This document shows, one piece after another, positions 1 to 64,000 of a stretch of 64,000 nt of DNA. The stretch is from Proteromonas lacertae (Eukaryota), in contig NGBS01000299.1 in the NCBI GenBank assembly GCA_002245135.1, positions 1-64,000 on the forward strand. Direction: 5' to 3'. Numbering within the stretch: position 1 is the first letter of the stretch; the number at the start of each line of letters is the position of its first letter. A program made the position numbers and the translations under genes. A model generated the notes under the pieces. The model did not search any database. It was given only the letters and a program-made list of their open reading frames with translations, and was not told where the DNA came from.

Positions 1-3000
1 TATTAAATGTAAAAGTGTAGTACAAAAATTAGCAATTGATAAGAAGAAGCCATTTATATATCCCAAACAGAGTTTAGGTCAAGAATGTAATTATTTTACA
101 ATATATACAGGTCTAGTTCCTAATCAATATATGAGTAGATTATTACAATACATATTATCATTAGATGTTATTCAAAATGTCTATTATGTTGGTAATAATG
201 ATAATGATACAATGTTTTTTTTGATATATTTGCTGATGCTTCTAGTGATTATTATTACATCAAAATGACTTATATATAAATGAATCATACAGCTTAAATG
301 TAGATAGAGTTAAATCCAATATATTTTCATATAGGAATAATATAGATGATGTGGTGTTATTATTGTATATTTATCAATTGTAGAAGCTATTCAATTTATG
401 GAAATATGTAGTGATATTAAAATAGACAAATCTAAATGGAATATATTTATAATGAATATAGAGATTGAAGAAATTACTAGTAGTGGTGTATCTTCAGAAA
501 TATTAAATAATATACATATTATTTCTCATTACTTTTCTGATGTAGTTTCTGATGTAAATGAAAAAAACAAAAGAAGTAGTATATCATTATACTGCAGTTG
601 AAAATCCATCTGCCTTGTATATTTCTACATATGTTGGTATAATGTTATTGAAAAATGCAATTGTTGGTATATATGAAAATAGTAACGGCAATATATCAAG
701 TATATATAATTGGGATATACTAAGGAAGAGTATGTATCATAGAACAGTTGAATTTGGTGCAGGAATAATCACATTAGAACCAAATCATCATGTCAATTTA
801 CCTTTTTTCGTAGGGAAATATTCATCAACAGAAAAGAGGTTTATTACTGTTTATTCTAAGTTTGATCATTCTGAAGCAGAGGCTTGGAGTTGGTATTTGC
901 AAGAATATACTGGAAAGCAATGTAATTATGAAGGTAAAGGTGAAATATATGATGTTAAAACCATAAGAATATTATTAGTTGGAAGTATCACTGGTGGAGA
1001 TAGTGAAGAAAATAAGGGTATTGTTGATGTATATCAATTAGTAATTGATGAAGTTAATGAATTAGGAGGAATCAAGGATTTCATCCTAAAAGGTGATATC
1101 TATGATACTCAATCTAATACTAATTATTGTAGTAACTATATACTTCAATATAAAGCAAAATATCATCCATATTTAATACTAGTATCTGCTGAAGAAGAAT
1201 GTATAAAGAAAGTAATAGAGAGTGAAGATGATACATCCTCGTTTTATTTAGTATTAAATCAAGTAAATATTGGTTATTGTAAATCAAATGTTATATTATC
1301 TGGATTTCATCCTACACTTTATGAGAATATTTTAGATGTATTAATAAATAGAGAATATAATAATTATCTGTTAATTGGATCTTCCTATTATCATGTTACA
1401 GGCTTTGTGACTTTGTATTTTAAGAAATACGGATATAAATTCTATGAGCCATTAGTGTTTGATACAAATATAACTAAAGAAAACATTACCGAATATCTAA
1501 ACAAATTCATGTTAACATCACCAAGGAATGAAAGTAACATAATCATATTTGTTGGATATAATCTACAATTCGATGTATTGCAAGAAGTATTAACAAAGTT
1601 GAATCTATCTGAACCATATATGAATGTAATATCATTATATATGTATTATGAGTTAAAGAAAGGCAATATTATTGATTTTGAAGGTGTAACTGGATATAAC
1701 TATCGATCACAAACTAAAGAGAATAAATTATTCATTGAAAATATGCAACAACGTTTAGGTTCAAAAGATGAAATAACAGATGCAATAGAAAGAAGTTATT
1801 CTGCATTTAGATTAATGGTAAAAGCTATGAATGAAAGTTCAGAATTAACATATTTATCAATAAAAGAATCAATATTTAAAGTCAAATATAATTCTCCAGA
1901 AGGGGAAATATCACTTGCAGTGAATCAACAAATGAAAAGAAAAATGATCATTTTTAAAGTAGATAAAAATGATGGTAAAGAAATAATTACATTTCAAACT
2001 GGAAATTATGTAGAACCAATAATATATTACACTATTGATTCAACTTATCCAGTGTGCGATTTTACTGATAAAACGATTGGTGAAAAAGGACTTCCAACTA
2101 CTTATGCAATCGGATTATTATATTCAATGACAGGTGCATGGAAAGGTATTGAAATACAAATATTCCATACGATTCTATTAGGATTATCAGATATAAATGA
2201 AAGAAAATATTTTGGTGATACATATGTTATATATGAATTATATGATACAAAATCAAGTGTAAAAGGTTATGTTGATGGATTTAATTCATTCAAAGCAAAT
2301 GGTAATATTTTGTATGTATTTGGAGGATCAAATCATGAGACATATCAAGCATTACTTCCATTATTCGAAAAGGTTAGAAAAATATTCATTTATACTGGAA
2401 TTAATTATAATACTGAGTGTTATGCTCATACATTTTCAGTTTCAAAACATCCATCACAAATAGCTGAAGCTAGTTTACATTATCTAATAGAATCAACTAC
2501 AAATGTAGTATTATTACATTCTGAGAAATCTGAATATTCTAAAGTGGTCTATAAATGGATTTATAATAGGTTTACTAATGTATCAATGGGGATTATTGGT
2601 AATATAGAGTATACAACAGCTAATTATGCAGTTCATTCAATAAATACAGTATTAAGAAATGGTGGTTATATTTTGAATATATTATCTGATGAAAAAGAGA
2701 ATTTAAATTTCTTTAATGAAATGTGTAAATCAAATCTATTACCAAATAAATACAAGGTTATAAGTGTATTAATAGATGAAAATTTAATACATAAAGTTGA
2801 TAATATGAAATGTATGAAAGGAAATGTGTTGTTAGATACATATTTTGAGTCATTAGGAAATAAAGCATTGAATAAAATTGGTGTTATTAATTTATCAACT
2901 TCATTTAATATTGCATTACATTCCTATTTAGGATCAAATATAAGAATAACAAGTTTACATGAAAGTGCATATTCTGGATTATTAATATGGTCAAATACAA

Positions 3001-5539
3001 TTAGTAAGCTAAGTACAGCAGATCAATATGATATTACCAAAATTATTGGTATATTTACCATATCCAATTCAGTTCCATCGGATTCAGTAGATGTTGAAAA
3101 GAATAATTTACTTTCTAGAAGAATGTATGCTGCTACTGTAACTCCAAATAATCAATTATTAATTGAATATGGTCCAAAAGGTGTATTTTATCCTGAATTG
3201 TTTAATCAATACACTAATACAACAGGATGGTTTTGTGATGTAACAAGAACTAATCAGGAATATAGTTACTATAGTTATCCACTATATATTGCATTTATAC
3301 ATGAAAAAGATGTAGGTGTGAAAACTGAAATATATATGTCATTAGTAGAAGATGCAACAATTAGAGATATTAATGATAATGGTGGTGTATTGAATCATAG
3401 ATTAATTGGTGTTCATTTCTTCCCTTCTAAACATCTAATATTTGCTAAAGCTCGTGAAATTACTCTCAGTAATCAATATCAAATTATAATTGGTTGTATG
3501 ACATCTTATTGCAGAGATGAAGTTAGTAGATATGTTAATAGAAATGATAATGATATGTTATTCATTGATACAGGTAGAGATAATGGCAATGCATGTTATA
3601 GAAAGACAGTTATAACTGGAACAACAATGGCTCAAAAATTACCTTTATTATTGGATTATTTAAACAATGTTGGTATTCATAATATAATAATTATTGGTTT
3701 GAATGATGCTTATTCTGTTATAGAAGCTAATGAGATTTATAATAAGACAATTGATGCTGGTTATAATATTGAAGGAATATTTTATTGTTCGCCATACAAT
3801 AAAGAAGAAATAGCAAAGATTATGTCGAATATTACTGATATTATTAGTAGAATTGGTAGAGTAGGAGTGTTTAATTTATTTGAATCAAATCAGAATCAAG
3901 TTTTAAGCGAATATTTAGTAGCTTTTGGTGCTAGATTTAACGTTTTTAATATGATTTTCTTTAACTTTGAACCATTTGAGTTTACTGATGATATGTTAGT
4001 TCAATTAACAGGATCTTTTGTTGTTTCATCATATTCTACTGTTTTATCTGAAACAACAAGTGATACATTCAGTTATACACTTAGTACAGAATTTACAAAA
4101 TACAGTCAAATGTCTGAAAGTATAGAATCAGCTTATGTAGCAATAAAGTTGTGGGAATCTGCATTAGAATATGCTTCAACACAAACAAAAGAAGAAATAC
4201 CAAGTAGAGCTTATCTTCGTCTGAGTTATTTTAATGTCAGACTTACAGCACCATCTGGAGCAGTAAATGTCCAACATAACAATCATTTATCTAAAAGTGT
4301 AACATTATTTAAAATTAATAATGATAATCTTGATTTAGTAACACCAAGAAAAGGAGTAAAATATTATCCACCTGATATATTATATGGAGTTCAATCTTGC
4401 GATTGTACTTTTGATAAAGATGAATTTGAATATCTATATAATGATGCAATTGGTGCAATAGTAATAGTGTTAGCTGTTATTAACTATCTATTAGCATGCT
4501 TTGTATCAACATTAGTACAATTATATAAACATACAAAAGTAATAGTTAGTGCAAGTCCAGCATTTATTAATTATGCTTTATTTGCATTAGCATTAATTTC
4601 TACTGAAGGATTAATGTTTACATTTAGACCAACAGAGGTTTGGGTTTGTATTGTAAGAGTATGGGGATTAGCATTAAGTATTTTACTCTTATTCAGTATA
4701 ATATTTTCAAAAGCATGGAGAATTAATAAATTATTTAACAATAAGCAATTGGCAAGAGTTAAAATATCTAACAAACAGTTATTACAGATGATTGGTTTGA
4801 TGATGTTTTGTGAATTGGTTTATTTGACAATTTGGTGGGTTGTAGATCAAAGTAAACCTACTTTAAGATTAGGTATTTCTCATTCAAATTTTTTAGAGAA
4901 TGTGTATTTGGTGGAATGCACTCAGAATGATTATTTTGTGTATAATATATTTATATTTATATTTATATTTATTTAAATAGAATTATTCAAGTATTGTTAT
5001 TGTTGTTTTTATTTTGTTATGGTGGTAAATTGGCTTGGAATGTTAGAAATGCTGCTTCTGAATTCAATGAATCAATGTCTTTAGCAATGACAATAGCATT
5101 GATATGTATTGCAGGAATAATTGAAGTTCCATTAAATTACTTAATGATTGATAATCCAGACGTATTATTGATTTTTAGAGGTATTGGAATTGAAATATGC
5201 ACATTATTCATCATAGTGATTCAATTTGGTTCAAAATTGACATATATATGGGTTAATGAAATTAGAACAACAGGAGGATCTTCTTTAAGTGGTCCTACAG
5301 ATAATTCTGGTAAAAGTGGGTCGAAAACAAATCTAGCTTATCAAAGAAATAATGCAAGAAATGCATCAGGAGTAAATTATCCTATTGAACCAGATATATT
5401 GAAGTGTAGTGATTTGACTTTATGTTCATTATCAAATCCAGAGTTATTCTTCTTAGAAGCAACAACTAATAGTTGTATTTGTAAAAACTCTAGAAAAGCA
5501 TCATCAACTTTAATTGCTCAACCACTCAATTGTGTGTAA
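1..5539 (+). CDS. Class C (GABA-B/mGluR-like) GPCR with at least 4 tandem UrtA/AmiC-type periplasmic-binding domains; 5' end lies outside the window
   Basis: 7TM motifs VIVSASPAF, CIVRVWGLALS, FSKAWRINKLF and AWNVRNAASEFNES. Intron 4940-4980 joins ORF 558-4976 to ORF 4994-5539 in frame. PBP starts: IRILLVGSITG..IDEVNELGGI (~960), AIGLLYSMTG..DINE (~2106), IAFIH..DINDNGGVLN (~3288). Bases 2-210 read PFIYPKQSLGQECNYFTIYTGLVPNQ (UrtA-like). Homopolymer frameshifts lie between ~215 and 567. Confidence 0.88.
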
Positions 5540-5612
5540 ATTAATATGGTATTATTTTGTTTGTTATGGAAATATTTTTTAAGGATAAAAATTATAAAAT
5601 AATTAAAAAAAT

Positions 5613-7343
5613 TCACTCTATTTTATCTTCAATTTTCTTAGATTCTTTTATATAACTAGCATTCTCTAAATCTAATACTGTTTCCTTCATTTTCTCTTTA
5701 TTTGTTAAATCAATACAACATTTCAATCCTATTTTTTCTGCCATTCCATTAACTCTCTTCAAATACTCAATCTTTTGTTCTGGTTTTAATATTGTCATAT
5801 GTCTAACACTTTCCAAAGTAACACAACAATCAGGTTTTAATAAATTCACAATTTCAGGATTATCCAATAAATGAACACTTACATTTGAAAATACGACACG
5901 ATGGAATAAATGATTAAATCTTTTCTTCTTATACATATTATTAAAATCTCCTGTGATGAAAAACACTTTAATATTATCAAATGATTGGATGATTTCTAAA
6001 GCTGTCATTTCAGCTCTTTTTTCTTTCTCTTTTAATAAATCTTCTTCTTCTTCTTCTTTTGTTTCTGTATTTTCTTCTTCTTCCTTTATTGTATTTAATT
6101 TATTAATATTCTCTTTTGGAAGTTCAGGAGTATCTTTACTTGCAGATGGTGGTGTTGGAGTTGATTTATCTTCTCTCATATCCTTAGGTTCTTCATTCTT
6201 TTCATCATCATTCAAACCACTAAATATCTATTAATAACAAATATAATAATAATAATAATATACATCATGTTCTTTTCTCATTTTATAGATTCTACCTGTT
6301 TCAATCTCAGTAAAATAACACAACAAATTATATACACTAACTTCACAACAATTATGTCTCCATTGTTCAGCTCCAGTACCTTTATTCAAAACTAAAAACA
6401 AATCCTTAGCATAATTATTAGACTTATAACAATCAATACCAAATGTAATATAAGGAGAAATAGTAATATCAGTCCATAAACCTCTTCTTAATAACGCTTT
6501 TCCTCTCTCATGACCTTCACAATAAGATATCATTGTTCTATTTGGCTTGTTATAGACTTGATCACCAAATTCAAATCCTATTCCTGTTGTTCTCCATGTC
6601 TTATAAAGTTTCTTATGAATTATACCTGCTGTATCATGCACACCATTCATATTGTAATCCCAATCGATTAGATTAGTTCTATTATCATATCTGTCTCTGT
6701 AGGAATGACGTAATCTGTCATCATATAGTCGTTCTATATCACATGGTATTCTTGAATCGTATGACTTTAATACTTCTTCTATCTCATCTTTTTCTTTATA
6801 TTTTAGACAGGAAAAATCGACAATATCATTAAGAAAACCTTGATTATTGCATAATAGGTTGATTAATGATTTAGATTGTTGATATACATATGATTCAGTT
6901 CTTTCCTACAATTAAATATAGAAACATGAATGTTTATATACTTGTAACAGTATATTTCCATATACTTCTAACCATGTGTTTATTCTAGTTCGAATAGGCA
7001 TTGACCAGTCTGTAGCAATTTGCATCATTAGTAAATCTTTGGTAATTACTTCAATTGGTTTGTCATAAATATAGAAATGAATAGCTTGATTTCCATGCAA
7101 TCTACGCCTTTCAGAAATGGTCTTTAGAATATGTCTAATATCACCTGGTTCTACTAATAAAATATTGTAAGGCTCATCTTCATGCTGTACTATTTAATTG
7201 ATATACTTAATTGGATTATACAAGGGAATTGATTGTACAATTGAGGAGTTTCATATAAATTCATAGCAGGAGAGAACCCCCACATGTGATGTACTCCAAT
7301 ATTTAGATCAGCCTATAGAAATAAACACTTCATCAAATACCAT
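5613..7343 (-). CDS. DNAAF3: Dynein axonemal assembly factor 3 (PF22; DUF4470/DUF4471)
   Basis: Spliced reading M|ADLNIGVHHMWGFSPAMNL, NILLVEPGDIRHILKTIS, YRDRYDNRTNLIDWDY, WRTTGIGFE, PNRTM, RGLWTDITISPYITFGI. Several short GT-AG introns. Confidence 0.88.
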
Positions 7344-7395
7344 TTTAAAAACAAAAATAAGAAACGGATTAGTGAAACGGATAGATCTATAAAAA

Positions 7396-7870
7396 ATGCA
7401 TAGAGGAAATGAAGCGTTTATGAAAATAATTAATTCTCCTATAAGTGGTGATGATAATGAAAACGGCCATAATAAGAAGGGAATTAACAAACAAATTGAT
7501 TCTACAAATAATAGCTTAGAAACAACTATCATAAATGATAAAAAAGAATGTGATGATGCTAGCGTAAATAAGAGTAGCAGTGGTGAGATATTTTGTGAGA
7601 AAGAAAGGAATGAAAAAGAAATACCAAGTAACATAACTTCAGCATCAGTAACACCACCAAGAAGTAATTTATTTCCTCCTCCTCCTCCTTCTTCCCCATC
7701 CACAACAAAACCATCAAAACCAAGTAATTTATTTGGTATATCAAATCCATCTACTTCTTCTTCTTTACCTTCTGCTTCATTAAATAGTGGTTTATTTGGG
7801 AATATATCTCAATCAAGAACAATATAAACTTCATTGTTTGGATGATCTCAGCCAACCAATGTTATTTAAT
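7396..7870 (+). pseudogene. Low-complexity ORF with xLFG repeats running into a stop-containing degenerate copy of the Nup98 N-terminus
   Basis: SNLFG and GLFG repeats. 7819-7862 matches 16161-16204 at 38/44 nt, with two TCA codons changed to TAA and TGA. Confidence 0.45.
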
Positions 7871-8169
7871 AACACAAAAACAAAAATTAAAATTCTTCAA
7901 AGCTTGATAATAGTTTGTGCACGATAAGAATTTTCTAAGTGCTTTTTGTGACTTTAAATAGATTTTTCTCAATAACTATAAGGAATAAAATAGTAAAAAT
8001 TTGTCAAACGATGTATCATGCTTTGAGCTTTATCATAGTATACTTAGTTTCATAATTACCTCTTTCATGTCATTCGTCTGTTTTTGATATGTTACATTAT
8101 AATTGAATAACAACAAACATAAATAATAACATTGATATATTTTTATTTGATTTATATCATTTATTAGCT

Positions 8170-10020
8170 TTAAAAACTATAATACATCTCGAACTGTACT
8201 GATTTTAAATACCACGTATTTGGCTAATAGGGACTGAAATATGTTAATAAATTTTATACGTAATCACTACCTATATACGATATGTATAGTATAGGAGTAT
8301 TCCAGAAAGGACGATATTAATTTTGACTAGGTAATTGAATGTAATCGTGATATTATGTGATTTTTGATGTATGTGTGTGTAGTTAAATAGAGCCATATTG
8401 CTATTTTTGACTAATTGCTTCTAATTAAGAAGATATCAAAATATTTTTCATACCAGCACTATATGCTGTACTATTATGTTAATCTGAATAGCTAAACCCC
8501 ATAAATACACTGTATAACATATATTATAGATAAATTACTGAATCAATATTCTTCTCCCCTGGAATTCTGTTGCTATTCTAATAAAATAACTATTAAAATA
8601 TAAAAATAACTATAATACTTATATAATCATCTATAATATCTATAAACATAATAACAAATTAAAACATACCAGTATAGCTTAACATGCACGTTGCTGATAT
8701 TCTCTGCCTTTCATCGATTAGTACAATGCTAAACAGCTATAATAAAATATAATATACTAAAATAGTTATACTTTTTCTAATTGTAAAATATAATATATAA
8801 ACTGGATGTTTCTACTGTTCTTCACCTGGAATTCTAATGCAATTCATCTAATGATAATATATAAATAAGAATATACTTTGAATTATTGAAATTATATTCA
8901 ATACTCTACTAACAATATATAAATAAGAATAATATACTAATATACTTGTAAGAATATATTCATTTACCTATTATAAAATAATAAAAATAATACTGGATAT
9001 ACTAACTCAATAATACCACTATATACAAATCCACCAAATGTTATTTTCATATAATGGAGTAAAAACTAATAGAGTAAATAATAGATCAAATACTTCTTAA
9101 ATATAGGATTATCATTAACTTGATTCAATAAATACAATGATTGAACTGTTTCTAAATCAATTAATCCAGGAATAACATCAGCTAAATACTCTTGAATTGG
9201 AGATGGTTTAGAAGCTTCCAAGTTTTTTAATTACTATGAATAAATAAAATAAAATCAGAATATTCGTATCATCATACTTAATTTTGGTGTTCTCATCGAA
9301 TGAATTGTTGTAATTACGATATATGTCTTTTCTACAGTTACTGTTTTGGCAACACCTGAAATCACACCAATTCTTGAATAAACATACCTAATAATTCATC
9401 CTAACAAAAATAATTATAAAAAATATACTAATTCATCTTAGCTTCTTCATCATCAGACTTTACTATTTTATATTATAATAACAATTATACTTATTTGTAT
9501 TTGTTGGATTAATCGTTGATGGTAAACTTGGTTTATATTCTAATTATCCTAGTCTGACACCTAATTTAGATAATAAAATATATGATAATTGCTATAATAC
9601 CAATATGCTAAATTAACAGAAATAGTTGAATTTCCTACTACTTATAACTTCAATAATATGTTGTATATCAAAAGTGCCAAATGTATTAGCAAGGTAAGAG
9701 TTTGTATATGTAGTTGATGAGCTTTAGTAAGACAGACTAAATCAAAGCTGATAGTTGTATTTTTTTCTTCAAATGTTCTTAATTCTTCCCTTAGTTATAA
9801 TATCTTTGATTTTTAATTATTAAAACTTTAATCTAATTAACATATATGATAATATTATACTTCCTTCAACAATTATAATCAATTCCTGCTCTTTGTATTG
9901 TTTTGTCTATTATTTATCTGTAATAACAACACTTGTGCTACCATTGTTATATTCTATATAAAATTATATACTATATATACTCATAACACAACAGAAGAAA
10001 AAAGAATTAATTGTATTTCA
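8170..10020 (-). pseudogene. Decayed intron-dense gene relic, product unknown
   Basis: More than a dozen GTAT...TAG AT-rich intron-like units on the minus strand separate short exon-like blocks (e.g. ASKPSPIQEYLADVIPGLIDLE; SRIGVISGVAKTVTVEKTY). The blocks carry in-frame stops and frameshifts. Confidence 0.5.
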
Positions 10021-10379
10021 AAAATTATATTCGTTTCAGTTTTTAAGTTTTGAGAAATTAAATGAATGTATAAGTTTAGATTATTTTTATTATAGTGAAT
10101 AGGTAATAATATATAGTGTACATGTCAATTTGATGTTTGATTCACATAAAGATGGTTGAAATAAATATCCAAGTAAAAATGTGAAGTGAAAGGTGGTTAA
10201 GAGAAAGTAAATATGCAAATTAATCTATTGGCTATAAAAGTTATTGTCTAAAAAATCAAATTTCAATAGATTCAAGGAATTATTTTATATGTGATTGTAT
10301 TTATACTAATGTTACAACAAATTACTATCATGTGAGTAGAATGAGTATAGTAAGTAATTTTTCGACTTGATTATGCAAA

Positions 10380-12140
10380 TTGTGAATATAGGAAGTGAAG
10401 AGAAGAGAGAATATGATAAACCAAAGAGAATATTACAATCTTCCACATGTTTATACTATTAATTCAGTAGTAAATGTTCGAATTGGATTTGTTTCTTATT
10501 TAGGTTGGATATTACAACAACTAAGATAACACCGAATATGTTATATGCAAAAGTATCATTAGCTAATGATTATTTGAATTACAATATTTGTGATTAAAAA
10601 ACTGATGGATTTTGTGAAATAGTGTTATTATAAACTGATATACAGGTAAAGTGAAAGCTTCCTATGCATTTGATGTATGGTTATTATAATAGAAACAGAT
10701 AATGGTGACTAATACTCATTATCCATTATAAATGTAATAATAGATACCTAAGCCACTGACTATTAGTCAGGATAACGATTTTTCCCCCCTTTGGTTTAGG
10801 TAGTTTTTTATTGATGAATTAATTAATATATACAATAATAAGAAAGTAAATATATATTTTTAAACAGACAAACCATCCATCATCATTACATTGTTAAGAT
10901 TTAATGTTATTATAATTAAAATAATCAATTCATATCTACAAAAGTGGTTCAATATTACTTAAGACAAAATTTAGATAATAAAAATGAAGATTTTCTTTTC
11001 TATAATAATGAAAAAGATGTCATAATGGATAAAGTAATTGATAACTTTCTATTTCTAGCTTTTATATATTTCAGTAAAGTAATTACTACAAATGTAGAAA
11101 GAAATATACCATTGTTTTATAAGTTAATTGATTGTTATAAAAGAATTAATTATAAATACAGAGGTTATAATAGAGAAATTATATTATCCTCAATTCTATA
11201 AAAGTTTTAATGTAATAAAGGGAAAAACAATCAATTATAATAAAAAAATGGTAAGTAGTATTAATGATATAGATTCTATCAATCCATTTTAATTCAAAAG
11301 AAATTATACTAGTAAAAAATCAGTGGAAGATATGGAATATTTGATTTTCCTTATTATTTAACACAAGTTATAATTGATAGAATATTGTCATATAATTATA
11401 CAATACAAAGTAAAGGATATGTTACAAGAGCAAGTAGAAACAATAAATCATCTGTTATAGAGTTTTTGAAAATTAAAGAAACAATTAATGAAGAATATAG
11501 AAAAGGTAACTACATTTTTCAATACCTGTAGAAGATAAAGTTCATTATATTTCACTAGATGAAATAAATATTGATAGTGTAATGAATAGAGGAAAAAGAA
11601 AAAGAAGAGAAAAAGTAATTAATAAGAAGATACACACAATAATAAAAGAATAGATGTAGATAATAATAATATAATTACGAATATGATGATATTGCAGCAG
11701 ATGGTTATGAAGATGAAACAGATAGTTGTGACAATGATGATAATACTAATGATGAAGATTATAATATTCTTAATATTATAACAAAGAATGACATTTCTAA
11801 TAGAAATAATAATGTATATGATGAAGATAGTAATGATGGAGATGAAATTGAATTAGAAATAATGACTGATGATAGAGATAGTGAATATGAAGGTAGAAAT
11901 GGCGATAGTGATAAAGAAAAATTATTTTTATACTTATACTATTTCTTTCTGAAGAATTCTATATCTCAAGATAAAGTAAATAAGTTATTGAAACAATTAA
12001 ACTCAATAGAAACAATAAAGAATTTACATTTAAAAGAAACATTCAAGCCTTTACGAGATTAATTAGCAAATATAGTCATGTTTAAAGATAATAAAAATGT
12101 TAAAATTACAAATTACAATCAAAATGGTAATATTTGAAAT
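10380..12140 (+). pseudogene. Degraded intronless coding relic, possibly DNA-transposon-derived
   Basis: Broken ORFs (10944-11201, 11862-12062) with an acidic tract, then LYYFFLKNSISQDKVNKLLKQL, which loosely resembles the helical segment preceding CACTA/CMC-type transposase cores. No TIRs or DDE motif found. Confidence 0.3.
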
Positions 12141-12874
12141 TATAATTAAATTACATTAAAAGATGACAATTACATGTATTTTTACTTCTTTTACTTTTTT
12201 TATTTTCTCACTTTTCTCTTCATATACTAATGAATGTGTATTAATCTCTCTATTATAAATCAAATAAATGAATATTCATTCTGAAGTTATTTGTAATATA
12301 GGTTGCTTATCACTTTTTCTACAATACTACTTAGATGCTGCATACAACACAATATAAATTATATAATTATACGTTTTAACATTAGATATAACTATATAAC
12401 AACTAATTAGAATAGATCTTCAAATTTTGAAATGTCATTTATATACAAGGAGATATTTTCTTAGCTTTACTCACATAGATTTACAATTTATATATTATCT
12501 ATAATAAAAATTCAAGAACTCTATTAAGTCTTCGGTACAAAGTAATTGCCCAGTGTTTGATAGTTTACTAATAGCAAGCGAATTTAGTTATGAAATATTA
12601 CTTAATTTAGAAATATTGTTGGTTCTGTCGAGTTGGAATTTCTATTAAAAGTCTATCTAAAAAGCATTAAAATTTGATATTTTTAATTTATAGCTAAATA
12701 CAAACTTCAACATGTAATTAATAGATGTGTAGAGTATTGGCTTTTTATTCAAACTTAAAGACAATTAAAAAACGAAAAGAAAATGGTGTTAAAGTCAAAA
12801 TTCAACGAGCCCAGCTTGGGTCAAGTATATAAGTCCTATTTGCAAAATAGATTAGAATTCTTATAGTGTGTTCC

Positions 12875-14515
12875 ATGAAATTCATTTATTTGATATTTTG
12901 CTTATCTGTTTGTTTTGCCTCAGAATTCAGATTCTCAACTGCTATTGGAGATCACATGGTTCTTCAAGTATATTTATTATTTCTATTAACTCTGATTTTG
13001 TAGAGAGCTCCCGAAAGAGCAGCAATATGGGGATATGCAGGTATTGATGATGAAGTGAGGGTGAAATTTGATGGAAATGAATATATAGCAAATCGTGAAG
13101 GAAAGTATAACTAAACATTGTTATTTATGAAATTGAATAGTCGTTGGAAAGTGTTATTACCTCCAACCGAAGCATCTAATAAAGTATATGAAATATCAGC
13201 TTCTACAAGTAATGGTGAAACCATTTCAGTTTCAGACATACTATTTGGAGATGTTTGGTTTTGTTCAGGTCAATCTAATATGGAGATGGTACTAAATCAA
13301 GATCGAAACGGTAAAGAGACGATGGCTGAAGCTGGAAATTACACTCAAATTCGATTATTAACAATTTCTCGAGGTTGGGATATTAACAAAACTGTGGATG
13401 ATTTAAGCATATCAGATTATAGACAGTTATGGAGTGTGAACAGTCCTAGTGCTTTAGATGGAGGAAAGACTTTCTCATATTTCAGTGCTGTTTGTTATTA
13501 TTATGGATTAGAATTACATAAAACTCTAAAGATTCCAATTGGATTAGTTTCATCATCCTTTGGTGGAAGTCTTATTGAAGCTTGGTCAACTCCTAACGTT
13601 ATTAATAGTTGTAGTAATATTGCTTGGGAAGGAAACAATGAAGGTAATAAACATCCTGGTGCATTCTTTAACAAGATGATTCATCCTTTATTAAACATGA
13701 CAATAAAAGGAATGATTTGGTATCAAGGCGAAGAGAATGTAAAGTTCAATCCTGGAAATATAAAACACAATGATGGTTATCCATGTTTATTTAGACATTT
13801 TATTGAAGAATATCGAAGATTATGGAGTTTAATTCCAGGAACTACCAATAATAATTTCCCTTTTGGATTTGTTCAGCTCAGTGGATATTGTCCAGGTCCA
13901 AATCATTTGTGTAATAATGATATAGGAGTTGGTAACTTAAGATTTGCTCAAACTGTAGAACAAGGATTTGTTCCTAATAAATATTTACCCAATACATTCA
14001 TGGCAGTATCAATGGATTTGCAAGATCCTTATTCTTCATCTGGTGAAATTCATCCTGGATATAAGAAGATAATAGGAGAAAGATTAGCAATGGGTTCTTT
14101 TCATTATGCGTATGGTTTAAATAGTTATACAAATGGTCCATCTTATGAAAGTTGTGAGATTAATGGTGATGAATTGATTGTAAATTTAACAAGATCAATG
14201 TTTTATGAAGATGAAATCGAGATAAGACACAATTATGGATTTGAAGTGAATGTTGGAAATTCTTCAAATGCAGTATGGAAGAAAGTATCAATAAAAAGCA
14301 ATAAAGATATGAGTGTAGTAGTTGATGTGAAAGGAGTGAAGAATATAGTTGGTTTGAGATATATTTGGAGAGATAACGCTTGTTGTCCAGAATCCTATGA
14401 AGGTAAATCTGGTTTTACTTGTGGTATATTAAACTGTCCATTATATGGTAAACAGTCAAAATTACCAACTCCTGGTTTTATATCTAAAATCGTTGATGGA
14501 GTATGTTTATTATAA
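12875..14515 (+). CDS. SIAE: Secreted sialate O-acetylesterase (SGNH/SASA domain)
   Basis: Signal peptide MKFIYLIFCLSVCFA; GDHMVLQ|RAP; GDVWFCSGQSNM; GGSLIEAWS; IWYQGE; FGFVQL; IHP. Two short introns near 12968 and 13105. Confidence 0.92.
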
Positions 14516-14641
14516 ACACTTTTGTAAGAAAATTACAGAATTCTTCATTGAATATTTGTTTAAGAGGATGAAAAATAAAAATAACATCGAACTTAACTCA
14601 AACTTATGTTATTTGTAATTTGATTGGATAATGAATTATTG

Positions 14642-15958
14642 ATGAATAAACACAATCTAGATGAGATGTCAGAGAAAGTAGCTGAAATATGTTATTGTAT
14701 GTTCATGTTTTTATTATTTATAGATAATGACGAAGATGTGGAACAAATCAGGTCATTGTATTTGAGAATAACCCATGAGTATTTATTCTCTGTAATTTTT
14801 TATTTATATAGTGAAAAGGATATACTGGATTTGGAAGTGTTCTACAATTCATTTCAAATACCTACACAAGAACTCTATGAAAATATTTTTAGTAAATATA
14901 GTATTTTTGTATATTTTATGATTTAGATAAAATTAGGTGGAACAGTTTCTTTCAAATAGTGTCAATACTCTGCTTTGGAAGGTTAGATTTACTGCTGCCA
15001 TGTATATTTTTGGAGTATATGCTTTATCAATAGTTACAATGCTAATAAATGGCATTTTTTCTAGTGATACATTTATTAATGAAGTATATACGTACTATTC
15101 ACTCTTTTTATATAGAAACAATTTGAAAGATTTATGAGATGTATTGGTTTAGAATCAGAAATAGGCCCATTTCTAAAACATTTTAAATTAAGACTACCAA
15201 TAAGTTATAACATACTACAAACACATCTAGCAGAGTATAACATATTAAAGAATCATTTATATTCAAATCAATCATATTTAAGAAGTTTTATATTTCCAAA
15301 GAGAAAAGCTCAAGAAATAGTGAATAGATATATCAATCTAGAAAGTAGATACAATTATAAAATCACGCACAGAGGACAATCACCTACACAAACATGTTTA
15401 CATAGATTAATGTCTTGTTTTTCTTCAGAAAATAGTATTTATAGTTTAAAAGATTGTGCAAATTTTGATTATGAAGTTCCTATTCCTGATATTGAGAGAA
15501 ATATAACCCAAATTGTTTTCTATTTCCAAATGCTTTTCTTTCCTAATAGTAATATACCATCTAACGACTATCATTTACCAAATCGATCAATTCAAATAAT
15601 TAAGAAGCAAGGATCTACATATTCAATAGCACTAACACCTAGATCTTTTAGTAGAATGAAAAATCATTGTTCATGTGTTAAATTGAATCAGGATTGTTCA
15701 AAATGTTCAAGAGTGTTTGAAAGTTACAGATTTAATTATGATACTTCTGCAAGTTTTATAAATAAAACTGAGTCAAAGTGTCCTATTAAATCTACAGGTA
15801 TATCTTTAGTGAGTAATGATTTTGGAAATAACTATCGCTATAAATCATTTTGTCCTTCAAATTCAATTGTTCCAGAAGAAAAAGTTTGTGAAATAAACGT
15901 TAAAGCTGAATTATATACAGTTTCTCCTAAATCTCCCAAATCACCCAAATGTCAGTAA
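14642..15958 (+). CDS. Uncharacterised paralog family member 1 (degenerate EF-hand-like core, C..FDYE motif)
   Basis: Five short introns join MNKHNLDEMSEKVAEICY|...WNSFFQIVSILCF...TCLHRLMSCF...ANFDYE. Homologous to the genes at 25-33 kb and 44-50 kb. Confidence 0.7.
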
Positions 15959-16082
15959 ATTGTATTTTTAGATTATTTATTTCTATACATATGCGCATAT
16001 TTGGAATAGTATTATAACACTTTAGTTTTAATTTTTTATTTTTTTTATTTTGGTGTTTCAAAATTTTCATTTCCTAAGAATA

Positions 16083-16089
16083 TCAAGCC
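16083..16089 (+). promoter_or_regulatory. TCAAGCC start-proximal motif (example copy)
   Basis: The same motif lies within ~100 nt of the start codon at 23401, 26345 (rc), 29160 (rc, partial), 30874, 55605 and 59429. Confidence 0.4.
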
Positions 16090-16121
16090 GAATAATTAGT
16101 TCAAGCTAAATTCATTTTTAA

Positions 16122-17757
16122 ATGTTTAATAATCGGTCATTCACGTCACCTTCAATAACTACAACATCAACTTCGTTGTTTGGATCACCTCAGCCAAACA
16201 ATGTATTTGGAAATAATAATCAAACTTCAAGTATTTTCGGAAATACCACTTCAAATAATGGTTTATTTGGAGGAACAATCAACAATTCATCATTTAGAGC
16301 AGGTAATAGTAATGCATTTGGAGCAGGTAATAATTCTTTTGGAAGTAATACAAATGGTAGTATTTTTGGTAATAATACTACTCAGAATCCCAGCAGTATA
16401 TTTGGTCAGTCTAACAGTGGAAGTGTATTTGGTTCTAGTTCTAGTAAAGGAACAAATCAATATAATGACACAACTTCAGAATCTTTAGGTAGAAATCCAA
16501 ACTCTTCAAATGTATAAATATTAATTATATCAATTAATAAAAATAAATAGAAAAACAAAGTAAACTGTTCGTTTATAAAACATCATATCTATTTCATGAA
16601 TCAATATGAAAAGAAACCAATAACCTTACTTCGTAGTGAAGATTATGAAATAAACAAATCAAATGGAGGTAATGCAGTTGGTGTTTTAGGTGGTGTAAGT
16701 AATAATAATGTAACAAATGGCTTATTTGGAGGAAATACAACAAGTAATACCTTTGGAAATGGAAGTGGATTATTTGGTGGAAATACAACCAATACAACAA
16801 CAACAGGAGGAGGATTATTTGGAAGTAATAATAATAATTCATCCTTTGGAGGTAATAATGGTGGATTATTTGGTGGAAATACAACCAATACTACAACAAC
16901 AGGAGGAGGATTATTTGGTCAAAATAATACAGCCACAACAACAACAGGATTAGGTGGAGGTTTATTTGGAGGAAATAGTGTATTTGGAGGTAATAACAAC
17001 AACACTAGTACAGGTGGTATATTTGGAGGTGGTATGAATAACACAACAACAACAACAACAGGTGGATTATTTGGTCAAAATAATAATAATAATACATCAG
17101 GAAATGGAGGATTATTTGGTCAGAATAACAAGCCAACTGGTGGTTTATTTGGTGGTGGAATAACTAATACAACATCTAATACTAGTGGTGGGTGGTGGTG
17201 GTGGATTATTTGGAGGAAATACTTCTAACACAACAGGTGGTTTATTTGGTACTCCTACAGCTAATACAACAACAGGAATAGGTGGTGGTTTATTTGGGGG
17301 AAATACAGCAACTACAAATACTACTCCAGGATTTGGTGGAGGTTTGGGTGGTGGTATATTTGGAAGTAATACAGTAAATAATAATCCTATAGGTGGTGGT
17401 GGTGGTTTATTTGGTCAAAATAATACCAATAATAATCCATTAGGAGGAAATACTGGTGGTGGTTTATTTGGTAGTAGCAATACTACAACAGGTGGTGGTT
17501 TATTTGGTCAAAATACTAATACTACAATTGGAGGTGGTGGTTTATTTGGAGGCAATAATAACAACAATGCTAATAAACCAGGTGGATTATTTGGAACTCC
17601 ATCAACTACAACAACAGGGTTAGGTGGTGGTTTGTTTGGAGGTGGTAATACTTCAACCAGTTTATTTGGTGGTAATAATAATAATAATAATAATACTGGA
17701 GGTGGCTTATTTGGTGGAAATACTACTACAGGTTTAGGTGGTGGTTTATTTAGTGGA

Positions 17758-17798
<41 letters not shown>

Positions 17799-20578
17799 GC
17801 CAGGTGGTTTATTTGGTGGTAATACATCAACTGGTTTTGGATTAGGTAGTGGTGGAAGTAGTAGTTTATTTGGTGGCAGTAATAATAGTACAGGTATAGG
17901 AAGTGGATTATTTGGAGGAAATACAAACACTGGTTTAGGAGGAGGTTTATTTAGTCAAAATAATAATAATAATCCATTAGGTGGTGGATTATTTGGTCAA
18001 AACAACAATAATAATAATAATAATCAGAATCAATTAAACTCTCAATTTACAGAACAAATTGTTGATTCATGTAAGAAAGAACCATATACTCAAGGTGAAT
18101 TTGGTTTAGTGAAAATTGGTCAACAAATAGATCATTGTGCTCAAGCAGCTGGTGTTAGTAATACAGCAACAGTAGAGAATACTTCCTTAGCAATAAAACC
18201 AAATACAATTTCATTACCATCTTTACCTTCCCATTCTGCAATCTTATCAAAATCTTTATTTAATCAGAAGAAAACTGATTGTGTAATTGCTCCACCCAGT
18301 ATTATAAATAGATGTAGTAAGATTAAGCAATTAATTATTACTCAACCAGTGAATGATGATGATGAAGGTGATGAAGAAAGAGATTTTATTTCTGATGAAG
18401 TAATTCCTGTTATTAATTCTCCTCATATTTCACCAATTAAACCTGATGAATCTGATTATTATAAGACATTAAGTGAAGATGAATTGAGTAAAGAAGAAAT
18501 AGAAGAGAATGATGATGATGATGATGATGAAAATGATGATAGTAATTATTCTACAACTGAGAGTGAATCGGAAAATGATTCTGTGAAAAGATCAAATCCT
18601 GTCTCACCAATAGTGAAAGCAAAACATCATAAAAGTGATAATGATAGTGATAGTGGAGATAATAAAAATAGAAAGAATAATAGAATTATATCTGATGATT
18701 CTTCAACATCTTCATCATCATCACCTTCTGAAGATGAAGGAGATGATGAAAAGGAAGAAGAAGAAAATAGTGTAGTACCAAAATGTACAAAAGAAGATTA
18801 TATCATATTCCCATCAATTTGTAGTTTAAAATCCAAGACAAAATCACAATTATCATCTATCAGAGACTTTTCAATTTGTCATAAGAATATTGGTAGTATA
18901 TTGTGGTTAGGAAATACAGATGTTAGAAATATTAATATTGATGAAAATGTAATTATTGATTTAGATCAGAATAAAAGACCATTCGTTGAAGTAAAGAGTG
19001 AAAAAGTACCTACACTTAATAAAACAGCTATTGTTACACTGTATCAAATAAAAAAACCTCAGAATGTTGACTTAAACGAGTTTAAGAATAAATTAATGAA
19101 AAGAGCAAAGAAAATGGATGCTACTCATCTTGATTATGATGAAATATCATCTCAATGGAGATTTCAAGTTGAACATTTCAGTAGATATAGTTTTATGGAA
19201 GAAGAAGAAGATGATGATGATATTAATGATAATAGAAATAAAACAACAACAACAACAGTTCATCCAACAGTTAATCCATTTGTAACTTCCAATAATATTA
19301 TTTCAATAATTCCACAACAACAACAACAACAACAACAACAAACATCTACTCTTAGATTCAATAGAAATATTCAACCAAAAGCATCATCATTAGGAATGGA
19401 AGAAGAAGAAGATAATAATAAAAGTCAAATGAATCAATCATCAAATATCTCATTTTCAAATAGACCGCAATTACCAAAAATAGAATTCAATAGATTACCA
19501 ATGAAACAATGTCCATGTTATAACTTATTAAAAGAAGTAGTAGGTGGAGAAATCAATAACGATTCTGTCCATGCATTTTCAGTATATTGTAGAGATAGAA
19601 GCAGACCAGCTTACCTTTCATTTAATAACAAAATTATTTCAATTCAAACAAAGAATTATTCACTTGTTAATTGTTATGCAGTTCCTCAAACACACTCTTT
19701 AGTTAATTACGATGAAATGAAATTGTTATTACATTCATTATTAAATATTACTGAAATACCAAATAATAGTGATGAAGATGATAATAGTTCAAGTAGTAGT
19801 GATTCTGATAATGAAATGAATGGTAATAACTATTACAATAAACCATTTAGATTTGGTCCAATATCCAATGTATATGATTTTCTTTCTGATTATTCATCAT
19901 CATCTTATCCTCCAGTAGTATCTGCAATGTTTTCATTATTATTATCGTTATATCTACCTAGAGATAGTAAGAATGAAATACCTAACTATATTCATGAAGT
20001 ACAACCAAATTCAACAATTACAAATGATTATAATGATGAAGATGAGAATGATGATAATAATGAGAAATTTCAAACTTTATTATATCGTAAAGAAAGAATA
20101 TCCGAATGGTTTATCAGTATAATAACCAATTTAACATTACCAGAACCAGTTAATATATACCAAAAGATATTATACTATTTATTACAGAATGATATAGAAT
20201 CAGCAACTAATGAAGCGTTTAATAATAAAGATTACAATTTATCACTATTATTAAGTCAATTGAATGGAGATATAACAACAACAGCAAGAACAATTGATAA
20301 TAATTCTGATGAAATTACACCAATGAAGTTACAATTGGAATGTTGGAAGAAATATAAAATTATAAATAAAATGAATAAAGATTTATTGAATATTTATTAT
20401 ATATTATCAGGTGAGATACAATTAATACAACTACCATCAAATATTTCAAAGTTACCTTGGATATGTTATGTTGCATTATATTATTGGTATGGTAATAGAA
20501 GTTGTGGAAATTTGTTATTATCATTACAATGTTTTAAGAAATATAATGAATATTTAATACATCCAAATCCATTGTTTT

Positions 20579-20620
<42 letters not shown>

Positions 20621-21051
20621 GGAGAAGAACTTGTATTTTATATCACTTATTATGGTATTATGCTGATGAAAACTATGATATTTGCCATTTATTAGATAAT
20701 TGCAGTATATCTACAAACTCACATGATTATTTATTCACTTGGATCTTATATTATATAATTATAGCAATTAATAATTACGATATTAGTGAAAGTGATTTGA
20801 AGAATCAAGTTTATATTAATAATTCATTAATTGAACAATTAGAAGCTAATGGTTTGTGGGAATGGGCTATTTATGTGGGAAGGTTTAATCAGAAGAGTGA
20901 AATCAGAAGTGTGGTTTGTAGAGAAGTGCTTGAAAGAAATATTCCTGAAGAAATGAATCAAAAATATAAGACAATTAAACAGTTTTTGGAAGAAAATATG
21001 ATAATCAGTTTAGAAGAAGTTGAAAATGCAGAGAGAATGAGTAGATATTAA
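16122..21051 (+). CDS. NUP98: Nucleoporin Nup98-Nup96 precursor
   Basis: Many GGLFG repeats; GLEBS-like MNQYEKKPITLLRSEDY; autoproteolytic domain ending FQVEHFSRY (HFS at 19174-19182); Nup96 C-terminus QLEANGLWEWAIYV. Intron ~16512-16550; one extra G at 17190-17192 shifts the frame. Confidence 0.95.
17761..17797 (+). repeat. (AAT)n microsatellite encoding poly-Asn within the Nup98 FG region
   Basis: About 12 tandem AAT units. Similar runs occur at ~20584 (AAT) and ~19315 (CAA). Confidence 0.9.
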
Positions 21052-21117
21052 ATTCTTTTTATTCTTTTTGTTTATTGAAAATATATTCGTTTCGCTAATT
21101 TTTTAGTTTTTTAAAAA

Positions 21118-23322
21118 ATGAATGGCTTCATCATATTTCGTATTAGTAATATTTCTTTAATTATATTTAGTCGTACTGACTATTGTTTTACAGTCAGTAA
21201 CTGCTAAAGAAGTTGAGAGAGTTGGAATGAATATTCTGACTTTAGATGAAGATAAATTATCTTCATTTTATTATGTTGCCAATTACAACACTCATACGCT
21301 GTTCATAGAGAATAATTACCTATATGATATTGAAAGATCAGTTGATTATGTTTATTATGCTGTATTTACAATAAAATCCGAAATAGTTAAGACAGATATA
21401 TTATTTTCTGAAATGACGTTTGTGGAAGATAAAAGCTGGTTTCATTTTTCAGAAAATGATGTTAAAAGATGTTTGGGTTTTGATGTAGAAAAAGATTATG
21501 GTTACAAGTATGTATCAAAGTTTATATTATATGTAGAGAAACTCAAATAAAAGATTTTTGTGAAAAAGCAAATGAAATAGCATATTATTTTAAGAACAGA
21601 ACTCCAAAGATAGAAGCAATAGAAGATGGAAAACTAGTATCTATAGCACCAACTAGTTCAATTGATGTCTATAAATGTATTATAATATATATTCACAAAG
21701 AATTATTTATTATTGTTTTTTTATAGTAAGTAAAGAAGAATTTGAATATAAAACAAAATATAGTTCAAACTGTTATCCTATGCCATTAGAAGGGTTATAT
21801 TGCTATAAGAAAGATAATTCAGGTATATCTTCAGCCATATTCAATGACAATATGATAAGTACAGGATTTGAAGAAAAAATGAAAAGTAGTTCATTTCAAA
21901 TAAAAGATTTGAAATTGAAATATCAAAACAAAGAAGATTACACACTAGTTACAATTCCTGATTATGATAAGGATGTTAGTTTTACATGTTTAGACAAAGA
22001 TTGCAGTTTCATATGTGAAATATCAGATATAGAAAACAATGAAAAATGGTGTAATATGTATGAGAATCCATGTTATAAGAGAATGAATCAAAAGAGTGTA
22101 TATAATGAATTGATACAATCAGTTGAAGATAATTATAAAGAGATTCTTGAGATTGCCAAGATAAAACAATCTATCAGTAATACTTATTCTGGTAAGAATG
22201 TAAATGTAAATATGAAAGAGATTAAATCAGAAGGAAAAGGTTATTATTATGAAGATTTCGTTGAAAGTTATAAAGATGAAAAGGAAATATCATATCCTGG
22301 TTATTATAAAGGGTATTTCATCAATAATAAAATGTTCATTTATATTGAACAGAAAACAGGAAATATTCTGAGTGATCAGAGTGATGTTTATGAAGTGAAA
22401 ATAGTAAAATCTTTAAATGATGCAAACAGTTTTACTCTTTCATCTATTGATGATTTAGATAAAGGTGAAAGTGGAATAGAAAAGCAAAATAAAAGAAATG
22501 GTTTTATGTCTATCAAGTATGTATATATATTAATTTATAATATTGTCATTTAGTGATTCAATAACATATGGACAAGATATAAGTGAATATTTTACAGAAT
22601 ATGTTGGTAATACTTATACTATTAATGATGATAAAGTAACAATACAACATGAAGGAAAAGACAATGTTGAAATTCAATTGAAAGAAATTGATTCATCTTT
22701 ATTACAACAGATATTATCTCAAATTACAAAAGATACAAAACCTCTTCCTGATAGTGATTCAAAATGTTTAGTTAATGATTATAATCTATCAAAAGATAAT
22801 AAAATTCTTAAAGGAAGTGATATAAAGTATCAAAATACATGGTATTCAAATACTATATACAACTCGAGTAAGAATAATGTGAATGGGTATATGTTCTTTG
22901 GAATAGAAGATAATTCTATTGTTGATAAATCTAGATTTTATAGTTATCCTAATGAAAAGGCATTTTCTTATTATACTTATGATGGTTTTGAAGATAAATA
23001 TTTAAAGAGTAGTTTATTCTCATATTTTCACTCATTTGTTGAATTAAATGGTGAAGAATATTCAACATGTAATATTGAGATGAAAAATAAATCTCTAAGT
23101 GAATTGAAGAAAAGTGTTGAAGATTTCAAAGAGTATTTAAAGAAATATGATGAGGATGGGGATGATGATGTTAATATTTCACCTACAACTACATTAGAAG
23201 ATGATAGTAGTAGTGGTAGTGTTCTTCCAACAGATGTTACATCAACTCAAGAAGATGACAGTATTGAATATAGTATATCAACATTTATCGTTATATTAAC
23301 GCTTTCAATTCTATTAGGATAA
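21118..23322 (+). CDS. Putative GPI-anchored surface protein with an internal duplication
   Basis: Spliced signal peptide MNGFIIFLVLTIVLQSVTA; S/T/D-rich stalk; hydrophobic C-terminus STFIVILTLSILLG*. Repeated segments ICEISD..NELIQSVEDNYKE and TCNIE..SELKKSVEDFKE. Confidence 0.65.
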
Positions 23323-23494
23323 AATGATATATATTATTTGTGTATTGTTATGTTGTTTTGGTTTAATAAGAATTTTTCAATCAAATAAGTTTGATTAGGT
23401 TCAAGCCTTTTTTGAATTATTGATTGATTCTGATTGATACTGAGTTGATTTTTGAATAATTTTAATTGAATAAAATATAATTGAAAATAATATA

Positions 23495-24943
23495 ATGCAA
23501 AAACGGGTTGTTGTAACCGGACTAGGGTTAGTTACACCGATAGGTATTGGAGTAGATACAGTATGGAAAAATCTACTATCTAATAAATGTGGAATAAAAG
23601 TATTAAATTTTATTATAGAATTCTGTCCTATAGAGGTTGGATGAAAATGAATATAGAAAAATTCCATGCAAGATTGCTGCTATTGTTAATAAAGATGAAA
23701 TATCATATAAGTTCAATAAATCTCAAAGCAGATTTATACAATTTGCATTAATTGCTGCTGAAGAAGCAATAAAAGTATATCAAATATTTTACATTTCATA
23801 TTTAGTCTTCTAAACTAACAAGTATATCACAGAGTGAGTTAGAAAATATTGTATTTTTATATTATCCTAAAAGAACAATTAATATATATATTATAGGGTG
23901 TGTCTGTTGGATCAGGAATGGGATCTTTTCAAGATATAATAGATAATTCAAAGCTGTTAGATAAAGAGAATGGATATCACAAAATATCTCCTTTTTTTGT
24001 TCCAAAGATATTAGTGAATCTAGCTGCAGGTCATATATCTATGAGATATGGCTTTATGGTATTAATAATAGTGGAATATCTATTCATAGGGACCTAATAA
24101 CTGTAGTACAACTGCCTGTGCAACTGGTCTTCATTCAATTTGTGATGGATTTATATCAACTCCTTTTTTTATATATAATTTGTTCATTATTGTTTTACCT
24201 TAATATACTTTTTTTAAAGAATTATACAGAATAATGAAGCAGATATAATGATATGTGGTAGTGCTGAAGCTGTAATAACGCCATTATCAATAGCAGGATT
24301 TTGTAGAAGCAAAAGTATTACTATTCATTCAAATGATAATCCAGAGAAAAGTTCTTGTCCATTTGATAAACATAGAAATGGTTTTGTAATGGGAGAAGGA
24401 AGTGGAATATTGGTACTTGAAGAATACGAACATGCAATAAGGAGAAATGCAAATATTTATTGTGAAATAAAAGGAATAGGTGTTAGTAGTGATGCTTATC
24501 ATATTACAGCTCCAAGACCAGATTCAAAAGGAATATTGTTATCAATGAATAAGGCATTAAAAATGGCAAATATTACAATGAATGAAATTGATTATGTAAA
24601 TGCTCATGCAACTTCTACTGTGTTAGGAGATGAAATAGAATTGAAAGGGATTGATGAGTTAGCTAAAAGAAATAATTCTACTCATAAAGTGTATGTTTCT
24701 TCATTGAAAGGAAATATAGGACATTTGCTAGGTGCAGCAGGATCTGTTGAAACAATTATTACCATTTTATCAATGAAGTATAATACACTACTACCTACAT
24801 ATAATTTGAGAGAAACAAATATCTTTCATCAATATACTGAATTAATAAAAGGAAAATATATTAATCAAGAGTGTAAATGCAGTTTAAAGAATTCCTTTGG
24901 ATTTGGAGGAACAAATGCTTCAATTGTAGTTGCAAAGTGTTAA
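23495..24943 (+). CDS. fabF: Beta-ketoacyl-ACP synthase II (FabF/OXSM, type II FAS)
   Basis: MQKRVVVTGLGLVTP; ISPFFVPKILVNLAAG; TTACATG (catalytic Cys); YVNAHATST and KGNIGHLLGAAG (two His); KNSFGFGGTN. Several introns. Confidence 0.95.
24153..24217 (+). other. Candidate U12-like intron with AT-AA termini in fabF
   Basis: Removing these 65 nt restores the frame and an ungapped DGF|RIIQNNEAD match to the FabF consensus. 5' end ATATC; CCTTAAT branch-like motif at 24198-24204. Confidence 0.55.
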
Positions 24944-25180
24944 TTTATTTCGGTTTAGAACATATATTGAGTTTATAAATAAAATTTTAAAAATGTTACA
25001 GATTGTCATAGTATATTATCTAATATTTACAATAATCTCATAAGAAAACGTAAATTACCCCTAAAAAACAATAATAAATATACAAAATTAAATGATTAAA
25101 TAAATAATAAAGAAATTATTCTCATCAAATTATTATTACATAATATACATCTATTATATGTATTATTCACATATCAACTT

Positions 25181-26325
25181 TTATATATCATCATCAATAG
25201 ATCCAGGAATATTATTATTGTTTAGATTACTTCTATATGAAGCTGTAATGTTTTTATTAAACATTAGTGATGAAGTACTATTTCTTACTTTAGCTGATAA
25301 ATATCTATGACTTGCTCTTAAATGTGATATATTATTATAAGAACCATTATCATACTCTGACATTAATCTATGTGATCCTTTTGCACTCCCTGAATTAATG
25401 CTTGACAATACTTTTGAGGGTCTTAATTGAGGTTCTCTTGGTTTGGTTCTTCTGAATATTTTATTATTCTTTAAAACACTTGGTGATTGTAAACTAAATA
25501 AACTTTTACATTGATTTACACCATTTGCAATTCCTAAAAATTTCTTGAATTTTATATCTCTAGCACTTGGAAATGACTCATAATCAAATCGACGATATTT
25601 CTTTAATTCTAATTTTATACAGAAACAACATGCATATTTGAGTTGTCCATTGTGTTTTTCTTTGTAATTTTCTCTTTGCTCTATTTCATACGGTCGAGAG
25701 AGTATATCTTCCACCTTCTTAGGAGAAAACAACACATCTCTAATTGTTGAACTAATTACTTGTAATAGCGTACAATTGGTGGATGTTGTTAATAACTGTA
25801 TATACAATTCATCAAACGTTAATGTCTTTAATGCAGATAGTTCTGGAGGATAAAGGGAGATTTGAGAGAATATTAATTGGAGTTTCTTGGGAGATATAGC
25901 ATTTTCACTTTCTATTTCTAATTCATGCAGTACAACTATTATAAACAAAAAAAAAAGATAATACATTTCAGCAAATAATTAAAAGGTAAAAATGCAAAGG
26001 CAGATACGTATTGAAAGAATAAATCGAATTGCATTACACCTATTTTATTATAATAAGATTTTAAAATACGAATTTTAATGAAGATGCGTTGGAATATGTT
26101 GGGAGACGGTAAATGAAAGGTTTTCTGAAATAAATTATATGTGATAAATTTTCCTCCTCTAAAATATAATAGACAAAAGAAAATACTTTTCTGTCATTCC
26201 TAAAAAAACTTGATAAATCAACGTTACGTCTGTAAAATTGTCTATAAATGCTAATTAGTAGAATAAATACAACAACAAAGCTGAGCTATTAATCTAGAAT
26301 TGTCATTGAGTTTTATTTCATTCAT
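25181..26325 (-). CDS. Uncharacterised paralog family member 2
   Basis: MNEIKLNDNSRLIAQLCC|; FDLFFQYVSAFAF; ILSRP; CCFCIK..RFDYE; S/N-rich tail. Confidence 0.7.
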
Positions 26326-26430
26326 AAAAAAATCTAAAAAACTCGGCTTGAGTTCCTTTAATTTAATTTAAAACGAATAAATAACCCAAATCAATGGCAA
26401 TATATTTATAAGATAAATTATAACACAAAA

Positions 26431-27424
26431 TTAATTAATTATTTTTGAATGAGATAAAGCTGAGGAAACACTAGCAATTTCTGTTGTTTGATCCATTTCT
26501 CTGGCAGGGTTAACTATACTTTTAGATTTACTAATTATAGATGCTGGTACACCTACAGCTGTTACATTATCTGGTAGACTCCTCAAAACAACAGAATTAC
26601 TTCCAATCTTCACATTCTTACCTATATTTATATTGCCCAGTATTTTTACACCACATCCAACCATCACATTATTACCAAGTTTTGGATGTCTATCACCTGA
26701 TTCTTTGCCAGTACCTCCCAGTGTTACTTCGTGAAGGAATGAACAATTATCTCCAACGACAGCTGTTTCTCCAATTACTAATCCAGTTGCATGATCTATT
26801 AATATTCCTTTTCCTAATTTTGCTCCTGGATGAATATCTACATTGAAAACTTCACTAATTCTACTTTGAAAACATAAAGCTAATTCTCTTCTATTATGAG
26901 TGTATAAATAATGAGCTATCCTATAACTTTCTAAGGCTAAAAACCCTTTAAAAAATAAAACTTGTAATGGATTTTCACATGCTGGATCTCTTGTACACAC
27001 TGATATTATATCTTCTCGTATTGTATTTGCTAAATCTGAATTCTCTGTTAATATGCTAGTGATTAAATTATGTAAGTGCGAATGATGTAACATGTCATTC
27101 TTGAGTTTATCTGATAAACAGAAGGCAATTGATGATTCAAATGAGTTGTGATATAATATAGTTGAACTAACATAATTAGCTAGTATTGGCTCTTTTGTTA
27201 ACATGATTTCTGCATGATGTCTTATTCTATACATTAAAATGATTAACTTGGTTATATATACAATTGCCATAATATATCTATGCACTGAATTGAATATGAT
27301 GATTGAACTGACTATATTATGATAATAAACGAAAATCTATACTGCAATACAACTAGATTGTATATCAATCTGATGAGGTAATGAAAATCCAACTTGTAGG
27401 AATTGAAGGACAATTTGCTAACAT
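26431..27424 (-). CDS. cysE: Serine O-acetyltransferase (5' end uncertain)
   Basis: Spliced DILWQLIRHHAE..KEPIL; RDPAC; FKGFLAL; VDIHPGAKLGKGILIDHATG; VTLGGTGKESGDRHPK; TAVGVPA. Confidence 0.93.
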
Positions 27425-27583
27425 GATAATGTATGAAAACAATATATTGTAAACAAGTTTAAAAAACTCTACAAAAATCGTTTTTCCGTTATAAACTTGT
27501 TATGTGAATAAAAACACAAATTTACAATCTTTTTTTTTAATAAAAAATAAAATTTACTAATTTAAAGTTACATTTCAAATGAT

Positions 27584-29121
27584 CTAAGAAAAATCTGGTA
27601 AAGGAGGAGGAGGACGAGGTGGCATTAAAGGACTAATTTTATTATTACGGCCTGCCATGTTAAGCATTTGTCTATTGTATAGAGAGATACTATTCATATC
27701 ATTAGGAGAAAAATCAGCTCTTTTAGATTCAAATGGCGAATTAATTAAAGCATTGTCTTTATTTGAATTAACTGAGTTCTTACACGAATGAATAACTCTC
27801 TGTGACTTTATAAATGGAGAAGTCAATCCATTAGCGCCAGTAGATACAGCACCAACACTATTTCTTTTAACCCTTGTTTTATTACCAAAATCTATCACTA
27901 AATTCACACTATTCTTTTGAGAATTAATACTCTTCTTTAAATAACTACTTGTACCTTTTGGTGTATTAAGATGTTGTTGTTGTTGTTGTTGCTGAAGCTG
28001 CTGTTGTTGCTGTAATTGCAATTGAGCTTGTGATTGTAAATATATATTAGCCATTTTACTACTACCATGAGTGTTATAATTACTGCTATTACTACTGTGA
28101 TTAGCACTTGCACCACTTTTCTTTCGATGATATTTATATCCTAAATCTCTTTCTGAACTTATGGGTGAGGTTGGCAAGTTATTGTTATTGTTGTTGTTAG
28201 TACAACTATTTCTACCAGATCTAGATTTTGGAATAGAATAAAATGTTAAATGTGATTTTAATGTTTTAATAGAGGACGGATTAAATACAATTAATATATT
28301 TTCTAAAAATCTAGATATTACATTCTGACGGTTATAAGATGGTGTTTCATAATCATAATGCATTCTTGTTGGATGGTCTTTTCCACAATGAATTATCTTA
28401 AAACAACAGGGATTAGGAGGTAACTCTCGATACTGTGATTCATACTCTTCTCTTATTTGTATATAATTTGGACGTTCACTGATCTCTTGGTATTTTTCTG
28501 ACAATAATCCACTTCTTATATTTTGTCTGATTTTTAATAGTTTATCATAACTGTGTTTTTGTTGTGCTAGTAATTGGATCAATGAGTTGAAATGGACTGG
28601 ATATTCACTATTATAGATATAAGTATAATATATATATACATTCTTTCACTCTTAGCTACACTGTTATAGAAACTATCTGAACTGATTTCTTTTAAAATAA
28701 CTAAAACATCTTGCTGTGATAAAGGTTGAGTGTAATCAATGTTGAATATAATGCAAATGACTTTTATTATCAACTGAAACGGAAATACAGAAAATACAGA
28801 AGTGATTTGAAAAAAAGAATCCCAAGTCAGTGATTCTATTAGAATATTATACAATAATCTATATACCATATTTTTTAAATATTTCTTTCCACATTTCTTG
28901 AGTATTTAAATGAAAGATTGATAAAAAATTACTCATTGGAACATTTAACACAGTCCTATGTCAAGTTAAAAATACTTTAATACCCTCCTGTCAAATTCAA
29001 GAAATATATGTACAAACTCTGTATTTCTGACTGATTGTCTAAAAAATAGAGTAAAGAGTAATATACAGCAACATATTCGTGCTACAATTTCTGATTCTTC
29101 ATCTATAGTGCACAATTCCAT
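27584..29121 (-). CDS. Uncharacterised paralog family member 3
   Basis: MELCTIDEESEIVARICC|; WDSFFQITSVFSVF; ISERP; CCFKII..HYDYE; long Q/N/S-rich tail. Confidence 0.7.
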
Positions 29122-29310
29122 AGCTAAAGCATAATTAAAAAAAATAGTTATATTTGCTTGGCTTGTATTTAAAAGAAAATATGGTCGTTACATCATTTTT
29201 TAATAATCAAAATTTTGCTTCTACAACAAAGAAACCTCTTAAATTCATCAATAAACTTGTTCCATACAAATAAAATAAACAAAATAGAAGAATAATAACA
29301 ATAAGCAGAT

Positions 29311-30860
29311 TTATGGAGTATCAAAAGTTGATTCTTTTGGAGTTGTTGGGGTTTTATTAACTCCTCCTTTCTATAAAATACACTAAATAATGCAATATAT
29401 ACTGTAGCCTTCTTTTTATTACGAAGATTATCATAGAAAGAAGCAATTCTATCCTTCTATATTGAAAATAGTAATTAAAATAAAATACATTTGTATTTGC
29501 TGCAACAGATATTGTCTTCTTACCAACTGTAGTTGTTGTACTGCTAGCCACTTTTGTATCTTTGAATAAAGAATCAATAAAACAATCAGGATCAAGTATA
29601 TAATCATCTTCATCTCTTCTCTATTACATATTAATAATATATATACTGTAGAATTATCTGCAGGAGTTAATGGAGTTGGTGTTCTTGCATTTTCCTCAAT
29701 TTCTAATCTCAAAGTATTCAATTTATCTTCATTATCCCAACCAGAAGGGATAAATATATTTTTAATGTCATTTCTTCCTCTGTAATGATAGTTAAATATA
29801 TTTGGGTAAAATCTATGATATAAATAGGTTTGTAATTGTAATAGATTCATATTGGAACTTTCTTGTATGGAAGTATAACAAACAGCAGCTCGATCTATAA
29901 TAATAATAATAATAATAATAAACAAATATATACATCTATAAGCAGCAGATCTAAGATAATTAGATACAATTTTAGATTTCTGTGGTATACCAACTGATTC
30001 ACAATGTGTACAAATGAAAACAATTGGAATTCCACAATTCTCAAATGAACTATTATCATCATTAGTATCATTTGAAGGAGTTGAAGGATATTCATCCTTA
30101 TTCATACCATCCTGTTGTTGATTTTGTTGTTGTTTTAATGGTGTTGTAGGTGTAGCAATGGGTGTCTCTAATACATTTACTATTGATTGGTTTAATCTAT
30201 TTACAATTATATCATTCTCATCATCTTCGGTTGGTTCTTTATAATTCTTTAAGTATTCTACTATATTTTGCTTGGCTATATTTAATTGTTCTTCAGAGAC
30301 ATTGAATTGCTTATCTAAATGATCCATCCACTATTTTATAGATATAATAATATTATTATATGTTATTTTTTATACAGATTCTATGCTTTTTTGAATTACT
30401 TCAACAGATTTTGTTAAATCAATAACAATTGCAATTATTGACTAAATTACAGGAAAATAAAATAAAATATATACATTGTGTATTGTTGAATCATTAATAT
30501 AAAACAGTAATTGACTTCTTAGACTTTGGTGAGATATTGAGTAAATATTAAGATTGACATCAGGACCTATGAATAGTAATGATATTGTAACAATACCAAT
30601 TGGAGATGAAGATGGGGCTTTTGGATGAATAAGAGGAATAGCTTGATATGCACAAATTAATGGTGTTTTATTCTCTTGATCTTTTTTCTTACGCTGACAA
30701 CCTAAAGCTTTCATGAGTGTTTTCTTACCAACACCCATATCGCCTTAATTGAATAGATAATTACAAATATACCTAACAAAAACAATGTACTTTCCGGCAT
30801 TGTTGATTCTTTAGCAATATCATCTAAAATTGCTGACCACAATGATTTATTTTGATCCAT
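29311..30860 (-). CDS. DYNC1LI: Cytoplasmic dynein 1 light intermediate chain
   Basis: MDQNKSLWSAIL; P-loop-like LLGDMGVGKKTL; CGIPIVFICT; IFIPSGWDNEDK; C-terminal IASFYDNL helix. Many short introns. Confidence 0.85.
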
Positions 30861-30993
30861 TTTATAAAGCTAATCAAGCCAAATAGCTTGCAAATCTTTT
30901 ATGAATAATTCTTGATTTTGTTGTTAATTAGAATGTATAGACCACAATTGCATAATTAAAAGAATAGTAAATACGCATTTATAAATAAAATAA

Positions 30994-32409
30994 TTATTTC
31001 TTCTCCAAAGTTTTGTTAGATTCTTCTTCTTCTAAAATTGGAGGAGTTTGTTCGACACTATTTGGATTTAAATTAGGTTCAGGAGTTGTATCTTCAGCGT
31101 TATTACACACATTTATCAGTTGATCACTTGTATTTACTCCTCTCAACAGTTCCAATGGTGTTTCTAATGCCATAGAATTTTCATACTCTTTTGCTCTTCT
31201 TGCAACTCCCAAACCAGCAACTTGTGTTCTATTACTTGTAGATCTTCTTCTTCTTACTGCATTATTCACATTGTTGTTATTAGGAACACTACCACTATGT
31301 GCGTATAACAATGCTTGGTTAGTATTATGTGGCATTTGTAATGAATTCTTAGATTTGAGTAATGGTGATAATGCACTTATGGAATTGGAGTTTGTTCCAA
31401 TTTCTTTATTTGTGCCATTGTTTATTACAGTATTATTATCTGTCGCATCACTACAAGTACTATGTCTGTATCTACCAATATTACTACTTCCACCATGAGC
31501 TAAAGATTGACCAACTGTTGATGTGGTTCTATTCGTTGAATAGCACCTTTCACTAAATATTATCCGTATATAATCTAACAACATCCTTATTGCTACTACT
31601 CTTTGACTTGCACTTACTTCATAATCAAATTTATCCACATTTTTTGAACAAGTTATAGTGTTATAAATAGTTAAACAAAAATTTCTTTTTGGCAATTTTC
31701 CTCTGTGAGTTTGTTTATATTGTTCTCTATACTCTAATACATTTGGCCTGTCGAGAATTTCATTACTCCTTGAAGCTGAAAATATACTTCTACAAAGATG
31801 TTTACGTATTTTGGTGATTTGAGTATAACATTCTGGATTCTTTTCGATTATTTGTATGAAATCTTGGAGAGTTAAAGGATAAGAAAAGGACTGTTCTTCA
31901 GATATCTTAAATATATAATGTGGATATGCTATTTCATTCATTACAGCATCTACTTCAGCTTTTGTTAATAGATTTCTTGGATCTATTCCTACCAGTATTA
32001 AAATTACTATTTAAATATACAATATTAAATTATTTTATACATTGAACATAGGTTGATAAAGGACTGAATGCAAGAAGAGAATAATACTGGAAGAATGTAT
32101 TCCATTCCATGTGTCCTAATATAAAGATTATTAAATCCCATTAAAAATACTATATTGTTTAAATATTTTCTTTATAAAATAGTAAGATTGAATCTTAAAA
32201 GAAGAAATAAAAGTAGAATAATTTATATAAGGCGATTCCCTATGTTTATTTAGAAAAATAAAAAATACTTGTGGGTATGATTAAGAAAAAAAAGGTAGAT
32301 AGCTCTAATTTCGGTTTCATCATCTAAAAGCATAAAAATAAAGTATACAGCAACATAGTTGAGCCACCATTAAGGATTCTTGATTTAAGACACTACTCTC
32401 AGTGGTCAT
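30994..32409 (-). CDS. Uncharacterised paralog family member 4
   Basis: MTTESSVLNQESLMVAQLCC|; WNTFFQLFSLLAF; ILDRP; FCLTIY..KFDYE. Confidence 0.7.
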
Positions 32410-32604
32410 TTAAAAAAATAACTTAAAAAATTTGAAGAGCAAAATTCAATTCATTTTATCCTATTTAATTTATATATTTTAATTTGATTTTAAAATGAAT
32501 AAAACGGTAAATTAAAAAACACAAAAAATTCTTTGTTAATCTTCACCAACATACAAATATAAAAGAAGACTAATAAATATATATCTTATTTAATCATGTA
32601 AAAT

Positions 32605-33932
32605 CTATTCAAAGACATCTGCTAAATCATTTGCTTTTAAACTTCCATTTTCACAATCACAGATTTTTGCAGGAACACCTTCATCATAATCTAAACATGA
32701 ATCTAAAGACAATTTTCTAACATCACTCTTCTTATCTGGTGTTGCAAAATCTATCAACATTTTTCTGTTATTCATATCAGGTGTATTTGCTGTAGTATTC
32801 ATTTGAGTTAAACTACAAACAGACCCACCTTTCTTTCTCGCTTTTGAATCAAATATTTTATCTGAAATAATTATCAAACTATTTGCTTTTTTCTTGTTTG
32901 TATCAGATCTTGCAGAATGCATAGAATGTGTAGATTTCAAACTATTTCTCAATGAATTTGTTGCTCTCAATGGTCTTGTACTATAACCATATCTATATCT
33001 CATAGTTGAAACAATTCTTGTGACTTTTTCTACTTTTTCTTCATTAGTAAATGGTTGAAAATCACAACGATATGGATGAGGTCTATTGGTGAACAAAACT
33101 CTTGATAAATGATCAAAGCAGGTTTCTGGGGGTAAATTTACAGCAGTTTCATTCTTTTTAGCCAAATTACAATAGAAATAAATTCTTTGTAATGAAGTTA
33201 AATAAACTTGATGAGTTATCATTCGGTTTATTATTGCTTCTTTTATCAACCTTAGTGGTTTTACTATTTTGGATGTTGTATGAAACTCTTCGAAGAAGCC
33301 AGCTATTGGGACTCTTCTTTCTTTATCTCTTTCTAATGAAATAATCCATTCTTTTAAATAAGTATCATTTGGAATATTACATTTTTGAAGAAAATCTATA
33401 ATCTGGTCTTCTGTGATTGCAAGGTTTGTAAATATTCCACAACAACTTAAAAGTACTTGAAATACCATCATAAAGTCGAAATATACATAAAATAATACAA
33501 ATTCTATAAAATTATCCATAGATATTCTATTCTCTATTAAATAAATAAATGTATAATATACGGCAATATTTAAAATACTGTTCTAATATAGGAAAGCTTT
33601 CTAAACGAAAGTGCTTGTTAAATGATTCTAAAGTAATGTAATTTTCTGTAGAATTTTCATGCCAAATATCTATATATTCTTTTTGTATATCATTTATATC
33701 ATTGTATTGCACTAAAACATAAACATAAAGATATACGACATAAATATCTTGCAATAAGTAAGTTATTCTCAGATAATTTACATATAGTTGTTTTAATTTT
33801 TTTGGGATATGAAAAGGACTTTATTAACTCCAATGATTTCATCTTAGGTCAAAATAAAAAAATAAAAAATACCAACCCATCTTTAGTAGCAATATATGGT
33901 GGACCATTATTTAGACTACTCGAAACATCCAT
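32605..33932 (-). CDS. Uncharacterised paralog family member 5 (subfamily B)
   Basis: YIDIWHE; DNFIEFVLFYVYF; ITEDQI; PPETCFDHLSRVLF..PHPY; MRYRYGYSTRP. Confidence 0.7.
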
Positions 33933-34179
33933 ATTCTCTGATAAAAACTAACAACAATTACAAAAAAATAATTATCGTTTCACATTCAGTTATACAAAAT
34001 TAAAAAGTTTCTTATTCTAACATCAAAATGAAAGAAAAGAGTAAAATGCTTTTTTATGATAGTTCGTGTAACATCAATATTTATCCCAACATATACTTAT
34101 GTTATTTTTATTGATTAATTTTATTCTTCAAATGAACAAAAAGCTTGACTTGTCAAACAATTTATTAAAAAGATATTTG

Positions 34180-37135
34180 ATGATATTTATTTTGCTTTTT
34201 CTCTTCTGTCTATCACGTACTGAGCTTGTGACTAATGCTACTGTTGAGATATATTATGATTCTCACGAAGCATTATATCTAAACTATGAACAAGGGTATG
34301 TTAACAAAATTGTGAATCATCACAACTTTAAACTATCTGCTGGTCCTGCCAAGGCTACATTTGATATAAATAATCATGAAATCACATTATTACATTACTT
34401 CCCACAACCTAAGCCGGAAGAAAAGCCAATACTAGGTGCTTATTCACCAATGTACAATAAAGTGTTATATATAGGAGTATTTAGAGGTGCTAATAGAAAG
34501 GATAAGACTAAATGTACTCCAATAGCTAAAGCCAAAGAATATGTGAAATATGTAGATCTAGGTATGAGACTGTGGGGTGCAAACCAATTTAGAATATCTC
34601 AAGGTGATGATTTATATGTTAGTTCCCAATGTTTAGTAATTGATGAATCAATTTATGTAGAAGGCAATTCAGGTACAATTAACAATGAATTGTATAATGC
34701 AGCTGCAAAGATTGATAAAATACCCAAAGTTGCTGTAAGATGGTATGTAAATGATGATTATTTAGGAGGATGGTTAGGTTTAGCAGCTGTTGGTAGTCCA
34801 ATGGTTGTAGCAAATAGAAATTCAAACTATTGGTTAATATGCAAATATAATCCAAGTGTTGAAGATCTAGGTAATGCTAAATTAACAACAATAATGCATG
34901 AGTTTGGTCATAGTACTGGTTTCCACCATGGAGGTACGCAAAACGCTGATGCAACAGGAGTATTTACTACTTTTAATGCAGTTGATAACTATTATGATTG
35001 TGGTAATATAATGGGAAATTGTGCTCCTTGGGATAGAACGATTACTGCTAATCAATATTTTGTTATGATTGTAAGAAGTAAGCCAGAACCGTGGATGTTT
35101 AAATATCCTGAGGAAGGTATTCATAAATATAGATTATATGCATTTGATCATCCGTATTCAAGATATTTCTTAGGTACAAATGTATCATTCCACAATGATA
35201 CTGAAGTGTTTGATGGAATTCCATTTAAATATAACTGTATAGCAATCAGAGTGTTAGTTAATAAAAATATGACCAGTAAATATATAGGAGCAGATGGAAC
35301 ATCTGGTTCAATAATGTTAGAATATAAATGGAATGGTGGAGGAACACAAGGGCCTCAAGAATTTGGTGTGAGAGTAACTTATGGTTTTCATCAAACTGGT
35401 AATTTATTACAAGCAAATTTTGACGGTTTTAAAACCTGGGGAGATAGTGAAATAATGACAGGAGTTGATTATTATCCGTCTGATTTTGATACAGGAACCT
35501 TAAGAATTAGGAGTAACAAAAATACATAGAACAGTATTGAAAGAAGCTAAAGAAATTGAAATAGCTAAAGAAGATAAAAGAAGATATGATGAACCAGGTT
35601 ATGTAGAATTAGAAATTGAATATTTTCCAAATAGGAAACCACCAACATTATCACCTCCCAAAGATTTACCTAATTTCCAAACATCTCCAAGCTTCTTTAA
35701 CTGTAAAAAGAAAGATGATGGTAGTGGTTATACTTGTTCAAGATCTACTACAGCTAGTGGATGGTTTTACTTTATAAATAACGGAAATAGAGATAAGAAT
35801 ATACCAAGATGGTATACAGCAAAAAAGGATGTTATTAGAAACAGAATATCACTTCGTTCTTTTAATGGTAATGATTACTCAAGTACATTATTATGTTATG
35901 GAGATAAAGGTAGGAAATGCATAACAATGAATGTAGAATCAGTAAGTTTCTCAGGTGTTACAAGAAAGAATTATCAAAATGGTAGAGTAACTAGAACTAA
36001 ATCAAATGATGGAAATGCAACAGCTGAAGATTTAGGAAATGCAAATGTAATCTATGGTAGTGGTTTAGAAGTTCCTGAAGGTGGAAGAGCTTATATTACT
36101 GATTTATTTGGTAATGAAAGAGATATAAAAGTAGTTAATAAAGAATTTGTGGAATTATTACCTCCATTAGAAACTGATGGATTTACTGAAGGAGCTGTAG
36201 TAGTAAAAGATAAAAGTGGAAAAGTAACATATTATAATGGTTTTACATTCTATCATCCAGAAAATGGAAATAGAGCAGCAGTTCAATTTAATGATAATGG
36301 TGGATATACATTATCTGCAGCAGTTATGCCAAATGAAAAGTGGTCTACAACAACAACATTATTATATCCAATTACAGTAAAAGCAAATAATTGGTTTACT
36401 TATCCTATCACATATATGAGAGATAATGATTTTGTATTTTTTGATTTTAAAGGGAAAATACCAAGTGGATTAGTAATGACAATTGAATCAGATAATGGTG
36501 AATTTTCAAAAGATTTAAGTGCTTTAGAAGGTTTGAATAGTGCATCATATAAAATTACGTTTTTAGAAATGAATAAAGTAACAGGTGGTTGGGGTGAGAT
36601 CAACAGAGTCAGATTTAATAAAGATGTTCAACTACAGAATATAAGACCAGTATATGCTAGTAAAGTTGGAAATCAAATAACAGCAGTAAAAGCTGTGAAA
36701 GAAAGTTTCAATTTCAATGGTTATAGATACACAGTAGATGTTCCTGCTACTCAAGCAACGTATATTTACAACAAAGTGGATGTAGATATAAATGGTGAAG
36801 AATATACATTTGATAGTTCAACAACTTCTCAAACAGTAAAAAGTATAGAAAAGAAAGGATTAAGCACTTTTGTAATAGTTTTAATAATTTTAGCAGTTGT
36901 AGTTGTATTAGCTGGAATAATCTTTATATATTGTAAAATCAAATCAAAGAATAGAGGAAGTAGTAGAACTTATACACAAAATGCATATTCAAGTAGACCT
37001 GTTGGTGCTGCATCTACTTATAGACCACCACCTGTTGCTATGGGTGGTACATATGGTCCAAGAGGTACACTTCCACCAAGAGGTCCAGCACCTAGTGGTT
37101 ATGCTGGAGGTTATGCTGGTGGATATAGAAGATAA
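34180..37135 (+). CDS. Type I membrane zinc metalloprotease, metzincin (M11 gametolysin-like); one frameshift
   Basis: Signal MIFILLFLFCLSRT; HEFGHSTGFHHG (HExxHxxGxxH); Met-turn YYDCGNIMG; single TM helix (FVIVLIILAVVVVLAGIIFIYC) and a P/G/Y-rich tail. Removing one A at 35502-35503 fuses the two ORFs (DTGTL-ELGVTKIH). Confidence 0.75.
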
Positions 37136-37309
37136 TTTTATATTATACTTTATTATGTTTTATATTCATATATTTTTATAAATGTTGAATTCTATTTGTA
37201 AACTCATAAATAAAATAGTTTAAGATATGTACATTAAACATATTCATTTTTTTTAATAAATGCATAAACGACTCTATTTTTAGATTTCATTTTTTAATTT
37301 CATTTTTAT

Positions 37310-40300
37310 ATGAGATTCAATATATTTATTCTCTTTTTAATATTTTCGTTTACAATAGCGAAGCCTGGTGGCAAATCTTTACCTATATGTATGACTGTTA
37401 TATTATTTTTAGGTGCATTTTTCAATGAAGGAAGTGAGTCATCTGAATCTACAACATCTTGGTGTAAAGAAGGGATATTGGTTGAATTAGCAGCTAGAGT
37501 ATGCTTTTTTATCTATAATTGTCAGTCTGCTGTTGAAGTTATCAATAGTAACGATACATTAAACATAGAAATTAATTTTCACGCTCATGATTGTGAAAAC
37601 TGGGAGTATATATTGTATTGTATATTCTGTAAAGAGGGAAATGTTTAAGTGAAGTAGAAAAATCAATAAAATATGACAATCCATGGATAATAATGGGTGC
37701 AGGATCTAGGTATGTTTATTTTAGTTATATTTATTGTTGTCATTATAGTGAAATATCAAAATTTGTTCAATTTTATTGTATGTCATACAATATGAATCAA
37801 ATTGATTATGGTTCAACTGCTTCTGTCTTATCTGATGTGTTTAAATACACCAATTTAGCAAGAGTATCCGTTACAGATAGATATTTAACAGATGCTTTAT
37901 TTGATTTGATATTAAAAATCGGATGGAAATATATAACAATAATAGCAGAGAATTCTGATTATGGTACTTCCAGTTCTGAGATGTTTATTCATACAGCAGA
38001 AAAGAAACAAATTGATTTAGAAATTATAGTATATATAATATATTTAATTATAATTTATTTTTATTAATATAGGGAAGTTATTTAATTGAATCACATGTTA
38101 GTTTACCATACACTGAAGATTCATTAGAAAGAGTGACAAGAATATTACAAAAAATAAAAGAAGGAGAAAGTAGAGTAATTATACTATTTTCACATTCATC
38201 AGTAGCACAAGCAATATTATACAAAGCAAATGAACTTGGATTAATTGGTAAAGGTTGGAGTTGGATATCAACGAAATGGGGTGTTGTAGATACATGGAAA
38301 ATGAGTAATGAAAAATACTCTGAGACAATAAAGCAAGCAATGGAAGGAGTAATTGGTGTATCAGCTACAAAAGGTGACAAAAATTTGTTATATGAAAAGA
38401 TGAAGAATTACAGTGAGAAACATCCTGAAGTAGTCGATGAATTAAAAAGGAAGTGTGATTTAGATGAATTAGTGATTGACACACAAGAGATGACACCAAT
38501 GATATTTTATGCTTATGATACTATTCAAGTAATAGCAGATGCATTTTTAATAAAGTATATTTTGTTATTTTTTATTTATTTACTTTCTAGCAATGATAAT
38601 AAAACCTTCTTTGATTCATTAAAAGATAGAGAATTTCAGGGAATAACAGGATCTATTCGATTCGATAATAGCTTTGATAGAATTAGTACAACAGTTGATG
38701 TAACAAATATGAGAGATGGAAAATTGTATGTTGTTGGTAAATGGAATCCTGATATTATAAGTATTTTTTACTTCTTTTTTTAAATTCTTTAATAGATGGA
38801 ACGATATATAAAGGTTCTGGCACATTTAAGAAGACAGATAAAATATATTATGCAGATAAAACTACAAATATTCCATCAGATCGATTTATAGAAGAAGAAA
38901 GTTCAACTGCTGAATTTTTCACAATTGTTACTTTGTTGTTAGTAACTTCATTAGCATGTGGAGCTGTAATTGAAGAATTTGATATTCATCGATTTCCAGA
39001 AACTGCCGCAGTTGTAATTTTAGGTATTATTACTGGATTGGTAATTCGTTATGGGTTTGGCAAAGGTCTTCAAAGAGTATATAATATATTATTATTGTTA
39101 TTATTATTATTATCAATTAATAGACAGCAATGTTCAACGAAGAATTCTTTTCATTGATTCTTTTACCCATTATTATATTTGAATCAGGTTTTGGTATGAA
39201 GAATAAAGAATTCTTCGTTAAACATATTGGAACAATCTTAGTATATGCTGTAATTGGTGCATTTATGACAGCTATGTTGGTTGGTTCAATGTTATTAATT
39301 CCATTCAATAATAATTGGTTTTCATTTAAATGGAGTATATTTGAAGATTTTTCTTATGGTTCATTAATATCAGCAACAGATCCTGTTTCAACATTAGCAA
39401 TATTTGGATCATTAAAAGTAGAACCAATGTTAAATATGTTAATATTTGGTGAAAGCGTTGTAAATGATGCTGTATCAATTGTATTATTCAAAACATTCAC
39501 TGGATTTATGGTTACTGATATTACAAAAACCGCAATCTTATGGGCAATAGCCAAATTCTTTATTATGTTTATAGGTTCAACTTTAATTGGAATAGTTTTA
39601 GCTATTCTCTGTTCATTAGTTTTAAAAGTTTCTCCTATACACCATCCAGTGTTAGAATCAGCAATTATCTTCCTGGTTTCATATATGTCATTTGAAATAT
39701 GTGAAGCATTAACACTCTCTGGTATTACTTCAAGTGTATTCTGTGGAATTGCTATGAATTATACAGCTAGAAAGAGAATGAGTGTGAAAGGAAAAGAGTT
39801 TAGTTACACAATGTTTAGAATGCTTGCTCAAATATCTGAAACATTTATATTCTTTCAAGTATAATTATATATATATATATAATAGATTGGTTTGAATGTG
39901 TTCTTATATATGGATATTAAAGATGTTCCATTTGGCTTGACTTTCTGGATTTTATTTGAAATTGTTATTATTCGAATATTTATGATTACCTTCCTTACTT
40001 TCTTTGTAAATTTATCTCGTAAGTCTAATAAAATACCTTATAATTATCAAGTGATTCAAATATATGCTGGATTAAGAGGAGCAATTGCTTACTCTTTATC
40101 AGTTTCTTTCCCAAGTCATAATAGACCAACCATTGTTGCGTATTTATATATATATATATATTATGTGATTATATTGTTATAGTGCAACTATGTGGATCAT
40201 TTTATTAACACTATTCATACAAGGATGTAGTACCTATGATATGTTGAAATGGATGAAAATACCACTTGGTGTTGAGTATGTTAAGCCTCCAGAAATGAAG

Positions 40301-40459
40301 CAAGAACATGATCTAAGTGAATTACTTGATGCATATACTCCTAAATCTTTGAAGAAGCTGTTTAGTAAATCATCACGTAGTGTTAATTCATCAAGAAGAA
40401 AAGCTAATGAAGAATATTTATTAGCTGAAGATATGGATGATGAAATAGTATATCAATAA
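37310..40459 (+). CDS. Venus-flytrap (ANF-receptor-type) ligand-binding domain fused to a CPA1 Na+/H+ exchanger (NHE8/NHX-like)
   Basis: Signal peptide. VFT motifs AVEVINSN, IMGAGSS, QIDYGSTASVLSD..YTNLAR, GWKYITII..DYG, RVIILF, FQGITGSIRFD. Intron 38761-38795 splices in frame to IYYADKTTNIPSDR-EEESS-TM1. NHE motifs FPET, LLPIIIFESG, ISATDPVSTL, FGESVVNDAVSIV, AGLRGAIA. Confidence 0.88.
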
Positions 40460-40529
40460 TAATATGACTTTCTTCATCATTTTAATATTTGTGGGGTAAG
40501 AAAATAATTTTGGAACACCAATATTCAAA

Positions 40530-43500
40530 ATGAATCATGTATGGTGTAAATCTATCAGTTCAATAGAGAAAAAAATATCAGAAAGAGTATCATTGCATTA
40601 TTCTGATCATAGTCTTTGGATTTTCTTAAGAATTTGTGTAGTAATTCTCAAACCATCTTTTCTTGTGAGAAATGTTTAACAAACTTTTCAAATTTATACT
40701 ACAAATACCAACAAAAATCAGTATGTCGAGATTTTATTTTTATCTCTAGGAAAATCCACTCAAACAGATAATTATCGACTATGCTCAGAAATGCTGCGGT
40801 TTAAATAATGAAAATCTCCAAAATCTTCGTGATTTTCTTCAATCTTTAAGAAAATATCCATTTAGGGTAAAATTTCTAAAATCTTATTCACCTAGTTATT
40901 TTTAAAAGATGAAACATTTTATAACTGTATAAAATTGAAGATAGACTATTTAATTTACAACCAAATTGTACTTCAATGGAATGACAAAAATGGTGTTTTA
41001 CTATTGTTTTCTGATTGTAGTGAATTGAGATATTATGTTAGCGTATGTTTTATAAATATCTATAAGCAAATATCAATACCAAAATCAGTATTTAATATCC
41101 TGTCAAAAGGATTAGAGGATAATAAAACAAACGAAATGTTGGAATTATTAATGAATGGTTTTATTTCATTAATGAAATCTACACAATTTAAACATTCAAA
41201 TGAATTTCAATCATTTATAAATGCATTATTCAAAATACAATGTGATATATATATTGATAGTTTACCATTATATGTATTAATATATATATATATATTTGTT
41301 ATTATTTTTAATAATTCTATAGAGTATGAAATTCTTATTAACATGTTCATATTTTGAACCAAGTACATATTCTACTCTTCTTAGAACTGAATTTATTGGT
41401 GAGTATGTATATATATAATATAATATAATGAATAGAGACGTATCAATGAGATGTTTATCAATGTTATGTGATGGTAATATAACGCCATCAGCAGCTGCAA
41501 TTTATGAAATGTTAAAAACGAAAACAATAAATGAAAATCTATTTTATAATGAAGTAATCAATCAGTTTTCATCTAAAAGAGACAGTATAATGAATGGAAT
41601 ATTTGCAGTGACATTTATTTCAATAATAGACTCCTGGTCTAGGAATAATTTGAATGAATTTTTATTTCCTCGTAAATTAATAGATTATGCTCAACATAGA
41701 GGGATTAGTATATTATTATTTGGTGATAATAGTAATAAATATTCTTTTAATGAAATTTATAAAGAAATTCAGAGTATTAAACAGAAATGTGATTCTGGAG
41801 ATGATAATAGAAATCCATATCAATTGTTAGGAGAATATTTCATTACATTAGAGTCAAAAACAAATATTAAGGTATATAGAGATGTTTTATTGAATCTATT
41901 AACAGCTATGAGTATTTATGCAATAAAATCTACAGCGTATAAATTTATATCTTTTTATATATTTCATAGAAAAGAATATCAGTATAAGATTATTAAAGAT
42001 TTATACAACAATTTAACAGCACCATATATAAACAAATATCCAATAATAAATGATGAAGAGTTATATAAAGCATTATTCAAGTTTCATTCATGTTTTAATT
42101 ACCACTTAGATATTGAAGAAGTGTGCTATAAGTGTCAGTTATTAGGAAGTGCTAAGACTGAATTGGTGTTTAATACTCTTATTCAAGGTATAAAAGATGA
42201 ATGGATTCATGATTCTAATGAATCTTCAGTTATGGTTATTAGATTAATACATTTATCAGCTTTTATTAGTAACTATTTGAAAATACATATAAATGATATT
42301 TATGTATTTATAATAATTATATATTTTTAGTTGGTAAATGAATATCTAAATGTAGTTAAACAAGATTTGTATTTACACTCAATTAATCACTTTAATGATC
42401 ATGTTAGTGCTTCTATTCCTGCGTTTAGAGTATATTATAACTTATTGTAATTATTAATGTTTAGATTTTTGTAAAGTATTTAACTTCGGAGAAAAGAGAA
42501 ATATTATTTGCATCATTACAACAATTTACAGTTAAATTTATGTACAAATTTACTCCAAAAGATTTATCAGATTTTAATGATTTATTTGAAGAAGGAGATA
42601 GTGGTTCATCATCTTCTTCTCTTTCTCCAGAACAGTATAAAATCAAAATGATTGACAATACAATTGAACATGATCAACATTTAATGGTATTGAATAATCT
42701 AGAAGGTTCAAATATTAATTATTATTTCGATAATATATTCACATGTGAAAAGTGTTTAGAATGTTATAGAAAATTACCAATTGAAATACAACAAAATCCA
42801 TTAATAGCAACATCCTTAAAACATGTTTTATGTTCAAAGGATGTAGATTTAATAAATCGATGTTTTGATAGTTTATATATATTTCCAATACATATATTAG
42901 TTAAATCAACTGTTCAAGATTATATGAAATCTGGAATAAGAACTTTAGAAAATAATAATTATGTTGCAAAATGGAAGAATAAAGAAACAGGGATGTATAT
43001 TGCGTGTCATAATCAATCATTAAGAGAATATGCATTAATGGTCACTAATATAAAGGAAATAGATTATAGTGGATTGTATGGGTTAATTGATATATTACAA
43101 GATGCAGAATCACCTTATAGAAATTGTATATATATATATATATATTAATCATCTATAGTATATCCTGTGAATAATATTTGGACTTGTCTTGGCTATTTGT
43201 TCAGTTCCTTACATAATCCTTATCCAGTTACTTTTATTGATTTATTAATGAAATGTTTGACACTATTATCATCACCTGTTACTAAATTGATGTGTTTATC
43301 TGTATTATATATTTATTGTATATATTATTTTCTTTAAATAGTCATGTTTTTTCACAAGTTGTTGTATTATCAGTTCATGGTATAATGAAGCTACCTTTCA
43401 GACTCCTGAATTTAAAAGAATGATTGGTAAAGGATTATTATTTTATATTCATCCAGCTAACCATTCACAATTTCCATTCATTGTACATAGATTGAATTTA

Positions 43501-44664
43501 GCATTAGATACTCAATATTATTCAATAAATGAATTGTTTGATACATTATTTAACAATTTATCTCAATATCAAAGAGATGTTTCAACAACAATGTTGTGTT
43601 TATTTATATGGGATTTTGTCAAGTATTTGCTTATTCAATATAATAAACCAATTGATGTAATAAGAGAATCAACAGAATTGTATAAAGCATTACAAGTATA
43701 TGAACCAACTGAAGAAAATAAAATACTATTCTTTTCTTTAAAAGAAACAATTAATCAGATTTGGTTTGATTTGTTTTACGTTTATGAAACTTATTCCTTA
43801 TTGTTGAATAATGATGCTGCTAAAGAATGTATATATATTTTTAATATTATAATTATATTAAAAATATAGTATTTGCTAGAACATTAGGAATAACTGTAAT
43901 AAGGTCATTATCAATTCGTGATAATTTACTGAGAGAAAAAGTATTGTCTGATATTCTACTCAGTCGTATTGCTAAGTATACAGAAATCATGTTATGTAAA
44001 TTACTGTATTATTATTGATTTATTTATTCATTGTATTATTCTATAGACAAAGGTATTCAAACTATCCAAGAAAATACTCATGAAATATACTTGAAATTCA
44101 TAAAATGTTTTATAATAGAAGTAAAAGCATCATTTCCTCAAATATTTTATGATAAAATGAATTTACAAACAATTTTAATGACTTATTTATACGAAAGAAA
44201 TACTCATATAGCATCTACTATAGGAGACCGAATTGTATATTGATTATATATAATGTTATTTTTTTATGTAGATTGTTATTGATGATCAAGAAACACATGA
44301 TGCACATCATAAAATACAATTATTAATAGAGACTTGGGTTAATTCGATGTATGAGATATGGTATACATACGATCTTGACCAATATTTCGCTTTACATTCA
44401 AGAGCTATTGATATTCTACTACAAATATTAGAAAAAAACACAAAAATTGTGCATGCTGCTCACATGAACTATTTGTATGAATTTTTGTGTCAATGTTTTG
44501 AATTTCCTCTTATAACTGCAATGGAAAAGTGGATTGAGGTTCATCTTAAGCTATTCGAACAAATTAAGCAGTATATGACAGAAAAGCAACAAAATAGTAT
44601 AATTGATTTAGTGAAAGAAAAGAAGAAAGTGTGGAAGAATAAATTTCAGATAACATTAGCTTAG
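40530..44664 (+). CDS. Large multi-exon hypothetical alpha-helical protein (possibly an ARM/HEAT-like scaffold)
   Basis: Chain of + strand ORFs (40935, 41428, 42540, 43420, 44031, 44347) linked by GTAT...TAG introns. No motif recognised; the 5' exons look frameshifted. Confidence 0.55.
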
Positions 44665-44827
44665 AAAATTGTTTCTAATTTAGAACCTTATAATATATAT
44701 AATTACTCCTTTTGAATACGTAATGTGAATTGAGTATAATGGTCATATCTATCTACATAATATCATCCTCAAAATAACATTGAATTTTGTAACGACTAAA
44801 AAAATCAAACTGATTTAATTTTGATAA

Positions 44828-45933
44828 ATGACCGAGAATGTAATTGATGAACTAGTATATATTAGTAATACATTTTGTAAAAATAGCATGATGGATTAGT
44901 ATATTATGAAAAGCACAGAAGTCACAGACCATATGACCATTTACTTGTTCATTTTAATTCAACAACCCTTAGATTACTTGAAAAAATATATGGTATTTTA
45001 ACTAATATGATATTATAGCTAACAACTATGAAGTGAGTGAATGGGAATATTTCTACCTGAAAATTTGGAAAGAAGACCCAACACAAGGTGATGTTGCAGC
45101 AAAAGTTATCTTAGGGAGGTTAGGAGTGCAAGATGTTCCGCTTTTCCAATCTTATTTTGCTCCATTTGGAGGAAGAATAAGTATCTCTCATTTCCTAGAA
45201 TTTATAACTTTATTTACCTTTTTCCATCCAGATCAACTATTGCCACTTAATTTATTCAATGATTCAAGTAAAAAGTAACAGATTTATCACAGAAGATCAG
45301 GTCTTTGTCTTGCTACATTATCTTAAAACTACACCAGATGGTTACCAAACAGTCGGTGTATGGTTATCTGATATAAAAAAGGATGAAAACGGTTTTATAC
45401 CTTTAAATGAATTAACTACTTTACTCTTGAATGAAATGTCAATATTATATATTTTATCAGAGTTAAAATCCAAAATAATAGAAACTATCATTACCTTTGA
45501 GGTATATCAAGGCATAGAACAGAAAAGAATATATTACGATGATTCTCAAATGACTGGTATTAAGCCGCCATCAGAAAGTTGTGTGTCTAGTATGTTGCGA
45601 CAGATGTTTTCTCATTACCCTCCTCCTTATTACTGTTCATATACTTATATACAAAGAGTGAGTATTGAGGATATATTGTTTGTCATAAGACAAAGATTTG
45701 GATATAGTACAAGACCTAATTGTGAATCATCTACTGCTTTACATTCCTCAGTTTCAACCAATAGTCTTAGAGTGTTGAAGAGTGTAGTATCACACGAAAC
45801 ATTAAGAAGTAAATCTCAAGTTAAGCCTTTAAACGTCAAAAAGAGCACAAATAATATGGAAATGAATAATTATTATAAAGTTAGTACAAATAGAATGTTT
45901 CAAGACAATACAAAAATTTCTCCTCTTATGTAA
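44828..45933 (+). CDS. Uncharacterised paralog family member 6 (subfamily B); one frameshift
   Basis: NNYEVSEWEYFYLKIW; ISHFLEFITLF; PPSESCVS..PPPYY; IRQRFGYSTRP. Extra A at 45249-45250. Confidence 0.72.
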
Positions 45934-46075
45934 GCAATTATCAGCATATTAAGAGTAAAATATTAAGTTAATTTATTATGAATTAGTTTTATTAGTTGTT
46001 TTGTCATTTATTAAAGAAAGTGGTTTTTCAAAAACTCAGATCTGGTATTGCTCGTTTTTTAGAAAATCATTTGTT

Positions 46076-47382
46076 ATGGTTGAAGAAAAATTAGACGAAT
46101 ATGTAGATATTTTTTTTCTCTATTTATTATGTATAGATTAATGGTATAGAGTTTTACCAGAAGCATAAGAATAGAAGACCTTACAACTACCTTCTTGTTC
46201 AGTTTAACCCAATCTGCTTGCCTTTTCTTGAAAGAATATATGGTATAGTGAGAATATTTATATTTTGTAGTTAATAATTACGAATTGTCAGAATGGGAGT
46301 ACTTTTATCTGAAAATATGGCAAGAAGACACAAGTCAAAATGATATTAGCGCTTCGCAATTATTAGAGAAATTAAATGTAAGAGGAATACCGATTTTTCA
46401 GAATTATTTCGCTCCTTACAGTATCACTAATTTTTTTAAATTATTTTTTATAGATGGTCGTGTATCTTTATCTATATTTTTGGAATTTATATGTATTTTT
46501 GGATTTTTCACAAATGAACAACTATTACCACTGTTATACTCCATTTCTAATGTAAAAAGTAATAGAGTCATAACAAAAGAACAAATAATTATATTTTTAC
46601 ACTCGCTTAAAGTACCTTTAGATCAATTACAACATATCTCAGTATGGATGGCAGATGTGGAAGATGAAAATGGATTTATACAACTAAACACACTAACATT
46701 ATATATACTAAACGAAAGATTGTTATTTTATTCAATTTATTCAATTCAATCTCAAATCATCGAATTTATAATAACAAGAGATGTATATGTTAGAATCAAT
46801 AGAAGAATGAAGTATTATTCAGATGTAGCAGAACCCAATATCGAGCAACCTCCAGAGTCTTGTCTTAATTATTTACAAAGAATAATTTTTTCAAACAATC
46901 CTCCACCTTTTTTTTTCTCTTATGCACCTTATAATCGTAGATTAAACCCTGAAGATTTGTTGTATGTAATAAGACAAAGATATGGTTATAGTATAAGACC
47001 AAACAGACAAAGTTCGTCAATGTTAAGTTCAAAATCAACTCGAAATAATCATAACAGTAGTATTAATAACATGAATACACTAAATGCAAATTATAAGAAA
47101 ACAACAACAACAGCCAATAGTAGCAGTAACAAAACCACTACTACTGCTACTACATATGGAAATACGTCTTCAATGACAAGGAATTCTCTTCTTGCAGGTT
47201 CAATTAGTTCAAATACTCTTAAAATTGCGAAATCACAAGTTCTGGTTGGTCATTCACCTTATACTAAACATTCTTCAAAATCAACTACTATTGATACTGA
47301 TAAATCTTTTAGAAATAAGACAAATTCAGCTAAAGTAGTTCCGTTAACATATCCAAATGATTGTTTGGAGGTAAAGGATTAA
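46076..47382 (+). CDS. Uncharacterised paralog family member 7 (subfamily B)
   Basis: NNYELSEWEYFYLKIW; LSIFLEFICIF; PPESCLN..PPPFF; IRQRYGYSIRP. Closest to member 6. Confidence 0.75.
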
Positions 47383-47667
47383 TATTTATTTAACATTGTG
47401 TAATAAATGTGTTATTTTTTATTTAATTCATTATGATTTCAATTCTTTTTATTATATAATTGGTGTATTTGTTATATTTGTTGTGTTGGTGTGTTGTTAA
47501 ATAACATTACTCGCTATAGTCTAAAATCCATTGCATATGTGTAATCACCTCACTCTGATGATTCAACTGTTAATGTTAGATATTATATATATTGTACTAA
47601 TATGTATATTAACATTTCATTATCTTTTTTCTACTTTTACACATATTCTTAAAATCAGAAAATAGTT

Positions 47668-47674
47668 TCGTTTC
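47668..47674 (+). promoter_or_regulatory. YCGTTTC start-proximal motif (example copy)
   Basis: Also found at 21087, 33975, 49066, 50647 and on the reverse strand at ~7361 and ~7374, in each case near a gene start. Confidence 0.4.
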
Positions 47675-47688
47675 AAAACTAAAGATTT

Positions 47689-48890
47689 ATGATTTCTGAT
47701 ATTCAGCTACCTCCACTACAGATTTTGGTATGAAATACTATTTAGTTATTAAATAGACCAACAGTTACGAATATTATATCAAACATAAAAGTAATAGACC
47801 AGCAAATTACCTTATAGCTCCAATAGATAAGAATATTTTTACCTTATTCGAAATATTACTGTGTATAAAATATAATATATTTATAATATTTATGTTAGTA
47901 AATAATTATGAGATTTCTGAATGGGAAGCTGTTTATCTTCATATTTGGTCTGAAGATAAAACTAAGCCTTATATATTTGTGGGATCATTCTTAAAATATT
48001 TGAATTGTGAAGATATACCAATACTTAAATCTTATTTTCAGCCATATGAAGGTAAAGTGACAATGACAATATATATAGAGTTTATATGTATTTTTGTATT
48101 TTTATCAAACAAACAATTATTACCTCTCATTCTGTCAATAACAAACGTTTATAGTAACAAAGTTATTTCAGAATTGCAGATTTACAACTTTTTTCATTCA
48201 ATACACATAGATAATGAGACACTTTTAGCTGTTCCAAGTTTGCTATTACACGAAGTAGAAAGAGATCAAAATAATCTAATTTCACTAGTTTCATTCATGA
48301 GATTCCTAGTTACAAATGAAGAATTTCTAAAACCTCTAGCATATGTTAAAAACAGTATTATTGAAAGAGTAATAACTGAAGAAGTATATTATACAATACT
48401 GAGAAGAAAGAAATATTTTGTTGATCAAGTAGAAAAACAAAAGAAGGCAGGTGAAACAATGATCCTTTTGAAATTCCCTCAAGAAAGTTGCATTAGTCAT
48501 ACAATTCGAACGTTATTTAGTGATAAGCCGTATGAATATTACTATGATTATATACCAAAGAATTTTATTAGTAACATAATGGATCGTGATATAAATGACA
48601 ATGAACACGAATCTGCATTTGACGAATATATAACAGTGATAAGAAAGCAATTTGGTTATAGTAATCGACATAATAGCAAGAATAGAAGCCAACTATGTAA
48701 ATCGAATAACAAGCTATTAAGAGAAAGTGGTAGTGAACACAATACGAAATCTCGTTTAACAAAACTTACGATTGATAAAGATGTATTTAGAACATCTCTA
48801 ATAAATGTTGCTTTTTCAGAAAATAGTAATAATATACAAACAGTTCTTTCACCTTTGAAAGCTACTCATACTTCTGTGTTTGATTCTTAA
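47689..48890 (+). CDS. Uncharacterised paralog family member 8 (subfamily B)
   Basis: NNYEISEWEAVYLHIW; IYIEFICIF; PQESCIS..KPYEYYYDY; IRKQFGYSNR. Confidence 0.75.
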
Positions 48891-49137
48891 TATTGTAATT
48901 TAGTTAGTTGATTATATGTATAATATTTCTAATTTATATCCCATGTGTATATACATGTAAATATTATGTATTATTTAATACAGTATTGTAATCTAAGTAT
49001 TTTATTCATTTTTATTTATATTTCAGTTATATTTTAAAGTTTTATTGTTATTTTAAAAAATATATTCGTTTCACAAAATTAAAGAATTTCGGTTATAAAT
49101 TTATGAAAAGGTACTACTGAGAAAGCTATTTCTTTTC

Positions 49138-50530
49138 ATGAATATCGATATAAATAATATCTATAAACTCTGCTATTGTATTTTTAGCATTTAATATCCT
49201 TTTTATAGTTAATCAGTGTGAAGTGGATAAGATCCATGAAGTGTTTGATAAAATTGCTGACTCGTATTGACAAAATTTTATGGTAATATTACTATTAGAA
49301 ACGGAACTGTCACATTTGAGAAATTTATTACCACATTTAAAATTGACTGCTGTAGTATAATAAGTCAGTATTTTCTGCGATTCAGTATAATATAAAGTTA
49401 TTTTGATAGAAACTATTAATTATGATCAATTTGCTATTCTGGTATGTAGTCTAGGATTCTTAAGAATAGAACAATCACTTCCTAGTATTTAAAATATGAT
49501 GTATTATTTAATAGTACTTATGTTAATATTAAGTGTAAATTATGAAAATAAGATAAATTTAGATAATGCCATAACAATCCTTAAAGATTTTAGCACTACA
49601 GAGTATGTAGAAGAATTCAAAAATAAAAAGAAAGAAGTTTTTCCAATTGAATACAAATACTTCAAACATTACATTAAAACACATCCAAAGTGTCTAGAGA
49701 ATTATGAAATCCTTCGACTAAAGATTGGATATATATTTTTCCCAATAATGCATAGGTTACAAGAAATCTATCATAGAAGAGAGAAAATAGTTATAAAATA
49801 TAAACTAAATAACATTGTTCCAACCCAAATAATACAAAATATTGATGATGAATTAGATAAAGAAGATGAAGAAAATGAATTAAATCTAACGACACCCATT
49901 ATTCGACCTAGAGACTCTGTTAATCTTGTAAAATATCCAAATGAATCATATTGTGAGATTTTCTCTAGGATGATTAACAAAGATCCATATCCTTATAAAT
50001 ATGATTATGAGATGAATATAGATGATGAACAGAATGTATTAAATCTAATCTACAAACAAATGTCAATTGTATTTCTCTTTTTCCAGCCAACAGTTGTCAA
50101 ACGAGAAAATCCATTTATTGAATCAATCAAAAGAGATGGAGAAACCTTTACAGTTACATCTCCTGAAACAATAATGAATAGAAATAGAGAGAAACAATTA
50201 GCCAATCAGCCTTCAAGAAATAGATCACTTGTGACGTCACTATCGACAAGTGATATGGAAGGAGGAGGTTGTTCGTCATCTTCACTGAATCACAAAATAA
50301 ATGGAATTCATATGATCAGACATCATGATAGTTTATTAAATGATAGTAATCAATCCTTTAACCAATCTAGACCAATATCTAACTCAATAGATGGCATACA
50401 TATTGTTGTTAAACCGTCTTCTCTTCACATTAATTCGAATTTACTTTCTGCTAATCCTTCTACAGTAGACTGTCATTCAATTAATACCAAAACTGTAGTA
50501 CCAGAAATTTGTTCATCTGTAGATAGTTAA
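49138..50530 (+). CDS. Uncharacterised paralog family member 9 (start uncertain)
   Basis: IYKLCY|FNQCEVDKIHEVFDKI; VTFEKF; YDQFAILVCSLGF; PNESYCEIFSRM..DPYPYKYDYE. Confidence 0.65.
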
Positions 50531-50677
50531 ATTATTTTTATTTACTTTATTTTAATATAATAATATTCTAAATTCTATTGTATTTTTTTATTAATTAATG
50601 TTTTGGGTGATTTACATAGAAAAATCCAATTCTTTGTAAATTCTATCCGTTTCATAGAAAATTCTTTTTATTCTTAA

Positions 50678-52665
50678 ATGTCAATTACTGTATATAGAGC
50701 AAATTTATTTATACATTTAATATAGGATACCGCTACAGTTACTAGAATTGGTGAATTTACTCCAATTCACTATGACATAGACATAAAAATTGATTTCAAG
50801 CAAAGAATGATGTATGGAAACTGCAAAATCCAAATTAAAAAATTAGCTGGAGGTAATGTATTACATTTAGATGTGTTAGATATTGACATTAACAAAATCA
50901 CTCTTAATGATAAAATATTAACATATAAAGTGTTAGATTTTACATCATTTGGTAAGGATTTATGTATTGACTTACCATCAGAAGTGCCAGAAACATTTAC
51001 ACTTCAAATCAGTTATGTTTGTGGAAATGGTCCTGCAATGTGTTGGTTAGTACCAAGTCAAACGGCAGGTAAAAAATATCCATATGTATTCACACAAGGT
51101 GAAAGTTGTTTAAATAGAAGTTTATTTCCATCTTTTGATTCACCAGCTTTTAAAACAACATTCAACTATTCCATTCATGTTGAAAAACCACTTACAGTTG
51201 TTGCAAGTGGTGAATTAAAAGAAGTGAAAGATGATGTAGATGATACTAATTACAGAAGTTATATATTTGAACTTAACTTACCAATTCCATCTTATTTAGT
51301 TGCTTTAGCTGCTGGAAATATCGTTTCAAAGCCAATTGGTCCAAGATCAAGTGTATGGACTGAGCCAGAAATGATCGATGAATGTCAAAAAGAATTTGAT
51401 GAAGTTACAGAAGTATATGTATATTATTATCCAATTAGAAATACTTATCAACAGCTGAAAGATTATTTGGGAAATATAGATGGGGAAAGTATGATATATT
51501 AGTAATGCCACCATCATTTCCTGTATATATAATATATAATATAATAGTTTGGTGGAATGGAAAATCCATTATTAACATTTGTAACTCCTTCTATTATTGC
51601 TGGAGATAAGAGTTTAACTGACACTATTGCTCATGAAATATCACATTCTTGGTTTGGCAATTTAGTCACTAATAACAACTGGGGTGATTTTTGGGTTAAT
51701 GAAGGTTTTACTATGTTTGCAGAAAGAAGAATACTTGAAGAATTATATGGAAAAGTATATTGTTATTTATTTATATATTATTGTAGGCATCAAAAGAATT
51801 ATTTGTCAAAGCATGCTTTGCAGGTCATATTCGTGTATTAGAAACTGATGGATATGATTCAAATGTATCAAAATTAAGACCAACTATTGGAGATGATGCT
51901 TTGAAACCAGAAGAAGTATAATATATATTATAGAAACTATCATTCTTTATATATATATAGACATGTAATCAAGTTCCATATGAGAAAGGTTATGATTGTG
52001 TTTGTTATGTTAAATCACTTGTGACTGAAGATAATAAAGTGTTTGATGATTTTCTTAAATCATATGTTAATCATTTTGAATTTAAAAGTATTTGTGCTGA
52101 AGATTTCTTTAACTATTTCAGAGAATATTTCAAGAATAAAGATATAATCAGTGATGAGAAGATTAATGAATTGTTATATAAAACAGGATTACCAAGCTAT
52201 ATACCAAACACTGATGATTGTAAAGTATTAACAGATGAAGCTGACAGATTGATTGATCTATGGAAAGAAAAAGAAGAAAAAATGGATGTGAAGGATACAG
52301 AATCATACAAAACATGGGTAACTTATGTGAAGATATATTTTATTGAAAAAATATCAAATTTAACATTTAAAAATCCAAATGAAGTATTACCATTATTAGA
52401 TAAGTATTACAAACTCAGTGAAGCAAATTCAGAGTTAAGAATGTTATGGTGTTTAATAATCATTAAATACTCATATGAACCTTATTATGATGTTGTTAAG
52501 AAGTTTATTAAAGGTATAGGAAGAGGTAAATTCGTATTTCCAGTTCATCAAGCAATGGCTGATAATCCAAAGACAAGAAAAATGGGATTAGAAATATTTG
52601 ATGAAACCAAATCCATGCTTCATGCCATTATTATTAACAAATTAAATAAGATCTACAACTTATAA
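50678..52665 (+). CDS. LTA4H: M1 aminopeptidase, leukotriene A4 hydrolase/aminopeptidase B type
   Basis: [61 protein letters not shown]-terminal GRGKFVFP. Confidence 0.93.
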
Positions 52666-52773
52666 TCTCATTATTTTCTTTCTTTCTTTCTCTTTTTAAA
52701 ACAAAACACACATAATGTAACAATTATCGAGTAATTATTATTAGAGATAAACTTAATAAATGTATTAATAAAT

Positions 52774-55567
52774 CTACAACATCTCCATAAAATGAACTAT
52801 TGGTATTCTTTCCAATTCATCATCAATTCTTAATGGTTTTACTACAATTTTGCAGAAAGGTCCAAATAATTGATCATCCACTAATATTGGGAATGATTTG
52901 CCTGTAATCGTGATTTCATCAACATCAAATCTATCTCCAGTCTCAACCATCATCTTTCTAATACTAACATAATCATCTTTACCTTTAACAACCAAACTTA
53001 ATGGGAATTTAGGAGAAAATTCAATCATATGACAATGTAAAGATGGATCTGTTGGTTTGGTATGATTATACATATGATCTTCTGGATTTGGCATATTAGA
53101 AATAACAATTCTAGTATAAGACTTTTCTTCAAGACCACTATAACCATCTTCTTGTAAATATTCAACTTTAACTTTTCCAGTTGAAAAGTATTGTGACTTT
53201 TGAAATCCCACTTTTGTTAAATTATCTAAATAATCACTACTTGGTTTTCCATATTCAGCAACTGTTCCTGTAATTGATCCTAATTCTACTCTTGTCAAAA
53301 AGGGAATAACAATGTCAGATTGTTCTTTTTCTGGATTAGTTTTCCAACATTTTACTTTAAATAATTGATAAAGCGAAACATATTGAGGTGATTGAAATAA
53401 TACTTTCATTTGATTCAATTGTGCCAATTCAGGATTTTCTGCTGAAGCATATTTCTCAGGATTTGTTGGTATTTTGGAATTAATAATACTTGGAATAATT
53501 GGAACTGATGTAAACAATGTATAAAATGTTCTTCTGTATATTTTATCAGTCATTGCTAAATATTGTGCTAAATAATTACATCCATTTGGTAATATTATGA
53601 ATCTATAATCAATAGCTAAAGACTTTTACATCTTCTAATATTCTGTACATACAGTAAGAAGTCACCATTTTGTGTATAATTTCATTATCACCATAATAAC
53701 AGATATTCAATGAAGGTAATGAATGATTTGGTTGATTTAAGTATTGAGGTATTTCTAACTGTGCTATGTTAGATAGATAAACTAACATATTAACAGCTGT
53801 ATCACAATATTGAGAGAATCTTTTATAGTCTGAAGGATTACATAAGATATTTAACTCATTTTTTAATGAATTCAACAAATCTAACAAAAGATAAGATATA
53901 GATATATTAAAATATACTGTAAAATTCACATGGCTTTAATATAGTTAATGGATCAACAGCTGTTTGCATATTTAATTTACTATTTATACATTATAATAAT
54001 AAAAATAACTTCAAATATACTCTGTTTTTATTGGTATAAGAGTAGTTGATTCAACCACTTTGTATTTAGTACTTTTATCTTTTTGAATGATTTTATCAAT
54101 ATACATTTTATGACTCTTTTTTCTTTCTTCTTCAGCTTCTTTTGGTGAAGATCTAATAAACATAATAATAAACAATAATAATATACTTTTCTAAACTTTC
54201 AAGTTCATTCTTTCTAATATCATTAATAATCTCACATATTGAATTAAAATCTAAAGTATTAAGAGCTATTTGAAGACTTGGAGTTATATCATAAAATATT
54301 GATAAATAATCTATTAATATTTTATTATATATAATATAATACGTTCAATCATTTGACTAACACATTCTTTCATATAATTCATATATTGAATACCAGATGT
54401 TATGTTATTATTCAACAATAGAGAATATTGTACAGTTGTTTGAAAGTTTGGTATATTATGAAATATATGGAATGTGTTTTGCAATAAACATCCATTCATT
54501 GTAAATGATATTTTATCTGGAGATGATAATGTTTCATAATATGGACTTAGTAATATTTGATTATGAAATATAACATCATGAACTGCATATCCTTCATCTG
54601 AAATTTCATTATGAAGTAATTCTATGAATTCAGTAAGTTGAACATTGTTTTTGAAAGATTCTTTGGATAACAATGGATTTAATATATCATTGATTTGATT
54701 TAACACTCCTTCTGGGTAATAAGGTGTCTATAAATAATAATAATAATAATATTTATACAGCCAAAAACATATCATGAAATAATGTCAAACAGATTGGTAA
54801 TTCATTTTGAGATTTAATACCATTCTAATATTATATTTTTGTAAATATATTTATTAATTATATACATTTATTTGCTCAATGTTCTCTTTAGCTTTTTCAA
54901 TCACATTTGACCATAATAATTCTATTTCATTGTTGTTCTGTAAAGACCAAATTATATAGAAAAATGGATAATAATTCAAATCTAAATTGATATATGAATA
55001 TATTTTATACAATAAGGTTCTACATCAGGATATGTTTCAGTGATAAATGTTGGTCCAGATGAATATTCGAAATAATCAGAAACTGATTGTGGAATCAACA
55101 TTTTTGGATCACTAGCACTTTTGATGTAGTACATCAGTATATGATCGATGAACTGATCTTCCTTTTCTTCATTACGAGTTTTCAACCAATTTGAAATAGC
55201 TAAAGCGAATGGCGGAGAAGATGCATTAATCTTTACAAATAAAGACAAATATTGTAGTGTAAATGCTATTGAGAGTAATGTCTTCTGTGTCATAGTAGAT
55301 TCATCTTCAACAGTATTCTCATTCCATAACAACAACACTTTATTGACAAGAAAAGCAGCATATTTGGCAGCAACATCTGGATCTTCCAAATTTTTCCAAA
55401 AGTCGATAAAGTCTTCATCTTTTAGACGAGATGTATCAACTTTTGACTTTGCTTCAAAATCAAAAACTCTTTCACATAGTTCCAAACTAATTCCAAGTTT
55501 TTCGTTCTATTTAAGTTATAATATACCCATTTTAGAATTATCATACTTGCTTTAAGGCTTTGGACAT
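52774..55567 (-). CDS. PI3K class IB regulatory subunit (p101/p87, PIK3R5/6)-like protein
   Basis: Ordered motifs resembling p101 as I recall it: LNICYYGDNEIIHKMVTSY (cf. LRVVVFGSDRISGKVARAY), NYLAQYLAMTDKIYRR (cf. NDISHYLGMLDPWYER), PFLTRVELG (cf. IFIHSLELG), terminal IPIVHF (cf. LPIMTF). Many introns; probable extra base near 53595. Confidence 0.6.
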
Positions 55568-55660
55568 AAAATCTTTCTTTTTAGTATGTTTGATTACTCT
55601 CAAATCAAGCCGTCATCAAGCAAAAAATTCAAATTTGATTTAAAAATTGTACTTTTCTTG

Positions 55661-58600
55661 ATGAGCGAAGTGAATATTGTGAATATTAAATCTCCTAATG
55701 TATTTACAGCTCAAAATTCAATTAATTTAATGAGGAGTATTAATGTTAGTTACCTTTTTAGCGTCATTACGAAATGCAACAAAATACTATGTAGATAATT
55801 GTAATACTGAATCATTGGACATATGTAGAAAAATCTACCAACTAGATCCAGAGAATATAGAGAATTTGTTTTTAATAGTCGCTAATAATTTAGCAATAAA
55901 AGATTCAGATCAAGCAATATATTATGCAAAGCAGATAATCCAATTAAATCCTAATTCTGGAGGTATAATAATAATTTAATAATTATTTGTTAATAGAAGC
56001 ATATCACAATTTAGGAAACGCATATTGTCAAAAAAGACAGTTCAATGAGGCTATATTTTGTTATAATAAATCGAATTGAAATCAATCCATTTTATATAAA
56101 CTCGTATTACATTTATCTAGTTATTTCATTATAGATATAGAAATATTGTTGTTGTTTATTTGTCACTAGGAGATATTAGTAATGCAATTAAATCATATGA
56201 AACAGTAATAGATATTTACCCTCATCCATCTGTGTATTGTGATATTGGTTTTCTATACAATAAAATTGTATATTTTTAATACATATTTTTATTTTTTATT
56301 TTTATATAGAATAATAAACAAAAAGCAAAATATTACTTATATGAATGTATAAAATGTAATAAAGATTGTTTATATGCTTACAATTTGCTTGGAATTATTC
56401 TATTTGAAGAAGATCACTTCACTGAATGTCTAGATGTATTATTTCACTCTTATCATCAAAATAACAACAATATTGACACTTTAATCAATATGGGGAATGT
56501 TTATCAAGTATATATCAATATTAATATATGATGATTATTATTATTTAATAAAATAGAAATTAAATCAATTTGACAATGCTATTACATTCTACACTAAAGC
56601 TATGCAATTAGATCCTTCCAATTGGTTAATTTATAATAATATTGGTAGTTGTCATTATCATCAAGGTAATTACAACATAGCAGAGGAAATGTACTTTAAA
56701 GCAATAGAGTGTAATAAAGAGTGTAGTATTATTTACAATAACTTGGGGAATTTATATAAAGAATTGGATAGAAATAAAGAAGCTTTGGAATATTATTATC
56801 TTTGGTTTGAAGTTACAATGAAAATGATATGGATTGTTATAATAATATTGGTAACTTATTTAGAGTATGATAATATATATATATATATCATAGAAATTAA
56901 ATAAAAATAATGAAGCATTAAAGAGTTATTTGTTTGCACATAATCACAATCCTCATAATATAACATACATGAGAAATATTGCAATAATATATAATGAGAT
57001 GAATATGTTGAATGAAGCTTATAATATGTATATAAAGATACTAAAAGTACAACCAAAGAACTATGAAATATATACTGAAATTGGTGATATATATTATTCA
57101 ATACATAAATATGAAGAAGCGTTTATATTCTATGATAAATCAATGAATATAAATCCAAATAAATACAGCATAAGGAAAATAGTTCCAATATTCAGAAATC
57201 TATCAAAATATAGTGAAGGGATAGAATATTGTTTAAAATATTCAAATAATTATGAACATTCACCAATATTGCTAATATCATTAACACAATTATATCTGGA
57301 TATTGCTGATTATAGTGAATATAATAAGTGTATTTTTATTATTATTATTAATTTGTAATAGATTTGAATAGAATATTTCCTTTTATTGAGAATGAAATGA
57401 CAAATTTAGAAATACTTCCAACAATGGATTCTTCAAATTTATCCTTGCTTTATACTTTAGATAATTCATTATTAAGTGAAATATATAGAAGATATTGTCA
57501 GAATTATATACATTTAACACAAAAACCAGATAGTAATGATGATATACGAAAGAGCAATAAAATAGTTGAAAAAAAGAAAGAAAATATCATCATAATTGGT
57601 TATATTACATCAGAATTAGATGATCAATTCATTTTATATTTAATATATCATATACTCAATAATCATGATAAAACAAAATGCAAAGTCATTTTCTTTACAA
57701 CCAACAGATTAGAACCAAGTCAGTATAATGATAAGTTATTTATAAAAGAGAAATGTCATGAATATATATCATTATATTCAAATGATGCAGAATTCAATTC
57801 AAATATTGTAAAATCTCATAAAGTATCTATTCTTATTCATATTGGTATATCTTTAACACATCAAATTGGAATGATATTTGCATATCATCCTTGTCCAATT
57901 CAAGTATCTTATATGAATAATTTTATTACTCATTCTAATTCTATTTTTCAATATCTTTTATCTTCTCCTTCTATTATCATAACTGATGATGAATCACAGT
58001 TCATAAATTTACCATCCTATATTCCATTTATACCATATTATAACAACAATAAAACTAGAAATGAATTAAGAAAAGCATTAAATCTAAATACAGATAAACT
58101 AATACTTGGATGTTATTCAACCTACAATTTAATCACCATTGAAGTTTTACATATTTGGTTCAAACTATTGAAAAGTTCAAAGAATATATTATTATTACTG
58201 ATAAAATATAATAACGAAGGCGCAATAAACATTTTAAAAGAAGCTACAAACTATGAAGTAAATGATCAGGTGTTATTTCTACCTCCAATAAATAATAATA
58301 ATGAAAGTGAAATGGTTTATTATTATTGTAAATTGATTGATATTTATATGGATACTACATTAGGCTATTAATTATTCATATTTATTTGGTTTATTTCAAT
58401 GTTTTTGTCCAATAATATCAGTGACAGGAAAGAATATAAACACTCAAATCATTTGGAGTATGTATAAATTATTGGATATAAAAGATTTACAGCTATACAC
58501 AATGTTAGAATATTATGAAAAAGCATTATACTTTTCACAGAACTACAGAGCTCTTAATGAACTAAGGAATTTGATTGAAATACAAATTACGAAGAATCAT

Positions 58601-58666
58601 ACTGAAATTTTGATTCAGAATTGGATAAAAATATTGGAACTAAAAATAATATCATTTTGTAAATAA
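55661..58666 (+). CDS. TPR + GT41 (OGT/SPINDLY-like) protein with a degenerate active site; four single-base frameshifts
   Basis: Many TPRs (AYHNLGNAY, IYNNIGSCHY, YNNLGNLY). GT41 remnants IIGYITSE, IFAYHPCPIQVSYM, VLHIWFKLL, IDIYMDT, PIISVTG. Confidence 0.8.
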
Positions 58667-58739
58667 TATTTATGAATTGTTTATGGATTTAAAAAAAACA
58701 TAAATTATACAAAAAAAAACTCATTCATTAAATAAATAT

Positions 58740-59429
58740 TTAATATATTCCATATATTTTATCTTTATTGTTTGGATCAACTACTATTTCTGGTATTTTA
58801 CAAGAATCAATGATATTATCAATTATATGCTCTGGAACATCAAATAGTTTTGCGAAATATGCAGAATTATATTTATTAGAATCTTCATTATTCAATTTGA
58901 ACATTTGCATGAACTATAAATATATAAAAACATCAAATACTTGATCTTTGGTTAATGTACCTGGTTCTTCACTAATTTTACCTGGATTCAATTCATTCAT
59001 ATATTGTATTTTTGGTTTTGGCTTTTGTATTGGTTGGAATGGGAATAATTCTTCTTTAGCATTTTCATCTTTTGCTAATTCAGAATATGTTTCAAGTATA
59101 TTATCATCTGTTGCTATTAGATTCTCCAATTCACCTTTTTCAATATCTGCAAACAGTTTATCTTCAGTAATATCTAAACCTTTAATATTTTGTTTTGCTT
59201 TAGATTTTATTTCCCCTAATTTATGTATATTTCTGACTAACTCATCATTTTTTAATACTATATAATGTTAATGTAATGAAAATACTAACATCTGGTGGAA
59301 TAGTCTTTGGCAATCTACTTATTATTTTCTCTATTCAAAAGATATATCCAAACATGATAAAATACGCCTAGTAGCAACAGCTTTAGCTGGCGGTACTCTT
59401 CTAATAACCTTTCCTAAATCATTACCCAT
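58740..59429 (-). CDS. NDUFAF4-like complex I assembly factor
   Basis: N-terminal MGNDLGK; KNDELV; C-terminal PGTLTKDQ..YFAKLFDV..IDNIIDSCKIP resembles the NDUFAF4 C-terminal helical motif. Confidence 0.5.
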
Positions 59430-59603
59430 CAAGCCAAATACTTGTAAACAAACTAATGACAAGCTTTTTGTCATTTAATGCATTTAGTTTTTTCTACACA
59501 TATAACCAATCAGTATGATTTATCTTAGATAATTATGCATCTTTATCTTCTCTTTTTGCTACTCTATACATTATTTCATTCATACTAATCTTTTATAGCA
59601 AAA

Positions 59604-62287
59604 ATGCAGGATTCAGAAGGAGACAATACTAAAAAAACGGAAACATTAGCTGATGATATTCCTCCAGCCCCATCGACTGAAGACACAGAGAATATTGTAA
59701 ATGCTAGTGAAGAAGGTAAGAAAAAGAAGAAGAAGAATAAGAAGGATGATAAAAAGAAAGACACAAAGGAGGACAAAATGTCCAAACAAAGAGCAGCACT
59801 TGTAGAAAAGATTAAGAGAGAACAAGAGGAAAAAGCCAAAGCTGATGCTGAAGCTAAAGCCAAAAGAGAAGAAGAGGAAAGAAGGATAAAAGAAGAAGAA
59901 GAGCGTATAAAAAGAGAAAAAGAAGAAGCAGCAAGAAAGAAAAGAGAATTAAAAGAGAAAAAAATAGCTGAAGGAACATATCTAACAGCTGCACAAAAGA
60001 AGAAGAAAGCACAACAAGAAGCAGCTTTAAAAAGAATGCAAATGGCTTCAAATTGTATATATATATTCTATATCATTGAATAGTACTTGTACCACAATTC
60101 AATAAATCTGATTCAACAGATAATAATAGTAACAATAAAACAGATTCAAAAACACCAAATCAATCACAACAACAATCACAATCACAATCACAAGCACAAC
60201 AACAACACCAATCAAAAGTAAAGAAAAACAAGCCAAAGCCAAAAGAAAAACAAGAAACAACTGTCAATGTAGAACAAGAAGTTAAACCAAATGAACCAGT
60301 AAACTTATTAGATGAAATAGATTTGTCTAATTGGGATGAAGACGATACACTTTTAGAAGATGATACAGCAGCCAAATTAGAGAAATTAAACTTAGAAAAT
60401 AAAGGATCAAAAGATGATGAGGAAAGTGAAGATGATGAAGATAGTAATAGACCAAAAGATAAATATAGATCACCTATCTCTGTTATTATGGGACATGTTG
60501 ATACAGGTAAGACAACAATGTTAGATACAATACGAAATAGTCATGTACAACAAGGAGAAGCTGGTGGTATTACTCAACAAATTGGTGCAACATTTTTCCC
60601 CCGAAAATATTTATATGAAACTTATACATGTAAAGTGAAAGATGTGATTGAGCAAACTGATGATATTCCTGGATTATTGGTAATTGATACACCTGGACAT
60701 GAATCATTTACTAATCTACGATCTAGAGGTACTGATTTATGTGATGTAGCTATATTAGTGGTGGATATAATGCATGGATTAGAACAACAAACTTTAGAAT
60801 CATTGGAACTATTAAAACAGAAGAATACTCCATTTATTGTAGCATTGAATAAGATTGATAGAATGTATCAATGGAAAAAACATTCTCATGCTGCATTCCA
60901 TGACACATTTAAACAACAACCAAAACATACTCAAGAAGAGTTTGAAAAACGTGTAAAAGAAACAATTACTGCATTTATGGAGAAAGGATATAATGCTGCT
61001 TTATATTATGAAAACAAGAGTCCTGAAGATACAATTAATTTAGTTCCAACATCAGCAGTTACTGGTGAAGGAGTTCCAGATTTAATATCGTTGTTATTAT
61101 TAATGGCAAGGAAGAAAGTAAATAAGAAATTAGAATATAGAGATGAATTACAAGCTAATATAATGGAAGTAAATGTAGTAGCAGGACATGGTGCCACAAT
61201 TGATGTATTGTTAGTGAATGGAAAATTGAGTATTGGTGATACAATTGTAGTTTGTGGATTTAATGGTCCAATAGTAACAACCATTAGAGCGTTATTAACA
61301 CCAGAACCGTTGAAGGAAATTAGAATCAAAACTCCTTACCAACATCATAAAGTTATATATGGAGCAATGAGTGTAAAGATATCTGCTTCTGATTTAGATG
61401 ATGCTATTGCTGGTACTTCATTATTTGTATGTGAAAATCCAGAAGATCCAGATGAATTAGATGAATTAAAAGATGATGTAATGGAAGAGTATGATAGTTT
61501 GAAGAAGAGATTGACTAAATGTGATGAAGGTGTTTATGTACAAGCTTCTACTTTAGGTGCTTTAGAAGCATTGATAGAGTTTTTATCAACTTTAACACCA
61601 CCAATTCCAATAGCTAATTTTGGTGTTGGTCCTATTCATAAACGTGATATTATTCAAGCTTCAGTTATGCTTGAGAAACGAAAAGAGTTTGCAACAATAT
61701 TAGCATTTGATGTGAAGTTAGATAAAGATGCAGATGAGTATGCCAAACAGGTTGGTGTAAAGATATTTACTGCTGATATTATATACCATTTATTTGACTC
61801 ATTTACCAAGTATCTAGAAGAGATAGAAACATCTAAGAAAGCCTCTATAAAGAGTGATACTGTATTCCCATGTTTATTATCATTTGAAGAAAGAAATGTA
61901 TTTAGAAATAAAGATCCACTTGTTATTGGTGTAAGTGTAGTTAGAGGAATTCTTAAAACTGGAACTCCTATATTTGCTTATAAGAAAGATGAAACTGGTG
62001 GTGGCAAAAGAATTATTAGTTTGGGACGTGTTGCTTCTATTGAAGTGAATCATAAACAAGTGAATAACATACGTCCTGGAGGTAATGATGTTGCAATTAG
62101 TATAAATTCTACTAATGAAGAAGAACATCATGTTATGTATGGTAGACAGTTTGATAATACATATGCATTATATAGTAAGATTAGTAGAACTACCATTGAT
62201 TGTTTGAAAGACCATTATAGAGGTGAGATGCTTCCTGATGATTGGAAATTGATTATGGAATTAAAGAATATATTGGATATTATATAA
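59604..62287 (+). CDS. EIF5B: Translation initiation factor eIF5B
   Basis: Charged N-terminus; intron 60055-60083; RSPISVIMGHVDTGKT, GEAGGITQQIGAT, DTPGHESF, NKID, VQASTLGALEAL, SKISRTTID. Confidence 0.97.
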
Positions 62288-62441
62288 ATAATACGAATGA
62301 AAGACAAATACAAACTGAATTAATTATTTTTTTCTATTTTTTTGTTATTTCCTTAATTTTTGAGGGTTTTTGGATTTGTATCTAATGTATTTGGCATTGG
62401 ATTACCAAATTTATTCTCAAAAATAACCTGATCTATTATAA

Positions 62442-63281
62442 TTAATGATATGTAATGATACTTGGTAGATATCTTGCTGATTCAAACACATGAGCATCTG
62501 GAGCAGCATATCCTACAGCACAAACAGTAGAAACTTGATATCCAGGTGGAACATTAAATACATTTGCTAATTTATCTTTCATTAAACCAGCCATGACCAA
62601 TGTTGCTAATCCATAAGCAGTACATAAATTTATAAATGATCCAATTACTAAACCAACATTTTCTTCAGCATACGCAAGAGAAGGAATATTCATATTCTTT
62701 GGAAGATTTTTCATACATATATTTGGTGGAAATACATTTTGAACTATAATATCAATGTATATAATATTATTAATAATAATTATACAAAATGTAACTTGCT
62801 TATCTATTTTTTCTTGAGGAGTATTTGATCTTTTCAACATTTTTTCATATATATCTAAATTTTGACATGGATCTATAATTAATTTACTTAAATATATCAA
62901 ATACTAGTATCACATAAAAAAGTGACAAAGGCTGAAGCATTTTTTGTTGAAGTTGAATTACCTCCAGCCAAACATTTTCTAACTTCATCTTTCATAGTTT
63001 TATCTCTTGTAACAATAATACGATATGGTTGTATATTCATACTGGTGCACATTCTCTAAATATGTTACTAATAACTTATACTTGTGAATATCCTAATATT
63101 CTTTCTAAATGACCTTCTTCAATAGGTTTATCAATAAATTTTCTACAACTGAATCTAGAAGAAGCTATTCTTTCAGCTACCACTCCCATTTCTGGCTATA
63201 AATTGATGAAATAATAAACATTGGTTATACAATCTTTGAAACAGTGGAAAATGACGTTTTAAATAGATATCTACTTAGCAT
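62442..63281 (-). CDS. FMN-dependent nitroreductase with a putative mitochondrial-type presequence
   Basis: MLSRYLFKTSFSTVSK|; SRFSCRKFIDKPIEE..ERIL; TSMNIQPYRIIV; TAYGLAT; VCAVGYA. Confidence 0.85.
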
Positions 63282-63385
63282 TTCAAAAAACAAAAATGTA
63301 TTTCTAAATTATAGTCCGTTTTTATGTCTTTTTTGGGTGTAGGAAAAATACAAAACTTTTCGTTATTAATTTATTATTTTTAAAA

Positions 63386-64000
63386 ATGCTCATGAAATAT
63401 TTATTTATTTTAGCATTATTGATGTGCTGTTGTAGGAGCGATGGGAGACTGTACGATTGATCATATTAATATCTCTATAGAAACGATGAATTGTGTTCTT
63501 ATGAAATGGTTGAAAAATCAGCTGAAACAGTTTTTTCTTACTTAGAGAATAACTTGGATACAATACAGAGCATATTGATGTTATTTTCACAATATGAACC
63601 TTTAGATTACTTGAATGCTAGTTCGAAGGATGTTACATTTCAAAAATGTGGTAATATAGAGGATAATTCTTACGAAAACGAATGGTTTGAGTATAATAAT
63701 ATTTCAATTATTCAACAAAAGAATAATTCAGCTATTTTTGATGAAGAATTATTCGAACAGTTATACACCAAAGTAGCGTTGCAGATAAAAGGATAGTATT
63801 TTTTATAATAGTTATGCTTTTTTATTAGTTTATTTGTTGTTAATTATGCAGTTCCAGGAAGTCATGGAATCGTTGTTATTCTTGGTGATGAGAATCCTAT
63901 GTTGGGTATATATATATATATAATTTTATTAATAGTCCGATTTGCATATGAATATTACACTAGAGACTATATTTGTGGTGTAAAAACAAATATGTATAAA
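63386..64000 (+). CDS. Putative secreted hypothetical protein, truncated by the window end
   Basis: Signal-like MKYLFILALLMCCCRS. Introns at ~63451, 63797 and 63906 keep an open frame. Confidence 0.55.

What the first reader, a model, noticed from the sequence alone, without database searches (positions are those of the whole stretch)
1..5539. Class C GPCR with a concatemer of at least four bacterial UrtA/AmiC-type sensor domains
Seen: upstream of a clear class C 7TM are repeated ~370-aa units, each ending in W/Y..C. They begin IRILLVGSITG, AIGLLYSMTG and IAFIH, and a fourth unit is cut by the window edge (FIYPKQSLGQEC..IYTGLVPNQ). Established: bacterial urea/amide-binding proteins UrtA/AmiC carry K.GILHSLSG..AI.EIN..GGVLG and LLFYP.QYEG.E.S.NI.YTGA.PNQ, and animal class C GPCRs have a single flytrap of a different subfamily. 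Inference: a laterally acquired binding protein was amplified in tandem and recruited as a multi-ligand GPCR ectodomain. The 4.4-kb exon without an obvious intron, unusual in this intron-rich window, fits that origin.
Basis: partly seen in the sequence, partly recalled or inferred. Interest (0 to 1): 0.8.

Follow-up and report, generated by a model that had tools for sequence, protein, structure and literature searches.

The report
Receptor with stacked bacterial urea-binder domains

Summary
One reading frame (558-4976) carries the end of one flytrap, three whole flytraps and TM1-4 of a class C 7TM; a predicted 41-base intron completes TM5-7. Profiles, solved-structure searches and a predicted fold all rank UrtA first, AmiC second and animal flytraps lower. 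A homologue at about 50% identity shows about six units in all.

The gene belongs to a family I did not find described. Related receptors carry 2-9 adjacent UrtA-type flytraps: about 40 unnamed AT-rich proteins in a fixed order Z-A-B-C-D, plus Capsaspora, five chytrids and unnamed eukaryotes.

The urea/amide multi-ligand reading is not supported for this gene. Its whole units keep 1-2 of 9 urea-pocket residues, and those positions vary more than average across paralogues. Only unit Z, upstream of the window, keeps a conserved pocket. Several chytrid and other relatives keep 9 of 9.

The transfer is old, and the long exon is no evidence for it. Four frameshifts in the first 590 bases are likely assembly errors. 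Bacterial binding proteins fused to class C receptors are known; the UrtA type and long arrays were not found in print.

The parts
2..929 (+). Flytrap unit A, cut by the window edge, broken by four frameshifts (near 212-222, 247-274, 351, 561-584), no in-frame stop
   Evidence: 182 of 296 aligned residues identical to P0001 758-1060 across the shifts; Peripla_BP_5 E 2.2e-05 on the first piece
933..2069 (+). Flytrap unit B (UrtA-type); 2 of 9 urea-pocket residues, cysteine pair kept
2070..3245 (+). Flytrap unit C (UrtA-type); 1 of 9 urea-pocket residues, cysteine pair kept
   Evidence: best PDB sequence hit UrtA 8HIC E 2.2e-16
3252..4406 (+). Flytrap unit D, membrane-proximal; 1 of 9 urea-pocket residues; joins TM1 through a short linker with no nine-cysteine domain
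4437..4939 (+). Class C 7TM, TM1-TM4 and second outer loop, in frame with the ectodomain
   Evidence: 7tm_3 E 3.4e-25; best PDB hit GABA-B2 E 2.2e-09
4940..4980 (+). Predicted 41-base GT-AG intron at the start of TM5
   Evidence: GTATAA...TAG in the sequence; the joined product aligns without a gap to homologues that are continuous here; P0026 reads into low-complexity sequence at the same place; no RNA evidence
4981..5539 (+). TM5-TM7, cytoplasmic tail and stop codon
   Evidence: 7tm_3 profile positions 170-251; three hydrophobic helices

Best explanation
The gene encodes a class C GPCR-type membrane protein whose outer part is a chain of flytrap domains descended from a bacterial UrtA urea-binding protein, and it likely works as a chemoreceptor in which a membrane-distal unit binds a small molecule other than urea while the four units seen here serve as an ordered stalk that passes the change to the membrane domain. 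Shown: the architecture, the UrtA kinship, the fixed unit order in paralogues, the loss of the urea contacts in B-D. Inferred: about six units in the whole gene (from P0001); binding by unit Z, which lies upstream of the window; a stalk role for A-D; dimer formation and G-protein output (from class C biology, recalled). The ancestral form would be a pair, as in chytrids: one intact urea-binding unit over one degenerate membrane-proximal unit.
For: Fusion in one ORF. Of the 150 listed hits, 48 have two or more adjacent units; 46 of these were scanned with Pfam and 21 have a 7tm_3 hit. Order Z-A-B-C-D recurs across paralogues and units cluster by position. Pocket columns average 0.29-0.31 majority conservation in classes A-D against 0.38-0.40 for all columns, but 0.52 in class Z (Y 0.83, D 0.72, E 0.78; p 0.013 uncorrected, one of five classes) and 0.80 against 0.55 in 29 bacterial-type controls. 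The membrane-proximal unit is degenerate (0-2 of 9) in the non-AT-rich receptors tabulated, while a more distal one keeps 9 of 9 in P0002, P0039, P0162, P0163 and P0170. Models of C+D and B+C+D have pTM 0.93 and 0.88, which suggests defined packing between units.
Against: Variable pocket columns fit diversified ligands as well as lost binding. The class Z signal is marginal after correction for five tests (about 0.06), and paralogues are not independent. Pocket mapping in 16-21% identical domains can slip by a residue (differ at Q144 of unit C). Unit Z is not in the window. Capsaspora's best unit keeps only 4 of 9. Four frameshifts break unit A as assembled. The TM7 proline of the recalled class C 'FxPK' motif is serine here. 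No genome, reads or RNA were available.
Confidence: 0.45

Rival explanations
1. Multi-ligand receptor: every unit keeps a working cleft, each paralogue's units have diverged to different ligands, and one chain integrates several cues.
For: All units keep the full two-lobed fold at high model confidence. Below-average conservation of the pocket is also what diversifying selection gives. P0002 has five units with 9 of 9 and one with 8 of 9, so several binding units in one chain do occur. Close paralogues share some pocket letters in unit D (R-D or R-E/N).
Against: No shared pocket signature in classes A-D across 22-33 members each. No DNA of the paralogues was available for a dN/dS test.
Confidence: 0.27
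2. The array no longer senses small molecules. It is a long surface stalk that binds proteins, glycans or surfaces, or senses force, and signals through the 7TM like an adhesion receptor.
For: Length of 2000-3200 residues, an expanded family, variable exposed clefts, a retained cysteine pair in 136 of 155 AT-rich units, 11 N-glycosylation sequons in the window's ectodomain.
Against: Class Z keeps part of the small-molecule pocket. Relatives keep an intact urea site. No adhesion-type domain was found by Pfam.
Confidence: 0.15
3. This copy is a very recent pseudogene of such a receptor; the four frameshifts are real.
For: Four frameshifts in 590 bases; large receptor families shed copies (general knowledge).
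Against: The following 4.4 kb is open. The broken part has no stop and is 61% identical to P0001, no less than the rest (50%). At least two shifts lie at T or A runs. One-base shifts without room for an intron also occur in the Nup98-like gene near 17190 and near 35520, which points to assembly indels.
Confidence: 0.13

Closest known systems
Non-animal class C (Glutamate-family) GPCRs with bacterial-type binding-protein ectodomains: BMP, OpuAC, LysR_substrate, PBP_like_2, SBP_bac_1 (Krishnan et al. 2012, PMC3251606; Seppala et al. 2016, PMC5168858)
   Same: A bacterial solute-binding domain fused to a 7tm_3 domain, without the nine-cysteine domain.
   Different: The passages read name no UrtA/Peripla_BP_5 type and no tandem arrays. 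Capsaspora CAOG_05347, a member of the present family, is in the 2012 supplement as a sequence but its ectodomain is not named in the section read; the figure was not seen.
Cyanobacterial UrtA (PDB 8HIC, 7S6E, 7S6F; Wang et al. 2023, PMC10392092)
   Same: Top hit by sequence profile (E 2e-32) and by fold (E 9e-27); shared cysteine pair and C-terminal segment.
   Different: UrtA is a single free domain of an ABC importer. The window's units are 16-21% identical to a Synechococcus UrtA and keep 1-2 of its 9 pocket residues.
GABA-B receptor
   Same: Best solved match to the 7TM part; type I flytrap joined to TM1 by a short linker.
   Different: One ANF-type flytrap per chain; its flytrap ranks below UrtA, AmiC and LivK-type proteins in the fold search.
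Bordetella BvgS sensor kinase (PMC4352136, abstract only)
   Same: Tandem flytraps in which the membrane-proximal and distal domains have different roles in straining the membrane helices: a functional analogy.
   Different: Two domains, a histidine kinase output, bacterial; no homology was tested.
Pseudomonas AmiC
   Same: Same Pfam family; second group of hits.
   Different: Much weaker match than UrtA (E 4e-10 vs 2e-32); a cytoplasmic regulator.

Membership tests
Class C GPCR | 7tm_3 domain above the curated cut-off | tested here: met
   89.6 bits vs 33.5 for exon 1; remaining profile positions in exon 2
Class C GPCR | Seven membrane helices with the TM3 and second-outer-loop cysteines | tested here: met
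   4 + 3 helices; both cysteines aligned; depends on the predicted intron
Class C GPCR | Large N-terminal ectodomain on the same chain | tested here: met
   one ORF to TM4; continuous in P0002, P0004, P0009, P0023
Class C GPCR, animal mGluR/CaSR/GABA-B subfamilies | A single ANF_receptor flytrap, with or without NCD3G | tested here: not met
   no ANF_receptor or NCD3G hit, while an ordinary flytrap in the same window does hit ANF_receptor
Class C GPCR | Obligate dimer | not tested
Class C GPCR | G-protein coupling | not testable with these tools
   no genome held to look for G proteins
UrtA (TIGR03407) | Score above the family cut-off | tested here: not met
   46-83 bits per unit vs 492.75
UrtA (TIGR03407) | Type I two-lobed fold closest to UrtA | tested here: met
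   model pLDDT 93.6; top six chains are urea-binding proteins
UrtA (TIGR03407) | Urea pocket W120, S122, Y141, Q144, E146, Y190, F192, N246, S274 | tested here: not met
   2, 1, 1 of 9 in B, C, D; at most 4 of 9 in 155 AT-rich units
UrtA (TIGR03407) | Stand-alone subunit of an ABC importer | tested here: not met
   fused to a 7TM; the downstream neighbour is a eukaryotic DUF4470/DUF4471 gene
AmiC amide receptor | Closer to AmiC than to UrtA | tested here: not met

The most novel reading that the evidence does not exclude
Eukaryotic microbes have an unrecognised family of urea-sensing GPCRs built from one ancient capture of a cyanobacterial-type UrtA. Chytrid and other members with the intact site sense urea outside the cell. 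In this AT-rich lineage the module became a fixed five-unit stack whose distal unit was retuned (glutamine to aspartate at the urea contact, perhaps for a cationic ligand), so a signal would cross four flytraps to reach the membrane.
Probability: 0.4. Interest if true: 0.82.

Novelty: new variant of a known kind. Interest (0 to 1): 0.64.

Why it matters
Class C receptors are thought of as one flytrap per chain. Here chains of 2-9 adjacent flytraps sit on the same membrane domain, which raises the question of how closure of a distant domain reaches the helices. The family also offers direct candidates for a urea-sensing GPCR: small chytrid members with all nine urea contacts can be expressed and assayed now. 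That would give flagellated microbes a route to sense an animal waste product and nitrogen source. The window's own gene is a diverged member with unknown ligand, so its value is mainly as the entry to the family.

Tried and rejected
No whole genome is held, so paralogues and the upstream contig could not be examined. No sequencing run was listed; this is no evidence on expression or on the frameshifts. Word-based searches found only P0001; the full HMMER scan found the family. A metagenome scan with units C-D and TM1-4 found no relative. A viral-contig scan for P0045 found none, so a virus as carrier is unsupported. A lineage guess (Blastocystis/Proteromonas kin, from recalled genome features) was tested with a recalled polyadenylation motif: 10 matches against 6.75 expected, not enriched; the lineage stays unidentified, and none of the 15 AT-rich clusters looked up bears a name. 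Trees with distant outgroups pulled the AT-rich units to the base, which I treat as long-branch attraction; the careful search did not finish and gave a quick tree. No match of array positions between lineages was found: position profiles score the degenerate chytrid and P0002 units low. Contamination by bacterial DNA was rejected (intron, host GC3, eukaryotic neighbours). The ESM Atlas gave only generic class C and binding-protein clusters. The last part of script one search failed and its column table was not obtained. Earlier-finding look-ups by place, by sequence and by UrtA words were empty.
Full report
Observation. The + strand carries one open frame from 558 to 4976 (1472 codons) and a second from 4946 to 5539. 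Pfam finds Peripla_BP_5 in four stretches (E 1.9e-57) and 7tm_3 (89.6 bits, cut-off 33.5) in the first, and the rest of 7tm_3 in the second. A 41-base GT-AG intron at 4940-4980 joins them in frame. The joined 7TM aligns without a gap to homologues that are continuous there, and it keeps seven helices, the two outer cysteines and the recalled class C motifs KxWR and FNES. The ectodomain and TM1-4 share one frame, so the membrane part is not a separate gene. The whole units are B (933-2069), C (2070-3245) and D (3252-4406); they are 16-18% identical to each other.

Which flytrap. Each unit scores on Peripla_BP_5 and on the UrtA model, and none on ANF_receptor. An ordinary eukaryotic flytrap elsewhere in the window does score on ANF_receptor, which serves as a control. 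A profile of four units finds 7 solved sequences at E<=0.01: four urea-binding proteins (best E 2e-32), two AmiC, one other bacterial protein, and no animal receptor. A model of C+D (pLDDT 93.6, pTM 0.93) matches UrtA best (E 9e-27), then AmiC (2e-21), LivK-type proteins (1e-16) and GABA-B (3e-16). The W/Y..C at the end of each unit is the C-terminal cysteine of cyanobacterial UrtA. It and its partner in the 'GQEC' motif are both present in 136 of 155 AT-rich units but in 18 of 252 bacterial-type domains, many of which are near-copies. A disulfide is inferred.

The cut unit. Bases 1-929 align to P0001 at 182 of 296 residues across four frameshifts with no stop. The next 4.4 kb has none. One-base shifts with no room for an intron also occur near 17190, in a Nup98-like gene, and near 35520. 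Assembly error is therefore the likelier cause, but no reads were listed to prove it. P0001 is 50% identical over 1055 residues, starts with a hydrophobic leader and has two more units upstream, one whole (Z) and one partial. The gene probably has about six units.

The family. A full HMMER scan gave 1226 proteins at E<=0.001 and listed 150. Of these 150, 48 have two or more adjacent units and 39 of the 48 have an AT-biased composition like the window's. Of the 48, 46 were scanned with Pfam and 21 have a 7tm_3 hit, two of them under the cut-off; many of the others end abruptly, probably at introns or contig ends. None of the 15 AT-rich clusters looked up has a name. Named members are Capsaspora owczarzaki CAOG_05347 and the chytrids Phlyctochytrium bullatum, P. 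planicorne, Gorgonomyces haynaldii, Dinochytrium kinnereticum and Chytridium lagenaria (120 of 147 hits listed). Unnamed members include P0002 (nine units) and P0039. The window's 7TM is closest to its AT-rich paralogues, then Capsaspora (108 bits) and P0002 (98 bits); the chytrid 7TMs do not reach E 0.001 and form a separate group. The module may thus have been joined to 7TMs more than once; no outgroup was available to decide.

History. In a 100-row tree the AT-rich units group by position in the array, not by protein, and the order Z-A-B-C-D recurs in most paralogues. The array was therefore fixed before the family expanded. With distant outgroups the AT-rich units are drawn to the base. 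Without them, in a 33-row quick tree, they form a group (98) inside a group (93) with the other eukaryotic units and cysteine-type UrtA, among them Synechococcus and Alkalinema proteins. One eukaryotic clade is not rejected (AU p 0.52; p 0.16 with P0045 added) but is not shown. Grouping with one set of three other UrtA proteins (L003, L044, P0091) is rejected (p 0.02; the set was chosen after seeing the tree). These trees left out the longest branches, all degenerate non-AT units and any ANF sequence. GC3 of the ectodomain is 0.13, against 0.10-0.18 for four host genes. The Nup98-like gene has an open frame of 1295 codons, so a long exon is not peculiar to this gene. The bacterial origin is well supported and old; its date and the number of transfers are open.

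Pocket. The nine urea-pocket residues of Prochlorococcus UrtA (PMC10392092, part 2 of 5 of the text read) fall at the same numbers in P0082. Units B, C and D keep 2, 1 and 1 of 9; 155 AT-rich units keep at most 4. By contrast five units of P0002 and one unit each of P0039, P0160, P0161, P0162, P0163 and P0170 keep 9 of 9, while the last unit of those proteins keeps 0-2. Capsaspora's best unit keeps 4. Within position classes A-D the pocket columns are less conserved than average (0.29-0.31 vs 0.38-0.40). In class Z they are more conserved (0.52 vs 0.38, p 0.013, about 0.06 after five tests), with aspartate in place of Q144. Units that could not be assigned to a class by a margin of 3 points were left out.

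Mechanism. The simplest members are an intact urea-type unit over a degenerate unit joined to TM1. I infer that closure of the distal unit is passed through the proximal one, by analogy with BvgS (PMC4352136, abstract only). In the window's lineage the likeliest binder is Z, outside the window, with a changed ligand, and A-D form an ordered stalk; the three-unit model has pTM 0.88. The main rival is that every unit binds its own ligand, since variable pockets fit both readings. Dimer formation and G-protein coupling are assumed from class C biology and were not tested.

Prior art. Bacterial-type binding domains on class C 7TMs are in print: PMC3251606 (passages, section 20, search of 3 supplement files) and PMC5168858 (passages). 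The first holds CAOG_05347 as a sequence without naming its ectodomain in the text read. PMC12716839 (passages, section 9, one supplement file), PMC10445921 (passages), PMC12842992 (passages), PMC12965686 (outline and section 6) and bioRxiv 2024.02.22.581678 (passages) did not describe UrtA-type or multi-flytrap receptors in what I read. Searches listed no paper on them. Figures were not visible, and Supplementary file 12 of PMC12716839, a domain list that may include these proteins, was not held. Earlier notes of this scan on similar single-domain fusions pointed me to the 2012 paper and are not counted as support.

Verdict. Real, and a new variant of a known kind. Interest 0.64, mostly for the family: tandem flytrap arrays on class C receptors, and members with an intact urea site that can be tested directly.

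Noticed in passing
window 37298-39864 (+): An ordinary ANF_receptor flytrap (E 2.9e-17 and 1.8e-19) appears to run in frame into a sodium/proton exchanger domain (E 2.9e-39): a flytrap-exchanger fusion. Used here only as a control.
   Followed up: partly
proteins P0160 and P0161: The same intact-plus-degenerate UrtA pair is fused to other outputs: to a membrane helix and a glutaminase domain (P0161), and twice, with Ephrin_rec_like repeats, to a multi-helix membrane domain (P0160).
   Followed up: partly
protein P0002: Unnamed 3745-residue receptor with nine units, five with all nine urea contacts: a candidate avidity or wide-range urea sensor.
   Followed up: partly
proteins P0045, P0050, P0051: Cysteine-type UrtA domains behind N-terminal membrane helices, unnamed, grouping near the eukaryotic units; no viral-contig match.
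   Followed up: partly
window 5613-7193 (-): DUF4470 + DUF4471 gene, recalled as the dynein assembly factor DNAAF3, which suggests a host with flagellar genes.
   Followed up: no
window near 17190 and near 35520: One-base frameshifts without room for an intron in a Nup98-like gene and in a metallopeptidase-like surface-protein gene: likely assembly indels.
   Followed up: yes
window 25181-33582 (-) and 45208-50530 (-): About eight related ORFs sharing a motif like RQRFGYSxR followed by low-complexity tails; an unnamed local family.
   Followed up: no
window 13115-14515 (+) and 26431-27336 (-): A sialic-acid acetylesterase and a serine acetyltransferase, both common in bacteria; origin not examined.
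   Followed up: no

Follow-up and report, generated by a model that had tools for sequence, protein, structure and literature searches.

One gene of Proteromonas lacertae encodes a Venus-flytrap (VFT) receptor domain joined to a cation/proton exchanger, and it belongs to a real and conserved family of receptor–exchanger fusions that is apparently undescribed. The gene lies on the forward strand of contig NGBS01000299.1, within the 64,000-nt stretch analysed here (positions 1 to 64,000), which we call the window. The order along the chain is a predicted signal peptide, the VFT domain, a short stalk and a CPA1 exchanger.

Gene structure and the join between the two domains

Removal of ten GT..AG introns of 24-47 nt leaves one stop-free frame of 932 aa, running from the ATG at 37310 to the TAA at 40459. 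The original prediction had joined seven fragments through short introns into one protein; the one protein stands, but the fragments are replaced by 11 exons. The coordinates, junction intron and motifs that it named are all present in the window sequence, and the two Pfam families that it implied, ANF_receptor (in three exons) and Na_H_Exchanger (in one exon), are both found in the gene. The features are as follows.

37310-40459, + strand: whole gene, 11 exons, 932 aa (stop-free frame and homolog alignments)
37310-37388, 37413-37498, 37526-37605, 37635-37709, 37749-38028, 38073-38554, + strand: exons 1-6
38591-38760, 38796-39076, 39124-39858, 39886-40139, 40183-40459, + strand: exons 7-11
37389-37412, 37499-37525, 37606-37634, 37710-37748, 38029-38072, + strand: introns 1-5
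38555-38590, 38761-38795, 39077-39123, 39859-39885, 40140-40182, + strand: introns 6-10
37310-37363, + strand: signal peptide, aa 1 to ~18, predicted by eye (basic start, 13-residue hydrophobic run)
37376-38884, + strand: VFT (ANF_receptor) and terminal stalk, aa ~23-447, exons 1-8 (Pfam, profile, fold of homolog P0141)
38274-38276, + strand: K268 codon, lobe-2 pocket position, equivalent of CaSR E297 (E or D in 21/27 filled family rows)
38761-38795, + strand: junction intron, 35 nt, phase 1 (retention stops at TAA 38781-38783)
38873-38884, + strand: PxDR motif (P444, D446, R447), end of the VFT stalk (identical in 29/29 rows)
38903-40270, + strand: CPA1 Na+/H+ exchanger membrane domain, aa ~454-870, exons 8-11 (Pfam, homolog profile, fold of P0141)
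39373-39384, + strand: CPA motif positions 1-4, A595-T596-D597-P598 (family alignment; motif as given in PMC6181914)
39463-39468, + strand: ND motif N625-D626, with the ion-binding aspartate (family alignment; NHE9 equivalents as given in PMC7737618)
40271-40459, + strand: predicted cytosolic tail, ~60 aa (0 Pfam families for 40184-40456)

A hydrophobic leader also begins the full-length homologs P0086, P0138, P0140 and P0141. At 37389 and 38555 the splice options are not separated by the homolog profile, some alternatives, or retention, scoring equal or at most 7 bits higher. Intron 37389-37412 was kept in the model because a Blastocystis intron lies at the identical position, and intron 38555-38590 because the close fragment P0132 shows the spliced length.

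Does the junction intron join two domains of one chain, or has the gene model fused two neighbours, one for a secreted VFT protein that stops at TAA 38783 and one for the exchanger? That TAA is in frame when the intron is retained, and PMC5608401 describes chimeric gene models arising in Blastocystis from stops made by polyadenylation. On a profile made from 28 homologs, with the window protein left out, however, the 38761-38795 splice ranks top at 821 bits, six alternative in-frame splice pairs at the junction reach 798-816 bits, and retention gives a 424-aa product of 189 bits. An exchanger encoded on its own would lack a start codon ahead of helix 2; the first in-frame Met comes after the second helix. 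The Blastocystis polyadenylation motif, TGTTTGTT, is absent from all of 37000-40600. Moreover, the exon downstream of the intron encodes the VFT's own stalk. In the metagenome loci L003, L006 and L010 the last VFT strand, the stalk and helices 1-2 lie within a single stop-free exon, the junction intron being absent from Blastocystis homologs, and single chains without introns are known from other lineages. The window model aligns straight across the junction with the uninterrupted protein P0086 (31% identity, 869 columns, E 4e-110), and the window protein with Blastocystis ST1 proteins (35% over about 870 columns, E about 1e-170). We conclude that the join is strongly supported, being settled by homologs that carry both domains in one chain; two adjacent genes are scarcely credible. 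The in-frame splice without a separate start that had been predicted agrees with the best profile score and with the lack of any Met before helix 3. A minor retained-intron isoform may nevertheless secrete the VFT alone.

The introns themselves can be followed into a Blastocystis-like locus. Homolog P0138 maps completely onto L006 (979-4912, - strand) as 17 exons over a gene span of 3,934 nt. P0138 is recorded on a contig of 3,188 nt, shorter than that gene, so it is most simply taken as a spliced transcript. Seven of the ten window introns lie within two residues of an L006 intron, in a comparison of positions. The family also contains an intron-free fusion copy.

The gene at 35504-37135 (+), which ends 174 nt ahead of the fusion ATG, encodes a protein that crosses the membrane once, has a tail rich in Gly, Pro and Tyr and belongs to no known family; the one at 34072-35529 (+) matches a reprolysin-like metallopeptidase weakly (E 3e-4, short of the cut-off). 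At 558-5539 (+) a class C GPCR-like gene carries three tandem periplasmic-binding domains followed by 7tm_3. Further matches are to a sialic acid acetylesterase (SASA; 13115-14515, +), a serine acetyltransferase (26431-27336, -), a dynein light intermediate chain (29449-30330, -) and DUF4471 (5613-6905, -), the last of which we take to be linked to dynein assembly. The dynein chain and DUF4471 may be a hint that the organism bears flagella.

Exchanger, stalk and flytrap pocket

What kind of transporter is the membrane part? The Na_H_Exchanger family (PF00999) matches 39124-39861 with E 3e-39. A structural model of P0141 (pLDDT 81.5, pTM 0.61), the homolog whose fold we take for the window protein, superimposes on human NHE3 (7x2u_B) with Z 45.9 and rmsd 2.8 over 437 residues, and thus has the NhaA-type exchanger fold. 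A first model, of P0086 with alignment A1, was poor (pLDDT 58), and its Foldseek result was set aside.

The ion site is canonical. D597, P598, E621, N625, D626, R786 and R820 are identical in all 29 rows of the family alignment, which bears out the original prediction that the transport motifs are intact. The residues diagnostic of the NhaP-I/NHE clade of CPA1 are thus present throughout: Glu at motif position 5 (E621), Asn-Asp at positions 6-7 (N625, D626) and Arg at position 8 (R786), each in 29/29. E621 stands one turn before the ND motif, and R786 is its expected salt-bridge partner. Position 1 is the non-polar Ala in 28/29 rows (A-T-D-P in the window protein) and Ser in Blastocystis ST1; position 2 is Val in 16, Thr in 12 and Ile in 1. 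The family site agrees with the CPA motif of electroneutral CPA1s as defined in PMC6181914, and its residues match the NHE9 ion site described in PMC7737618. The membrane part is, on these residues, an intact CPA1 exchanger of the NhaP-I/NHE clade; electroneutral cation/H+ exchange is predicted for it. According to PMC6181914, Ser or Thr at position 1 marks K+-selective clades; the Ser is that of the Blastocystis ST1 member P0138.

The amino-terminal half is a flytrap by sequence and by fold. ANF_receptor (PF01094) matches three exons, two of them with E 9e-14 and E 4e-13 and one, short of the Pfam cut-off, with E 6e-5. The family VFT profile finds AtGLR3.4 as its best solved match (E 6e-40) and also GABA-B2, T1R3, mGlu8 and CaSR. 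The P0141 model superimposes on the mGlu2-4 entry 8wgb_R (Z 39.0, rmsd 2.6, 393 residues), and its N-terminal half also on mGlu, GABA-B1 and AtGLR3.4 flytraps (Z 37-39) and on LivK/LivJ (Z 38.4 and 37.6). PF01094 is thus accompanied by the two-lobed type I periplasmic-binding fold; Peripla_BP_6 likewise matches many family members. Several other proteins carry more than one flytrap: P0115 has three ANF domains and a TRP-family match, P0102 two and a glutamate-receptor channel, and P0098, P0099, P0103 and P0112 have three or four ANF domains in tandem.

Is the pocket of the flytrap kept? We took as pocket positions the equivalents of CaSR S147, S170, D190, Y218 and E297, the roles of four being those given in PMC4977154 and that of the D190 equivalent following mGlu1 D208 (PMC5372683). 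By alignment, at least four of the five are kept in 17 of the 24 fully filled rows, and all five in 9. The window protein keeps four by the same alignment, Lys replacing the E297 equivalent; its closest fragments also have Lys or Arg there. Blastocystis ST1 (P0138) and L023 keep one of five. Between two Blastocystis-like loci the intron-containing VFT segments are 66-74% identical. Residues of this kind are no proof of binding: GABA-B2 does not bind GABA, and pocket-like Ser, Thr and Asp persist in it. In most members an amino acid or a similar small acid is the likely ligand. In the lineage of the window protein, Lys at the lobe-2 site would point to another ligand, perhaps one that is more anionic, or to sensing that has become weaker.

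The stalk is of constant length. From R447 to the helix 1 glycine G473 there are 26 residues in 29/29 rows, and an alignment-free count restricted to a span of five residues gives the same spacing in 30/31. The segments just before the stalk vary (8-36 and 15-24 residues), as do three later exchanger loops (16-29, 27-33 and 26-33 residues), and the median identity across the family is 42% in the exchanger and 23% in the VFT. Many intervals within the membrane domain are also invariant in length, however, so the fixed stalk could reflect packing rather than signalling.

Distribution and descent of the family

How widespread is the fusion? When an exchanger exon was searched against longer proteins, the best two of 84 matches (P0001, P0002) were uninterrupted two-domain chains, and P0086, a cluster-mate of the third, is a full fusion of 944 aa. 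A VFT exon found 35 matches in the representative library, with four more two-domain proteins among the 27 scanned. With the exchanger frame of locus L019 as query, 36 matches came back. The top 25 of these belong to the fusion family: 22 of them hold PF01094 and PF00999 in one chain, and the remaining three start inside the VFT region and retain the stalk. Named cluster members come from Blastocystis ST1 (OAO14364.1, 'sodium/hydrogen antiporter NHE8'; KAM7456809.1), Platysulcus tardus (a TransDecoder-style EukProt entry), Picozoa SAG31, COSAG01 and COSAG05; two partial entries are filed under Symbiodinium sp. KB8, a label given here as filed. A motif scan of metagenomes yielded 32 loci, of which 20 match the exchanger (13 of these with VFT or stalk sequence upstream) and 12 match nothing. 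In L001, L002, L012 and L023 VFT sequence and exchanger share one stop-free frame. The fusion is strongly supported, on such chains, as a conserved family and not a one-off.

Other searches added little. Alignment A1, used as a profile, drew too many candidates and left 7 matches, three of them family fragments, and the ESM Atlas gave no usable match. Scans with P0141, which detect close relatives only, found one weak VFT-only locus in prokaryote genomes and none in viral contigs. LLPIIIFESG was rejected as a diagnostic motif: of the 32 loci that carry it, 12 do not match the queries, the exchangers of L018 and L022 stand without a flytrap, and the motif recurs in the unfused clade described below.

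A quick exchanger-domain tree of 101 rows, with SH-aLRT support only, left out 14 near-duplicates and all rows with fewer than 340 residues of the query covered; L019 counted as fused on the ground of similarity, although its contig carries the exchanger only, and P0007, P0147 and P0157 entered with partial VFTs. Blastocystis and the window protein are sisters (99), and Platysulcus and L023 join them next (95), so the window probably comes from a relative of Blastocystis; all remaining fused rows fall into two clades (99, 96). Within the same open fork lie seven unfused long-branch exchangers (P0038, P0049, P0055, P0057, P0067, P0163 and P0166), so that the exchanger can presumably work without a VFT; this clade may have lost it. 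P0163 has a scramblase domain ahead of its exchanger. A single origin of the fused exchangers is neither shown nor rejected (support 44). Orthology with NHE8 (SLC9A8) was rejected: in this tree the NHE8s of Dysidea and Acanthaster form a separate clade (99) and the fused rows lie elsewhere (96, 98), so the database label 'NHE8' does not denote orthology.

Have the two domains travelled together? The VFT tree, in which the fused rows need 2 changes, recovers several of the exchanger subclades but puts Platysulcus and L023 elsewhere. In trees of 26 proteins, 14 of 23 splits are common to both domains, against a mean of 0.17 and a maximum of 3 in 2000 shuffles, which argues that both domains were mostly inherited together.

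Proposed mechanism, its rivals and known systems

If the two domains are one protein, what might the one do to the other? We propose, with the chances about even, that a small molecule outside the cell or in a lumen regulates electroneutral cation/H+ exchange through closure of the VFT. The signal peptide and the 13-helix NHE topology would place the flytrap outside the cell or in the lumen of an organelle. NHE9 has an extracellular N-terminus, and its TM1 packs on TM8 of the partner to form the dimer interface (PMC7737618); a flytrap in the same position would sit outside or in the lumen, tied to the scaffold. A ligand would close the two lobes, and the stalk, of about ten residues, would transmit the closure to helix 1, part of the dimer-interface scaffold. 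A shift of the scaffold would then release or restrain the elevator motion of the core, and pH or Na+/K+ would change locally as the output, without a G protein. We infer the ligand, the coupling, the location and the sign of the effect on exchange alike. The wider proposal is of a new class of receptors at the cell surface or in organelles, an ancient eukaryotic family common to Picozoa and stramenopiles, whose flytrap would gate a secondary active transporter directly; neither a G protein nor a channel or enzyme would be needed to convert an outside metabolite into a signal of pH or cations. This we hold to be a little less probable than its contrary.

The main rival, which we consider rather unlikely, is that the exchanger is constitutive and the flytrap a ligand-free structural module serving assembly, trafficking or the binding of a partner protein. 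Amino-terminal domains play such a role in many glutamate receptor channels, and the best solved match of the VFT profile is just such a region, that of AtGLR3.4. The degenerate pockets of Blastocystis ST1 and L023 (1/5), in which the domain is retained all the same, the 66-74% identity of the VFT segments in the two Blastocystis-like loci and the many other length-invariant intervals of the membrane domain point the same way. So does K268, which stands in the window protein where E297K inactivates CaSR (PMC4977154); this and the two degenerate pockets argue against ligand control. On the other hand, the invariant stalk, constant in length, and the pocket, kept at 4 or 5 of 5 positions in most members of three subclades despite ~23% VFT identity, would favour ligand control of antiport.

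We think it improbable that what the flytrap detects is pH or an ion, in the way of CaSR and Ca2+, and not an organic ligand, or that the coupling runs in reverse and reports the state of the exchanger to a partner. One family VFT, searched as a single sequence, matches CaSR and T1R3 best, and mGlu1 responds to Ca2+ (PMC5372683), but among the positions conserved in at least 85% of rows no acidic cluster stands out beyond the canonical pocket. A fused substrate-binding protein that hands an organic solute to a transporter put to a new use, after the manner of the ABC and TRAP systems of bacteria, is very improbable: the Peripla_BP_6 and LivK/LivJ matches recall it, but the cation site is canonical and invariant, with no sign of an altered substrate.

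The original prediction held the architecture to be undescribed. We found no description in the open literature, subscription papers lying outside the scope of the search, but the architecture already stands unremarked in public databases, as the 'NHE8' entry OAO14364.1. The main text of PMC5608401 (most of its supplements were outside the scope) has no mention of exchanger, antiporter, GPCR or flytrap, and that of PMC6181914 none of fusion, fused, receptor or stramenopile. If gating by the flytrap is true, this is a new receptor class, an outside-facing flytrap on an elevator transporter would be a new receptor output, and the family would offer a natural test of gating through the scaffold domain of the NHE dimer. 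In Blastocystis, a very common human gut protist, it would be a candidate gut-metabolite sensor hidden under the name NHE8, and engineered pH tools that a ligand can switch might be modelled on it. Even if there is no gating, an unrecognised exchanger family extends across distant eukaryote lineages.

How do known systems compare? The nearest functional precedent is the sperm Na+/H+ exchanger SLC9C1, likewise a CPA1 exchanger fused to receptor or channel modules, a voltage sensor and a cyclic-nucleotide domain; its ligand domain is cytosolic and C-terminal and binds cAMP (PMC10620091), whereas the module of the window family is an N-terminal flytrap predicted to face outside. Pfam detected neither a CNBD nor a voltage sensor in those exons of the gene that were scanned, nor in the fused homologs, the ~60-aa tail matches no family, and proteins of the SLC9C1 and SOS1 type fall in the outgroup of the exchanger tree. 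NHE6-9 and NHE1-3, also of the NhaP-I/NHE clade of CPA1, share the fold and the ion site but have short or unstructured N-termini in place of the flytrap. To our knowledge, control acts from the cytosolic side in the ligand-regulated exchangers described to date. KefC, of the KefC/KefB pair, is a ligand-gated antiporter, as is proposed here, but it belongs to CPA2 and is gated by a cytosolic KTN domain.

On the receptor side, flytrap domains drive GPCRs, channels and enzymes. The glutamate receptor channels (AtGLR3.4, the amino-terminal domain of NMDA receptors) include the best sequence match of the VFT profile, but neither an S1S2 ligand domain nor a Lig_chan pore occurs in the window exons scanned or in the fused homologs. 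Nor do these contain 7tm_3 or a cysteine-rich domain, the effector being an exchanger and not that of a class C GPCR (GABA-B, mGlu, CaSR, T1R); the VFT fold and a stalk of the W-x-G-G..P-x-D type running into the first helix are nonetheless alike, and so, by alignment and in most members, are the pocket positions. Membrane guanylyl cyclases and Venus kinase receptors also couple a VFT to a non-GPCR effector, which in them is an enzyme behind one helix and in the present family a transporter.
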